From the NCBI GenBank assembly GCA_049512555.1, contig JBEKWZ010000001.1, positions 1 to 35,893 on the forward strand: a DNA stretch of 35,893 nucleotides, in the 5' to 3' direction. Below, one piece after another: positions 1 to 35,893 of the stretch. The DNA comes from Candidatus Sulfotelmatobacter sp. (GTDB lineage: Bacteria > Acidobacteriota > Terriglobia > Terriglobales > Acidobacteriaceae). The notes beneath the pieces are model-generated. The model made no database searches. It saw only the letters and a list, made by a program, of their open reading frames with translations, and had not been told where the DNA came from. Positions within the stretch are counted from its first letter, which is position 1. Every line of letters starts with the position of its first letter. The translations under genes and the position numbers were made by a program.

Positions 1-654
1 GGGCCGAAGCCGCCGTTCGAACATTTGGAGGTGGATCAGAAGTACTCGTGGCTGAAGGCGCCAAGGTATCAGGATCATGCGATGGAAGTGGGGCCGCTGT
101 CGCGGATGCTGGTGGCGTATGCCTCTGGGCATCCGGATGTGAAGCCCGTGGTGGACGCTGTGCTGGCGAAATTGAATGCGCCAGCGACGGCGCTGTTTTC
201 GACTTTGGGACGGATTGCAGCTCGGGCGATCGAAGCGAAAGTGATGGCGGGACAGGTCAGCAAGTGGGTGGCAGAGTTGGGCGACAAGCTGGGACACGGT
301 GACTTGCGAATTCATAACGGAGAGAAGTGGGACCCTGATACCTGGCCGAAGGAGGCGCAGGGATGGGGTTTCCACGAGGCGCCGCGGGGATCTCTGGGAC
401 ACTGGGTGCACATCGAAGACAAGAAGATTCAGAACTATCAGTGCGTGGTGCCTACGACCTGGAATGCCGGACCGCGGGATGCCAAGGGACAGCGCGGGGC
501 TTATGAGGCGGCGCTGATGAAGACGCCCATTGCCGATCTGGAGCGGCCGGTGGAGATTCTGCGTACGGTGCATTCATTTGATCCGTGCCTGGCGTGCGCA
601 GTGCATGTGGTGGACGCGCGAGGACGGCGGGTCATCCAGGTACGAGCGAGTTGA
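1..654 (+). CDS. hyaB: [NiFe]-hydrogenase large subunit, C-terminal ~217 aa (5' part lies outside the window)
   Basis: Frame 1 is open from nt 1 (GPKPPFEHLEVDQ...) to the stop at 652-654. The product ends with the diagnostic Ni-Fe ligand motif HSFDPCLACAVH, followed by a 15-aa tail (VVDARGRRVIQVRAS) of the kind removed by the maturation endopeptidase. Cytochrome b and protease genes follow directly. Confidence 0.93.
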   Translation, partial: GPKPPFEHLEVDQKYSWLKAPRYQDHAMEVGPLSRMLVAYASGHPDVKPVVDAVLAKLNAPATALFSTLGRIAARAIEAKVMAGQVSKWVAELGDKLGHGDLRIHNGEKWDPDTWPKEAQGWGFHEAPRGSLGHWVHIEDKKIQNYQCVVPTTWNAGPRDAKGQRGAYEAALMKTPIADLERPVEILRTVHSFDPCLACAVHVVDARGRRVIQVRAS

Positions 655-685
655 GAATCGCGCAACGCTACTGAAGGAGGCGGCA

Positions 686-1423
686 ATGGGCTCACTGGCA
701 CCAGGACAACATGCATGGAGCGAGGCTCATCGACCCTACCCTTCGACCTTGCCGGTGCGCACGTATGTGTGGGAGTTGCCGGTGCGCGTCTCGCACTGGT
801 TCATCGTTCTGTCCATCGGCGTGCTGGCTTTCACGGGTTATTACATGCACAATCCGTTTATCGTGGCCACGGGCGGCACACAGTTTCTGATGGCCAAGAT
901 GCGGTTCCTTCATCTCGTAGCCGGGTCGGTGTTCATCAGTGCGTTTCTGCTGCGCATGTATTGGTTTTTTGTGGGGAATGACTGGTCGAGTTGGCGGTCG
1001 TTTTGGCCCATCAAGAAACGGCAGTGGCGAGGCATGGGGAACATGGTCGCCTACTACAGCTTCCTCAAGAAAGACCTGGCGCACTATGTGGGGCACAACG
1101 CGCTGGCAGCGGTGACGTATCTGCTGATGTTCACCTTCATGCTGATTGAGATCATCACCGGCCTGACGCTGTATACGCAGGTGAGAGGATCGTGGCTGCT
1201 GGGGTGGCTATTCCGCTGGATTCCCGGAGTCATCGATATTCAATATCTGCGGCTGGCGCATTTCTGCATCATGTTCACGTTCTTCGCGTTCGTGATTCAT
1301 CATGTGTACAGCGCCGTGCTGGTTTCGTGGGAAGAGCGCAACGGGCTGATCGAGAGCATATTCACGGGATACAAGTTCATCCCCAAGCACGAACTAGATG
1401 AGGATTCGCGCCAGGTGAAATGA
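686..1423 (+). CDS. hyaC: Ni/Fe-hydrogenase b-type cytochrome (membrane anchor) subunit
   Basis: The ATG at 686 is preceded by GAAGGAGG (673-680). The longer track ORF from 530 would overlap the large-subunit 3' end. The product (MGSLAPGQ...) has about four hydrophobic helices with conserved His residues (RVSHWF, FLHLVAG, HYVGHNALA, HHVYSA). It sits immediately after the large subunit, as in hyaABCD/hupSLCD operons. Confidence 0.88.
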   Translation: MGSLAPGQHAWSEAHRPYPSTLPVRTYVWELPVRVSHWFIVLSIGVLAFTGYYMHNPFIVATGGTQFLMAKMRFLHLVAGSVFISAFLLRMYWFFVGNDWSSWRSFWPIKKRQWRGMGNMVAYYSFLKKDLAHYVGHNALAAVTYLLMFTFMLIEIITGLTLYTQVRGSWLLGWLFRWIPGVIDIQYLRLAHFCIMFTFFAFVIHHVYSAVLVSWEERNGLIESIFTGYKFIPKHELDEDSRQVK

Positions 1424-1911
1424 TGGAAGCAGGGCCGGGCAAGACCGTGGTGCTGGGGCTGGGGAATGTTCTTCACGCCGATGATGGAGCGGGAGCACAG
1501 GCGATCCAGCGACTGCGCGAAGATCGGCGAGTGCCGGCGGATGTGAGCCTGGTAGAAGGTGGGACCCTGGGACTGGAGCTACTTTCTTACGTTTGGGATT
1601 GTTCGCGCCTGATTGTGATTGATGCGGTGGACGTGGGCGAGGCTCCGGGCACGGTGGTGCGGATGTCGGGGGAGGAATTGAATTCCTTGCCCGGCAACAG
1701 CAGCGTGCACCAGTTGGGGGTCTCCGATCTGCTGGTGGCGCTGCGAGTGCTGGCGCAGCGGCAGCCTGCAGTCGTCCTGCTGGGCGTACAGCCTGCGAAT
1801 ACGGATTGGAGCACTGAGTTGTCTCCTAGTGTCACGGCGGCGATGAGTTCCTTGGTGGAGACAGCGGTGCGAGAGTTGTGGCAAGAGGGACAGGCAGAGT
1901 CCGTGCCGTGA
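1420..1911 (+). CDS. hyaD: Hydrogenase maturation endopeptidase (HyaD/HybD/HupD family)
   Basis: The ATG at 1420 overlaps the TGA of the preceding gene (ATGA). The N-terminal VVLGLGNVLHADDGAG matches the GxGNxLxxDDGxG signature of this protease family. The size (163 aa) is typical. Confidence 0.9.
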   Translation: MMEAGPGKTVVLGLGNVLHADDGAGAQAIQRLREDRRVPADVSLVEGGTLGLELLSYVWDCSRLIVIDAVDVGEAPGTVVRMSGEELNSLPGNSSVHQLGVSDLLVALRVLAQRQPAVVLLGVQPANTDWSTELSPSVTAAMSSLVETAVRELWQEGQAESVP

Positions 1912-1983
1912 GGCCTTTCAAGTCAATCGGGCAACAGCCTTGTATCTGCTGCGCCAAGCAAACCAAATCAGAGGGCAGGGCAC

Positions 1984-2190
1984 ATGCGGATGCCTTATCG
2001 CACGACGTTGGCCGAGTGCAGAGAGGCGATGAGGCGGTTCCTTGACCTCTGCCGCTTCGAAACCAAACATGGCGCTCGAAACGACGGTCCAGGGGTTCTC
2101 GCTGGCTGGATCGCCGTCATCCTGGTTTGGGCTGCGGTGATTGCTATGTTGCTGGCAATGGTTGGTGCTTTACTCGGCCCAGCCGAATAG
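1984..2190 (+). CDS. Hypothetical small protein with a C-terminal transmembrane helix
   Basis: 68-aa ORF. The C-terminal VLAGWIAVILVWAAVIAMLLAMVGALLG is strongly hydrophobic. A purine-rich stretch (GAGGGCAGGG) lies upstream of the ATG. No family was recognised. Confidence 0.3.
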   Translation: MRMPYRTTLAECREAMRRFLDLCRFETKHGARNDGPGVLAGWIAVILVWAAVIAMLLAMVGALLGPAE

Positions 2191-2232
2191 AAGTCGAATG
2201 AGATCGCTTGGAACCCTCTACCCGGCGCTCCT

Positions 2233-2263
2233 CCGGCTCGAGCCGGCTCGGTCGAGTACTTTT
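2233..2263 (+). terminator. Possible intrinsic terminator between convergent genes
   Basis: A GC-rich palindromic segment CCGGCTCGAGCCGG (2233-2246) overlaps a CTCGA...TCGAG stem (2238-2256) and is followed by TACTTTT (2257-2263). It lies between the 1984-2190 ORF and the stop of the minus-strand 2289-4025 gene. The stems are short. Confidence 0.35.
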
Positions 2264-2288
2264 GAGATTCTGACAGAAGATGCCCAAC

Positions 2289-4025
2289 TCAGGGTCCGGC
2301 CCGGCTGCGGCGCATCAACTGTGGCAGGAGGATCAGAATCAATCCATAGAACAGAAGCGAAACGACCAGTGACGCGGCGTTGCCGAAGCGCAAGTCTTCG
2401 AACAGAAGCTTCAGGGTTCCGAAGGCGACGGCCGCATAAGCAACCCAGCCCAGTTCGACGCACTTCCAGCGCGCACCGGCATAACCGAGCACCAGCGCCA
2501 GCGCGCAGTTTACGACGGTTCGGATCACCGAGAGTCTCGAGGCGTTGAGTTCCAGACGACTCGCGGCCAGCCATACGAATGTCGCCACCGCCAGCGCGGC
2601 CCCTGCAAACCCGACCAGGATTGCAGGAAACACCCAAAGCAGCCTCCGTTTCGGTGGCTCTTGCGCGGCCAGCGCTCCCTGGGACCCAAAAACGTAACAG
2701 AGCGCGGCCAGGGCGGCGACCGTCCAAACACTCCAGTCGGGCGCCGCGGGCACGGTTCCAGCCAGCGCACTCGCAACCCAATTCGGCAGCGACGAAGCCG
2801 TCGCTGCGGCGGCCAGATAGAACGACGCGTGCAGGCCAAGGCTCAGCTTGCTGGTCCTTGCATACACGAGCGCCGTGGCGACTGCGGCCAGACCCAGGAA
2901 CGGCACGCGCAGATTTGCGGAGAGCAGCAGGTAGCTCCCGGCCAGAAGCAGCGCCGCCGCATAAGTGGCGAAGACTCTCCGATCGCGGGTGTAGGCTTCG
3001 TCGGTGAATCGTGCCAGCGTTCCCCAGTAACAGACCGCTGCCAGCAACAGCGAAACCACGCCGAGGGCAGAAGCAGCTTCGCCGTGGCTGGCTCGCATAG
3101 TGCCAAAGCCCGCAAGCCCGAACGCCAGTATGCCCTGGCCGATTTCAAAGATGGTGATCCGGTGGCGGAGTACAAAAGTGCGAACGCCTACGCTCGCGCC
3201 ATAAATCGCAAACAGAAGCAGGCATAGCGACGTGATCGTGGCGGGCGCGGCGGCGTGATATCCCTCGGGCACTCCGTCAGGGGAGGTCATCACGTACACC
3301 AGCAGCCACGCCGCAAAATCAGCGGCCAGGGCCGGCACGGCTCGCAGGCTGAGCCCGTGTTCCAAGCAGGCCGCAGCTTCCGTGGCCAAAGCCACAGCCA
3401 GCAGAGCGGCCGTGAGCGGCACGAGTTCGTGGGTTGCAATGATCAGGGCCAAGGCTGTGAGGACCGTCGCCAGAGTTGCCACCCACGGAATCAGCTGCAG
3501 GTTCCACCGCCATGACAGCGCCAGAGCCAGCACGACGAACGCAACCAGCACGACCGCAGTGAAGGCCGGCGCCAGGACCTGGAAGCGAACGGTCGATTCC
3601 CACAGCAGAGGGGAGAGGATGAGCGCGGAAGTGATCCCGAAGGCGACGCTGGCAAAGCGGTTGGCGGCGTGAATGCGAACCGCCCAAACCATCCACAGAC
3701 CCGCGTATACGATGGCCACGACTAGGATCGGCAGCTTTGGGATGGCGCTGGATTCGGCAATGGCGCGGAGCAGGTAGGCTCCGGCGATTCCCAGGACCGC
3801 CTTGCCGAGTATCGGCACGGCCCCGCCTGCCATTTCCGCCGGTGAAGATCCAAGCCAAGTGGCCACAGGTCGCGTTGTTTCGGCGACAAAGTCGGACGAT
3901 TGAGCAGCGGCGGGATGCTCTCTTTCCGGTTGTCCTTCGAGGGCAGAAACGCGGCGTTCCAGTTCCCGGATTCGTTCACTCAGCCGTTCCACATCGGATG
4001 CGACGCTGTCGACAGCTTGCGCCAT
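2289..4025 (-). CDS. Polytopic membrane protein with N-terminal coiled coil (DUF2339-like)
   Basis: 578-aa ORF. The N-terminus VERLSERIRELERRVSALEGQ is coiled-coil-like and is followed by more than 12 hydrophobic helices. GGAG lies 8 nt upstream of the ATG. The start is only 31 nt downstream of the NrfD-like gene stop on the same strand. The family assignment comes from architecture only. Confidence 0.75.
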   Translation of the reverse strand: MAQAVDSVASDVERLSERIRELERRVSALEGQPEREHPAAAQSSDFVAETTRPVATWLGSSPAEMAGGAVPILGKAVLGIAGAYLLRAIAESSAIPKLPILVVAIVYAGLWMVWAVRIHAANRFASVAFGITSALILSPLLWESTVRFQVLAPAFTAVVLVAFVVLALALSWRWNLQLIPWVATLATVLTALALIIATHELVPLTAALLAVALATEAAACLEHGLSLRAVPALAADFAAWLLVYVMTSPDGVPEGYHAAAPATITSLCLLLFAIYGASVGVRTFVLRHRITIFEIGQGILAFGLAGFGTMRASHGEAASALGVVSLLLAAVCYWGTLARFTDEAYTRDRRVFATYAAALLLAGSYLLLSANLRVPFLGLAAVATALVYARTSKLSLGLHASFYLAAAATASSLPNWVASALAGTVPAAPDWSVWTVAALAALCYVFGSQGALAAQEPPKRRLLWVFPAILVGFAGAALAVATFVWLAASRLELNASRLSVIRTVVNCALALVLGYAGARWKCVELGWVAYAAVAFGTLKLLFEDLRFGNAASLVVSLLFYGLILILLPQLMRRSRAGP

Positions 4026-4056
4026 ACGCTACTCCGCATCTGCCCCGTGGAGGGGG

Positions 4057-5256
4057 CTAGTTGGTTCCGTGCGCCGGAGTTGCACCGGAGGCGGGAACGG
4101 AGCCCGCGTCCGGCCACGGCGGGAGGAGTTTTACCAGGACCCAGAGGATTGGAAAAGGAAGAAGCATGAGCGCGATCGCGGTCAAAAGTCCTTCCCGCGT
4201 GGCAAAGGCCATCTTATAAGTGGTGTAGCCGAGGAAACTCTTGGAGAAAAGCTGTCCGCCAATCACAACGTTCCAGCGCATGGCGAAAATGCCGATGACA
4301 GTCAGGCATCCGGCAAGCGTGTAGATGCGTTTGCGGAGCGTGCCGGTCAGACTCACGACCTGAGTCAGCCCCAGCAGCACGATGGGGGTCACCGTGCCGA
4401 GGAGAATCTGGATGATGACCTGCGACACCCAAAGACGCGTGTGCACCATGAAGTCGAGGCTGCGGAAGGACTCGTCCGCTTCATAAATGCGTTGCAGCAG
4501 GTCGAGCATTTCCAGGCTGAAATCGATCACGAAGACGTAGAACAGATATTGCGCAATCGTATCCAGGCAGCGGATGTCGATTTCTTTTCCGCGCAGACGC
4601 GTGGTCACCATGTAAAGCAACATCACCGCCGCGATGCCCGAGACCATGGCCGAAAAGATGAAAACGATCGGCATCAGCGGCGACGACCACCAGGGGTTCG
4701 CCTTCACCGATCCGAAGATGAAACCGACATATCCGTGCAGCAGAAAAGCAGAAGGAATTCCGATCACAGTAATGAAGTAGCCCAGTCTTTCGTCAATGTG
4801 CAATGACCGTTCGCTGATGTTGCTGGAGCCCAGGGTGAGCAAGCGGTAAATCAGACGCGTGACGCCGGTTGTGGTCTGGGATTTCAAGACAATGTCGCGG
4901 CGGTAGTCGAGCCAGATCTCCAGCAGCAGAACGGCCATGAGGTACCAGAGATAGACGAATCCGAACATGGCCATGGCGGAAGAACGGTGCGGCGTCAGGT
5001 ACATTTCCAGGGAGCGCTCAGGATGTCCCAGGTGCAGCTGCAGGGGCAAGGGAGCAACCAGCAGAAAGGCCAGTGCCGTGAGCAGCGCGAGGCGGTAGGT
5101 TGGCTTCACTGCGTCCACGCGGAACACGCGTTCCAGCGAAGCCAGGATGAACGCGCCCGCCACCAGTCCCGTGATGAAGGGATACAGAACGATGAGCACG
5201 CTCCACTGGAGCTCCACTTCGTTCGGATACATGAAGCCTTCGACCGGGATTTGCAC
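4057..5256 (-). CDS. NrfD/PsrC/HybB-family integral membrane quinone-interacting subunit
   Basis: 399 aa with about 10 TM helices. The N-terminus WSVLIVLYPFITGLVAGAFILASL is typical of the NrfD/polysulfide-reductase membrane subunit family. It starts at a GTG preceded by AAGGAGG and lies directly downstream of the FeS subunit gene. Confidence 0.85.
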   Translation of the reverse strand: MQIPVEGFMYPNEVELQWSVLIVLYPFITGLVAGAFILASLERVFRVDAVKPTYRLALLTALAFLLVAPLPLQLHLGHPERSLEMYLTPHRSSAMAMFGFVYLWYLMAVLLLEIWLDYRRDIVLKSQTTTGVTRLIYRLLTLGSSNISERSLHIDERLGYFITVIGIPSAFLLHGYVGFIFGSVKANPWWSSPLMPIVFIFSAMVSGIAAVMLLYMVTTRLRGKEIDIRCLDTIAQYLFYVFVIDFSLEMLDLLQRIYEADESFRSLDFMVHTRLWVSQVIIQILLGTVTPIVLLGLTQVVSLTGTLRKRIYTLAGCLTVIGIFAMRWNVVIGGQLFSKSFLGYTTYKMAFATREGLLTAIALMLLPFPILWVLVKLLPPWPDAGSVPASGATPAHGTN

Positions 5257-5330
5257 GTGCCTCCTTCTTCATCTCTCGAACTGGCCCCGAACGAATGCGG
5301 CCGGGGCTACGCGTTCTTATCGAACCGAAC

Positions 5331-6059
5331 TTATCGCACGGAACCATCCATGCCGTTGTAAAAGACCTTTGCCCCAGTCGCCATGTGGGGTTTCAAGACC
5401 TGCACCGTGTGAGTTCGCAAGAACTCGTGAATCGGGTCTTTGGGGTTCTTCAGGTCGGCGAGCTGGCGGGCGCCGGTGGGGCAGACCTCGCAGCAGGCCG
5501 TCGTCAGGCCCTTGGTGATGCGGTGATAGCAGAGCGTGCATTTCTCGGCCGTATTGGTTTTGGGATTGATGAAGCGGCAACCATACGGACACGCCTGCAC
5601 GCAATAACGGCAGCCCAGGCAATAACTCTTGTCGACCAGCACCACTCCATCGGGCGTAACGAAGGTCGCGCCCACGGGGCAAACCTGTGTGCAGGGAGAA
5701 TCTGCACAGTGGTTGCACAACTTGGGGACGAAGAAATTCTTGCCGCCGATTTCATTGGGCGGGAAGCCCTGCTTACCGCCATCCGGCGATTCCACTTCGG
5801 GGCGTTCGATCTTCCAGTCGTCCACGTGATAGCGCTCAATCCAGGTGCGGTAGTAGCCTTCGGGGACGTCGTTTTCTTCCGCGCAGGCGCGAACACAACT
5901 GCCGCACCCGATGCACTTGGGGATGTCGATGAGCATGCTCCACCAGTGCTCGGTCATCTTGTAGTTGGGTGCGGCTTCGGGCGTGCCCGCCTGGACGTAT
6001 TTCCAGGCAACGGCGGCGGCCGGCAACAAAATCAGTAAGCGACGGCGGGTGATGTTCAT
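5331..6059 (-). CDS. Tat-exported 4x[4Fe-4S] ferredoxin-type subunit (NrfC/HybA/PsrB-like)
   Basis: The internal ATG at 6059 gives MNITRRRLLILLPAAAVAW, a twin-arginine signal, and overlaps the TAA of the upstream cytochrome gene by 1 nt. There are four Cys clusters: CIGCGSCVRAC, CNHCADSPCTQVCP, CLGCRYCVQACP and CTLCYHR...CCEVCP. The track ORF extension to 6371 overlaps the cytochrome gene and looks spurious. Confidence 0.9.
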   Translation of the reverse strand: MNITRRRLLILLPAAAVAWKYVQAGTPEAAPNYKMTEHWWSMLIDIPKCIGCGSCVRACAEENDVPEGYYRTWIERYHVDDWKIERPEVESPDGGKQGFPPNEIGGKNFFVPKLCNHCADSPCTQVCPVGATFVTPDGVVLVDKSYCLGCRYCVQACPYGCRFINPKTNTAEKCTLCYHRITKGLTTACCEVCPTGARQLADLKNPKDPIHEFLRTHTVQVLKPHMATGAKVFYNGMDGSVR

Positions 6060-6664
6060 TATTTCTTGCCCTCCGTCGCAGGTTTCGTTTCCGCTGCGAT
6101 TTGAATCTTGGGCCGGTGAGGCTGGTGGCAGGTGTCGCAGGCGAGGCCTCCCGAGTGATCCGCGGTTGCGACCTGCGGAAAGCCTTTGGGCTTGGCACTG
6201 TTGGCTTCGTGGCAGCGGGCGCAGACGACCACGGTGTCGAGCTTCGCCGGTTTCACGGAGGCAGGATCGTCGGCATGCCTGGCCTGCGCTCCGTGGCAAG
6301 CTTCGCAGGGAACCACCACGTGCTTGCCCTGCTTTTTCTGCTCGACCACGTCGACATGGCAAGCCTCGCACGTATCGTGGCCGGCGAAGGCCACGGGACG
6401 GGCCGCGATCTCGGCGATGGCATCGCCTCGATAGTGTCCGTACTGGCCAAAACTGTGGGGAACGACGAGGGCGCGCAGCGTGACGAAAGCAATCAGTGCG
6501 ATCGCCATGACGGCCGCGAGCCGGACGAGGTGTTCAATATCTTTGAACAAGTTGTGCGCCCTACTCGGGGCGCGAGTCGCGCAACATGGCGCGATGCTCT
6601 TGGATACCTGAGGAATGTCGCGGGAACGATGACTGAGATCACAGGAAGCTGTGACGGCACTCAC
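6059..6664 (-). CDS. Membrane-anchored tetrahaem cytochrome c
   Basis: Four CXXCH sites (CEACH, CEACH, CARCH, CDTCH) follow one hydrophobic helix (LVRLAAVMAIALIAFVTLRALVV). The start is uncertain: either the GTG at 6664 or the in-frame TTG at 6550 just before the anchor helix. Confidence 0.85.
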   Translation of the reverse strand: MSAVTASCDLSHRSRDIPQVSKSIAPCCATRAPSRAHNLFKDIEHLVRLAAVMAIALIAFVTLRALVVPHSFGQYGHYRGDAIAEIAARPVAFAGHDTCEACHVDVVEQKKQGKHVVVPCEACHGAQARHADDPASVKPAKLDTVVVCARCHEANSAKPKGFPQVATADHSGGLACDTCHQPHRPKIQIAAETKPATEGKK

Positions 6665-6944
6665 GATGCACAGTCACTGAGGTCAAGCCCGAAGCGGCCG
6701 CGGGCTACGCCCAAAGTTGGAAGCGAAACGGGGATCGTTGACGGAAACGGGCGATGGTGCTCATTGACCCCGAACAGTGTGGGGCGATTGCGAATGCGTC
6801 TATCAGCGTGACATGGCGAGCGAGTCACGAGCACATGATCTTTCGATGGTTAGCCAGTGGCGGGCACCATCACCGGAAAATCAAACACCGCTGTAGGCTG
6901 CACGACAGACCATCCAGATTGACGGCCTGTAAGATTTGCCCACC

Positions 6945-7136
6945 ATGAGCCGGAAGCTGGTGTGGATTGAGCAGCAGCGTTTTCGGGGTTTTGGTTGTTC
7001 GGAATGTGGCTGGCGGTTCAAACCTACTGAAACGCTGGCCGGCCCGTCTTTCAACGAAATGATGCGAAACTTCGAGTTGCAGCGCGACAAAGAGTTTACG
7101 TCCCATGTTTGCGCCGATCACCCCAAGGAGGATTAG
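6945..7136 (+). CDS. Small Cys/His-containing hypothetical protein (63 aa)
   Basis: The ATG at 6945 gives MSRKLVWIEQQRFRGFGCSECGWRF...SHVCADHPKED, with a CxxC plus a distal C/H arrangement. The composition is protein-like. The track ORF begins at a TTG at 6936. Confidence 0.5.
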   Translation: MSRKLVWIEQQRFRGFGCSECGWRFKPTETLAGPSFNEMMRNFELQRDKEFTSHVCADHPKED

Positions 7137-7388
7137 GTACCCACCGGCCCGATCAAAATATCGAGGCGCCGCCTCCCCGGAGGTCCCGGCGCAATCCGAT
7201 CGGGCAAACTTATGTAATTCCACCGTAACCAGTGCAATGTAATCTTTCATGAAATTGGCCTAAACCGTAATGTCGTCCTGTGTGGGCGGAATGATTCGCA
7301 CGAAAAGTGCATCTGATCTTCTGTTCATCGTTAGCCCGAGAGGCGCAATTCGGCCTGCGAGGTACCCTGCGCCAAAGCACCAAGGAAC

Positions 7389-7661
7389 ATGAGCCCAGAC
7401 CCAATCACCGCGATTACCGCTTGGACGCACCGATCGAGCAACGAGAAGATTCGGCAGTACGGGCGCGGCGAGGAGCCGGGCCTCAGCGAAGTTGAGCGCT
7501 ACCTGACCGAGTACGGCATCACCGCCAAGAGTTTCCCCGTCAAGGGCGAGGATGGGCGCGAAGTCACCTTCCGCGGTGAGCGGAAGAAGCTGAAGGGTTT
7601 GGTCAAGCATCTGCTGGGAGAAGCAATCGACGATTCGTGGGAATGGGGTACGTTTCACTGA
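7389..7661 (+). CDS. Hypothetical protein (90 aa)
   Basis: Balanced, charged, protein-like composition (…GLSEVERYLTEYGITAKSFPVKGEDGREVTFRGERKKLKGLVKHLLGE…). The overlapping 172-aa minus-strand ORF is Arg/Ser/Gly-rich and looks like a shadow frame. Confidence 0.4.
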   Translation: MSPDPITAITAWTHRSSNEKIRQYGRGEEPGLSEVERYLTEYGITAKSFPVKGEDGREVTFRGERKKLKGLVKHLLGEAIDDSWEWGTFH

Positions 7662-7812
7662 TCTGCCGAACCGAACGAAAGCTCCACTCGAAGCAGAGCT
7701 TGAGCCGCTGAAACGGCCCCAACGGCTCGAGCCTTCGGCAAGACAGAGTTCCACGGTTGATGAAACCAGCGATTTCACACATTGACCCTCGGAACCGGGG
7801 CGGCTGAGGTCG

Positions 7813-8103
7813 ATGAGTGTAATTGGCGATTTTTCGCCAACAAACGATCTGAGGTACTTTGTAGAATTGGTTCAGGTCCTTTCCACGTTAATGCCAAATC
7901 GTCTGAGTCGATCCATCCGCTGCCCTTACTGCAGAATCGGAGACGAATTTCGCCCAATGCTAAACCGCGTGGAGGGCTGGTTACGCTGCGAGAGCTGCGG
8001 CCATGACGCTATGCCGCTAGACCCCGAGTTCAGATGCGCGTGTTCGAACTGCGATGCTTCTCAGTCACGCCTATTCAGGACCCAAGTCAAAGACGCAGAT
8101 TAG
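7813..8103 (+). CDS. Zinc-ribbon-like hypothetical protein (96 aa)
   Basis: CPYC...(17 aa)...CESCGH plus a CACSNC cluster. GAGG lies just upstream of the ATG. Confidence 0.4.
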   Translation: MSVIGDFSPTNDLRYFVELVQVLSTLMPNRLSRSIRCPYCRIGDEFRPMLNRVEGWLRCESCGHDAMPLDPEFRCACSNCDASQSRLFRTQVKDAD

Positions 8104-8326
8104 CGTCCGAGGCGATAGCCTCATAATCCACCCCTGTCGGATTTTGAGCAGAATCGAAATATTACAACAGTCAGGCACGCGGACGGTTGGTGGCGTTGTG
8201 GACTTCTTCAGCCTACTCAAAGGCCGACTGCATAGTGTTTCGTTTTGCTCAGACCCAAAGCCAGAATCTAGCCCATCATGTCTGCAGGGGTGACTTCGAT
8301 GCCCTACGTGTTCGACTGGAGGGACT

Positions 8327-8398
8327 ATGTTAGGTATGGGTGTGGTCGGAACTATTATTGTGATTCTGGTGATTGTGTGGCTCGTGCGTCGCGTTTGA
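8327..8398 (+). CDS. Possible 23-aa single-helix hydrophobic peptide
   Basis: Below the ORF-track size cutoff. Manual translation gives MLGMGVVGTIIVILVIVWLVRRV-stop, with GGAGG ending 4 nt before the ATG. Confidence 0.3.
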   Translation: MLGMGVVGTIIVILVIVWLVRRV

Positions 8399-8455
8399 CG
8401 CGGGTTTCTCAAGTGGCGTCTTCGATGCGATTGATCGCAAATTGGAGGAAGTGGA

Positions 8456-8647
8456 ATGGCTACTCAACTATGCCAGAAATGCAAACAAGCGCATCCCGGT
8501 CGCGTCTGCGATTACGACGAACAAGGTGAGTGCGCCGAGACGATTGATGCCAAGGAGGCTGCTCAACCCAGCGACGCACCATCAAACGACGGAGTCGGCG
8601 CACCTTCCGATCCACCATCTGCTGGACGGCACAGTAACAAAGTTTGA
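8456..8647 (+). CDS. Small Cys-rich hypothetical protein (63 aa)
   Basis: GGAGGA lies 6 nt upstream of the ATG. The N-terminus CQKCKQAHPGRVCDYDEQGEC is a four-Cys knuckle, followed by a low-complexity Pro/Ser/Ala tail. It competes with the overlapping frame 8373-8726, so the reading frame is uncertain. Confidence 0.35.
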   Translation: MATQLCQKCKQAHPGRVCDYDEQGECAETIDAKEAAQPSDAPSNDGVGAPSDPPSAGRHSNKV

Positions 8648-8803
8648 ATCGGGTTCGGTGATTCGGTCTGGCGTGAGCGCTCTTGACCAGACTGGCCGAA
8701 TCCGAGTTGGTAGCATCAACTTCTAGAGCCCCGTCACACGCCAGCCGAAACTATAAACTTGTAACCGGCTCCCGTTCGGGTTATTCAGCCGAGGAGTAAG
8801 ACC

Positions 8804-8914
8804 ATGACGTACTTAATGACTAAACCATGCCCCATCTGCAAGAAACAATTGTCTAAGCAACTACCTACCGAAAGCGTAAAGTGTTCCTGCGGTAACCATG
8901 TTTGGCAGGGCTAG
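8804..8914 (+). CDS. 36-aa zinc-ribbon mini-protein
   Basis: Below the ORF-track size cutoff. GAGGAG lies 7-8 nt upstream of the ATG at 8804. Manual translation gives MTYLMTKPCPICKKQLSKQLPTESVKCSCGNHVWQG-stop (CPxC ... CxC). Confidence 0.45.
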   Translation: MTYLMTKPCPICKKQLSKQLPTESVKCSCGNHVWQG

Positions 8915-9045
8915 ATCCAGCGATAGGCGATCGCCCATTCTGATGCCCGCGCGACTACGCAGTCACGCATCTTCGCGGTGCTGCCGGGAGATTTGGAACG
9001 CATACAGGCCTCAAGTATGTAGCGCTCGGCTGCGTCCCGATGAGC

Positions 9046-9315
9046 TTAGAACGGGTTGACCTGGGGAAAGTGAATCTTCAGTTTCTCGCAAATGAAGAGA
9101 ATCAGGATCGCGCCGAGTGTGGAAAAAATGAGACCAGCAGGGTGGTACCGTTCGTTTGTCGGGCGCCAAAGCATGTGACTAACGCCGCCACCGATGATCG
9201 ATCCGATGATGCCGAGCACGGTTGTCCAGAACATCGTCATATGGACGTGCATCACCGTTTTCCCGATGAACCCCGAGATTAGCCCAATCAGGATATACCA
9301 GATTAAGTGAAACAT
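9046..9315 (-). CDS. GlsB/YeaQ/YmgE-family (transglycosylase-associated) stress membrane protein
   Basis: 89 aa with three hydrophobic Gly-rich helices ([41 protein letters not shown]), characteristic of this family. Confidence 0.85.
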
Positions 9316-9647
9316 ACTTTACCCTCAGCGTTTGGCTTCAGAACGTCTCGTTGGCCCTCTTCGTGCGACCCCGCCGCGTGCGGCGGAAGATCGAGACACG
9401 GTGTTTTCTGGGTCAGAACAAAGTTCATTTCGTTCGCCAGTTCCGTCAACTTCTCAGGATCTTGTTCGCCAAGGCACCGGGCCGCCAATTCTTTCCACCG
9501 CTCAAAGTTTTTCGACACATCGTCCTGATTTCCTTCGATACGACAAATTTTGGGACGCTCTCGCAGGCTCAACTTTTCCCGTCGTACCGGGTCCACGTTG
9601 TAATCCGAAGTCACAAGTGTGAGTAGACAGATTAGGCTCACAGCCAA
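9303..9647 (-). CDS. Hypothetical protein (start uncertain)
   Basis: The ORF overlaps the downstream GlsB-like gene by 13 nt on the same strand. A helical charged core ([35 protein letters not shown]) looks like a real small protein. The only upstream start candidates are TTG or GTG. Confidence 0.45.
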
Positions 9648-9930
9648 ACATCCGTCTGTCCAATATTGACCACATCGACGGGTAATGCCGTCCAGACTGT
9701 CAGTGCGCTATCTCGGCTGCAAACAGAATCTGGGACACCCGATCAATACAGGCCAAGGCGCTGACAACTTTATTTGTTTCCTCGCCAGACATTCTCCCCA
9801 GCACCCGCAATCACCTACGGCCTCGAGACTAGAAAGGGAACATTGATGCCTTAACATGCAACTCTGCTGCTTTGCCGGTCCATCGAAGCCTGCAACTATT
9901 ACAGCATTGCAATGTTTCAGGAGGACCTCG

Positions 9931-12723
9931 ATGAAACGCGCCAATCGATCAGCCAAACTGTGGGCTGCTGCCTTTGTGTTTTCCTTCGTCGCTTTCAATT
10001 CTCAATCTGGCGTATGTCAATCGTCTGCCCAGCGAGCCCAGTCTTTGGACGAGCGTCTACCCCTGCTCTTCGAACAAAACGTAGGACAGACAAAATCTCA
10101 AGTGCAGTACCTGGCCCGCTCAGGACGATACCAGGTCTATTTGCTCCACAACGGGGCTGTGCTGAAGGTCGCTGGCAAGGAGCGCAACGCCGTGGTCCGG
10201 ACGACCCTGCGCAAGGCAAACGAGAACGCTCCGGTTGACGGCGTAGAGCCACAGTCCGCCAAGACAAACTATCTGCTCGGCCCTAGCACTGCCTGGAAGA
10301 CAGGCGTCGCGAACTTCGCTGCCGTGAAGTATGAGGGAGTGTACCCGGGAATCAATCTCAAGTATTACAGCCGGCAGCAACAACTGGAATATGACTTCGA
10401 CGTCGCACCACTAGCCGATCCATCCACGATCTCGCTAAATATCGAGGGCGCAGACAAAATCACAATGGACAAAGATGGCGCGCTGGTGCTGAAGACAGTA
10501 GCGGGAAATGTGCGTTGGCTGAAGCCATTGGCGTATCAGCAATCGGAAACCGGCCGTCAGCCCGTCGCCGCCGCGTACCGCATCCACGGAAATCACGTCA
10601 GCTTCAAGCTTGGAGCTTACGACCGAGCAAAGTCTCTGGTCATTGATCCAGCCATGGTCTACGGAACGTTTCTCGACGGAAGCACCGCTGATCGCTACAC
10701 CGGCTTTCTGGTTGACTCCGCCGGCTTCGCCTACATTGTCGGCTATACCTTATCCTCCGACTTCCCGGTCACTCCTGGCGCCTACCAGAATTTTCACACG
10801 CAGAATTACGAGGCTTTCGTTTCCAAGTTAAGCCAGGATGGCTCGTACCTTCTCTGGTCGACGATGGTTGGAGGTACGGGGCCTAACACTGGATCGTCGC
10901 CGGGCGGCTTCGCGTTAGACCCCACCGGAAACGTGTACATTGTCGGGGTAACCGGCGACTATACCGTCAACAATAACAGCGGGGCTCTGATTCCCTCCGT
11001 TTCCACATTTCCTACAAGCGCAGGCGCGTACAACCGCACGGAGCTCGCCGGCTGGCGTGAGTTCCTGGTGAAACTGAACAGTACGGGCAGCGCTTTGGAC
11101 TTCTCGACTTTCCTGAGCGACCAACCCAACATCATTCCTTTCGCGGTGGCCGTCGATTCCGCGAGCAATGTATATGTGACCGGAGAATACAACCATGCCA
11201 GCGGCCTTGTCGCCCCGTTCCCGGCTACATCCGGCGCTTACCAATCGACCTACGGGGGCGACAACGACGCTTTCGTCATGAAGTTCAATTCGACGGGAAC
11301 CACGTTGGACTATGCCACACTCGTCGGCGGCGAATACGACGACATTGCCTACCAGATCATGGTGGATTCCGCCGGAAACGCAACCATCGATGGCCCCACC
11401 TACTCCCCTGATTACCCCATCACCTCGAACGGCCTCAGGCAAGCCAGCAACGCCGGGGGCTTCATCACTACATTGAATACCACCGGCACCGGGCTGATTT
11501 ATTCCACCGTGCTCAACGATGTGGCGAACATCAAAGTAAAGCGCGATGCTGCTGGCTACTACTATGCCGGAGGTTCGGCGGGCCTGAACTTGCCAACCAC
11601 AAAAACCGCTTTCCAGCGAACTTTTCCCAGTACTGCAACTCAAACCCACCAGGGTTTTCTTACCGAAATCGACCCGTCCGGGAATCTGGTCTATTCGTCT
11701 TATCTGGGCGGCAAGGTAGCCTCTCCGACGTCGGAGGACACACAGATTCTGCTCGTATCACCCAATAGCGTGGTCGTTGGCGGCGATCGCTCTTCTGACT
11801 CTACGTTCCCGGTGACCGATCGCAGCTACGAGCAGGACGCTTGCTCTTTTCTCGCCAAGTTCAACACCCAGGCTTCGGGCGCCGCTTCGCTGCTGTACTC
11901 AGGATGTACGCCCGTGAACGGGACCAACAACATCACCGTGAACCTGTTCCGGGGTGTCGGATATTTCTCTGACTCGCAACTCTATATCGACGCCGACGAC
12001 AACCTCTACGCCATCAATGAGAACGGCCCCGCGTCCTCCAACGCTTTTCAGAAAGCTCCGCCGAGTCTGGGCTCGGGCGACGGCTCTTATGTCTGGTTCG
12101 GAAAGTACAATCTTGGCCAGCCCGGCAGCGGAGGCGTGAATTTAAGCGCTCCTGCTCTGGTGTACTCATACCCCTACGGAAACCCTGTCACGTTCCGAGC
12201 CACGGGACGAAGTCCACAATGCTCCGCCGGTGTAGCCGCGATGCGCGTCTATACCGCGCCCGGTGTGGCCGCTTATACCACGTTAGGCGCTACTCTTGAT
12301 GCCAATATTTATTTTCCCGTTACCGGTTCAGACATTCTGCAGTTCAACGCTGTGATTGTGGTTTACGACAATTGTGGGAAAGCGTTTTCGTTAACCGTCC
12401 CTGTCCTGGTCCAGGCATCTACCGTAACCCCTCCCACTCCAGTCGTGGTTTCACCGGCCGACGGATCGAATTCCTACGGCGGGCCGATTGGCGCAGTCAC
12501 TTCGCCCGTTCATTTCGTTGCCAGTGCCACCGCGCCCACCTGCAGTCAGGGCATCTCTGCCATGCGCATCTATACCGCGCCTGGGGTCGCAGCCTACACC
12601 GTGAGTGGCGCTTCGCTCGACACTTACCTGAGCCTGACGCCTGGTACCTACAATGTTGTCGTGCAAGCTTGGGATAAATGCGGAGGCGTGTACAAAACAC
12701 CGCTGACGGTGACGGTCGAGTAG
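9931..12723 (+). CDS. Secreted SBBP-type beta-propeller repeat protein with two C-terminal Ig-like domains
   Basis: The ATG at 9931 follows AGGAGGA and gives a signal peptide (MKRANRSAKLWAAAFVFSFVAFNSQSGVCQ). A blade motif recurs: YEAFVSKLSQDGS, REFLVKLNSTGS, NDAFVMKFNSTGT, GGFITTLNTTGT, QGFLTEIDPSGN, CSFLAKFNTQAS. The C-terminal ~100-aa module is duplicated. Confidence 0.88.
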   Translation: MKRANRSAKLWAAAFVFSFVAFNSQSGVCQSSAQRAQSLDERLPLLFEQNVGQTKSQVQYLARSGRYQVYLLHNGAVLKVAGKERNAVVRTTLRKANENAPVDGVEPQSAKTNYLLGPSTAWKTGVANFAAVKYEGVYPGINLKYYSRQQQLEYDFDVAPLADPSTISLNIEGADKITMDKDGALVLKTVAGNVRWLKPLAYQQSETGRQPVAAAYRIHGNHVSFKLGAYDRAKSLVIDPAMVYGTFLDGSTADRYTGFLVDSAGFAYIVGYTLSSDFPVTPGAYQNFHTQNYEAFVSKLSQDGSYLLWSTMVGGTGPNTGSSPGGFALDPTGNVYIVGVTGDYTVNNNSGALIPSVSTFPTSAGAYNRTELAGWREFLVKLNSTGSALDFSTFLSDQPNIIPFAVAVDSASNVYVTGEYNHASGLVAPFPATSGAYQSTYGGDNDAFVMKFNSTGTTLDYATLVGGEYDDIAYQIMVDSAGNATIDGPTYSPDYPITSNGLRQASNAGGFITTLNTTGTGLIYSTVLNDVANIKVKRDAAGYYYAGGSAGLNLPTTKTAFQRTFPSTATQTHQGFLTEIDPSGNLVYSSYLGGKVASPTSEDTQILLVSPNSVVVGGDRSSDSTFPVTDRSYEQDACSFLAKFNTQASGAASLLYSGCTPVNGTNNITVNLFRGVGYFSDSQLYIDADDNLYAINENGPASSNAFQKAPPSLGSGDGSYVWFGKYNLGQPGSGGVNLSAPALVYSYPYGNPVTFRATGRSPQCSAGVAAMRVYTAPGVAAYTTLGATLDANIYFPVTGSDILQFNAVIVVYDNCGKAFSLTVPVLVQASTVTPPTPVVVSPADGSNSYGGPIGAVTSPVHFVASATAPTCSQGISAMRIYTAPGVAAYTVSGASLDTYLSLTPGTYNVVVQAWDKCGGVYKTPLTVTVE

Positions 12724-12775
12724 TTGCTAGGCACAGTCTTCGATTCACGATTCGCGCGGCGGTTTGATTGAAGTC

Positions 12776-12982
12776 CTAAGAGTGCTTCAGTTTGACGTGG
12801 ACGCGAAACGCGTTATCGAGCAGTTCATTGGTTTCCGATCGCGTATTCTGTGTATCGGTCACCGCCTTTTCGACACAGATGATCTCACGGCACTCAGAGC
12901 ATCTGCCGAAGCGATGACTGGCGCGATCCATTTCGTCCCTCGGTCCAAGCCAACCCGCGTCGGTCAACTCTGGTTTCTTCAT
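12776..12982 (-). CDS. Possible small CxxC protein (68 aa)
   Basis: An internal ATG gives MKKPELTDAGWLGPRDEMDRASHRFGRCSECREIICVEK.... The RBS is weak. It competes with a 99-aa plus-strand ORF (12764-13063), and neither is convincing. Confidence 0.25.
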   Translation of the reverse strand: MKKPELTDAGWLGPRDEMDRASHRFGRCSECREIICVEKAVTDTQNTRSETNELLDNAFRVHVKLKHS

Positions 12983-13276
12983 GCCCCAGTTTCCCACAGG
13001 CCGGACGGCTTGGCTAGCCCTGCGAGTCTGGTGAACGCGTGTGTGCGCCAACAGTCTTTCTGATTGTGGCCACAGTTCCCAGCATTCACTCTTGAAACGG
13101 TCAGCACCGGGAATGTTTGACTTTCGATCACACCGGTGCAATCATTGTTTCGTCGAGCGCGGACCAAGTTGTTCCCCGCAGAATTGCCGTTGCTCTCCCT
13201 TTCTTGCGCATCTCTTCATCCTTTTCATACGACATTGCCTTCCGCGCATTTCGGAACTCTTAAAAGGGGACCGACC

Positions 13277-13948
13277 ATGAAACCCGGGGTTGCGGTCAAG
13301 AAACTCAGCAAATTCGATACCAAGACATTCCTTTCAACCATCGACGGCGGCAGGAAACTCTTAGCTTTTCCCAAGAAACGGACAGTCTTCGCTCAGGGCG
13401 ACTCGTCCGATGCTGTTTTCTATGTACAGAAAGGGAAAGTAAGACTTACGGTTATCTCGAAGACCGGAAATGAAGCCACGATCGGCATCCTGAACGAGGG
13501 CGAATTTTTCGGAGAAGGTTGCCTTGCCGGGCAGCCTCTCCGCCTCTGCTCGGCAACCGCAATGACCGATTGCTCCATAATGCGAATCGATAAGAAGTCC
13601 ATGATGGAAGTGCTTCACGGGGAACACGCGTTTTCCGATATGTTCGTGGCATATCTGTTGAGCCGGAATATCCGATACGAGGAGGATTTGGTTGACCAGC
13701 TTTTCAATTCCAGTGAAAAAAGACTGGCCCGAATGTTGCTACTGTTGGCTCACTTCGGCAAGGACGGAAAGCCCGAATCTGTGATCCCCAAGATCACTCA
13801 GCAGACCCTCGCAGAGATGATCGGCACAACTCGCTCACGGGTAAGCTATTTCATGAACAGGTTCAGGAAATTGGGGTTCGTTGACTATCGCGCCGGCGAT
13901 GTCTTACAGGTTCACAGTTCTCTTCTCAACGTCGTTCTCCACGACTAG
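13277..13948 (+). CDS. Crp/Fnr-family transcriptional regulator
   Basis: cNMP-binding-type fold (FAQGDSSDAVFYVQKGKVRLTV...GEGEFFGEGCL) plus a C-terminal HTH (QQTLAEMIGTTRSRVSYFMNRFRKLGFVDY). It has no N-terminal Cys cluster, so it is not an FNR-type O2 sensor. The ATG at 13277 is preferred over the track start at 13136. Confidence 0.9.
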   Translation: MKPGVAVKKLSKFDTKTFLSTIDGGRKLLAFPKKRTVFAQGDSSDAVFYVQKGKVRLTVISKTGNEATIGILNEGEFFGEGCLAGQPLRLCSATAMTDCSIMRIDKKSMMEVLHGEHAFSDMFVAYLLSRNIRYEEDLVDQLFNSSEKRLARMLLLLAHFGKDGKPESVIPKITQQTLAEMIGTTRSRVSYFMNRFRKLGFVDYRAGDVLQVHSSLLNVVLHD

Positions 13949-14254
13949 AGACTCCACCGCTGCGAAGTGTGCCGTTAATCTCATCTGCTCCCTCTCGGCT
14001 TCGCCATTTCCTTGATGAGTTCGACAAGGGTCGTTCCTGGCCGAATGTTTCTTGGTTTCGTTTACCCCTGATGCCCACAATGTCACGAGCCGACCACAGG
14101 TCAATGTGGACCAAAGACCAGCACGCTACGTTCTGGCGTGTTATAGTGGCCGCCGGGGTGGTTACCACCTTCTCCTCTTTCAGGTCTTCTGACCTAAGCC
14201 AGTCCATCTGAAGTTCTCCCCCCTTAGGTGTTTTAGCGAGAGAGCGATGTGCCC

Positions 14255-14437
14255 ATGCCTTTTCAAGCGATCTTGCGCGAAGTCGATCATCTGAACAAAG
14301 TCAGTACGCGTCTCGAAGCATTGGCGGAGAAACATACGCCATTGTCCGAACCACTCATAACAATCGCCGGAACTGTTCGTAATACGGCCACTCTCCTGGA
14401 GGTCCTGGTGGCAACGAAAGGTCCGAAGCCAATCTGA
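14255..14437 (+). CDS. Small helical protein, paralogue A of an unassigned family
   Basis: About 60 aa. 32 of 51 ungapped aligned residues (my manual count) are identical to the ORF at 21251-21457. The shared core is ILxEV..L..VS.RL..LAE.H...SE.LI.I.G.VR.TATLLEVLVA.K. Conservation between two copies argues that the ORF is real. Confidence 0.65.
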   Translation: MPFQAILREVDHLNKVSTRLEALAEKHTPLSEPLITIAGTVRNTATLLEVLVATKGPKPI

Positions 14438-14477
14438 GCTCGATAGAAGACTCTGCCCAGGGCAAGATCGTTTGGAG

Positions 14478-14498
14478 GCACTGGAACTGCTCCAGTGC
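14478..14498 (+). terminator. Hairpin downstream of small protein A (possible terminator)
   Basis: Perfect 8-bp stem GCACTGGA / TCCAGTGC with a 5-nt loop, 41 nt after the stop codon. Only an imperfect T-tract follows (AGGCAGGTTTG). Confidence 0.4.
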
Positions 14499-14750
14499 AG
14501 GCAGGTTTGCGCGTTTGCAGCATCTCCATCTCGTAGTCGATTTGGAACCCGCACTGCGGCAGGCCATTTTACGAAAGTGGTCAATTTTGACCAGACAAAT
14601 ATTTGTCGGCTGAGTAGATTCTCTGATCATGGCCTGACCCATGCACCGACTCAAATGGGTGATCCGGTCGTGAAGGGTTGTATAGCATTCGCGTGTCCTA
14701 ACTCCGCTCCACGTCGAGCACAAGCCAGCTTGTAACTATCCAGAGGAGAT

Positions 14751-15158
14751 GTGGCCATGGATTCCCCCCTTGTGTTGTGCATTGACGACCTTCCCCCAGT
14801 CCTGGAGCTTCGCAAAGCGACTCTGGAGTCTCATGGTTATTCCGTCAAGATCGCATCGAGCGGCCACACCGCGATGAAGTTGTTGGAGGATGCACCAGTG
14901 GCCGCCGTTCTGCTGGAATACAAACAGGAAGGCATAGACGCGGAAGCCGTAGCTTGGCATATCAAGCAACGATTTCCCAAGCTACCAATCATCTTGCTAT
15001 CAGCGTATGCCGAGATGCCTGAGAGGATCCTGTGGTTGGTGGATGAATACGTGATGAAGAGCGAACTGCCGGAACGGCTGGTACCGATCATTGAACGAGC
15101 GTACAGCCGTGCATCGCGTTCGAACGAACGATGCCAGGCTGGCCAGGCAGCAGCGTAA
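14751..15158 (+). CDS. Single-domain CheY-like receiver with Glu at the phospho-acceptor position (atypical/pseudo-receiver)
   Basis: Receiver hallmarks are present: LCIDD acidic pocket, PIILLSAY, VMK. The position aligned with the phospho-Asp of the two paralogues (VIVDYFMPD, VVVDYHMPE) reads VLLEYKQEG. GAGGAG lies upstream, and the start is either the GTG at 14751 or the ATG at 14757. Confidence 0.85.
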   Translation: MAMDSPLVLCIDDLPPVLELRKATLESHGYSVKIASSGHTAMKLLEDAPVAAVLLEYKQEGIDAEAVAWHIKQRFPKLPIILLSAYAEMPERILWLVDEYVMKSELPERLVPIIERAYSRASRSNERCQAGQAAA

Positions 15159-15476
15159 ACGCTCTTCCTCATGGCCGTTTCAGGCCTCTCTCTGCCCCGA
15201 AGCTGATGACGATACCGTCCCTTGCTTCTATTTACGACTCACGGCCCCTCCTCCCAAGTTCTCCAAACAAACTCCACGGGGCGCGCACCGAGCTCGTTTT
15301 CCACGAATCCAAAACTGAGCAATTTTGAACAGACGCCAAGTTAGTCGCGGCTATACCTTCGTGCGGTTGAGGGATGTGAAGGAACTGTTGCGGCCCGCAT
15401 CGTCGTCCGCCGGCTCCTCTGGTGGCGCAGCTAACGGAAATCACTGCGCCACTTCTTTTTCTTGGAGGGATGTCAC

Positions 15477-15641
15477 ATGATGAACAAAGCCCCATCTGCC
15501 GTTCCCTCGCAGGATTCAAACCAACACCACAACGAACCAAAGAAGCCCGAACTTCTAAGCGCCAAACCCAAAGCTACGTTCCAGTGGCCACCCGATTGTG
15601 TGTGGCCGTTCATAGATCACGAATGGGAAAGCGAGCGATAG
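15477..15641 (+). CDS. Possible 54-aa ORF upstream of the second receiver
   Basis: Below the ORF-track size cutoff. GGAGG lies 8 nt upstream of the ATGATG at 15477. Manual translation gives MMNKAPSAVPSQDSNQHHNEPKKPELLSAKPKATFQWPPDCVWPFIDHEWESER-stop. It competes with the 90-aa track ORF 15422-15694 in another frame. Confidence 0.25.
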   Translation: MMNKAPSAVPSQDSNQHHNEPKKPELLSAKPKATFQWPPDCVWPFIDHEWESER

Positions 15642-15769
15642 TCGCCGATGAGACCGGGACCGCGGAAATGGCCGCACAAAAAAAGCGAGCGTGAGCAGTA
15701 TCGAACAGTCTTTCAAGGTCAAAATGATGACACTGAGGATGGTGAGTTGCCCATCCGCTCGCTGTCGAC

Positions 15770-16159
15770 ATGAAGCCCCGAAGCCAAATCGTTCTTTGCA
15801 TCGACGATAACCAAGACTTGCTGGACTGTGAAAAAGCGTTCCTCGAAAGCTTTGGCTATACCGTCCTGACCGCCCCCAGCGGCGGCAAGGGACTGGAACT
15901 GGCTGCCCTCCATTCGGTAGACGTTGTCATTGTCGACTATTTCATGCCTGACATGAACGGCCAAGATGTTGCCATCGAAATGAGACGGCTTCAGCCGCAA
16001 GCGCCAATCATCATGCTATCCGGGGCTGCGGATCTCCCTGACCAGGCGTTGCAGTGGGTAGACGCTTTCGTAGCCAAAGATCGTTTGGCGAGCCAGTTGT
16101 TGCCTGCGATTGCGCAATCGCAGGAAGGTCATGACCGCCAAAGTTGCGGAGCAACCTGA
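15770..16159 (+). CDS. Single-domain CheY-like response regulator (receiver only)
   Basis: LCIDDNQD, VVIVDYFMPDMNG (phospho-Asp), PIIMLSG, FVAKD. It has no output domain. Confidence 0.9.
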   Translation: MKPRSQIVLCIDDNQDLLDCEKAFLESFGYTVLTAPSGGKGLELAALHSVDVVIVDYFMPDMNGQDVAIEMRRLQPQAPIIMLSGAADLPDQALQWVDAFVAKDRLASQLLPAIAQSQEGHDRQSCGAT

Positions 16160-16210
16160 AGGAAGACTCAAGACTCGCCAAAACTAGCCCGTTACCTAGA
16201 GTGGTATTGA

Positions 16211-16238
16211 AGCGCCCCGACGATCAAACCGGGGCGCT
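16211..16238. terminator. Hairpin between convergent genes (likely bidirectional terminator)
   Basis: Perfect 9-bp GC-rich stem AGCGCCCCG / CGGGGCGCT with a 10-nt loop. It lies between the stop of the receiver gene (16159, +) and the stop of the cytochrome c gene (16321, -). T-rich sequence follows on the plus strand (GCATCTTTGT). Confidence 0.6.
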
Positions 16239-16320
16239 GCATCTTTGTACCTGCTATGTACTGCTGCGATCCCGCTCTCGACTTGGAGGCAGATTTTCTC
16301 GGCCACTCTGAACTGCGCGC

Positions 16321-16656
16321 CTACTTCTTGAGGGTCCGGATATAGGCAACCAGTCCCTTAATGTCTTCCGGCTTCAGAGATGCTCCATACTTCGGCATTT
16401 TGTTCTTACCATTCGCGATGGTGTCCGTGAGTGCCGCGTCCGACATTCCCTGCACGGCGGCAGTGGTGAAGTCGTGGACGCCCATCTTCGTCCCCATCGC
16501 TGAACCAACTCCGTCGGCCCCATGACACGCAGCACATTTTCCTTTGTAGAGCGTTTCCGACGCGCTTTGTGCTTGCGCCGACAATGAGAGAAGACACCCG
16601 ACGGCGATCGCCGTCACCGTGGCGAACACTTGCATCCTGATCGTTTTCATATTCAT
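16321..16656 (-). CDS. Periplasmic monohaem class I cytochrome c
   Basis: Signal peptide (VFATVTAIAVGCLLSLSAQAQ), a single CAACH haem site, a distal Met motif (NGKNKMPKYG) and about 85 mature residues. Confidence 0.9.
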   Translation of the reverse strand: MNMKTIRMQVFATVTAIAVGCLLSLSAQAQSASETLYKGKCAACHGADGVGSAMGTKMGVHDFTTAAVQGMSDAALTDTIANGKNKMPKYGASLKPEDIKGLVAYIRTLKK

Positions 16657-16771
16657 GCCCCCTTTGATTGTGGTTACATTTACGTTTTCAATTTACAGAT
16701 CCGGTATTGTGAATCGCGTTTCACGATGCAGGTCGCGGTAAACACCCTGCAACCGCACGACAACTGCAACA

Positions 16772-17914
16772 TCAGAATGCGTAACGCAGTGACTCGGTTA
16801 ACGAGTTGGCGTGAAAATAGCGTGGCGCTGTCGGGCCGACGAACGAACCCTCACCGTACTGGTAATAATTCCAGCCCATGTTGTAAGCCCACTTATGGCC
16901 AATATCCACACTCAGATTGGCCACCGGTTGCTGGTACTTGTATTGCAATGTGCCGAGAGGTTGCAGAATGTTGAACTGCGGAACGTTGCCGTCAACGCTG
17001 GTGATGCTGTAGCCGACGTTAGCCAGCACTCGCTTCGTTGGTCTGAACCTGACGGTGGTCATTCCGAAATTGGTGTGGTTGGTGTAGTACGAATTGGCCA
17101 TCAAGTTATTGGCCGTATCGTTCCCGGCACAATTGTTGTTGACGGCATTGGCCACGAAGGGAAGAATCACTCCGGCTGGCGGGGTGTCGTTGAAACAGAT
17201 CAGAGCATTCTGGATCACGCTGTTGAAGTTGTACGCCAGGTCTATGCCGAAGCGTTCGCGCGGCGCGAGCGACGCGGTCAGTCCGTAGTTCTGGTTGTGG
17301 CCCGCGTACTGGGTCTGTGCGTCAGCGTTGGATCGTTGCAGGATGTTGATCGACCCGCCCAGGGTCGCCCAAGAGCGCGGCGTGTAGGTCGTCTGAAACC
17401 GGTAGCGGGATTCCTTGCGTGGGGACAGTCGAACGAACACACTGTTGAAGTTTGTGTGCTCCAGATCGACATTCAGTCGCAAGGTATGAGTGGGCCGCGC
17501 CCAGAGCTCGAGCAGCGCGGTTTTCTCCAGGCCCACAAAATGGTCCTCGTCTCCGGGCAGAAAATCATTGAAGTGGTTGAAGTCCCGGTCGCCATAGCGG
17601 TAGCCGATCCTCGCCCCGGCTTTTTTCGAAAAGTCCCAGGCCAGTTCGGTCTGATTTCTCGTCCAGGTCTGGTTGAAGGACGACTGCGCTATGGTAGGCG
17701 TCCCTCCTGGAGTTATGGGCGTAGTAAGCGCTGCACTCAGCAGCGAGCACGGCGGCGCTGCGCAGCTATAGTCGAGTTCGTTGAGATTGCCATTCTGTGG
17801 AATGCGATACGCCCAGAAATAGAATTTCTCGATCAGCAGCCGGGCCCGTGCACAATCAGTCTGCGAAGTATCAAGCCTGCACCATGTGTCATACGCAGAT
17901 TCATGGCTCCAATT
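16772..17914 (-). pseudogene. 5'-truncated outer-membrane beta-barrel protein gene
   Basis: The frame is open for 380 codons, but the first ATG/GTG/TTG is the GTG at 17536. The 126 start-less codons upstream (manual translation ...ELAWDFSKKAGARIGYRYGDRDFNHFNDFLPGDEDHF) continue the same beta-strand-like sequence. Stops close the frame at 17915-17917 and again 4 codons further up. There is no signal peptide. The C-terminus ...NSLTESLRYAF ends in the aromatic residue typical of OM beta-barrels. Confidence 0.6.
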
Positions 17915-17980
17915 TCAGCAATGTGTTTTTCAAATAGGAGTATCGATGGAGCCGCCGCCAAAACTCGTCCGAGTCTCGCA

Positions 17981-18103
17981 ATGTTTGCCAGTAGTGAGAC
18001 GGGCGTCCCTTCCGGCGGTTTGGTGCAATGCAGCGACTGCCACAACCCGCACGGCACGGGAACCGTGCGGCAGCTACGGAGCCTGCCCAGTGGTGACGCA
18101 TAA
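17981..18103 (+). pseudogene. Terminal fragment of a multihaem c-type cytochrome gene
   Basis: The last ~40 codons of the long plus-strand shadow ORF read MFASSETGVPSGGLVQCSDCHNPHGTGTVRQLRSLPSGDA-stop. CxxCHNPHG is a motif typical of multihaem cytochromes. Everything upstream in this frame is antisense to the beta-barrel gene, so only a 3' remnant can be genuine. Confidence 0.45.
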
Positions 18104-18230
18104 GGTTTGGCAAAGTCTGCCTTGGCCGAGGTGTGGCATCCGTAACACAGCTGGGGTTGGTCTCATTGACGCGGTGGTGATCTCCGCCGCATACCCTTGC
18201 TCAGAACGTGTTCCAGAAACTAGGTCTCGT

Positions 18231-19421
18231 TCACTGCCGTTCCGCGGTAAAGAAACCTTCATACGTCGAGGGCAGGTAGATATATCCACCAGGGGTGACC
18301 TCTGACGTGGCGACATTGAACCCATAGATCATCAGCTGATCGGTGGAGTATTCGGAAGCGACTCCGTAGACCAGCGTTCCATCCGGGCTGAATTGGGTGA
18401 CCCAATAGGGAACGTAGTTGGAGGAGTCAACGATCTTCTTCTGAGACAATTCGACTTTATCGATCTGGGTCAGGTCGGAGGCGATTGCCATGAAGACGTA
18501 TTTACCCGAGGGATGAGCGAGGCCGGCAGAGGACCCGCAGGCTTCCAACATATCAGCCGTGCACGTCAGCAACGGAGTGCTGGTAGAAGGCACGACAGGA
18601 TAGATATTCACGCTATCGTAACCCTGTGCATAGTCGAATGGGACCACAAAGTCAAACAGTCGGTTGGCCGCGAACTGAACGGATTCATAGCCGCCCGAAT
18701 TTCCATTCTGCCAGCTATACACCTCGACATCGTCACCCAGGGCTCCGCTTGTGAGATTGACCGTGCGCTCGTTGTAACTTGCGATTGTGCCGTGTGCGCT
18801 ACATTGCACTTCATCGTAAAGACTGGTGCCGCTGGCCTTGAAGCCGAGGAGAGATAGTCCACAGAAAGCTGTGCCCTCGGCTCCGTTGCCGAGCGCATAC
18901 GTCGCCTCGAGTTGCGGTTGGTTGAGCTTCCCGGAAGCCGGATTAATCAAATAGCGGCGGATATACCACGGGGTGTTGTAGGAGTCATCGGTATTCACCC
19001 CTTCGAAGACCGCGTAGACAAAGTTAGCTTTCGGATCAACCTGCAGGCCGTTAAAATTTTTCACATTGAATTGCTGAACCACCGGAAGCTGGGGCGAGCC
19101 GGTTGAGTCCGTGGCAAAAACCCAAAGGCGCTGCTGGGTTTGGGAAACGTAGCCGATGTAATAAATGAAGTGGTCGTTCGGGGCGGCAATCAGCCAAGGA
19201 ATCACATCTGGATTGAATACGGCGTTGGGCACTGTGACGGAGCCGACTTGAGTGGGATTTAGAGTCTGAGGGTCTACGTTGTAGGTGACGATGGTTGTTG
19301 ACTCAACCAGGTATACGACTTGAACAGGGGTGGGCGAGGTTTGCGCAACGGCCGAGGAGTTTTGGGCAGAGCTGAGAGTGCCCAGGCAAAGAAGCATGCA
19401 GCAGACGCATGGACGGAACAT
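18231..19421 (-). CDS. Secreted beta-propeller-like hypothetical protein
   Basis: GGAGG lies 5 nt upstream of the ATG. It has a signal peptide (MFRPCVCCMLLCLGTLSSAQ) and recurrent blade-like motifs (HFIYYIGY, NFVYAVFEG, KYVFMAIA, GTLVYGVA). No family was assigned. Confidence 0.75.
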   Translation of the reverse strand: MFRPCVCCMLLCLGTLSSAQNSSAVAQTSPTPVQVVYLVESTTIVTYNVDPQTLNPTQVGSVTVPNAVFNPDVIPWLIAAPNDHFIYYIGYVSQTQQRLWVFATDSTGSPQLPVVQQFNVKNFNGLQVDPKANFVYAVFEGVNTDDSYNTPWYIRRYLINPASGKLNQPQLEATYALGNGAEGTAFCGLSLLGFKASGTSLYDEVQCSAHGTIASYNERTVNLTSGALGDDVEVYSWQNGNSGGYESVQFAANRLFDFVVPFDYAQGYDSVNIYPVVPSTSTPLLTCTADMLEACGSSAGLAHPSGKYVFMAIASDLTQIDKVELSQKKIVDSSNYVPYWVTQFSPDGTLVYGVASEYSTDQLMIYGFNVATSEVTPGGYIYLPSTYEGFFTAERQ

Positions 19422-19572
19422 AAAGACCTCCTACCGGTCCCACTAGGATGTCTGTGCCCAGAGGAGGGTTGGTCAAGTCTTCCTTCGAAACTAGGAATCG
19501 ACCAGCCTCTCTTGGATTTTGCAAAAGTGTGCAATATTGAGCAGTCGAAGCGTTGTGCATCGCCTGGCATGT

Positions 19573-21021
19573 CTACCCGCCGTGTAGCTCTTTCCCCTGG
19601 CTTACCGAGTCACCGTCTCCTCTTTTCAATTCACAAAAAACGATCGTGGAGAGCAATGTCATCCCGCCCAAAACAAAGAATGCGTGGTGGATGCCGTGAA
19701 TGAATTGCTCGGTATTCGAACGATAGCGACTGGGAAGAAAGAAGACCGTTACCAGCGAAGCCGAAGCCACGCCAAAACTGATGGCCATCTGCTGCATCGT
19801 GCTGGCAATCGAACTCGCACCGCTGGCTTGTTCTTCCGTGACATCGGCATAGACAAGCGTGTTCATACTTGTGTATTGCAGCGACGTGAAGAACCCATAA
19901 AAGAATACTTCTGTGACGATCAACCACACCGGGGTAGCCTTCCCGATGGTCGCAAAAAGCAGAATCATCAGGCCAATGACCAGCGTGTTGGAAATCAGCA
20001 CCGCACGGTATCCGACACGACCCAGAATTCTCGGCATTGCCATTTTCAGGCTCATGGCGGCTATGGCCTGCGGCATCATAAGCAGGCCGGATTGAACCGG
20101 GGTGAACCCGAGGCCAACCTGATACAAAAGCGGAAAGAGAAATGGAATGCCGCCAATGCCAAGACGAGTCACGAAGCTACCAGCCACAGCCGCACGAAAT
20201 GTGCGAATGCGAAACAAGGCGAGACGCAGCATGGGATATGGGCTGCGTGTGGCGTGAAACCCGTAACCCGCTAAGAGGAGGATCGAAATCGCCAGGAGCC
20301 CCAGAATTTCGCGCGCGTTCAGCGTATGTTCGCCAAACACCTCAAGCACGTAGGAAAGCAGCGCGACGCCGGATCCGAACAGAATCAGGCCGGTAACATC
20401 CAGGGGCTTGGTGTGCTCGCGATAGTCCGGCAGGTGCCAGTAGACCAGGAACAAACCCACGAGGCCGATCGGAATATTGACGAAGAAAATAAGCCTCCAG
20501 TGAAGATATCCGACGATCAGGCCACCGGCGATCGGTCCCAGCATGGGACCAATTAAACTCGGGATAGCGACGAAACTCATGGCGCGAACCAGTTCGGACT
20601 TGGCGAACGTCCGCACCAGGGTTAGCCGGCCGACGGGTACCATCATCGATCCACCGCAGCCTTGCAAGATGCGGCACGCGACCAGCAAGTGGATGTCGCT
20701 CGATATTCCGCAGAGAAACGATCCTAGCGTGAAGATGCCGATCGCGGAGGAGAATACCCGGCGTGTTCCGAACCGATCAGCCATCCAGCCGCTGATCGGA
20801 ATGAACACCGCAAGGCTCAGGGTGTAGCTTGCGAGCACCGACTTCATGCTGAGTGGAGCAACGTGGAGTGCCGCGGCGATCGTCGGCACCCCGGTATTTA
20901 GAATCGTGGTGTCCAGAGACTCCATGAAAAATGCCACTGCGATCAGCCATGGCAGCAGCCGCTTGCTCGAATCAGGCAACAGCGGTTGCGGGGAGGAAAG
21001 CTCAGTCGGACTTGGCTGCAT
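19573..21021 (-). CDS. MFS transporter, DHA2 (EmrB/QacA-like, 14-TMS) drug:H+ antiporter family
   Basis: 482 aa. N-terminal LPWLIAVAFFMESLDTTILNTGVPTIAAAL and the motif-A-like GWMADRFGTRRVF are present, with about 14 hydrophobic segments. GGAGG lies upstream of the ATG. Confidence 0.88.
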   Translation of the reverse strand: MQPSPTELSSPQPLLPDSSKRLLPWLIAVAFFMESLDTTILNTGVPTIAAALHVAPLSMKSVLASYTLSLAVFIPISGWMADRFGTRRVFSSAIGIFTLGSFLCGISSDIHLLVACRILQGCGGSMMVPVGRLTLVRTFAKSELVRAMSFVAIPSLIGPMLGPIAGGLIVGYLHWRLIFFVNIPIGLVGLFLVYWHLPDYREHTKPLDVTGLILFGSGVALLSYVLEVFGEHTLNAREILGLLAISILLLAGYGFHATRSPYPMLRLALFRIRTFRAAVAGSFVTRLGIGGIPFLFPLLYQVGLGFTPVQSGLLMMPQAIAAMSLKMAMPRILGRVGYRAVLISNTLVIGLMILLFATIGKATPVWLIVTEVFFYGFFTSLQYTSMNTLVYADVTEEQASGASSIASTMQQMAISFGVASASLVTVFFLPSRYRSNTEQFIHGIHHAFFVLGGMTLLSTIVFCELKRGDGDSVSQGKELHGG

Positions 21022-21114
21022 CAGCCTCCGTGGTCGCGTTCATCATTCCGCAGAAAACCAATTATCGCTGATCTGTACATCGATTCACGCTCCATCAGCC
21101 ATTGCAGGCCAGCC

Positions 21115-21207
21115 GGGGCTCGGATTCAAGACTGGGTCAACACCAATTTCAGGTGTGGGATTTTGCGGATTCATAGTGCGCTTCTAAATGTCGTCCTGCA
21201 CGACTAG
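21115..21207 (+). pseudogene. 3'-terminal relic of a second Crp/Fnr-family regulator gene
   Basis: The frame ending at the stop at 21205-21207 reads ...ILRIHSALLNVVLHD-stop. That is 11/15 identical to the C-terminus of the intact Crp gene (VLQVHSSLLNVVLHD-stop). A shifted frame just upstream reads GLGFKTG (compare KLGFVDY). There is no cNMP-binding or HTH coding sequence upstream, because the MFS gene start occupies that space. Confidence 0.55.
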
Positions 21208-21250
21208 TCTCGACAGTCAAAAGCTGCCTCCGAGATAGCCATAAGCAATG

Positions 21251-21457
21251 TCAGGCGTTCGCTGGATCTAATCCGGAGAGCGGCGTTATCTTCAGCGCCA
21301 CGAGAACTTCCAACAATGTGGCCGTGCTGCGAACGCTTCCTGAGATGGAGATCAGTGCCTCTGAGACGAGGGGGTGCTGCTCCGCCAGCAAGTCAAGGCG
21401 GTCACTAACGTTGTACAGTTGCTGAACTTCGTGCAAGATCACATTCGAGTCCATCAT
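21251..21457 (-). CDS. Small helical protein, paralogue B of the 14255-14437 family
   Basis: 68 aa, beginning MMDSNVILHEVQQLYNVSDRLDLLAEQHPLVSEALISISGSVRSTATLLEVLVALK.... About 63% identical to paralogue A over 51 residues. Confidence 0.65.
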   Translation of the reverse strand: MMDSNVILHEVQQLYNVSDRLDLLAEQHPLVSEALISISGSVRSTATLLEVLVALKITPLSGLDPANA

Positions 21458-21614
21458 ATGTGCGGCTTTCTGAGACGCCTGGAGAAGAGAGGAACTTCAG
21501 ATGGGCTCCACGCAAGTTTTGGGGAGACTTGAAAAGGGTTCGCGGTCTAGCTCCGGAACCCTCATTAGGATCAAAAATAGGATCAAGCAGCGTTAAGCGT
21601 GCAGCCCATGTTCG

Positions 21615-21695
21615 CTAGTTGCGCCAACGAGAGTATCCCCAGCCCCCGCCACCGAGCAAAAACAGCACCAAAAGAACAATCAATACGGTTTCCAT
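21615..21695 (-). CDS. Possible 26-aa hydrophobic peptide
   Basis: Below the ORF-track size cutoff. GAGG lies 7-8 nt upstream of the ATG. Manual translation gives METVLIVLLVLFLLGGGGWGYSRWRN-stop, one TM helix plus a Gly/aromatic/basic tail. Confidence 0.4.
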   Translation of the reverse strand: METVLIVLLVLFLLGGGGWGYSRWRN

Positions 21696-21884
21696 TGTTG
21701 TACCTCACTTGATAAGAGGAAGCTGGACTGACCTTTGTCACGGTCATCTCATTTCTTCACTATACCTCATGGTATAAGTGGCGAAGACGCGTGTCTGAGC
21801 ACATTAGACCACTCTAAACGCTCGATTCGTTCAGCGCATCATCCAGGATTGTGAATAGATTCGTTTTGTGATTTCGTAGGGAGT

Positions 21885-23153
21885 TTGGCTTTGACATTTG
21901 CCCCCACTCGATGGATGCGATTGCTGTTGAAGTCGCTCGGTCCTGGCGTTATCACTGGGGCCGCCGACGATGACCCATCCGGCATTGCCACATATTCTGT
22001 CGCCGGAGCACAGCTCGGAACCAAACTTCTCTGGACCGCGCTCCTGACGTGGCCGCTGATGGCTGCCGTTCAAATGATGTGTGCCCGCATCGGCAAAGTG
22101 ACGGGACAAGGCTTAGCGGCGAATTTCAAGCAACGATTTCCAAGTTGGTTGCTACTCGGGGTCGTCACAGCCCTGCTGGCGGCCAACACGATTAATATCG
22201 GAGCGGACCTCGCTGGCATGGCGGATGCGGCGGAAATGCTCTCCGGCATCAAAGCGCACTTTTTCGTTGTGGTTTTCGCGTTTTTGATTTCTTGGGCAAC
22301 AGTTCGGCTCCGTTATCAACAGATGGCGAACATTCTCAAGTGGCTAGTGCTGGTGCTCTTCGCATACCCGATAACCGCATTTGTGGCGAGAGCGGACTGG
22401 AACGGAGTGGCACACGCGACCTTCATACCGTCGATGCCACACACCAGAGATGAATGGTCGATGCTGGTGGCGATTCTCGGCACCACGATCAGTCCGTATT
22501 TGTTTTTCTGGCAGGCAAGTGAAGAGGTTGAAGAGGAAAAGTCGGCAGGTCAGAGTACGCTCGCTGAACGGAGAGGAGCGACACTCAAAGAACTTGAGCT
22601 GAGGAACTTCGATGTAGGTGTTGGTGCGTTTTTTTCCAATGTCGTCATGTTCTTTATCATCCTGACCACGGCGCTCACCCTCAACCGCCACGGCATCACG
22701 CACATCGAGACTACTCGCCAGGCAGCCGAAGCCCTCCGTCCCCTTGCCGGCAAGTTCGCTGCAACCTTGTTTACCATCGGCATTGTCGGCGTCGGGTTTC
22801 TCGCCATCCCAACGCTGGCGGGATCAGCGGCATATGCCTTTGCGGAAACGCTTGGGTGGCGCCAGGGACTGGACAAGAAATTGAAACAGGCCCGTGCGTT
22901 TTACGCTCTCATTCTGCTCTCGACCGTGGTGGGTGTCGGACTGGATTTCGTAGGCATTAATCCCGTGAAGGCACTCTATTGGACGGCAGTCCTCAACGGA
23001 TTGTTAGCTCCCTTTCTTCTCGTCGCAATCCTGGTTATCGCTTCGGACGGCAAGTTGATGCAGGGTCAACCGAGTTCGCGCCTGGGCTGGACCGTCGTAG
23101 CCATCACGACAGTGGCGATGTTCGCCGCTGGCGTAGCCATGTTCGTCGTATAG
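21885..23153 (+). CDS. NRAMP (SLC11)-family transporter, non-canonical metal-site variant
   Basis: About 11 TM helices. The TM1-type motif GPGVITGAADDDPSGIATYS and the TM6-type motif GTTISPYLFFWQASEE place it in the NRAMP superfamily, but DPSG replaces DPGN and SPY replaces MPH. The start is either the TTG at 21885 (GGGAG upstream) or the ATG at 21915. Confidence 0.85.
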   Translation: MALTFAPTRWMRLLLKSLGPGVITGAADDDPSGIATYSVAGAQLGTKLLWTALLTWPLMAAVQMMCARIGKVTGQGLAANFKQRFPSWLLLGVVTALLAANTINIGADLAGMADAAEMLSGIKAHFFVVVFAFLISWATVRLRYQQMANILKWLVLVLFAYPITAFVARADWNGVAHATFIPSMPHTRDEWSMLVAILGTTISPYLFFWQASEEVEEEKSAGQSTLAERRGATLKELELRNFDVGVGAFFSNVVMFFIILTTALTLNRHGITHIETTRQAAEALRPLAGKFAATLFTIGIVGVGFLAIPTLAGSAAYAFAETLGWRQGLDKKLKQARAFYALILLSTVVGVGLDFVGINPVKALYWTAVLNGLLAPFLLVAILVIASDGKLMQGQPSSRLGWTVVAITTVAMFAAGVAMFVV

Positions 23154-23307
23154 CCCTACCGATTTCGTTGCCGTCGAACTGTTCGTGCGGCCGGTTTCGC
23201 CAAACTAATCGTCAAACTGTGCAGTTTGGAACGGACGCGTCAACTTCCCAGGCCTACGCTTGTATCCATCGAGCCTTTGATTTAGTCACGTCCGCTCGCC
23301 TGGTGGA

Positions 23308-23610
23308 ATGAACACTATGACTCATGGCACCAAGAAGCCGGAACCCAAACTACGTAAGGCGCCCCAGCCACCGCTGTCACACGCCGGGGCCATCCCTGAC
23401 TCAGACCGTGCCAAGAGACCACCGCTCTCGGAGCCCGCCGCCACCGGCCAGGAGCTGAGCCCCGGAGATCGCGTCGAGGGCTTAGGCAATTTCGGAAAGC
23501 CTAATGGAGAATTCGGAACAGTTGAGCGAGCTAACGACGAGGATGCGGTCGTCAAGTGGGATGACGACGGTCGAATAAGAGTCCACCAACCATCTCTCAA
23601 GAAGGTTTAA
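23308..23610 (+). CDS. Hypothetical protein (100 aa)
   Basis: The N-terminal half is basic, Pro-rich and probably disordered. The C-terminal ~45 aa look like a small beta domain (GDRVEGLGNFGKPNGEFGTVERANDEDAVVKWDDDGRIRVH). No family was assigned. Confidence 0.45.
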   Translation: MNTMTHGTKKPEPKLRKAPQPPLSHAGAIPDSDRAKRPPLSEPAATGQELSPGDRVEGLGNFGKPNGEFGTVERANDEDAVVKWDDDGRIRVHQPSLKKV

Positions 23611-23820
23611 TCGTCATCAGGCCGGACCAATCCGCCCGTCGCGGCATCTATTGCTGCCGGACTGTTCCGTTTTGCACAGTTTTGGTGGAGTTGCCCTTGA
23701 TACCGTGACCGAGAAAGAAAGAGCGGCGTGATGGCTGAACTAAAAAGAATCGATGAGCACGTCTCGACGGCGGAGTTGATTCCGGCAAAGACCCCGAAAA
23801 ACCCAAGAAGGAGAACACAG

Positions 23821-24000
23821 ATGAACACCAGTACGAAAGATGAGATTAAAGGCACTCTTCATGAAGTAAAGGGCAAAGTCAAAGAGACGGCCGGCAAAGT
23901 GACGAATAATCCCAACTTACAGGCCGAAGGCAACGCCGAAAAAAACACCGGCAAAGTTGAAAAAAAGGTCGGACAGATCGAAAAGGTGTTCGAGAAGTAA
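23821..24000 (+). CDS. CsbD-family stress-response protein
   Basis: The ATG at 23821 follows AAGGAG. The 59-aa product KDEIKGTLHEVKGKVKETAGKVTNNPNLQAEGNAEKNTGKVEKKVGQIEKVFEK is a textbook CsbD repeat pattern. Confidence 0.9.
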   Translation: MNTSTKDEIKGTLHEVKGKVKETAGKVTNNPNLQAEGNAEKNTGKVEKKVGQIEKVFEK

Positions 24001-24249
24001 ATCTGGCGACTCTATCCCGAGCATGTTGATCCTTTTGAGACAGCTGGTGTACCGCCGGTCTCCGCCCAGCACTGCAGAGACCCGGCAGTGCGACAGACCA
24101 GCGCCGGCAGTTCGTCTATCGGATCGGGGCACATATTTCAACGCCTCAAGCCCAATCGACCTCGGCGCCGAACCCGCGTTCCTAAATCCGTCCCCCACCA
24201 AATGGCGCATCTACGCGTCAAAAAGCGAATGTCTGGCCAGGTTAGGACA

Positions 24250-25461
24250 ATGAGCACGGCTGCCGAACCGAATCAGGGGAGCATACCGGAGATGGCCCCG
24301 CCGTCTTCGATCTCATCGTCCGATAGGCTGCTCAGCAGGATCGCGATTCTACTCTTCATATTGGTCGCGGGTTTGCTGACGGTGTTCGGCTACTACGCCA
24401 GCTCGATTTGCATCACGGTTGTTCTGGCGGGATTTCTTGCGATCCTGTTTGATCCCCTGGTGGTGCAACTGGAAAGACTGCATATTCCGCGAAGTCTGGC
24501 CGCGGCAAGTATTGTGCTCGCAGGCATCGGGCTGATCGGCCTGCTGGGTTACGCGCTCTATGGAAGAGCGATGAGCTTTGCAGAAGAACTTCCAGTCTAC
24601 GCTTCGACGATTCAGCAAACCATTGCGCCTATTAGCCGGAGAATTCAAAACTTTCAACAAAGTGCGGGAAGCCTTACGAACGACGTCCATCCCACGAAGA
24701 AAGTCCCCGAGGTTCGGCTACAGGAATCGCCATCTTGGCCTGATTATTTGGTGCGTGGTGTCGGATCTGTGTGGGGAGCGCTGATTATTGCCGGCGTGGT
24801 TCCATTTCTAACGTTTTTTATGCTGTGCACGAACGATCAAATGGCGATCCGGATCGATGGCCTCTTCGATACCAAGATAGACGCAGCTCGATTCATCAGG
24901 AACGTAAACCAGATGGTTCGCGGCTTTGTAGCCGGAAACCTTATCGTCGGTTCCGTGATGGCCTTGGCGACCACGCTGGTGTTGTGGGGAGTTGGCATGA
25001 GAGGTGCAATACCCCTCGGGATCGCCAGCGGGCTCTTGAATCTGCTGCCATTCATTGGACTGATCGCTTCGCTTGCTCTACCTTTAGCAGCGGCGCTCCT
25101 TCAGTTCAACACACCGGGACCATATATTGTCATCACTCTGACCATTCTCTTCCTGCATGTCGTGTCAGCGAATCTTCTTATTCCGAAATTTATTGCCAAT
25201 CGCTTGAGTATTGGACCGGTGGCGGCGACGGTTGGGATTCTCTTCTGGGGCTGGTTATGGGGTGTGATGGGCTTGCTGCTCGCCGTACCGCTGACCGCCT
25301 TTATCAAGCTGGTCGCGGATTTACATCCGTCCTTATGTCACTTGTCCAACATGCTGGCTGTTACGCCACGTCCGACTCCGCGCTGGGTACGCTACAGCGA
25401 AACGGCTTTGGAACGGGCAATTCCTTACTTGCGCCCCCCATCCGGAAAAAGGTCCGGTTAG
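24250..25461 (+). CDS. AI-2E family transporter (PerM/UPF0118)
   Basis: About 8 TM helices. Family-typical motifs are GLLNLLPFIGLIAS and ILFWGWLWGVMGLLLAVPLTAFIK. The start is uncertain: the ATG at 24250 is preferred over the Arg-rich extension from 24088. Confidence 0.85.
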   Translation: MSTAAEPNQGSIPEMAPPSSISSSDRLLSRIAILLFILVAGLLTVFGYYASSICITVVLAGFLAILFDPLVVQLERLHIPRSLAAASIVLAGIGLIGLLGYALYGRAMSFAEELPVYASTIQQTIAPISRRIQNFQQSAGSLTNDVHPTKKVPEVRLQESPSWPDYLVRGVGSVWGALIIAGVVPFLTFFMLCTNDQMAIRIDGLFDTKIDAARFIRNVNQMVRGFVAGNLIVGSVMALATTLVLWGVGMRGAIPLGIASGLLNLLPFIGLIASLALPLAAALLQFNTPGPYIVITLTILFLHVVSANLLIPKFIANRLSIGPVAATVGILFWGWLWGVMGLLLAVPLTAFIKLVADLHPSLCHLSNMLAVTPRPTPRWVRYSETALERAIPYLRPPSGKRSG

Positions 25462-25566
25462 GATTCCAGCCTTAGGGAGCAAAAGCCGATGCTTCGAAAT
25501 GTGTGCAACTTTGACCAGCCTTAGCCGGCCCGCATCGTCGATCATCGTGGCGGGTGGAGTTCAAAG

Positions 25567-25971
25567 ATGTTCCATTACCCCGGATCCAAAACGATTCTGT
25601 GCATCGACGACGACGACGGCATGCTGCGTTACCAAAAGGCGCTATTCGAAAGACGTGGATTTAAGGTGCTAACCGCCTCCTCCGCCCGACAAGGCATAAG
25701 AATTGCGGCAGCCTGCACGGTTGCTGCCGTGGTCGTGGACTACCACATGCCTGAGATGAATGGTCATGAGGTTGCGCTCGAAATAAAACGCGTCAACCCA
25801 CAAATACCGATAGTGTTGTTTTCCAGTGACGACGCGATTCCAGAACCCGCATTGAATGTCGTGGATGCTTTCGTTTCCAAGAATGAAGCGCCCCAGTACT
25901 TGTTGCCGGTGATCACTCGAATCTGCGGTGAAAATCCTTCCGGTTTTCAAGAAACCAGTATCACGGCGTGA
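25567..25971 (+). CDS. Single-domain CheY-like response regulator (receiver only)
   Basis: LCIDDDDG, AVVVDYHMPEMNG (phospho-Asp), PIVLFSS, FVSKN. It is a paralogue of the 15770-16159 product. Confidence 0.9.
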   Translation: MFHYPGSKTILCIDDDDGMLRYQKALFERRGFKVLTASSARQGIRIAAACTVAAVVVDYHMPEMNGHEVALEIKRVNPQIPIVLFSSDDAIPEPALNVVDAFVSKNEAPQYLLPVITRICGENPSGFQETSITA

Positions 25972-26241
25972 GCTTGGCCGAATTGGAGGTTAGCTCGGAT
26001 GGGAACTCCTCGTTCGACGGGTTGGAATATTCGTCGACGCCACCGTCGTCATCCGCAGGCGAAGGACCAATCTTCGGGGCGACAGCGAGCAGAAACTCTT
26101 TGCCTGAGACTCGGACTCCTATTTACGGATTAGTGTGTATTAAGAAGCAGCGTATCCTATCGTCAAGAGGTTTGGCCCATGAGCGAGAATTCCATGCAGC
26201 AGGACAGATTTCAGCCACGACCGGAAAGGTGCGAGGTTGCT

Positions 26242-27894
26242 TCATGCGAGGGTCAGGGTGAGCTTGACCACGCTCGCTGGAGGGAAGCGGAATACAGGTG
26301 TATCTCCCTTTATCTCCATTGGCGCAGTCCTCGGTTCGATCGCCTGGCGCTGCTCGAAAGTGTTGCGCGCATGAATGTCTGAGGAAGTGAGAACGGTTGC
26401 GCTGCCACTCCTGACGTGTGCTCCGGGCAACGAAATCTGAGCCTCAAGCGCATCCTTCACATTTGGATTTACCGCCGTTATGACCAGTTCCTTCCCGTGG
26501 AGAGAGGCGGAGCCTTGCAATCCCCAGAAGCTCGTGGTCTGACCGTCTCGGTCGTAGTGGAGCGCAGGCACCGAAAATTCTGTTCTGAGACTCGTTCCTC
26601 CCTGATGCGCCGCATACATCGCGAATACATGCCCTACGGGAGTGACACAGAAGCGATCTTCATGAGCGAGGTAAAGGCTGTTCAAGCAGTTAACCAACTG
26701 AGCGCAGCACCCGATGCCTACTTTCTCAGGATGTCGGTTGAATGTGTCGAGGGTCATGCCGCTAAAAACCGCGTCCCGCAGCGTTGGCAACTGCTCAATT
26801 TGATCTCCCGGAGTGAGTTCGCTGCCCGGCCGGTACCACGGTCCCCACTCATCCACCACCAACTTCATGTGATGCTCGGGATCAAGCTCCGCCATCACCT
26901 GCCAGTGACCTTTGATAAGGGATTCCATCGCATCGCCTTGCCGCAGCAATTCGTACCAGTCGAGAACATCAAAGTTGATAGCGTCGCCCTTGCCCTTGTC
27001 CCAGTCTGTGGTCTTTCCGCGGCTCAGGTTCCAGGCGTAGTAGTGCAATGCCAGTCCGTAGATGTGTTGAATCTCAGACTTCCCCTTGCGCACAACTTCT
27101 TCCAGGAATCCTCTGGTCCAGTCATAGTTATTGTCATTGGGGCCAGAGGCAACAAAGGAAAGATCTGCGCCAGGGTACGACGGTGCCCAGGCCGTGAATC
27201 TGCGGTATTCCACTGCATACTCCTGAGCAGTAAAGTTTCCTCCGCAGCCCCAGGATTCATTGCCCACTCCCCAGTAGTGGACGTTGAACGGATCTTTGAA
27301 GCCCGCGGCAGTTCGCTCGTCCGCCAGCGTGGTGCTGCCGGCAGGAGAGTTGCAGTACTCGATCCACCGGTCAAACTGTTCGGCTGGAAGGCTACGCAGG
27401 TTGGCCGCGAGATAGGGCTGCGCGCCAATCAACCTGCAGAATTGAACAAACTCATTCGTCCCAAAGCGATTCGGATCGTAGCGATGTGCGTTAGGAGATC
27501 CGGGCGACTCCCCTCCGTTCCAGAAGTTTGTGCGGCGCGGGCGTTTCTCGACGGGCCCAATTCCGTCGCGCCAATCGTAGCTGTCTGCGAAACAGCCGCC
27601 GGGAAATCGCACAATCGGCGGATGGATCTTTCGCATTTCCTCGACGAGGTCTTTGCGGATTCCGCCCAGATTAGGGACTTTTGAATTCTCGCCAACCCAT
27701 ATTCCATCGTAAATCACACCGCTCAGATTCTCCGCGAAGTGACCGTAGATGTTCGGCGAGATCGTGCCCAGAGGCTCGTTGAGAAGGACTTCAATCCCTG
27801 CCCCGGTCGATTGCGTAAATGCTGCAGGTGCGGCCCTGAACAAGAGTGCCCCCGCTGTTGCTGCAGCATTGCGAATAAATTCCCTTCGTCTCAT
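26242..27894 (-). CDS. abfA: GH51 alpha-L-arabinofuranosidase with Tat signal
   Basis: MRRREFIRNAAATAGALLF is a twin-arginine signal. Also present are SPNIYGHFAENLSGVIYDGIWVG, YWGVGNESWGCGG (acid/base Glu context) and LVVDEWGPWY (nucleophile Glu context). The start could alternatively be 27921 or 27906. Confidence 0.88.
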   Translation of the reverse strand: MRRREFIRNAAATAGALLFRAAPAAFTQSTGAGIEVLLNEPLGTISPNIYGHFAENLSGVIYDGIWVGENSKVPNLGGIRKDLVEEMRKIHPPIVRFPGGCFADSYDWRDGIGPVEKRPRRTNFWNGGESPGSPNAHRYDPNRFGTNEFVQFCRLIGAQPYLAANLRSLPAEQFDRWIEYCNSPAGSTTLADERTAAGFKDPFNVHYWGVGNESWGCGGNFTAQEYAVEYRRFTAWAPSYPGADLSFVASGPNDNNYDWTRGFLEEVVRKGKSEIQHIYGLALHYYAWNLSRGKTTDWDKGKGDAINFDVLDWYELLRQGDAMESLIKGHWQVMAELDPEHHMKLVVDEWGPWYRPGSELTPGDQIEQLPTLRDAVFSGMTLDTFNRHPEKVGIGCCAQLVNCLNSLYLAHEDRFCVTPVGHVFAMYAAHQGGTSLRTEFSVPALHYDRDGQTTSFWGLQGSASLHGKELVITAVNPNVKDALEAQISLPGAHVRSGSATVLTSSDIHARNTFEQRQAIEPRTAPMEIKGDTPVFRFPPASVVKLTLTLA

Positions 27895-27902
27895 GTGGCG
27901 CT

Positions 27903-27932
27903 CCATGCCTGGTCGACCCATGCCTGGTCGAC
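27903..27932. repeat. Perfect 15-bp tandem duplication (CCATGCCTGGTCGAC x2)
   Basis: Read directly: 27903-27917 and 27918-27932 are identical. On the minus strand each unit carries an ATG in frame with the GH51 gene. Confidence 0.95.
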
Positions 27933-28032
27933 CACCAGAATAAATGTTCTGCGGCTCGCCGGATAGGTACGCGGAACGATAGTAAATGTCAGTTGACGAA
28001 GAACCCTACTTACAACAACGATGTCTAGCGTC

Positions 28033-28053
28033 GGAGAAGCGCGCACCTTCTCC
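28033..28053 (-). terminator. Hairpin downstream of the dynamin-like operon (weak terminator candidate)
   Basis: GGAGAAG-CGCGCAC-CTTCTCC, a 7-bp stem with a 7-nt loop, about 210 nt downstream of the 28263 stop. The T-tract is on the plus-strand side only. Confidence 0.3.
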
Positions 28054-28262
28054 TTTCAGGGGAGCAGAGTCTTGCAGAACGAATCTTGATCCACTTCTCT
28101 TTCCAGCGGATCGTTGAGGCGGTTCGATTCAGTGACCAACCGCTTCAGAAAGTTCATATCATGGCTGGGGAGTACTCGAGCTCTGATTTCCGTCGAGCGC
28201 CGCCAATGGCCACCCATCGTTCCAGACAAGCGTAGAAATCTGCAGGACGGTTTGTGTTTCTG

Positions 28263-30038
28263 CTAGACGCAACTACGGAGCTCCACTACCTGACCTTCCA
28301 AGGTAGCTATTCTCTCCCGTGCAGCATCGACCGCCGCGGCTCCCTCGTGCCGTATTCGTCTGGCATTCCTGAGGGCCTGTTCCGCCACGCGACTGACCTC
28401 ATGCAGGAGTTTGCGAATCTCAACCTCCAGATGCCCATGGCTCTCTTGAATGCGGCTCAGGATGTCGCTCTGTACGCGCGTGCTGTTGACTTCGAGCAGT
28501 GTGACTAGGAATTCTCGTACGTCGTTCTTAATCAAGAACAGAGCACCGATGAAACTCAGGAAGACGTCAGCCAGCCACCGCAGAGGTGAGACAGGCTGCG
28601 CAACCTGGATGAAATCGGCGAAAGTGAAGGTCGAAGGAACACGAAAGCCGACTTCCGGGTCGAGCGCGTGCGGCATGCGCGCGAGCTCGGGAACACCTCC
28701 CTCAGCAAGCTTCTTCAGGAAATTATTACCGATCTCAACGAACCGAGGTGAGACTCTGCGGTACTGCTGCTCCGCTTCCTCCTGCTCGGGTCTCAACCAC
28801 GGAGTCACATAACGTTTGGCGATCTCTTGGGCCTGCTTCATCAGTCGGCGACGATAGCGAGGGCCGAGCGCATAGGGGCAGGACGAAATTGCTTCTTCAA
28901 GCTCCGTCCTCGCTCCCGGCAATGCTCTTGCGAGAAATGCCTTATGCCGATCGACAAACATATCGGAAATGTGTCGCTGCTCCGCCATGAATAGAAACCT
29001 CAGTTCTCGCATCGATCGTTCAGCTTCTGCGATCGTCATCTTCATGGTCGCAATTCGCCGCTCCGACTCCTCAATGGGCCGCAGCAGTGCTTCCCGCTCT
29101 TCACCTATCACTGCCAGCAGTTGCTCGCTGAGTCGTCCGATCCCCCGCTCACAGGCCGAATAGATCAGCCTCCGCCCAGATTGCTCAAGCAGCCCGTCAA
29201 GAACACTAACCAGCTTTTGCCAATCACGTTCTGGCCCATGATTATCGATTCGTTCCGTCGCACTCACCTCTAAAATCAGCCCGAGGCCTCGCTGCAGTTT
29301 CTTCCGCACTTGACGGTCCGTGAAATCCATGGCAGCGATCTTTTCTTCAGGGGTTGTCCGATCTGCCTTGTTAAGAACCAGAACAATATCCTGGACGTGC
29401 TGCGCTACGGCTTCGACGAGGTCGAGCTCTTCTCCAGCCAGCGGTGGATCGGCACCGATCACGACCATGGCCGCATCGATATGGGGTATGAATGCATGCG
29501 TTGCCGCCGTATTGCCGGTGAATACTGAGCCGAGGCCGGGAGTATCGACGAAGCACATCCCGCCCGCCAATAGGGGGCTCGGCATAAAAACCTCTACGCC
29601 CCGAATTCCCTTCGAGTTCTCAGGGTTATTCTCTTCCGATACGTACTGATTGAGATCGCAGACGGACACGTCTTGCCAGGAACCATTTGCCGCTTGTATT
29701 CGCGCCTTTCTCTGATCCCCGAACCTTATTACGGTCGGAACTGCGGTCACCGGAGTGAAGCCAACGGGAAGGACAGCGTCGCCAATCAGAGCGTTGATCA
29801 GCGTGGACTTGCCGCGTTTGAATTGACCAACACACGCGACATAGAAACGGCCCTCGGCGATCCGGTTAGCTAGATCCCTCGCCTCCTCAGCGATTCGACT
29901 CGAACCTAATTCCTCGGCAAGTTCGGCGAGACAACGAAGCCTCGAGGCACCGTCAACGTCACTCGTCACAGTAGGTACCGACGGGGGATATTCTTGGGCG
30001 CTAACCGCCATTGACGAATTGTCTTCTCTCTTCGTCAT
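28263..30038 (-). CDS. Bacterial dynamin-like GTPase (DLP-2)
   Basis: G1 GQFKRGKST (aa 71-79), G3 FVDTPGLGSV, G4 VLNKADRT. A long helical stalk follows, with a hydrophobic segment WLADVFLSFIGALFLI near the C-terminus. The ATG lies 6 nt after the stop of the DUF190 gene. Confidence 0.88.
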   Translation of the reverse strand: MTKREDNSSMAVSAQEYPPSVPTVTSDVDGASRLRCLAELAEELGSSRIAEEARDLANRIAEGRFYVACVGQFKRGKSTLINALIGDAVLPVGFTPVTAVPTVIRFGDQRKARIQAANGSWQDVSVCDLNQYVSEENNPENSKGIRGVEVFMPSPLLAGGMCFVDTPGLGSVFTGNTAATHAFIPHIDAAMVVIGADPPLAGEELDLVEAVAQHVQDIVLVLNKADRTTPEEKIAAMDFTDRQVRKKLQRGLGLILEVSATERIDNHGPERDWQKLVSVLDGLLEQSGRRLIYSACERGIGRLSEQLLAVIGEEREALLRPIEESERRIATMKMTIAEAERSMRELRFLFMAEQRHISDMFVDRHKAFLARALPGARTELEEAISSCPYALGPRYRRRLMKQAQEIAKRYVTPWLRPEQEEAEQQYRRVSPRFVEIGNNFLKKLAEGGVPELARMPHALDPEVGFRVPSTFTFADFIQVAQPVSPLRWLADVFLSFIGALFLIKNDVREFLVTLLEVNSTRVQSDILSRIQESHGHLEVEIRKLLHEVSRVAEQALRNARRIRHEGAAAVDAARERIATLEGQVVELRSCV

Positions 30039-30044
30039 GACCGA

Positions 30045-30395
30045 TCATGCGGAAGAACGAGTGCCCTCTTGATGCACGTACTTAATCACTTCCACATCGG
30101 ACATGGCGATCAAGCCCTCGTCCACCATCAAATCCAGGGCGGGCAACAGCTTGTTGATCTTTTCGTGAGTGTCCACGACCGAAACCATGATTGGCCGGTC
30201 GGAGGACTTGAGGAGGTGAGCACGGTGAATCAGCGTGCTAGCTCCGTATCCTTCAATTCCGCGGTAGACCGTCGCTCCCGCGAGATCCAGTTCTCGGCAT
30301 TTCTCGACGATCGCCTCGTAAAGAGGCTTGCCATGCCACTTGTCGTCTTCTCCGAAATGAATGCGAAGCATTTTGGCCTTGCCTTCGAGTTTCAT
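30045..30395 (-). CDS. DUF190 (UPF0166, PII-like fold) protein
   Basis: 116 aa. MLRIHFGEDDKWHGKPLYEAIVEKCRELDLAGATVYRGIEGYG...MVSVVDTHEKI matches the DUF190 pattern (two beta-alpha-beta halves). AGGAG lies 9 nt upstream of the ATG. Confidence 0.8.
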   Translation of the reverse strand: MKLEGKAKMLRIHFGEDDKWHGKPLYEAIVEKCRELDLAGATVYRGIEGYGASTLIHRAHLLKSSDRPIMVSVVDTHEKINKLLPALDLMVDEGLIAMSDVEVIKYVHQEGTRSSA

Positions 30396-30493
30396 GCCCG
30401 TGTCTCCTGACGGCGTTCCGTGGTTTCGTAATCGTGGCTGTCTATTCCTTTCTCTATCGCAGATTGTCTCCTCGTCGCACTTCGGCGACTTTC

Positions 30494-32545
30494 TTAGGAC
30501 GCTGCTTCTATAACTTCGCGTTCTCTCTGCAAGGCGCCGAGACTCTTGCGGATCGCCTGTTCTTGTTCGCTCGACAGCTCGTGAGGACCGGCCAATCGCT
30601 CCAACTGGGCGCGATAGCCATTCGCGTAGGCATCGAATCGGCGTCGAATCTGACTGATCATCCTATCGCCCCAAGCCTCGACGAGTTGCCGATATGCGTG
30701 GAGGGCCCGCACAATATGTGGCCCTACTGATCTCGCCAGCTTCCTGGCGGTCCACTTCTTGGCGAAGCCTTGTCCCAGGAGGAAGGCCATCCTCGGACGA
30801 TTAACGATCAAAGTCACTGTTCCGAAATCGAGTACTGGCATTTCACGCAGAAAACTGGAAAACTCGCCATCGCCCGGCATGTCGGCCTGCTTCAGTACCT
30901 CTGCGGCTGATCGCAAACTCTGGTGAAGTTCGCTCCCAAGAGCCGCGAGAATGTCCCGCAGCTGAGCGCTTTTCTCTTGAACGGTTGCGTTCACCGTATC
31001 GAGAACAACCCGTTGCGCGTCGATTTCCTGGCCGCCACGTTTCCAAGACTCCACCAAAGCGGCCGCGGCTTTCCATAGGGCTGGTGAACCAAGGTCGGCG
31101 ATTTCACTCCCAATCCGCCTCAGGCTTGAGTTGGCCTCCTGCAGTTTCCCGCTGGCCTGTCGGAGCCTGGCCTCGACACTACGAATCTGCTCTTCATCTA
31201 TTTCGGGATTCTCTCTCTTCGGCCGCAACCGCACTTTGAGAGCAGCCTCCACCGATTGCTGCAAAGCTCCAACCTTCCGCCGGATCGAACGTACCTTCAA
31301 TTCCTGCCGCCGGTTGTAAAGCGGGCCAATATCGTTCTCAAACCAATCGTTCAATAGATTCCTTGCGCTCGGCACCGCACTGACAGGGTGTACCTGTATC
31401 TCCAGGTTGAGTTCCGAACGGATGTGATCCTTCACATACTCGATCACTTGGCCACGATCTTCGGCAGACAGGAGATCAGCTTTGCTCAACAAAACGTTCG
31501 CTGGAATACCGGCCTCATACAGAGTTTGCACAGTCCTCAGGTCATCAGGCGTGAGCGTGGAACCCGCGTCAATGAGCACGACGCCTAGATCGCAGCGGGG
31601 CAGATAAGCCAGTGTCTCCGCCGCCCCACGAGTCGCCAACGACCCTAGCCCTGGAGTGTCCACAAAGGCTATTCCATCTCGCAATCGGGGTGCTGACATT
31701 TGCAGGACGACCCGAGTGACGTGTTTTTCATTGCCCGGATTGCCCTGCTCTGCGACAAACTCCGCCAACCGCGAAATCTCAAACTGTTCGGGCGCGCGAT
31801 TCGCACACCAAACGTTGACAGCCGCAGTCTCGCCATAAACGATTCGCGTGGGAACGGCTGTAATCGGAACAACGCCAACTGGCAGCACATCGGTTCCGAG
31901 GGTTGCATTCAGGAGTGAGGACTTGCCGGAGCTCACTCGCCCGAAGATGGCAATTTCGAAACTCTTGTCCTCAAGCCGGTCGAGAATCATGGAGAGGATC
32001 GACCGGAATTCCACCAATCCCTGATCGGTGATGATAGCTTCAAGTCTCCTGAGCAGAGCTACCTCGTCTCCAGCTTGCTCCAACCGGAGCAGGCGATCTT
32101 GCAGATTCTCGCCTGCTCCGCGTGTGATGTACTGATCCAACTGATTGCTAAGGCTGAGTAGTTCGGCGGCAATCCCATTGAGCTCGATGGCCGCCGCAGG
32201 TGGGATCTCTCCATAGCCGCGCATGTATTTCGGCTGCAACTCCTCAGCGGCAATCGCAACAAATGTCAGAACCGTATGAAGCGATCGGCTGACTGGAATG
32301 GAAGCTCCGGGACGTTCGATGCCCTGGCCGTCGAGAACGCGAATTAACTGAGCTCGGATGCGGGCAATATGGTCTTCGATCACTCGTCTTTGCGCTGGTG
32401 TGATGTCGAGCAAGTACTCGGGAAATGCCTTCTTGGAGTCAGACACGCGGAGCGCGCTCTCCATATCACCCAGGAGTTTATCGATGTGCCGACAAGTTAC
32501 CGACAGGCGCCGAGCGTGGTTCGAGTTGAGAGACTCCTCCGGCAT
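30494..32545 (-). CDS. Bacterial dynamin-like GTPase (DLP-1) with ~200-aa N-terminal helical extension
   Basis: G1 GRVSSGKSS, G3 FVDTPGLGSL, G4 LLSKADLL, followed by a long helical C-terminal stalk. The ATG at 32545 (GGAG 5 nt upstream) is preferred over the GTG at 32560. Confidence 0.88.
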   Translation of the reverse strand: MPEESLNSNHARRLSVTCRHIDKLLGDMESALRVSDSKKAFPEYLLDITPAQRRVIEDHIARIRAQLIRVLDGQGIERPGASIPVSRSLHTVLTFVAIAAEELQPKYMRGYGEIPPAAAIELNGIAAELLSLSNQLDQYITRGAGENLQDRLLRLEQAGDEVALLRRLEAIITDQGLVEFRSILSMILDRLEDKSFEIAIFGRVSSGKSSLLNATLGTDVLPVGVVPITAVPTRIVYGETAAVNVWCANRAPEQFEISRLAEFVAEQGNPGNEKHVTRVVLQMSAPRLRDGIAFVDTPGLGSLATRGAAETLAYLPRCDLGVVLIDAGSTLTPDDLRTVQTLYEAGIPANVLLSKADLLSAEDRGQVIEYVKDHIRSELNLEIQVHPVSAVPSARNLLNDWFENDIGPLYNRRQELKVRSIRRKVGALQQSVEAALKVRLRPKRENPEIDEEQIRSVEARLRQASGKLQEANSSLRRIGSEIADLGSPALWKAAAALVESWKRGGQEIDAQRVVLDTVNATVQEKSAQLRDILAALGSELHQSLRSAAEVLKQADMPGDGEFSSFLREMPVLDFGTVTLIVNRPRMAFLLGQGFAKKWTARKLARSVGPHIVRALHAYRQLVEAWGDRMISQIRRRFDAYANGYRAQLERLAGPHELSSEQEQAIRKSLGALQREREVIEAAS

Positions 32546-32791
32546 AAAGCTCCAGCGCACGCAGAGACACGCATCCCGCGCCTAAATTTGTACTCAGCTA
32601 TTTCAGGAATCTCTTGGGATCAGAAGATGGAGGGGAAAACGCTGAACAATTAGCCCCTACCAAGAGAATTCCTTCTTCTTCGTAGGAGTCATCTGCCCAG
32701 TGCGGGCGGTTAAAGGTGAACTCCAACACCCAGTGAAATTATGACAACCCAGGAAGGCGAAGTCAATGGTCGCCCCGGACCGTAGCGAAGA

Positions 32792-33535
32792 TTAGCGGCT
32801 TCGAACAGCAGGTGCCCCGTTCATGCGGAAGTCGATGTAGAGAGGCGAAATTTTTATGTGTTGGTTCGTTCGATATTTCGGATATTTGGCCATCTGAAGC
32901 ATTGAGAGAATCGCCCCTGGATTCCCTTCGCTAAACTCAAGCACTTTCCCGAGGAATTCCTTCATATTGGAAGCTGCCAATCCAGCCCGTTCCACTATTT
33001 CGTTGGAGAACTGCTGTGCAGTGGCTGAGTCGAAGTTCTTCACTTCGCACCTGTCATGCCGATCCGAATACAACGGTTGCAGAAATCCGGTGTCTTCCAT
33101 GTGGTGTGAACGAGCAACCGCGATGACAGGAGTGGAGCACCATCCCATGACCTCGCGAACGGCCGCGGCAAAGGTTTGCGATGGACGATCTAGGTGATCC
33201 AGCACAATCGAGTAGCCACCTTCCCGCAGGGCATCCATCACAACGCCCTTGAGCGAAACGGCAGATTTTGCCTGGACGCCGTCTAGGGTGTGGCAAGCTC
33301 GTCGGACGCGCGGATTGCCGCGCTCCAACAGAGCTTGCGCCACGCTGCGAAAAACCACTTGAGTGCTGGCTGACCTCGGGCAATAGAGAACCGCGGGCAT
33401 CTTCTCCAACACGCTACAAAGAATGAGCGTCTTACCCACTCCAGTTGGCCCATGCAACAGAAAAGACTTGTTTCTCGCAAGACGCTGTGCAAGCGCCTTC
33501 GACTCTTCCGTACGGTTGAAAATGAAGTTCTCCAT
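32792..33535 (-). CDS. Small AAA+/ORC-Cdc6-like P-loop ATPase
   Basis: Walker A LLHGPTGVGKT, Walker B-like YSIVLDHLD, and a lid-like helical C-terminus with FSEGNPGAILSML (compare the GNP motif of ORC/STAND-type lids). 247 aa with no other domain. Confidence 0.75.
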   Translation of the reverse strand: MENFIFNRTEESKALAQRLARNKSFLLHGPTGVGKTLILCSVLEKMPAVLYCPRSASTQVVFRSVAQALLERGNPRVRRACHTLDGVQAKSAVSLKGVVMDALREGGYSIVLDHLDRPSQTFAAAVREVMGWCSTPVIAVARSHHMEDTGFLQPLYSDRHDRCEVKNFDSATAQQFSNEIVERAGLAASNMKEFLGKVLEFSEGNPGAILSMLQMAKYPKYRTNQHIKISPLYIDFRMNGAPAVRSR

Positions 33536-33557
33536 CGCTCAAGTCGCCAGATCAAAC

Positions 33558-33596
33558 GGCGCGGCGATCGCGCATATTCCGCAATATCGCCGCGCC
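33558..33596 (-). terminator. GC-rich hairpin between the Usp gene and the AAA+ ATPase gene
   Basis: Perfect 11-bp inverted repeat GGCGCGGCGAT (33558-33568) / ATCGCCGCGCC (33586-33596) with a 17-nt loop. On the minus strand it is followed by GTTTGATCT. It lies 163 nt after the Usp stop and 23 nt before the ATPase ATG. Confidence 0.5.
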
Positions 33597-33758
33597 GGCC
33601 CCCTCAATGTGTTGCCAGCTCGTCCAGCCCATTTGGCGTGAGCAGCCCGGGTATACTCAAGTGACATCGGCCATCTTTGCGTAATCATAATTGCGGTGCG
33701 GTTCCGAAATAATCGCAAATCTTCACAAGCTTCATTAACACTGGCAACGGCGGCCTAT

Positions 33759-34199
33759 TCAGTGCACGACCATCACGGGGCAATGGGCATACCTCAAAAC
33801 GCGCTCCGAGACCGAACCTAACATCATTCGGGAGATCATTGATCGTCCGCGCCGTCCCACGATAATCAGGTCAATGCCGTCCGCCTCGGCCCGATGGATG
33901 ATCTGCTCGCCGGGATGCCCTACTGCCATGTCGGTCTTTACATCCAGGTCATGGGCTCGCGCCTTTTCAAGGATCTTCTTGAATCCTTCTTGATAGTGCT
34001 CCTTCGCATCGTCCAGCACAGCCTCCAGTTCAACCGATGTTGGAGGCTCCGGGGGGCGGGCAACCGCGAAGACCAGGACGGTCGAATCGATGCAATCGGC
34101 AAGGGACAGTGCGACCTCCACAGCCTTCTCCGACTGCGGAGATCCGTCATATCCCACCAACAAATGTCGAAAATGCGCATTCTGTCTTTTACCAGTCAT
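33759..34199 (-). CDS. Universal stress protein (UspA family)
   Basis: LLVGYDGSPQSEKAVEVAL..., IIVGRRGRSMISRMMLGSVSERVLRYAHCPVMVVH (ATP-binding G-2x-G-9x-GS motif). Its ATG overlaps the TGA of the antiporter gene (ATGA). Confidence 0.92.
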   Translation of the reverse strand: MTGKRQNAHFRHLLVGYDGSPQSEKAVEVALSLADCIDSTVLVFAVARPPEPPTSVELEAVLDDAKEHYQEGFKKILEKARAHDLDVKTDMAVGHPGEQIIHRAEADGIDLIIVGRRGRSMISRMMLGSVSERVLRYAHCPVMVVH

Positions 34200-35410
34200 G
34201 GAGTTTCTCCCTCAGCGCTTAGGGTGACTGCATGGGAAATCGTAGTGTCTTCTTTTTTGGACTTCGACAGCAGGTGCCTGGGCATAAACCAGGCATTGGC
34301 GATCATGGTAGGAATCACTGCACTGCCAATCACGGTGGCCACCAAATGCGAATACTGCGCTTGATCAATAATGCCGTGGTTCAAGCCAAAAAGCGCAGAA
34401 ATAGTTCCAAAGGTGAGGCCGGTGGACATCATCAATGTGAAGTACAAACCTTCCTCACGCTGATAGTTGAATGCTTTTACTGTGGGGAACAGTCCGACCA
34501 TCTTGGAGATCATCTTCGCAAAAAACAGCGCCACGAACACTAGCGGAGCGGCCCTCAGGGCTGGCACCGAAACAAACGATCCGGCCCGGATGAAATAGAA
34601 CGGTGTCAGCAGACCGAACGTGAGGGTACGGAGTCGCCGGATCAAAACGTGGTCTTTGCCAACCGTTCCCGCCAACACCATTCCTATGATGTATGCGGGC
34701 AAGACTGCTTCGCTGCCGGACCACACCGCCAATCCACCCATTGCGAACAGGACGAATAGCAGGTATTTGGCTTCAAGCTCGGAAACCCGCCCTCCATAAA
34801 ACTTGAAGAACCACGGAGTGAGGAACGGTAAAACCGAGAAGATGGCTACGCTTGCGACCACGAAGATCAAAGTTCTAACGGTGAACGGGGAGAAGATGAG
34901 GCCGAGCGCGATTACAGTTCCCAGGTCGTTTATAAAGCAGGCGGCCAGAATGGCCTTGCCAAAGTCTGTGACGTTGAAACCGAGTTCCAACATCACCGCG
35001 TAAACCACAGCCACTGACGTTGTCGACAGAGCAACGCCGGCCAGCCAACTCGATCGGGTTGTCCAATGCAGCACGTAATGGGCGACAGCCGTGCAGCCCA
35101 GGAACGGGCCCACGAACCCCACCAGGCCGATAACCGTTGACTCTTTCCACTTGGTTCGGAATATCTTGGGATCGAGTTCAGCGCCAGCCAAGAACGTGAG
35201 CACGATTGCCCCGGTTCCGGCGAGGAAACTGATCCATTCACTCTTGGCGGCGAGACCGCCCTGCACGATGAAAGCGCCAAAGATGAGCTGGGCAACCGTG
35301 CCCACAACAATCTCTGTGAGCGCTGTAGAAATCTTGAACCAAATGGCGAGAAGAGTCGCCACCAGGGCCAAGCCGACCCACAGAGAAGCAAGAACCCAGA
35401 CGTTCTGCAT
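34196..35410 (-). CDS. Cation:proton antiporter (CPA2/Kef-NapA type, no RCK domain)
   Basis: The ATG at 35410 follows GAGG with 7-nt spacing. There are about 12 TM helices. The N-terminus LALVATLLAIWFKISTALTEIVVGTVAQ and the AGAELD motif are typical of Na+/H+ exchanger family proteins. Confidence 0.88.
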   Translation of the reverse strand: MQNVWVLASLWVGLALVATLLAIWFKISTALTEIVVGTVAQLIFGAFIVQGGLAAKSEWISFLAGTGAIVLTFLAGAELDPKIFRTKWKESTVIGLVGFVGPFLGCTAVAHYVLHWTTRSSWLAGVALSTTSVAVVYAVMLELGFNVTDFGKAILAACFINDLGTVIALGLIFSPFTVRTLIFVVASVAIFSVLPFLTPWFFKFYGGRVSELEAKYLLFVLFAMGGLAVWSGSEAVLPAYIIGMVLAGTVGKDHVLIRRLRTLTFGLLTPFYFIRAGSFVSVPALRAAPLVFVALFFAKMISKMVGLFPTVKAFNYQREEGLYFTLMMSTGLTFGTISALFGLNHGIIDQAQYSHLVATVIGSAVIPTMIANAWFMPRHLLSKSKKEDTTISHAVTLSAEGETP

Positions 35411-35626
35411 AGCACACCTCGACTTCTGAAGTTTGCAGCGGATTCTTGCCGGTACCATGACTCCGCGACAAGGCCCGCTTGTCAGGAGTCATCAGCTGTT
35501 CCCGGCTCAAAGATAGGACAGCGGTTGGCGGTGAACTCCTTCACCGTTTACTGCTCAATACCTATGATGCTTTCCGAACACCGCTAGAGTCAAGCGCTTA
35601 GAAGTCGTTCGAACACAATTGGAAAT

Positions 35627-35672
35627 TGGCGGGAGCGACGGGACTCGAACCCGCGGCCTGCGGCGGGACAGG
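35627..35672 (-). other. tRNA 3'-half-like fragment (T-arm + acceptor 3' strand + CCA), possible att-site remnant
   Basis: The minus strand reads CCTGTCCCGCCGCAGGCC-GCGGG-TTCGAGT-CCCGT-CGCTCCC-G-CCA. That is a canonical T stem-loop, a 7-nt acceptor strand, discriminator G and CCA. The complementary 5' acceptor strand (GGGAGCG) and the D and anticodon arms are absent from the following ~260 nt up to the window edge. Confidence 0.55.
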
Positions 35673-35893
35673 CAATGGCAGTGGAGCACAAAAGCGGAGC
35701 ACAATAACTGCCGAATGAGAGCCCTTGAGCCCGACTTGGAGTTCACGGGCTGATCTTCCGTCATGTCTAGTAAATAACTTGTGTTTCTAGTAAACTAGCG
35801 GTTTTCCTTTTGGGGACGCCGGCTGAGAAACCGTGGGCTGATTCTCGCGTGCAGACATGCAACGGGAGCCTCGCCCAAGTCTTTTCAGCGCCA

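Follow-up and report, generated by a model that had tools for sequence, protein, structure and literature searches.

Sda of Bacillus subtilis is a helical hairpin of 46 aa that inhibits the sporulation kinase KinA. The cyanobacterial clock protein KaiA combines an N-terminal pseudo-receiver with a C-terminal helical domain for dimerisation and KaiC binding, and it is encoded upstream of kaiB-kaiC. MicroProteins, a concept used mainly for plants and animals, are small proteins that copy one interaction domain and titrate the partners of a larger protein. The pair TraM-TraR serves as a model for a small partner that binds the dimer of a regulator.

Bacteria of the class Terriglobia rank among the most abundant in acidic soils and peat, and hardly any work has explored their regulation. 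Here we describe a family of short helical proteins found in a stretch of 35,893 nucleotides from Candidatus Sulfotelmatobacter sp. (the window), where it occurs as two copies, A and B (Table 1). The original prediction had proposed that both ORFs belong to a lineage-specific regulatory family linked to Crp genes and orphan receivers. Both are present and translate as predicted. For copy A an alternative in-frame start codon (GTG) lies at 14249; copy B probably starts at the second ATG (21454), since its orthologues, to which it is 70–85% identical, begin with M-[PDH]-S-N. BLASTP aligns the two proteins without gaps with 33/55 identities (E=7e-20), close to the 32/51 that had been counted by hand. 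This similarity is far beyond what an alignment of chance sequences would give and marks A and B as paralogues within one family.

Table 1. Features of the window and of related loci (L numbers)
Feature	Position	Strand	Evidence or details
Intact Crp/Fnr-family regulator, 223 aa, neighbour of A	13277–13948	+	PF00027 2e-20, PF13545 2e-11
Decayed remnant of small basic ORF (elsewhere MGKRKTKKQSAKATLAEVIKEMAKPRVA...) in the Crp-hairpin spacer	13981–14061	-	conserved peptide
Extended -10-like promoter element TGTTATAGT of A	14139–14147	+	conservation
Conserved 5′ leader of A	14154–14254	+	5′ hairpin 14155–14171, CU-rich tract, core CTTCTCCTCTTTCAGGTCTTCTGACCTAAGCCAGTCCATCTGAAGTTCTCC..CCTTAGG 14169–14228
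Copy A, A-type, 60-aa helical-hairpin mini-protein	14255–14437	+	translation, homologue clusters, AlphaFold2, dN/dS
Single-domain receiver downstream of A	14751–15158
Single-domain receiver downstream of A	15770–16159
Relic of Crp gene, last ~20 codons and stop	21145–21207	+	tblastn 13/21 identical, E=5e-4 within the window
Copy B, B-type, 67/68-aa hairpin mini-protein, C-terminal tail ..PLSGLDPANA	21251–21457	-	translation, orthologues, dN/dS
Degenerate leader of B	21458–21560	-	keeps CCATCTGAAGTTC (21492–21504, exact match); 5′ half of core lost
Third orphan receiver	25567–25971
Long form with leader-derived linker	L085 1764–2420		inside Crp-LONG-NDOM-KaiC cluster
~60-nt leader core (CTTCTCCTCTTTCAGGTCNTCTGAACTAAGTCAGCCCATCTGAAG...CTTAG) elsewhere	L007 6097–6151	-
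Leader core, as above	L017 2343–2401	-
Leader core, as above	L017 8903–8955
Leader core, as above	L005 4500–4551
Leader core, as above	L047 6144–6201
Leader core, as above	L071 2496–2553
Leader core, as above	L053 2236–2286	-

A protein search with copy A returned 1823 homologue clusters at 90% identity (E≤0.01), most of them 60 aa long, starting with MPF and derived from MAGs of Terriglobales or Ca. Sulfotelmatobacter; every one carries a hypothetical annotation and none contains a Pfam domain. An HMM run exhaustively against 1.84 billion cluster representatives gave 514 clusters at 50% identity (E≤0.001). In 185,579 species, each represented by one genome, we located 246 stretches; the 80 loci that were retained all belong to the class Terriglobia of the Acidobacteriota, and all homologue sequences derive from MAGs and metagenomes. 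The family shares a domain of ∼55 residues with the core ILxEVxxLxxVSxRLxxLAxxHPxxxExLxxIxGxxRNTATxLEVL, which either occurs free (60–67 aa) or forms the C-terminal domain in a larger protein of ∼215 aa, here called LONG. Residues E9, L13, R19, L20, A24, L34, A45 and L48 are invariant across short and long forms, and A and B each carry the full set. Searches of the hairpin against Pfam and NCBIfam profiles, including HisKA and Hpt, yielded no match at E≤10, and PADLOC defence-system models and plasmid records were likewise without a match. These searches characterize the hairpin as an undescribed family that is restricted to Terriglobia.

Among the outcomes that the prediction had named as counting against it are the absence of homologues elsewhere and a dN/dS near 1. 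Besides the 1823 clusters, we found a median dN/dS of 0.21 in 1429 orthologue pairs from 54 sixty-residue orthologues, with codon-position entropies of 0.47/0.32/1.02 in the same set. Copy B gave dN/dS values of 0.05–0.23 against eleven B-type orthologues; between A and B themselves dN is 0.30 and dS, which is saturated, 2.27. These values indicate purifying selection on both ORFs and identify them as real genes. A sceptic could point to the weak Shine-Dalgarno sequences of the short ORFs and to the degenerate leader and dead neighbour of copy B, and take both for chance ORFs or decaying pieces of the long gene without function. However, dN/dS lies between 0.05 and 0.23, start and length are kept over hundreds of clusters and third codon positions carry most of the variation; the selection tests refute this reading, which we consider hardly credible.

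As the prediction had suggested, we modelled the structure of the protein: AlphaFold2 yields for the monomer of A, from an alignment of 18 sequences, two helices (residues 2–26 and 28–55) with a mean pLDDT of 91.8, a confidently predicted antiparallel two-helix hairpin. Together with the confinement to Terriglobia and the purifying selection, the model bears out the claim of a lineage-specific, conserved helical mini-protein family. The best sequence match in the PDB, and the only one found there, is the designed antiparallel four-helix coiled coil sc-apCC-4 (E=0.0011), which the model matches in Foldseek with a TM score of 0.82. All PDB structures that Foldseek matched to the short form, whether designed coiled coils, ferritin or chemoreceptor tips, are antiparallel helix pairs of a generic kind, and no match had an E-value below 0.4.

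A histidine in the motif LAE(K/Q)H had been described as invariant and compared with the H-box of histidine kinases, from which a free-standing phosphotransfer hairpin of the DHp or HPt kind, serving receivers that lack a kinase, was considered. The helical hairpin fold is compatible with such a role, and A is indeed followed by two receivers, in the window as well as in a few close relatives. The histidine (residue 27) is indeed common to A and B, but in the family it is found in only 85% of 182 short forms and 67% of 122 long forms, the other residues being mostly N or Y, which replace it in 10–30% of members. It is the sole non-helical residue of the AlphaFold2 model, located in the turn between the helices and not in the middle of a helix. 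No HisKA or Hpt profile matches, and hhalign of the hairpin with the histidine kinase of the associated operon (see below) gives a probability of 0.2%. Most loci are also devoid of receivers. Single-domain receivers are present at three places in the window, two after A and one elsewhere, just as described; however, among the 80 loci a receiver directly follows the hairpin gene only in L014, L034 and L039, which are close relatives of copy A, and none was found beside the hairpin gene in L001–L008. This neighbour survey rules out a receiver partnership as a general feature. Since the histidine is neither invariant nor placed in a helix and receivers are not general neighbours, we reject the phosphotransfer reading as very improbable: judged by conservation and model, the hairpin is not a phospho-His protein and its H-box resemblance is coincidental.

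The association with Crp proved much more robust. Copy A starts 306 nt past the stop codon of the intact Crp gene, in agreement with the prediction, and the proposed relic beside copy B is real: positions 21145–21204 match the last 21 residues of the intact Crp with 13 identities, and the relic, convergent with B, ends 43 nt from its stop codon. Linkage in other genomes, a check that had also been suggested, was found in most loci: a Crp homologue 67–87% identical to that of the window lies immediately beside the short gene in 60/80 loci, and of the 20 loci without an adjacent Crp several have no flanking sequence on the relevant side. Three arrangements can be distinguished. Crp lies upstream and codirectional in 34 loci (A-type, gap ∼180–320 nt, orthologues 73–87% identical), upstream and divergent in 11 (gap 294–440 nt), and downstream and convergent in 15 (B-type), where an intact Crp follows at a fixed gap of 53–61 nt. 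The window combines an A-type module with a decayed convergent B-type module consisting of B and the Crp relic. An intermediate is found in L088, in which a half-length Crp stands beside the hairpin gene. The Crp proteins form three clades that match the three arrangements (nearest neighbour in the same class in 52/52 cases), and pairwise identities of Crp and hairpin correlate with r=0.55; matching clades and correlated identities show that Crp-hairpin modules diversified as units. Copy B is under selection although its own Crp has decayed, which makes a strict one-to-one dependence on Crp unlikely. An anti-regulator role of the hairpin, as proposed in the prediction, or an adaptor role is a live reading.

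The spacer between Crp and hairpin gene contains a further, small basic ORF on the opposite strand, whose peptide is conserved in ∼20 A-type loci. It is called as a 33-aa gene in L001–L003 (L001 5851–5952, minus strand) and is intact in, for example, L009, L019, L041, L045 and L051, while the copy in the window lacks a start codon.

Some of the matches from the exhaustive search are 207–228 aa long and carry the hairpin at the C-terminus of an unknown N-domain. This long form is a large family in its own right with 2966 matches, typically of 215 aa; eight long forms searched against Pfam and NCBIfam matched no family. The AlphaFold2 monomer model of LONG is mostly helical with a mediocre pLDDT of 68, and Foldseek found no structural neighbour for it. 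LONG is the first gene of an operon in the order LONG, NDOM, KaiC-like double-domain ATPase and, often, a PAS-HisKA-HATPase kinase. NDOM (142 aa) is a paralogue of the N-domain of LONG without the hairpin and, like LONG, has neither a Pfam family nor a structural neighbour; the ATPase (497 aa) matches PF06745 at 2.7e-77 and scores 254 bits with the NCBIfam KaiC model, below its 408-bit cut-off. In 41 of the 44 LONG loci (of 84) that have at least 1.5 kb of downstream sequence, NDOM and the KaiC-like gene follow next and in the same direction. The operon with the PAS kinase was seen in Terriglobia at L089 5001–8949, in L090–L092 and in L093–L172. The Crp subfamily of the short-form loci recurs here as well: it is encoded <1 kb upstream of LONG in 8/50 loci and somewhere in 22/84 LONG loci.

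Long forms of a second kind (L085, P0167, P0148) differ in their linker, the DNA of which is the in-frame 3′ half of the leader of the short gene with the ATG changed to ACA. This suggests that the L085-type LONG arose independently, when a short hairpin gene was fused anew to an N-domain gene, so that N-domain and hairpin were apparently joined at least twice; by the logic of gene fusions ('Rosetta stone'), repeated joining argues that free hairpin and N-domain proteins work together. The opposite derivation, in which the short form results from truncation of a long gene and a coding relic lies upstream of it, was considered and rejected: the upstream match to the mainstream long forms is weak and gapped, and the match to L085, which is clear, runs in the reverse sense, with the 3′ half of the leader being translated as linker. 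We also encountered fusions of the hairpin to HisKA_3 and of PAS to the hairpin. Each is represented by one or two clusters on contigs of ∼1 kb with junk C-termini, and we therefore treat them as unreliable. Many predicted proteins of 70–200 aa from the same habitats (P0391–P0506) carry a HisKA_3 domain only; they could be fragments from short contigs or free-standing DHp proteins.

Upstream of the short gene, ∼110 nt ahead of the ATG are conserved more strongly than the ORF itself. A TG-n-TAnnnT element, nearly invariant in 74 aligned loci, is placed at a fixed distance before the leader; from this conservation we infer a role as a promoter of the extended -10 type. It is followed by a leader with a ∼60-nt core, CTTCTCCTCTTTCAGGTCTTCTGACCTAAGCCAGTCCATCTGAAGTTCTCC..CCTTAGG, which is almost invariant in all three module types. 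The leader of A is recognized by nhmmer with E=2e-19, that of B only weakly (E=0.46); L088 carries the same leader variant as B. With an HMM of the core we found 107 copies in the window and 172 loci, 84 of them before hairpin genes and 23 before other genes, namely those for Hsp20, an ABM-like protein of 105–113 aa, DUF2934 proteins and a signal-peptide protein. In this second group a strong AGGAGG usually precedes the ATG. In peat and wetland metatranscriptomes the depth of the core is 5–10 times that of the ORF, and many contigs diverge just past the core. Both would be expected if many transcripts share the core, although DNA carry-over is possible; no transcription start could be called from these contigs, which run through the promoter.

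The leader core can adopt two mutually exclusive foldings, each 94–97% paired: one with UUUCAG/CUGAAG enclosing CUGA/UCAG, the other with UCAGR-NNN-YCUGA plus CUAAG/CUUAG. Minimum free energy predictions give the first folding in 4/5 leaders and place the Shine-Dalgarno sequence of Hsp20 inside a short hairpin. Covariation is no better than in shuffled alignments because the sequence barely varies, and single-sequence folding z-scores lie between -0.02 and -1.6. Rfam holds no family that matches the leader. The core can also be read as two palindromes of the form TCAG-N5-CTGA, which makes a DNA operator just as possible; the core is thus a candidate RNA thermometer or riboregulator, or else a transcribed DNA operator. 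A search for a Crp box upstream of the hairpin promoter revealed no conserved palindrome. The element CTGA-N6-TCAG in the leader has the geometry of an FNR-like site, but it is degenerate in A-type leaders and was discarded. Its only exact match in the window, CTGAACAAAGTCAG at 14291–14304 (plus strand), lies inside ORF A and is probably a coincidence, since a single match is at chance level (0.7 expected).

Hairpin genes elsewhere are located in islands of small stress genes (Hsp20, CSD, dodecin, CsbD, Usp, DUF2934). By virtue of the shared core, whether this works as RNA or as DNA, the hairpin gene belongs to a group of small stress genes that have one control element in common. The window itself is rich in stress and ion genes (21885–23153, 23728–24000, 25567–25971 and 33759–34199), encoding an NRAMP transporter, a CsbD-like protein, the third orphan receiver and a universal stress protein, a neighbourhood that fits the setting seen in other loci. 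It also contains two fluoride riboswitches (RF01734; 48 and 43 bits) at 32676–32739 and 35476–35554, both on the minus strand. One stands ahead of a pair of genes for an Na+/H+ exchanger and a Usp, the other ahead of tandem genes for dynamin-family GTPases (30494–32560 and 28263–30038), which seem to be unusual cargo downstream of a fluoride riboswitch.

Taken together, the hairpin probably serves a stress-signalling pathway as a small binding module, not as a phosphate carrier. The specific explanation that we tentatively favour, as a possibility somewhat short of an even chance, is that the free hairpin acts as a stress-controlled, non-enzymatic binding module on the N-domain/KaiC-like module and the linked Crp. 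The free hairpin would bind proteins, probably pairing into a four-helix bundle, with its amount being set by the stress-responsive leader. It would engage the partner of LONG's own hairpin, that is the N-domain proteins of the KaiC-like module, either completing NDOM or competing with LONG, and would thereby adjust a stress-signalling pathway that acts on transcription through the linked Crp-family regulator. Stress control is suggested by the presence of the leader core ahead of genes for Hsp20, ABM-like and DUF2934 proteins and by a report on Pseudomonas, in which KaiC-like proteins contribute to stress resistance along with a kinase and response regulator (bioRxiv 10.1101/2022.01.26.477890). 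Against this explanation, short-form genes are not located near KaiC-like operons: no KaiC-like gene is present in or near the short-form loci. It is Crp, and not NDOM, that lies close to the short form and diversifies together with it, which fits a direct partnership with Crp at least as well.

In such a partnership the hairpin would be the cognate partner of the neighbouring Crp, binding the Crp dimer as an anti-activator or co-factor in the manner of TraM, while LONG would bring this hairpin to Crp in a manner controlled by the KaiC-like module. That Crp and hairpin form the minimal conserved unit, adjacent in 60/80 loci across three gene arrangements and with matching clades (52/52) and correlated identities (r=0.55), speaks for this idea, as does the recurrence of the same Crp subfamily at LONG operons. 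However, copy B is intact and selected beside a destroyed Crp, 20/80 loci have no adjacent Crp, and a regulator and its target gene would likewise show adjacency with co-diversification; on balance we regard the partnership as rather unlikely. Alternatively the hairpin, perhaps a target of Crp, could be a small effector in a heat or general stress regulon that has no signalling role, for example an RNA binder like Rop or a protective, chaperone-like four-helix bundle, and its fusion to the N-domain would then provide a structural dimerisation module. The nearly invariant leader shared with Hsp20, DUF2934, ABM-like and secreted small proteins, the location in stress-gene islands and the strong promoter-like element of its own are all compatible with an effector. 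We nevertheless judge this explanation unlikely, as it accounts neither for the specific, co-diversifying linkage to Crp nor for the repeated fusion to the N-domain in KaiC-like operons, nor for the invariant polar residues E9 and R19 common to free and fused forms. A more far-reaching reading, which we put forward as distinctly doubtful, is that Terriglobia possess an unrecognised KaiC-like stress or timing system in which LONG and NDOM use the hairpin as the coupling element to a dedicated Crp; free hairpins would be stress-induced, detachable switching subunits, expressed via a new, nearly invariant leader element that marks out the heat/stress regulon of these soil bacteria (Hsp20, DUF2934, ABM-like, hairpin).

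An anonymous pair of 60-aa ORFs has thus become a defined domain family with candidate partners, namely the N-domain proteins, the KaiC-like ATPase and one Crp subfamily. The interaction networks of non-cyanobacterial KaiC homologues are largely unknown (10.1101/2022.01.26.477890). Should the hairpin prove to link a KaiC-like ATPase with a Crp-type regulator, this would reveal how these homologues pass on their state, and the shared leader would offer a handle on the stress regulon of the uncultured majority. Hairpin family and leader are candidates for entries in Pfam and Rfam, respectively.

Among the described systems, KaiA resembles LONG in the position of its gene: two small genes precede a KaiC-type double ATPase (41/44 loci), a likeness that concerns the long form only. 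Like KaiA, LONG ends in a helical module with a possible role in dimerisation. However, it matches no Pfam or NCBIfam family, KaiA is absent among the Foldseek and PDB-sequence matches, and the N-domain is predicted to be helical and not receiver-like. The operon also differs from kai in that its second small gene is no kaiB but arose as a paralogue of the first, and the ATPase stays below the NCBIfam cut-off for KaiC (254 versus 408 bits). Rop/Rom, a 63-aa hairpin that forms a homodimeric four-helix bundle, and designed antiparallel four-helix coiled coils have the same size and fold class as the short form; the resemblance is no more than one of generic fold. The leader shares with RNA thermometers (ROSE, fourU, Synechocystis hsp17) its conserved position upstream of Hsp20 and a Shine-Dalgarno sequence within a predicted short hairpin. 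It differs from them in matching no Rfam family and in its nearly invariant core of ∼60 nt, with covariation not above shuffles, and its repeated TCAG/CTGA half-sites would suit a DNA operator equally well.

Sda is likewise a very small protein of two antiparallel helices that lacks catalytic residues; the hairpin, too, is proposed to dock onto a signalling protein, at a level governed by a stress input. The two are unrelated in sequence: Pfam models for Sda and Spo0E-like proteins do not match the hairpin, and a possible similarity of V-S-x-R-L-E to the Spo0E motif (SQELD) is unsupported. The hairpin, unlike Sda, is confined to Terriglobia, is also fused to a larger protein and is linked to Crp and KaiC-like genes. 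As with microProteins, a single domain of a multidomain signalling protein exists here also as a protein by itself, the free hairpin, which is encoded elsewhere and separately controlled and may act by titration.

Follow-up and report, generated by a model that had tools for sequence, protein, structure and literature searches.

An operon on the minus strand of a 35,893-nt stretch of Candidatus Sulfotelmatobacter sp. DNA (the window) encodes two dynamin-like GTPases (DLP1 and DLP2) and a DUF190 protein, and lies behind a fluoride riboswitch. Judged from aptamer matches and gene order, bacterial dynamin-like proteins are very likely under fluoride-riboswitch control and members of the fluoride regulon. 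We further consider it probable (roughly 0.6) that DLP1-DUF190-DLP2 is the distal unit of a Terriglobia fluoride-response island, in which the GTPases would serve as effectors in fluoride stress; genes behind a fluoride riboswitch would, by that position, belong to the fluoride-stress response of this soil bacterium. No literature link between bacterial dynamin-like proteins and the fluoride regulon was found in searchable papers, and neither the word 'dynamin' nor the word 'GTPase' occurs in PMC11139923 or PMC7266159; membership of these proteins in the regulon is apparently novel.

The operon, its proteins and its leader

The preliminary description had placed three co-directional genes here with spacers of 98 nt (DLP1/DUF190) and 6 nt (DUF190/DLP2), and all of the open reading frames and both spacers were confirmed (Table 1). 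The DUF190/DLP2 spacer becomes 33 nt if DLP2 is started 9 codons later, as some gene callers do, and a GTG at 32560 would lengthen DLP1 by 5 aa; homologues begin at the ATG. The two fluoride riboswitches and a deletion scar inside the 98-nt spacer had been overlooked. The compact layout is present in at least nine independent assemblies, where the window ORFs are intact and nearly identical, and misassembly is therefore ruled out.

Table 1. Positions of genes and leader elements in the window.
Feature	Position	Strand	Basis or description
DLP2	28263..30038	minus	591 aa; Pfam Dynamin_N; full-length BDLP
DUF190 (PII-like, COG1993)	30045..30395	minus	116 aa; PF02641
Deletion scar	30396..30493	minus	comparison with L088 and L091
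DLP1	30494..32545	minus	683 aa, ATG at 32545; Pfam Dynamin_N
Pairing B (UCUCUUGG with CCAAGAGA)	32610..32667	minus	alternative conserved pairing; candidate element
Hairpin A (CUCCUACGAAGA...UCUCUUGGUAGGGG), then U-rich tract	32654..32688	minus	MFE fold; conserved
Fluoride riboswitch aptamer RF01734, DLP1 leader	32676..32739	minus	48.2 bits; gathering score 34
Sigma-70-like promoter, TTGACT-17 nt-CATAAT, extended TG	32738..32766	minus	10/12 matches
Upstream fluoride-controlled genes	32792..35458	minus	Pfam; same trio found in relatives
AAA247, 247-aa P-loop ATPase	32792-33535	minus	Pfam
Universal stress protein (USP)	33759-34199	minus	Pfam
Na+/H+ exchanger	34196-35458	minus	Pfam
Second fluoride riboswitch RF01734	35476..35554	minus	42.6 bits; above gathering score
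Promoter-like site of second riboswitch	35564-35593		directly 5' of aptamer; promoter-like match

Both GTPases match Dynamin_N (DLP1, 1.6e-21; DLP2, 5.9e-26), and the G motifs first reported (GRVSSGKSS/DTPG/SKAD in DLP1; GQFKRGKST/DTPG/NKAD in DLP2) are legible in the translations, as is the hydrophobic paddle-like segment WLADVFLSFIGALFLI of DLP2. Their assignment to the BDLP class held as well, the best solved relatives of both being IniA, Campylobacter DLP1/DLP2 and Nostoc BDLP, which are also the PDB sequence matches of DLP1. The strong divergence noted between the two proteins was borne out: 192 aa of the G domain align at 34% identity, with nothing significant beyond it. DLP2 is predicted to have the BDLP fold, with a G domain and a helical neck and trunk, and with its hydrophobic tip near residues 485-503; its AF2 model (pLDDT 75; the tip with low confidence) matched IniA at 6.7e-17, and also BDLP and C. 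jejuni DLP1/2, over about 600 alignment columns (Foldseek). The helical stretch described before the DLP1 P-loop was recovered as about 185 residues predicted to be helical (pLDDT 83, AF2), of which residues 1 to about 165 form a helical domain that precedes a BDLP-type GTPase and helical stalk. This N-domain belonged to no known family and its AF2 model had no fold match; its homologues are stand-alone proteins in many relatives. The middle protein is DUF190, as first proposed, by a full-length Pfam match (PF02641, 5.2e-35), and it also matches 2DCL (8.5e-25) and 1O51 in the PDB.

The DLP1-leader riboswitch, 130 nt upstream of DLP1, is near consensus and matches the full model (1-64), and relatives carry the same riboswitch upstream of their DLP1. 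The sigma-70-like site is the top promoter-like match within 27900-35893 and ends on the first base of the riboswitch; its CATAAT is unchanged in 11 related leaders. The second riboswitch heads the Na+/H+ exchanger-USP-ATPase genes upstream of DLP1, and in relatives AAA247 is often directly 3' of a riboswitch of its own. Hairpin A, in which 95% of cells pair across the 11 leaders with no covariation, shares sequence with the aptamer's 3' pseudoknot strand and would be the putative terminator of an ON switch. Pairing B (95.5% of cells paired; both sides vary in one pair) is mutually exclusive with hairpin A. Since terminators often overlap the crcB motif (PMC2864571), ligand binding is expected to raise expression. 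The ON direction is drawn from this analogy and from the presence of crcB behind the same leader in relatives; the mutually exclusive leader hairpins are almost without covariation.

Gene order in relatives and the deletion

A survey anchored on DLP2 covered 80 related Terriglobia species genomes. The usual order in related Terriglobia is riboswitch > DLP1 > crcB > Cys-rich protein > tandem DUF190 > DUF190 > DLP2, the first gene in some relatives encoding the N-terminal helical domain of DLP1 only, and the ancestral unit would likewise have run riboswitch > DLP1 > crcB (fluoride channel) > (Cys-rich protein) > tandem DUF190 > DUF190 > DLP2. The closest homologues of DLP1 (83% and 78% identity) are encoded in the canonical operon that includes crcB and follows the same riboswitch. 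In the window, the spacer that follows DLP1 occupies 30442-30493, and 30396-30441, upstream of the DUF190 ATG, is the surviving last 46 nt of a lost tandem-DUF190 gene; window positions 30441..28242 match L088 positions 876..3075 at 99.6%, and homology to L091 is interrupted between its positions 10110 and 11277. We are highly confident that the three-gene layout arose when crcB and the tandem DUF190 were recently lost in a deletion of about 1.2 kb.

The preliminary description had instead proposed that the DLPs form a heterotypic pair with a PII-like sensor as an integral subunit, self-contained and independent of fluoride, for membrane remodelling or an Eleos/LeoABC-like defence. DUF190 is directly upstream of DLP2 in 47/80 genomes, in L022 and L025 another DLP has a second DUF190 before it, and DUF190-DLP2 came through the deletion as a unit. 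The DUF190-DLP2 part of the proposed DLP-DUF190-DLP order is conserved; ancestrally, crcB and 2-3 other genes lay between the DLPs. As the compact layout stems from a recent deletion, DUF190 is no ancestral part of a DLP pair, and with crcB, the Cys-rich protein, tandem DUF190 and DUF190 parting the DLPs in relatives, it sits in an ordinary crcB context. Moreover, the unit is headed by a riboswitch, and DLP2 also directly follows a riboswitch on its own (loci such as L024, L057 and L049), without DUF190, or does so with AAA247 in between. For anti-phage defence, PADLOC gave weak, generic and partial LeoA matches (1.9e-10 and 3.2e-12), but the LeoBC match is confined to some 40 residues surrounding the P-loop, and the neighbours are those of an ordinary chromosome, without phage, mobile-element or defence genes. 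A self-contained pair is therefore very unlikely, and the architecture and the defence role first proposed were not upheld.

Association of dynamin-like genes with fluoride riboswitches

A same-strand fluoride riboswitch was reached through co-directional genes from 61/80 DLP2 genes, and the loci where none was reached are mostly cut by contig ends. At 6 loci a third paralogue, DLPx, is found with a riboswitch of its own, and its C-terminus shows homology to the Cys-rich protein (hhalign probability 96%, E 2.4e-9). The N-domain, which in many loci is a stand-alone gene after the riboswitch, is fused to DLP1. In a riboswitch-anchored metagenome sample (38 riboswitches, each followed by 2.5 kb or more of sequence), a DLP was on the same strand at 15/38 loci, and the riboswitch-headed strings also held crcB, Na+/H+ exchanger, enolase and metallophosphoesterase genes. 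The DLP genes might conceivably be mere passengers of a riboswitch-rich island, without any role connected with fluoride, as island gene order is fluid among relatives and some homologues lack a riboswitch; however, several paralogues each with their own riboswitch, the domain fusions that tie DLPs to operon proteins and the 15/38 loci make such hitch-hiking extremely unlikely.

Extra or fluoride-tolerant DLP copies could also replace those trapped by metal-fluoride analogues (AlFx, BeFx, MgFx), in parallel with riboswitch-controlled enolase and pyrophosphatase. The G domains of mitofusin and dynamin are locked by GDP-AlF4-/BeF3-, which would fit such compensation, as would the enolase and metallophosphoesterase genes in the same riboswitch-headed strings and the riboswitch-free DLP2 paralogues in the same MAG (L001 and L041). 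Fluoride-inhibited enzymes are, in addition, typical members of the regulon (PMC11139923, PMC5533749). The fusions of the N-domain and Cys-rich domain and the tight DUF190 linkage are left unexplained, however, and housekeeping and inducible clades are not cleanly split, because window DLP2 is nearer to the riboswitch-free L001 copy, alone among metabolic genes (81% identity), than to riboswitch-controlled copies (76%). We regard compensation as unlikely.

If the DLPs, DUF190, the N-domain and the Cys-rich protein assembled, clustered or gated the Fluc (CrcB) channel, the genes remaining in the window would be functionless leftovers or would serve a crcB elsewhere. It is consistent with such accessory machinery that crcB lies between DLP1 and DLP2 in most canonical operons, that DUF190 is its classic neighbour and that the first gene behind the riboswitch is most often crcB (35/75, metagenome sample). 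Fluc channels work alone in vitro, however, units of riboswitch > DLP2 and riboswitch > N-domain > DLP2 occur without crcB, and the window ORFs have stayed intact in the assemblies above; this reading is quite unlikely.

Proposed role and comparison with known systems

In the preferred reading, a fluoride-response island, cytoplasmic fluoride would rise, for example in acid peat where HF may enter by diffusion, and the fluoride-bound aptamer would hold the CUCCUAC strand and block the terminator-like hairpin. Transcription would then read on into DLP1, DUF190 and DLP2, presumably as one transcript. The most likely role of the GTPases would be to use GTP for maintaining or remodelling the cytoplasmic membrane during fluoride/acid stress, with the DLP1 N-domain, the Cys-rich domain and PII-like DUF190 as possible partners or regulators. 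Protection of the membrane is a tentative suggestion, made by analogy with the stress-induced IniA/IniC and DynA; with crcB lost, the DLPs could be relics here if they worked only with that channel.

The genes most often associated with the riboswitch are fluoride exporters and Na+/H+ antiporters, and known riboswitch-controlled resistance operons combine crcB/Fluc or CLC-F with Na+/H+ antiporter, enolase, pyrophosphatase and USP (PMC11139923), as in ppaC-uspA-eno-gpmA-crcB of Enterobacter cloacae FRM (PMC5533749). The window resembles these in its leader aptamer with a promoter-like site directly 5' and in the Na+/H+ exchanger and USP behind the second riboswitch, and homologous operons of relatives hold crcB, DUF190, enolase and metallophosphoesterase. 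Unlike them, its cargo is two dynamin-like GTPases and no exporter gene, and relatives add the helical N-domain, the Cys-rich protein and the P-loop ATPase; none of these is mentioned in PMC11139923 and PMC7266159. DUF190 is likewise tied to fluoride biology in crcB-DUF190 gene pairs, follows crcB in relatives and is flJ of actinomycete fluorinase clusters (PMC9173684); here, however, up to three DUF190 domains stand in a row, the last directly before a DLP, and the crcB partner in the window is deleted.

Eleos (LeoA/LeoBC) shares dynamin-family GTPases and the partial LeoA HMM matches, but the window has riboswitch control, fluoride-gene neighbours, no defence-island context and the short P-loop match to LeoBC. 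Mycobacterial IniBAC supplies the best solved-structure match for both DLPs (IniA, PDB 6J72) and the concept of DLPs induced by envelope or chemical stress, here predicted from the riboswitch; it differs in phylum and sequence (about 18% identity), and no IniB-like gene was noted among the annotated neighbours. Ini induction depends on a protein regulator that answers cell-wall inhibitors, not on an RNA switch. With Campylobacter jejuni DLP1/DLP2 (PDB 5OWV/5OXF) and Nostoc BDLP (2J68), the window proteins share a BDLP/mitofusin-class G domain and a helical neck and trunk, although identity is only 14-19% and window DLP1 is extended at its N-terminus by a domain of about 165 aa. The C. jejuni proteins are also two diverged paralogues encoded together, whereas genes of the window type were ancestrally non-adjacent and have a fluoride riboswitch as their regulatory input.

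The three proteins and their genes

Three minus-strand open reading frames (ORFs) were found exactly where the preliminary description had placed them, separated by 98 nt (DLP1/DUF190) and 6 nt (DUF190/DLP2), as it had reported. Its family assignments were borne out by Pfam, which placed the 683-aa and 591-aa proteins in Dynamin_N (PF00350; 1.6e-21 for DLP1 and 5.9e-26 for DLP2) and the 116-aa middle protein in DUF190 (PF02641; 5.2e-35, profile positions 1-97 of 97). The G1 (GxxxxGKS/T), G3 (DxxG) and G4 (N/S-KxD) motifs are legible in the DLP1 and DLP2 translations, and both proteins carry the GTPase motifs of the class formed by bacterial dynamin-like proteins (BDLPs) and mitofusins. The hydrophobic segment WLADVFLSFIGALFLI is likewise legible in DLP2, and the two GTPases are as diverged as had been claimed, with 34% identity across 192 G-domain residues and nothing significant outside the G domain.

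By sequence, the closest solved relatives of both GTPases are IniA (6J72), C. jejuni DLP1/DLP2 (5OWV) and Nostoc BDLP (2J68), followed by mitofusins; for DLP1, the match to IniA (9.4e-16) comes from sequence comparison only. The AlphaFold2 model of DLP2 (pLDDT 75) places long helical bundles after the G domain, and it aligned with IniA (6.7e-17), BDLP (6.3e-16) and C. jejuni DLP1/2 over approximately 600 alignment columns (range 6.7e-17 to 1e-13); the predicted structure shows the BDLP fold. The hydrophobic segment (residues 485-503), a candidate membrane-binding paddle, lies at the expected trunk tip but is poorly modelled, and the preceding residues 466-484 have a pLDDT below 50. The DUF190 protein matched PH1503 (2DCL, 8.5e-25) and TM0021 (1O51, 3.5e-21).

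The DLP1 N-domain, which precedes the GTPase, is predicted to be helical (pLDDT 83), and it has no Pfam match and no fold match in the PDB (best E 0.2, TM below 0.31). A profile search with this domain returned 1237 cluster representatives at E<=1e-3, always with the domain at the N-terminus and in two length classes of approximately 150-200 aa and 670-710 aa. AAA247, the 247-aa P-loop ATPase encoded upstream of DLP1, has weak AAA_16/STAND-like Pfam matches only.

The remaining window genes encode a hydrogenase, NrfD, ferredoxin, Crp, MFS and Nramp proteins and an arabinofuranosidase. Three long ORFs have no Pfam match at E<=1e-5; one of these is overlapped by an antisense ORF, and thus some of the three may not be genes. 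The start of DLP2 is also ambiguous between two ATG codons.

Features of the window and of homologous loci (L numbers) in other genomes or contigs
Feature	Position	Strand	Remarks
DLP1 gene	30494-32545	-	683 aa
N-domain of DLP1	32051-32545	-	residues 1 to ~165
DUF190 gene	30045-30395	-	116 aa
DLP2 gene	28263-30038	-	591 aa
DLP2 alternative starts	30011-30038	-	ATG 30038 (591 aa, 6-nt spacer) or ATG 30011 (582 aa, 33-nt spacer)
AAA247 gene	32792-33535	-	
Riboswitch, DLP1 leader	32676-32739	-	48.2 bits, gathering score 34; model positions 1-64
Promoter-like site	32766-32738	-	TTGACT-17-CATAAT with extended TG; best match in region; directly 5' of riboswitch in DLP1 leader
Competing leader pairing	32610-32667	-	alignment A4 columns 81-88 and 131-138
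Second riboswitch, just upstream of Na+/H+ exchanger	35476-35554	-	42.6 bits, gathering score 34; model positions 1-64
Promoter-like site	35593-35564	-	TTGACT-18-CATCAT; directly 5' of second riboswitch
Na+/H+ exchanger, universal stress protein, AAA247 genes	32792-35458	-	headed by second riboswitch
ORF without Pfam match	2289-4025	-	578 aa
ORF without Pfam match	16811-18103	+	430 aa; overlapped by antisense ORF
ORF without Pfam match	18231-19421	-	396 aa
L001, solitary DLP2	9911-11770		81% identity
L004, stand-alone N-domain	7952-8383		
L019, DLPx with Cys-rich domain	12895-14580	-	own riboswitch
L019, AAA247 example	11728-12734	-	
L067, AAA247 example	5218-6221		
L022, further DUF190 and DLP3	9989-13951		
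L055, Cys-rich protein	8169-8783		204 aa
L093, genes interleaved with DLPs	1-7800		
L061, genes interleaved with DLPs	820-2751		riboswitch > DUF190 > enolase > DLP2
L026, genes interleaved with DLPs	9026-9931		

Fluoride riboswitches and the operon in relatives

An Rfam scan of the window revealed two fluoride riboswitches (RF01734), neither of which figures in the preliminary description, and both lie on the minus strand. The first aptamer lies in the DLP1 leader, downstream of the ATPase stop codon (32792) and ahead of the DLP1 ATG (32545), and is nearly identical to the Rfam consensus. Promoter-like sites immediately precede both riboswitches. The second riboswitch heads genes for a Na+/H+ exchanger, a universal stress protein (USP) and AAA247; this unit and the DLP operon together form a two-riboswitch island of approximately 7.3 kb.

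Downstream of the DLP1 aptamer, a conserved hairpin takes up the aptamer 3' strand (CUCCUAC), with a U-rich tract behind it. Across 11 related leaders, 95% of cells pair in this terminator-like hairpin, which shows no covariation in an alignment too conserved to tell. A second pairing, UCUCUUGG/CCAAGAGA, excludes the terminator-like hairpin and is equally conserved; the competing pairings suggest a three-state expression platform in the DLP1 leader. The fold z-score of the whole leader is unremarkable, and no terminator is evident after DLP2. Terminators overlap the crcB motif as a general behavior of this riboswitch class (PMC2864571), and since the same leader also drives crcB in relatives, the switch is expected to act in the ON direction. 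Fluoride binding would stabilize the aptamer and block the overlapping hairpin, and DLP1, DUF190 and DLP2 would be made as cytoplasmic fluoride rises. HF enters by weak-acid accumulation, which makes such a rise plausible in acid peat (PMC11139923).

The source organism is a Terriglobia acidobacterium, and the matched relatives carry the names Terracidiphilus, Sulfotelmatobacter or Terriglobales. When a single genome was scanned for each species, at least 575 DLP2 loci were confirmed and 80 were kept; homologs of all window genes and of additional genes from L055 were mapped by phmmer, and riboswitches were mapped by Rfam on 7 loci and by a covariance model derived from 16 copies that Rfam had confirmed, giving 127 riboswitch matches in 1.5 Mb. 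A same-strand riboswitch was reached upstream of DLP2 through co-directional genes in 61 of the 80 loci, and contig ends cut most of the others. The prevailing order is riboswitch > DLP1 > CrcB (PF02537, 1.8e-29) > 204-aa Cys-rich protein > tandem DUF190-DUF190 > DUF190 > DLP2, often with riboswitch > Na+/H+ exchanger > USP > AAA247 ahead. Directly upstream of DLP2 stood DUF190 (47 loci), a riboswitch (10), AAA247 (7) or the DLP1 N-domain (6). The proposed linkage of DUF190 with the DLPs therefore stands in part: because DUF190 directly precedes DLP2 in 47 of the 80 loci, their adjacency is conserved, but it sits inside a crcB operon.

The DLPs also occur in the regulon in other arrangements. 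DLP2 follows a riboswitch directly, without DUF190, in some loci, and in several the riboswitch stands ahead of DLP2 alone. A third DLP paralog, DLPx (Dynamin_N, 2.3e-22), lies behind its own riboswitch in 6 loci. The N-domain, fused to DLP1 as its N-terminus, is in many loci a stand-alone gene right after a riboswitch, and in two loci (L016 and L072) it is apparently fused to a DLP2-type GTPase. Homology between the Cys-rich protein and the C-terminal domain of DLPx emerged by profile-profile comparison only (hhalign probability 96%, E 2.4e-9; not significant by BLASTP). In two loci, L022 and L025, a second DUF190 gene and yet another DLP (DLP3) follow DLP2; the full order in L022, which comes from the cultured isolate Acidicapsa dinghuensis 4GSKX, is riboswitch > DLP1 > crcB > Cys-rich > tandem DUF190 > DUF190 > DLP2 > DUF190 > DLP3.

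A riboswitch-anchored sample was drawn with a consensus pattern (86 metagenome-contig matches, biased to soil and peat and to consensus-like aptamers). A same-strand DLP was present within 7 kb in 15 of the 38 matches having at least 2.5 kb downstream, and the first gene after the riboswitch, scored for 75 matches, encoded CrcB in 35, a Na+/H+ exchanger in 15 and the N-domain in 7. Genes for enolase and metallophosphoesterase also occur in the metagenome riboswitch strings, and crcB, Na+/H+ exchanger, enolase, USP and DUF190 genes share riboswitch-headed strings in relatives and metagenomes. We regard the presence of the riboswitches and promoter-like sites, and the operon membership of the DLP genes, as established, and the regulatory and comparative evidence speaks strongly for the DLPs being part of the fluoride regulon rather than passengers in it; hitch-hiking of the DLP genes is scarcely credible.

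Several further observations concern the variety of these loci. The Cys-rich protein, encoded between crcB and the tandem DUF190 gene, carries two pairs of CxxC...CxxH-like motifs and is without a Pfam match. AAA247 is found in many genomes straight after its own fluoride riboswitch, or directly before or after DLP2, and looks like an uncharacterized member of the fluoride regulon. In riboswitch-headed strings of L026, L061, L093 and L094, genes for enolase, metallophosphoesterase and MFS transporters are interspersed among the DLPs. The closest species-level homolog of DLP2 is solitary, away from any riboswitch, DUF190 or DLP1, and the metagenome-assembled genome (MAG) that holds it also contains a complete riboswitch-controlled operon (L041); thus, riboswitch-free and riboswitch-controlled paralogs both exist.

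Origin of the compact layout

The order DLP1-DUF190-DLP2 recurs in at least nine independent metagenome or MAG assemblies, and because these agree the arrangement is real and misassembly is ruled out. The closest full-length DLP1 homologs (83% and 78% identity) belong to canonical operons with crcB and tandem DUF190, with the same riboswitch ahead. In DNA comparisons with locus L091, window positions 33556..30445 are collinear with 7008..10110, stopping 9 nt short of the L091 crcB start, and window positions 30436..30064 are collinear with 11277..11650; what corresponds to L091 10111-11276, namely crcB and the tandem DUF190 gene except its last ~45 nt, is therefore missing from the window. A contig from the same study (L088) encodes an identical DUF190 protein within a 2.2-kb segment (DUF190 and DLP2) that is 99.6% identical to the window. 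This segment (L088 876-3075, window 28242-30441) runs from 46 nt upstream of the window DUF190 ATG to 21 nt past the DLP2 stop, and in L088 it is preceded by tandem DUF190 and the end of the Cys-rich gene. Such identity in two flanking contexts suggests that the segment was recently recombined or duplicated from one strain or locus to another.

Both comparisons indicate that the 98-nt spacer is a deletion scar, and, judged by these alignments, DLP1-DUF190-DLP2 is a recent derivative by deletion, not a conserved architecture. DUF190 typically adjoins crcB; this adjacency holds in the relatives, and in the window the crcB copy has been deleted, with no crcB detected anywhere in the window by phmmer with Acidobacterial CrcB. 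DUF190 as an ancestral insert within a DLP pair is ruled out by the canonical operons and the mapped deletion.

Possible function and known systems

Of the roles considered, the likeliest is that the DLPs protect or reorganize the cytoplasmic membrane under fluoride/acid stress, and that DUF190, the N-domain and the Cys-rich domain partner or regulate them (probability about 0.4). A more specific proposal, which we hold to be doubtful, is that the DLPs, the N-domain (~165 aa), the CxxC/CxxH Cys-rich domain, AAA247 and the PII-like DUF190 form an unrecognized membrane fluoride-stress machine in Acidobacteria, in which DUF190 would regulate the DLP GTPase on sensing fluoride, a metal-fluoride complex or a nucleotide, as a second line of defense beside Fluc, here without a co-encoded Fluc. 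It is unlikely that the DLPs compensate for GTPases inhibited by metal-fluoride, and distinctly unlikely that they are accessory machinery for Fluc. The stand-alone or defense module of the preliminary description is quite improbable. With PADLOC, the LeoA matches were generic or partial and those to LeoBC covered ~40 residues around the P-loop only (E 2.4e-4 and 1.2e-3); anti-phage defense was rejected on these matches and on the ordinary chromosome around them. The rest of the window holds no phage or defense signs, and the neighbors are housekeeping and fluoride genes.

Each of the elements, namely the riboswitch class, BDLPs and DUF190, is known; their combination is undescribed in the searchable literature. 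No paper there joins "fluoride riboswitch" with "dynamin", with a mention in Baker et al. 2012 possible, and searches on DUF190 and fluoride, bacterial dynamin and fluoride, and fluoride riboswitch and Acidobacteria found nothing relevant. The 2010 motif description names other genes, and neither dynamin nor GTPase is mentioned in a 2024 review of fluoride resistance (PMC11139923) or a 2020 review of former orphan riboswitches (PMC7266159).

Unstudied but abundant families join the fluoride regulon with these loci, namely the DLPs, the N-domain, the Cys-rich protein and AAA247, and DUF190 now adjoins a candidate effector in the DLP GTPase. To our knowledge, little has been established about what bacterial dynamin-like proteins do physiologically, and few have a clear inducing signal. 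With an RNA switch as its sensor, fluoride would be a specific and chemically simple inducer, which makes DLP function directly testable, and since A. dinghuensis is a cultured isolate carrying the operon with its DLPs, it could serve as an experimental system. Acid-soil bacteria dominate peatlands, and the regulon suggests that in such bacteria fluoride and acid stress damage the membrane, or that export needs membrane organization.

Among known systems, Eleos comprises LeoA plus LeoBC-type partners in a defense context, and this locus differs on that account. The IniBAC operon, induced by cell-wall inhibitors, combines an IniB partner with the IniA/IniC pair; none of the annotated window neighbors stood out as IniB-like, and IniA shows 18% identity and structural similarity here.
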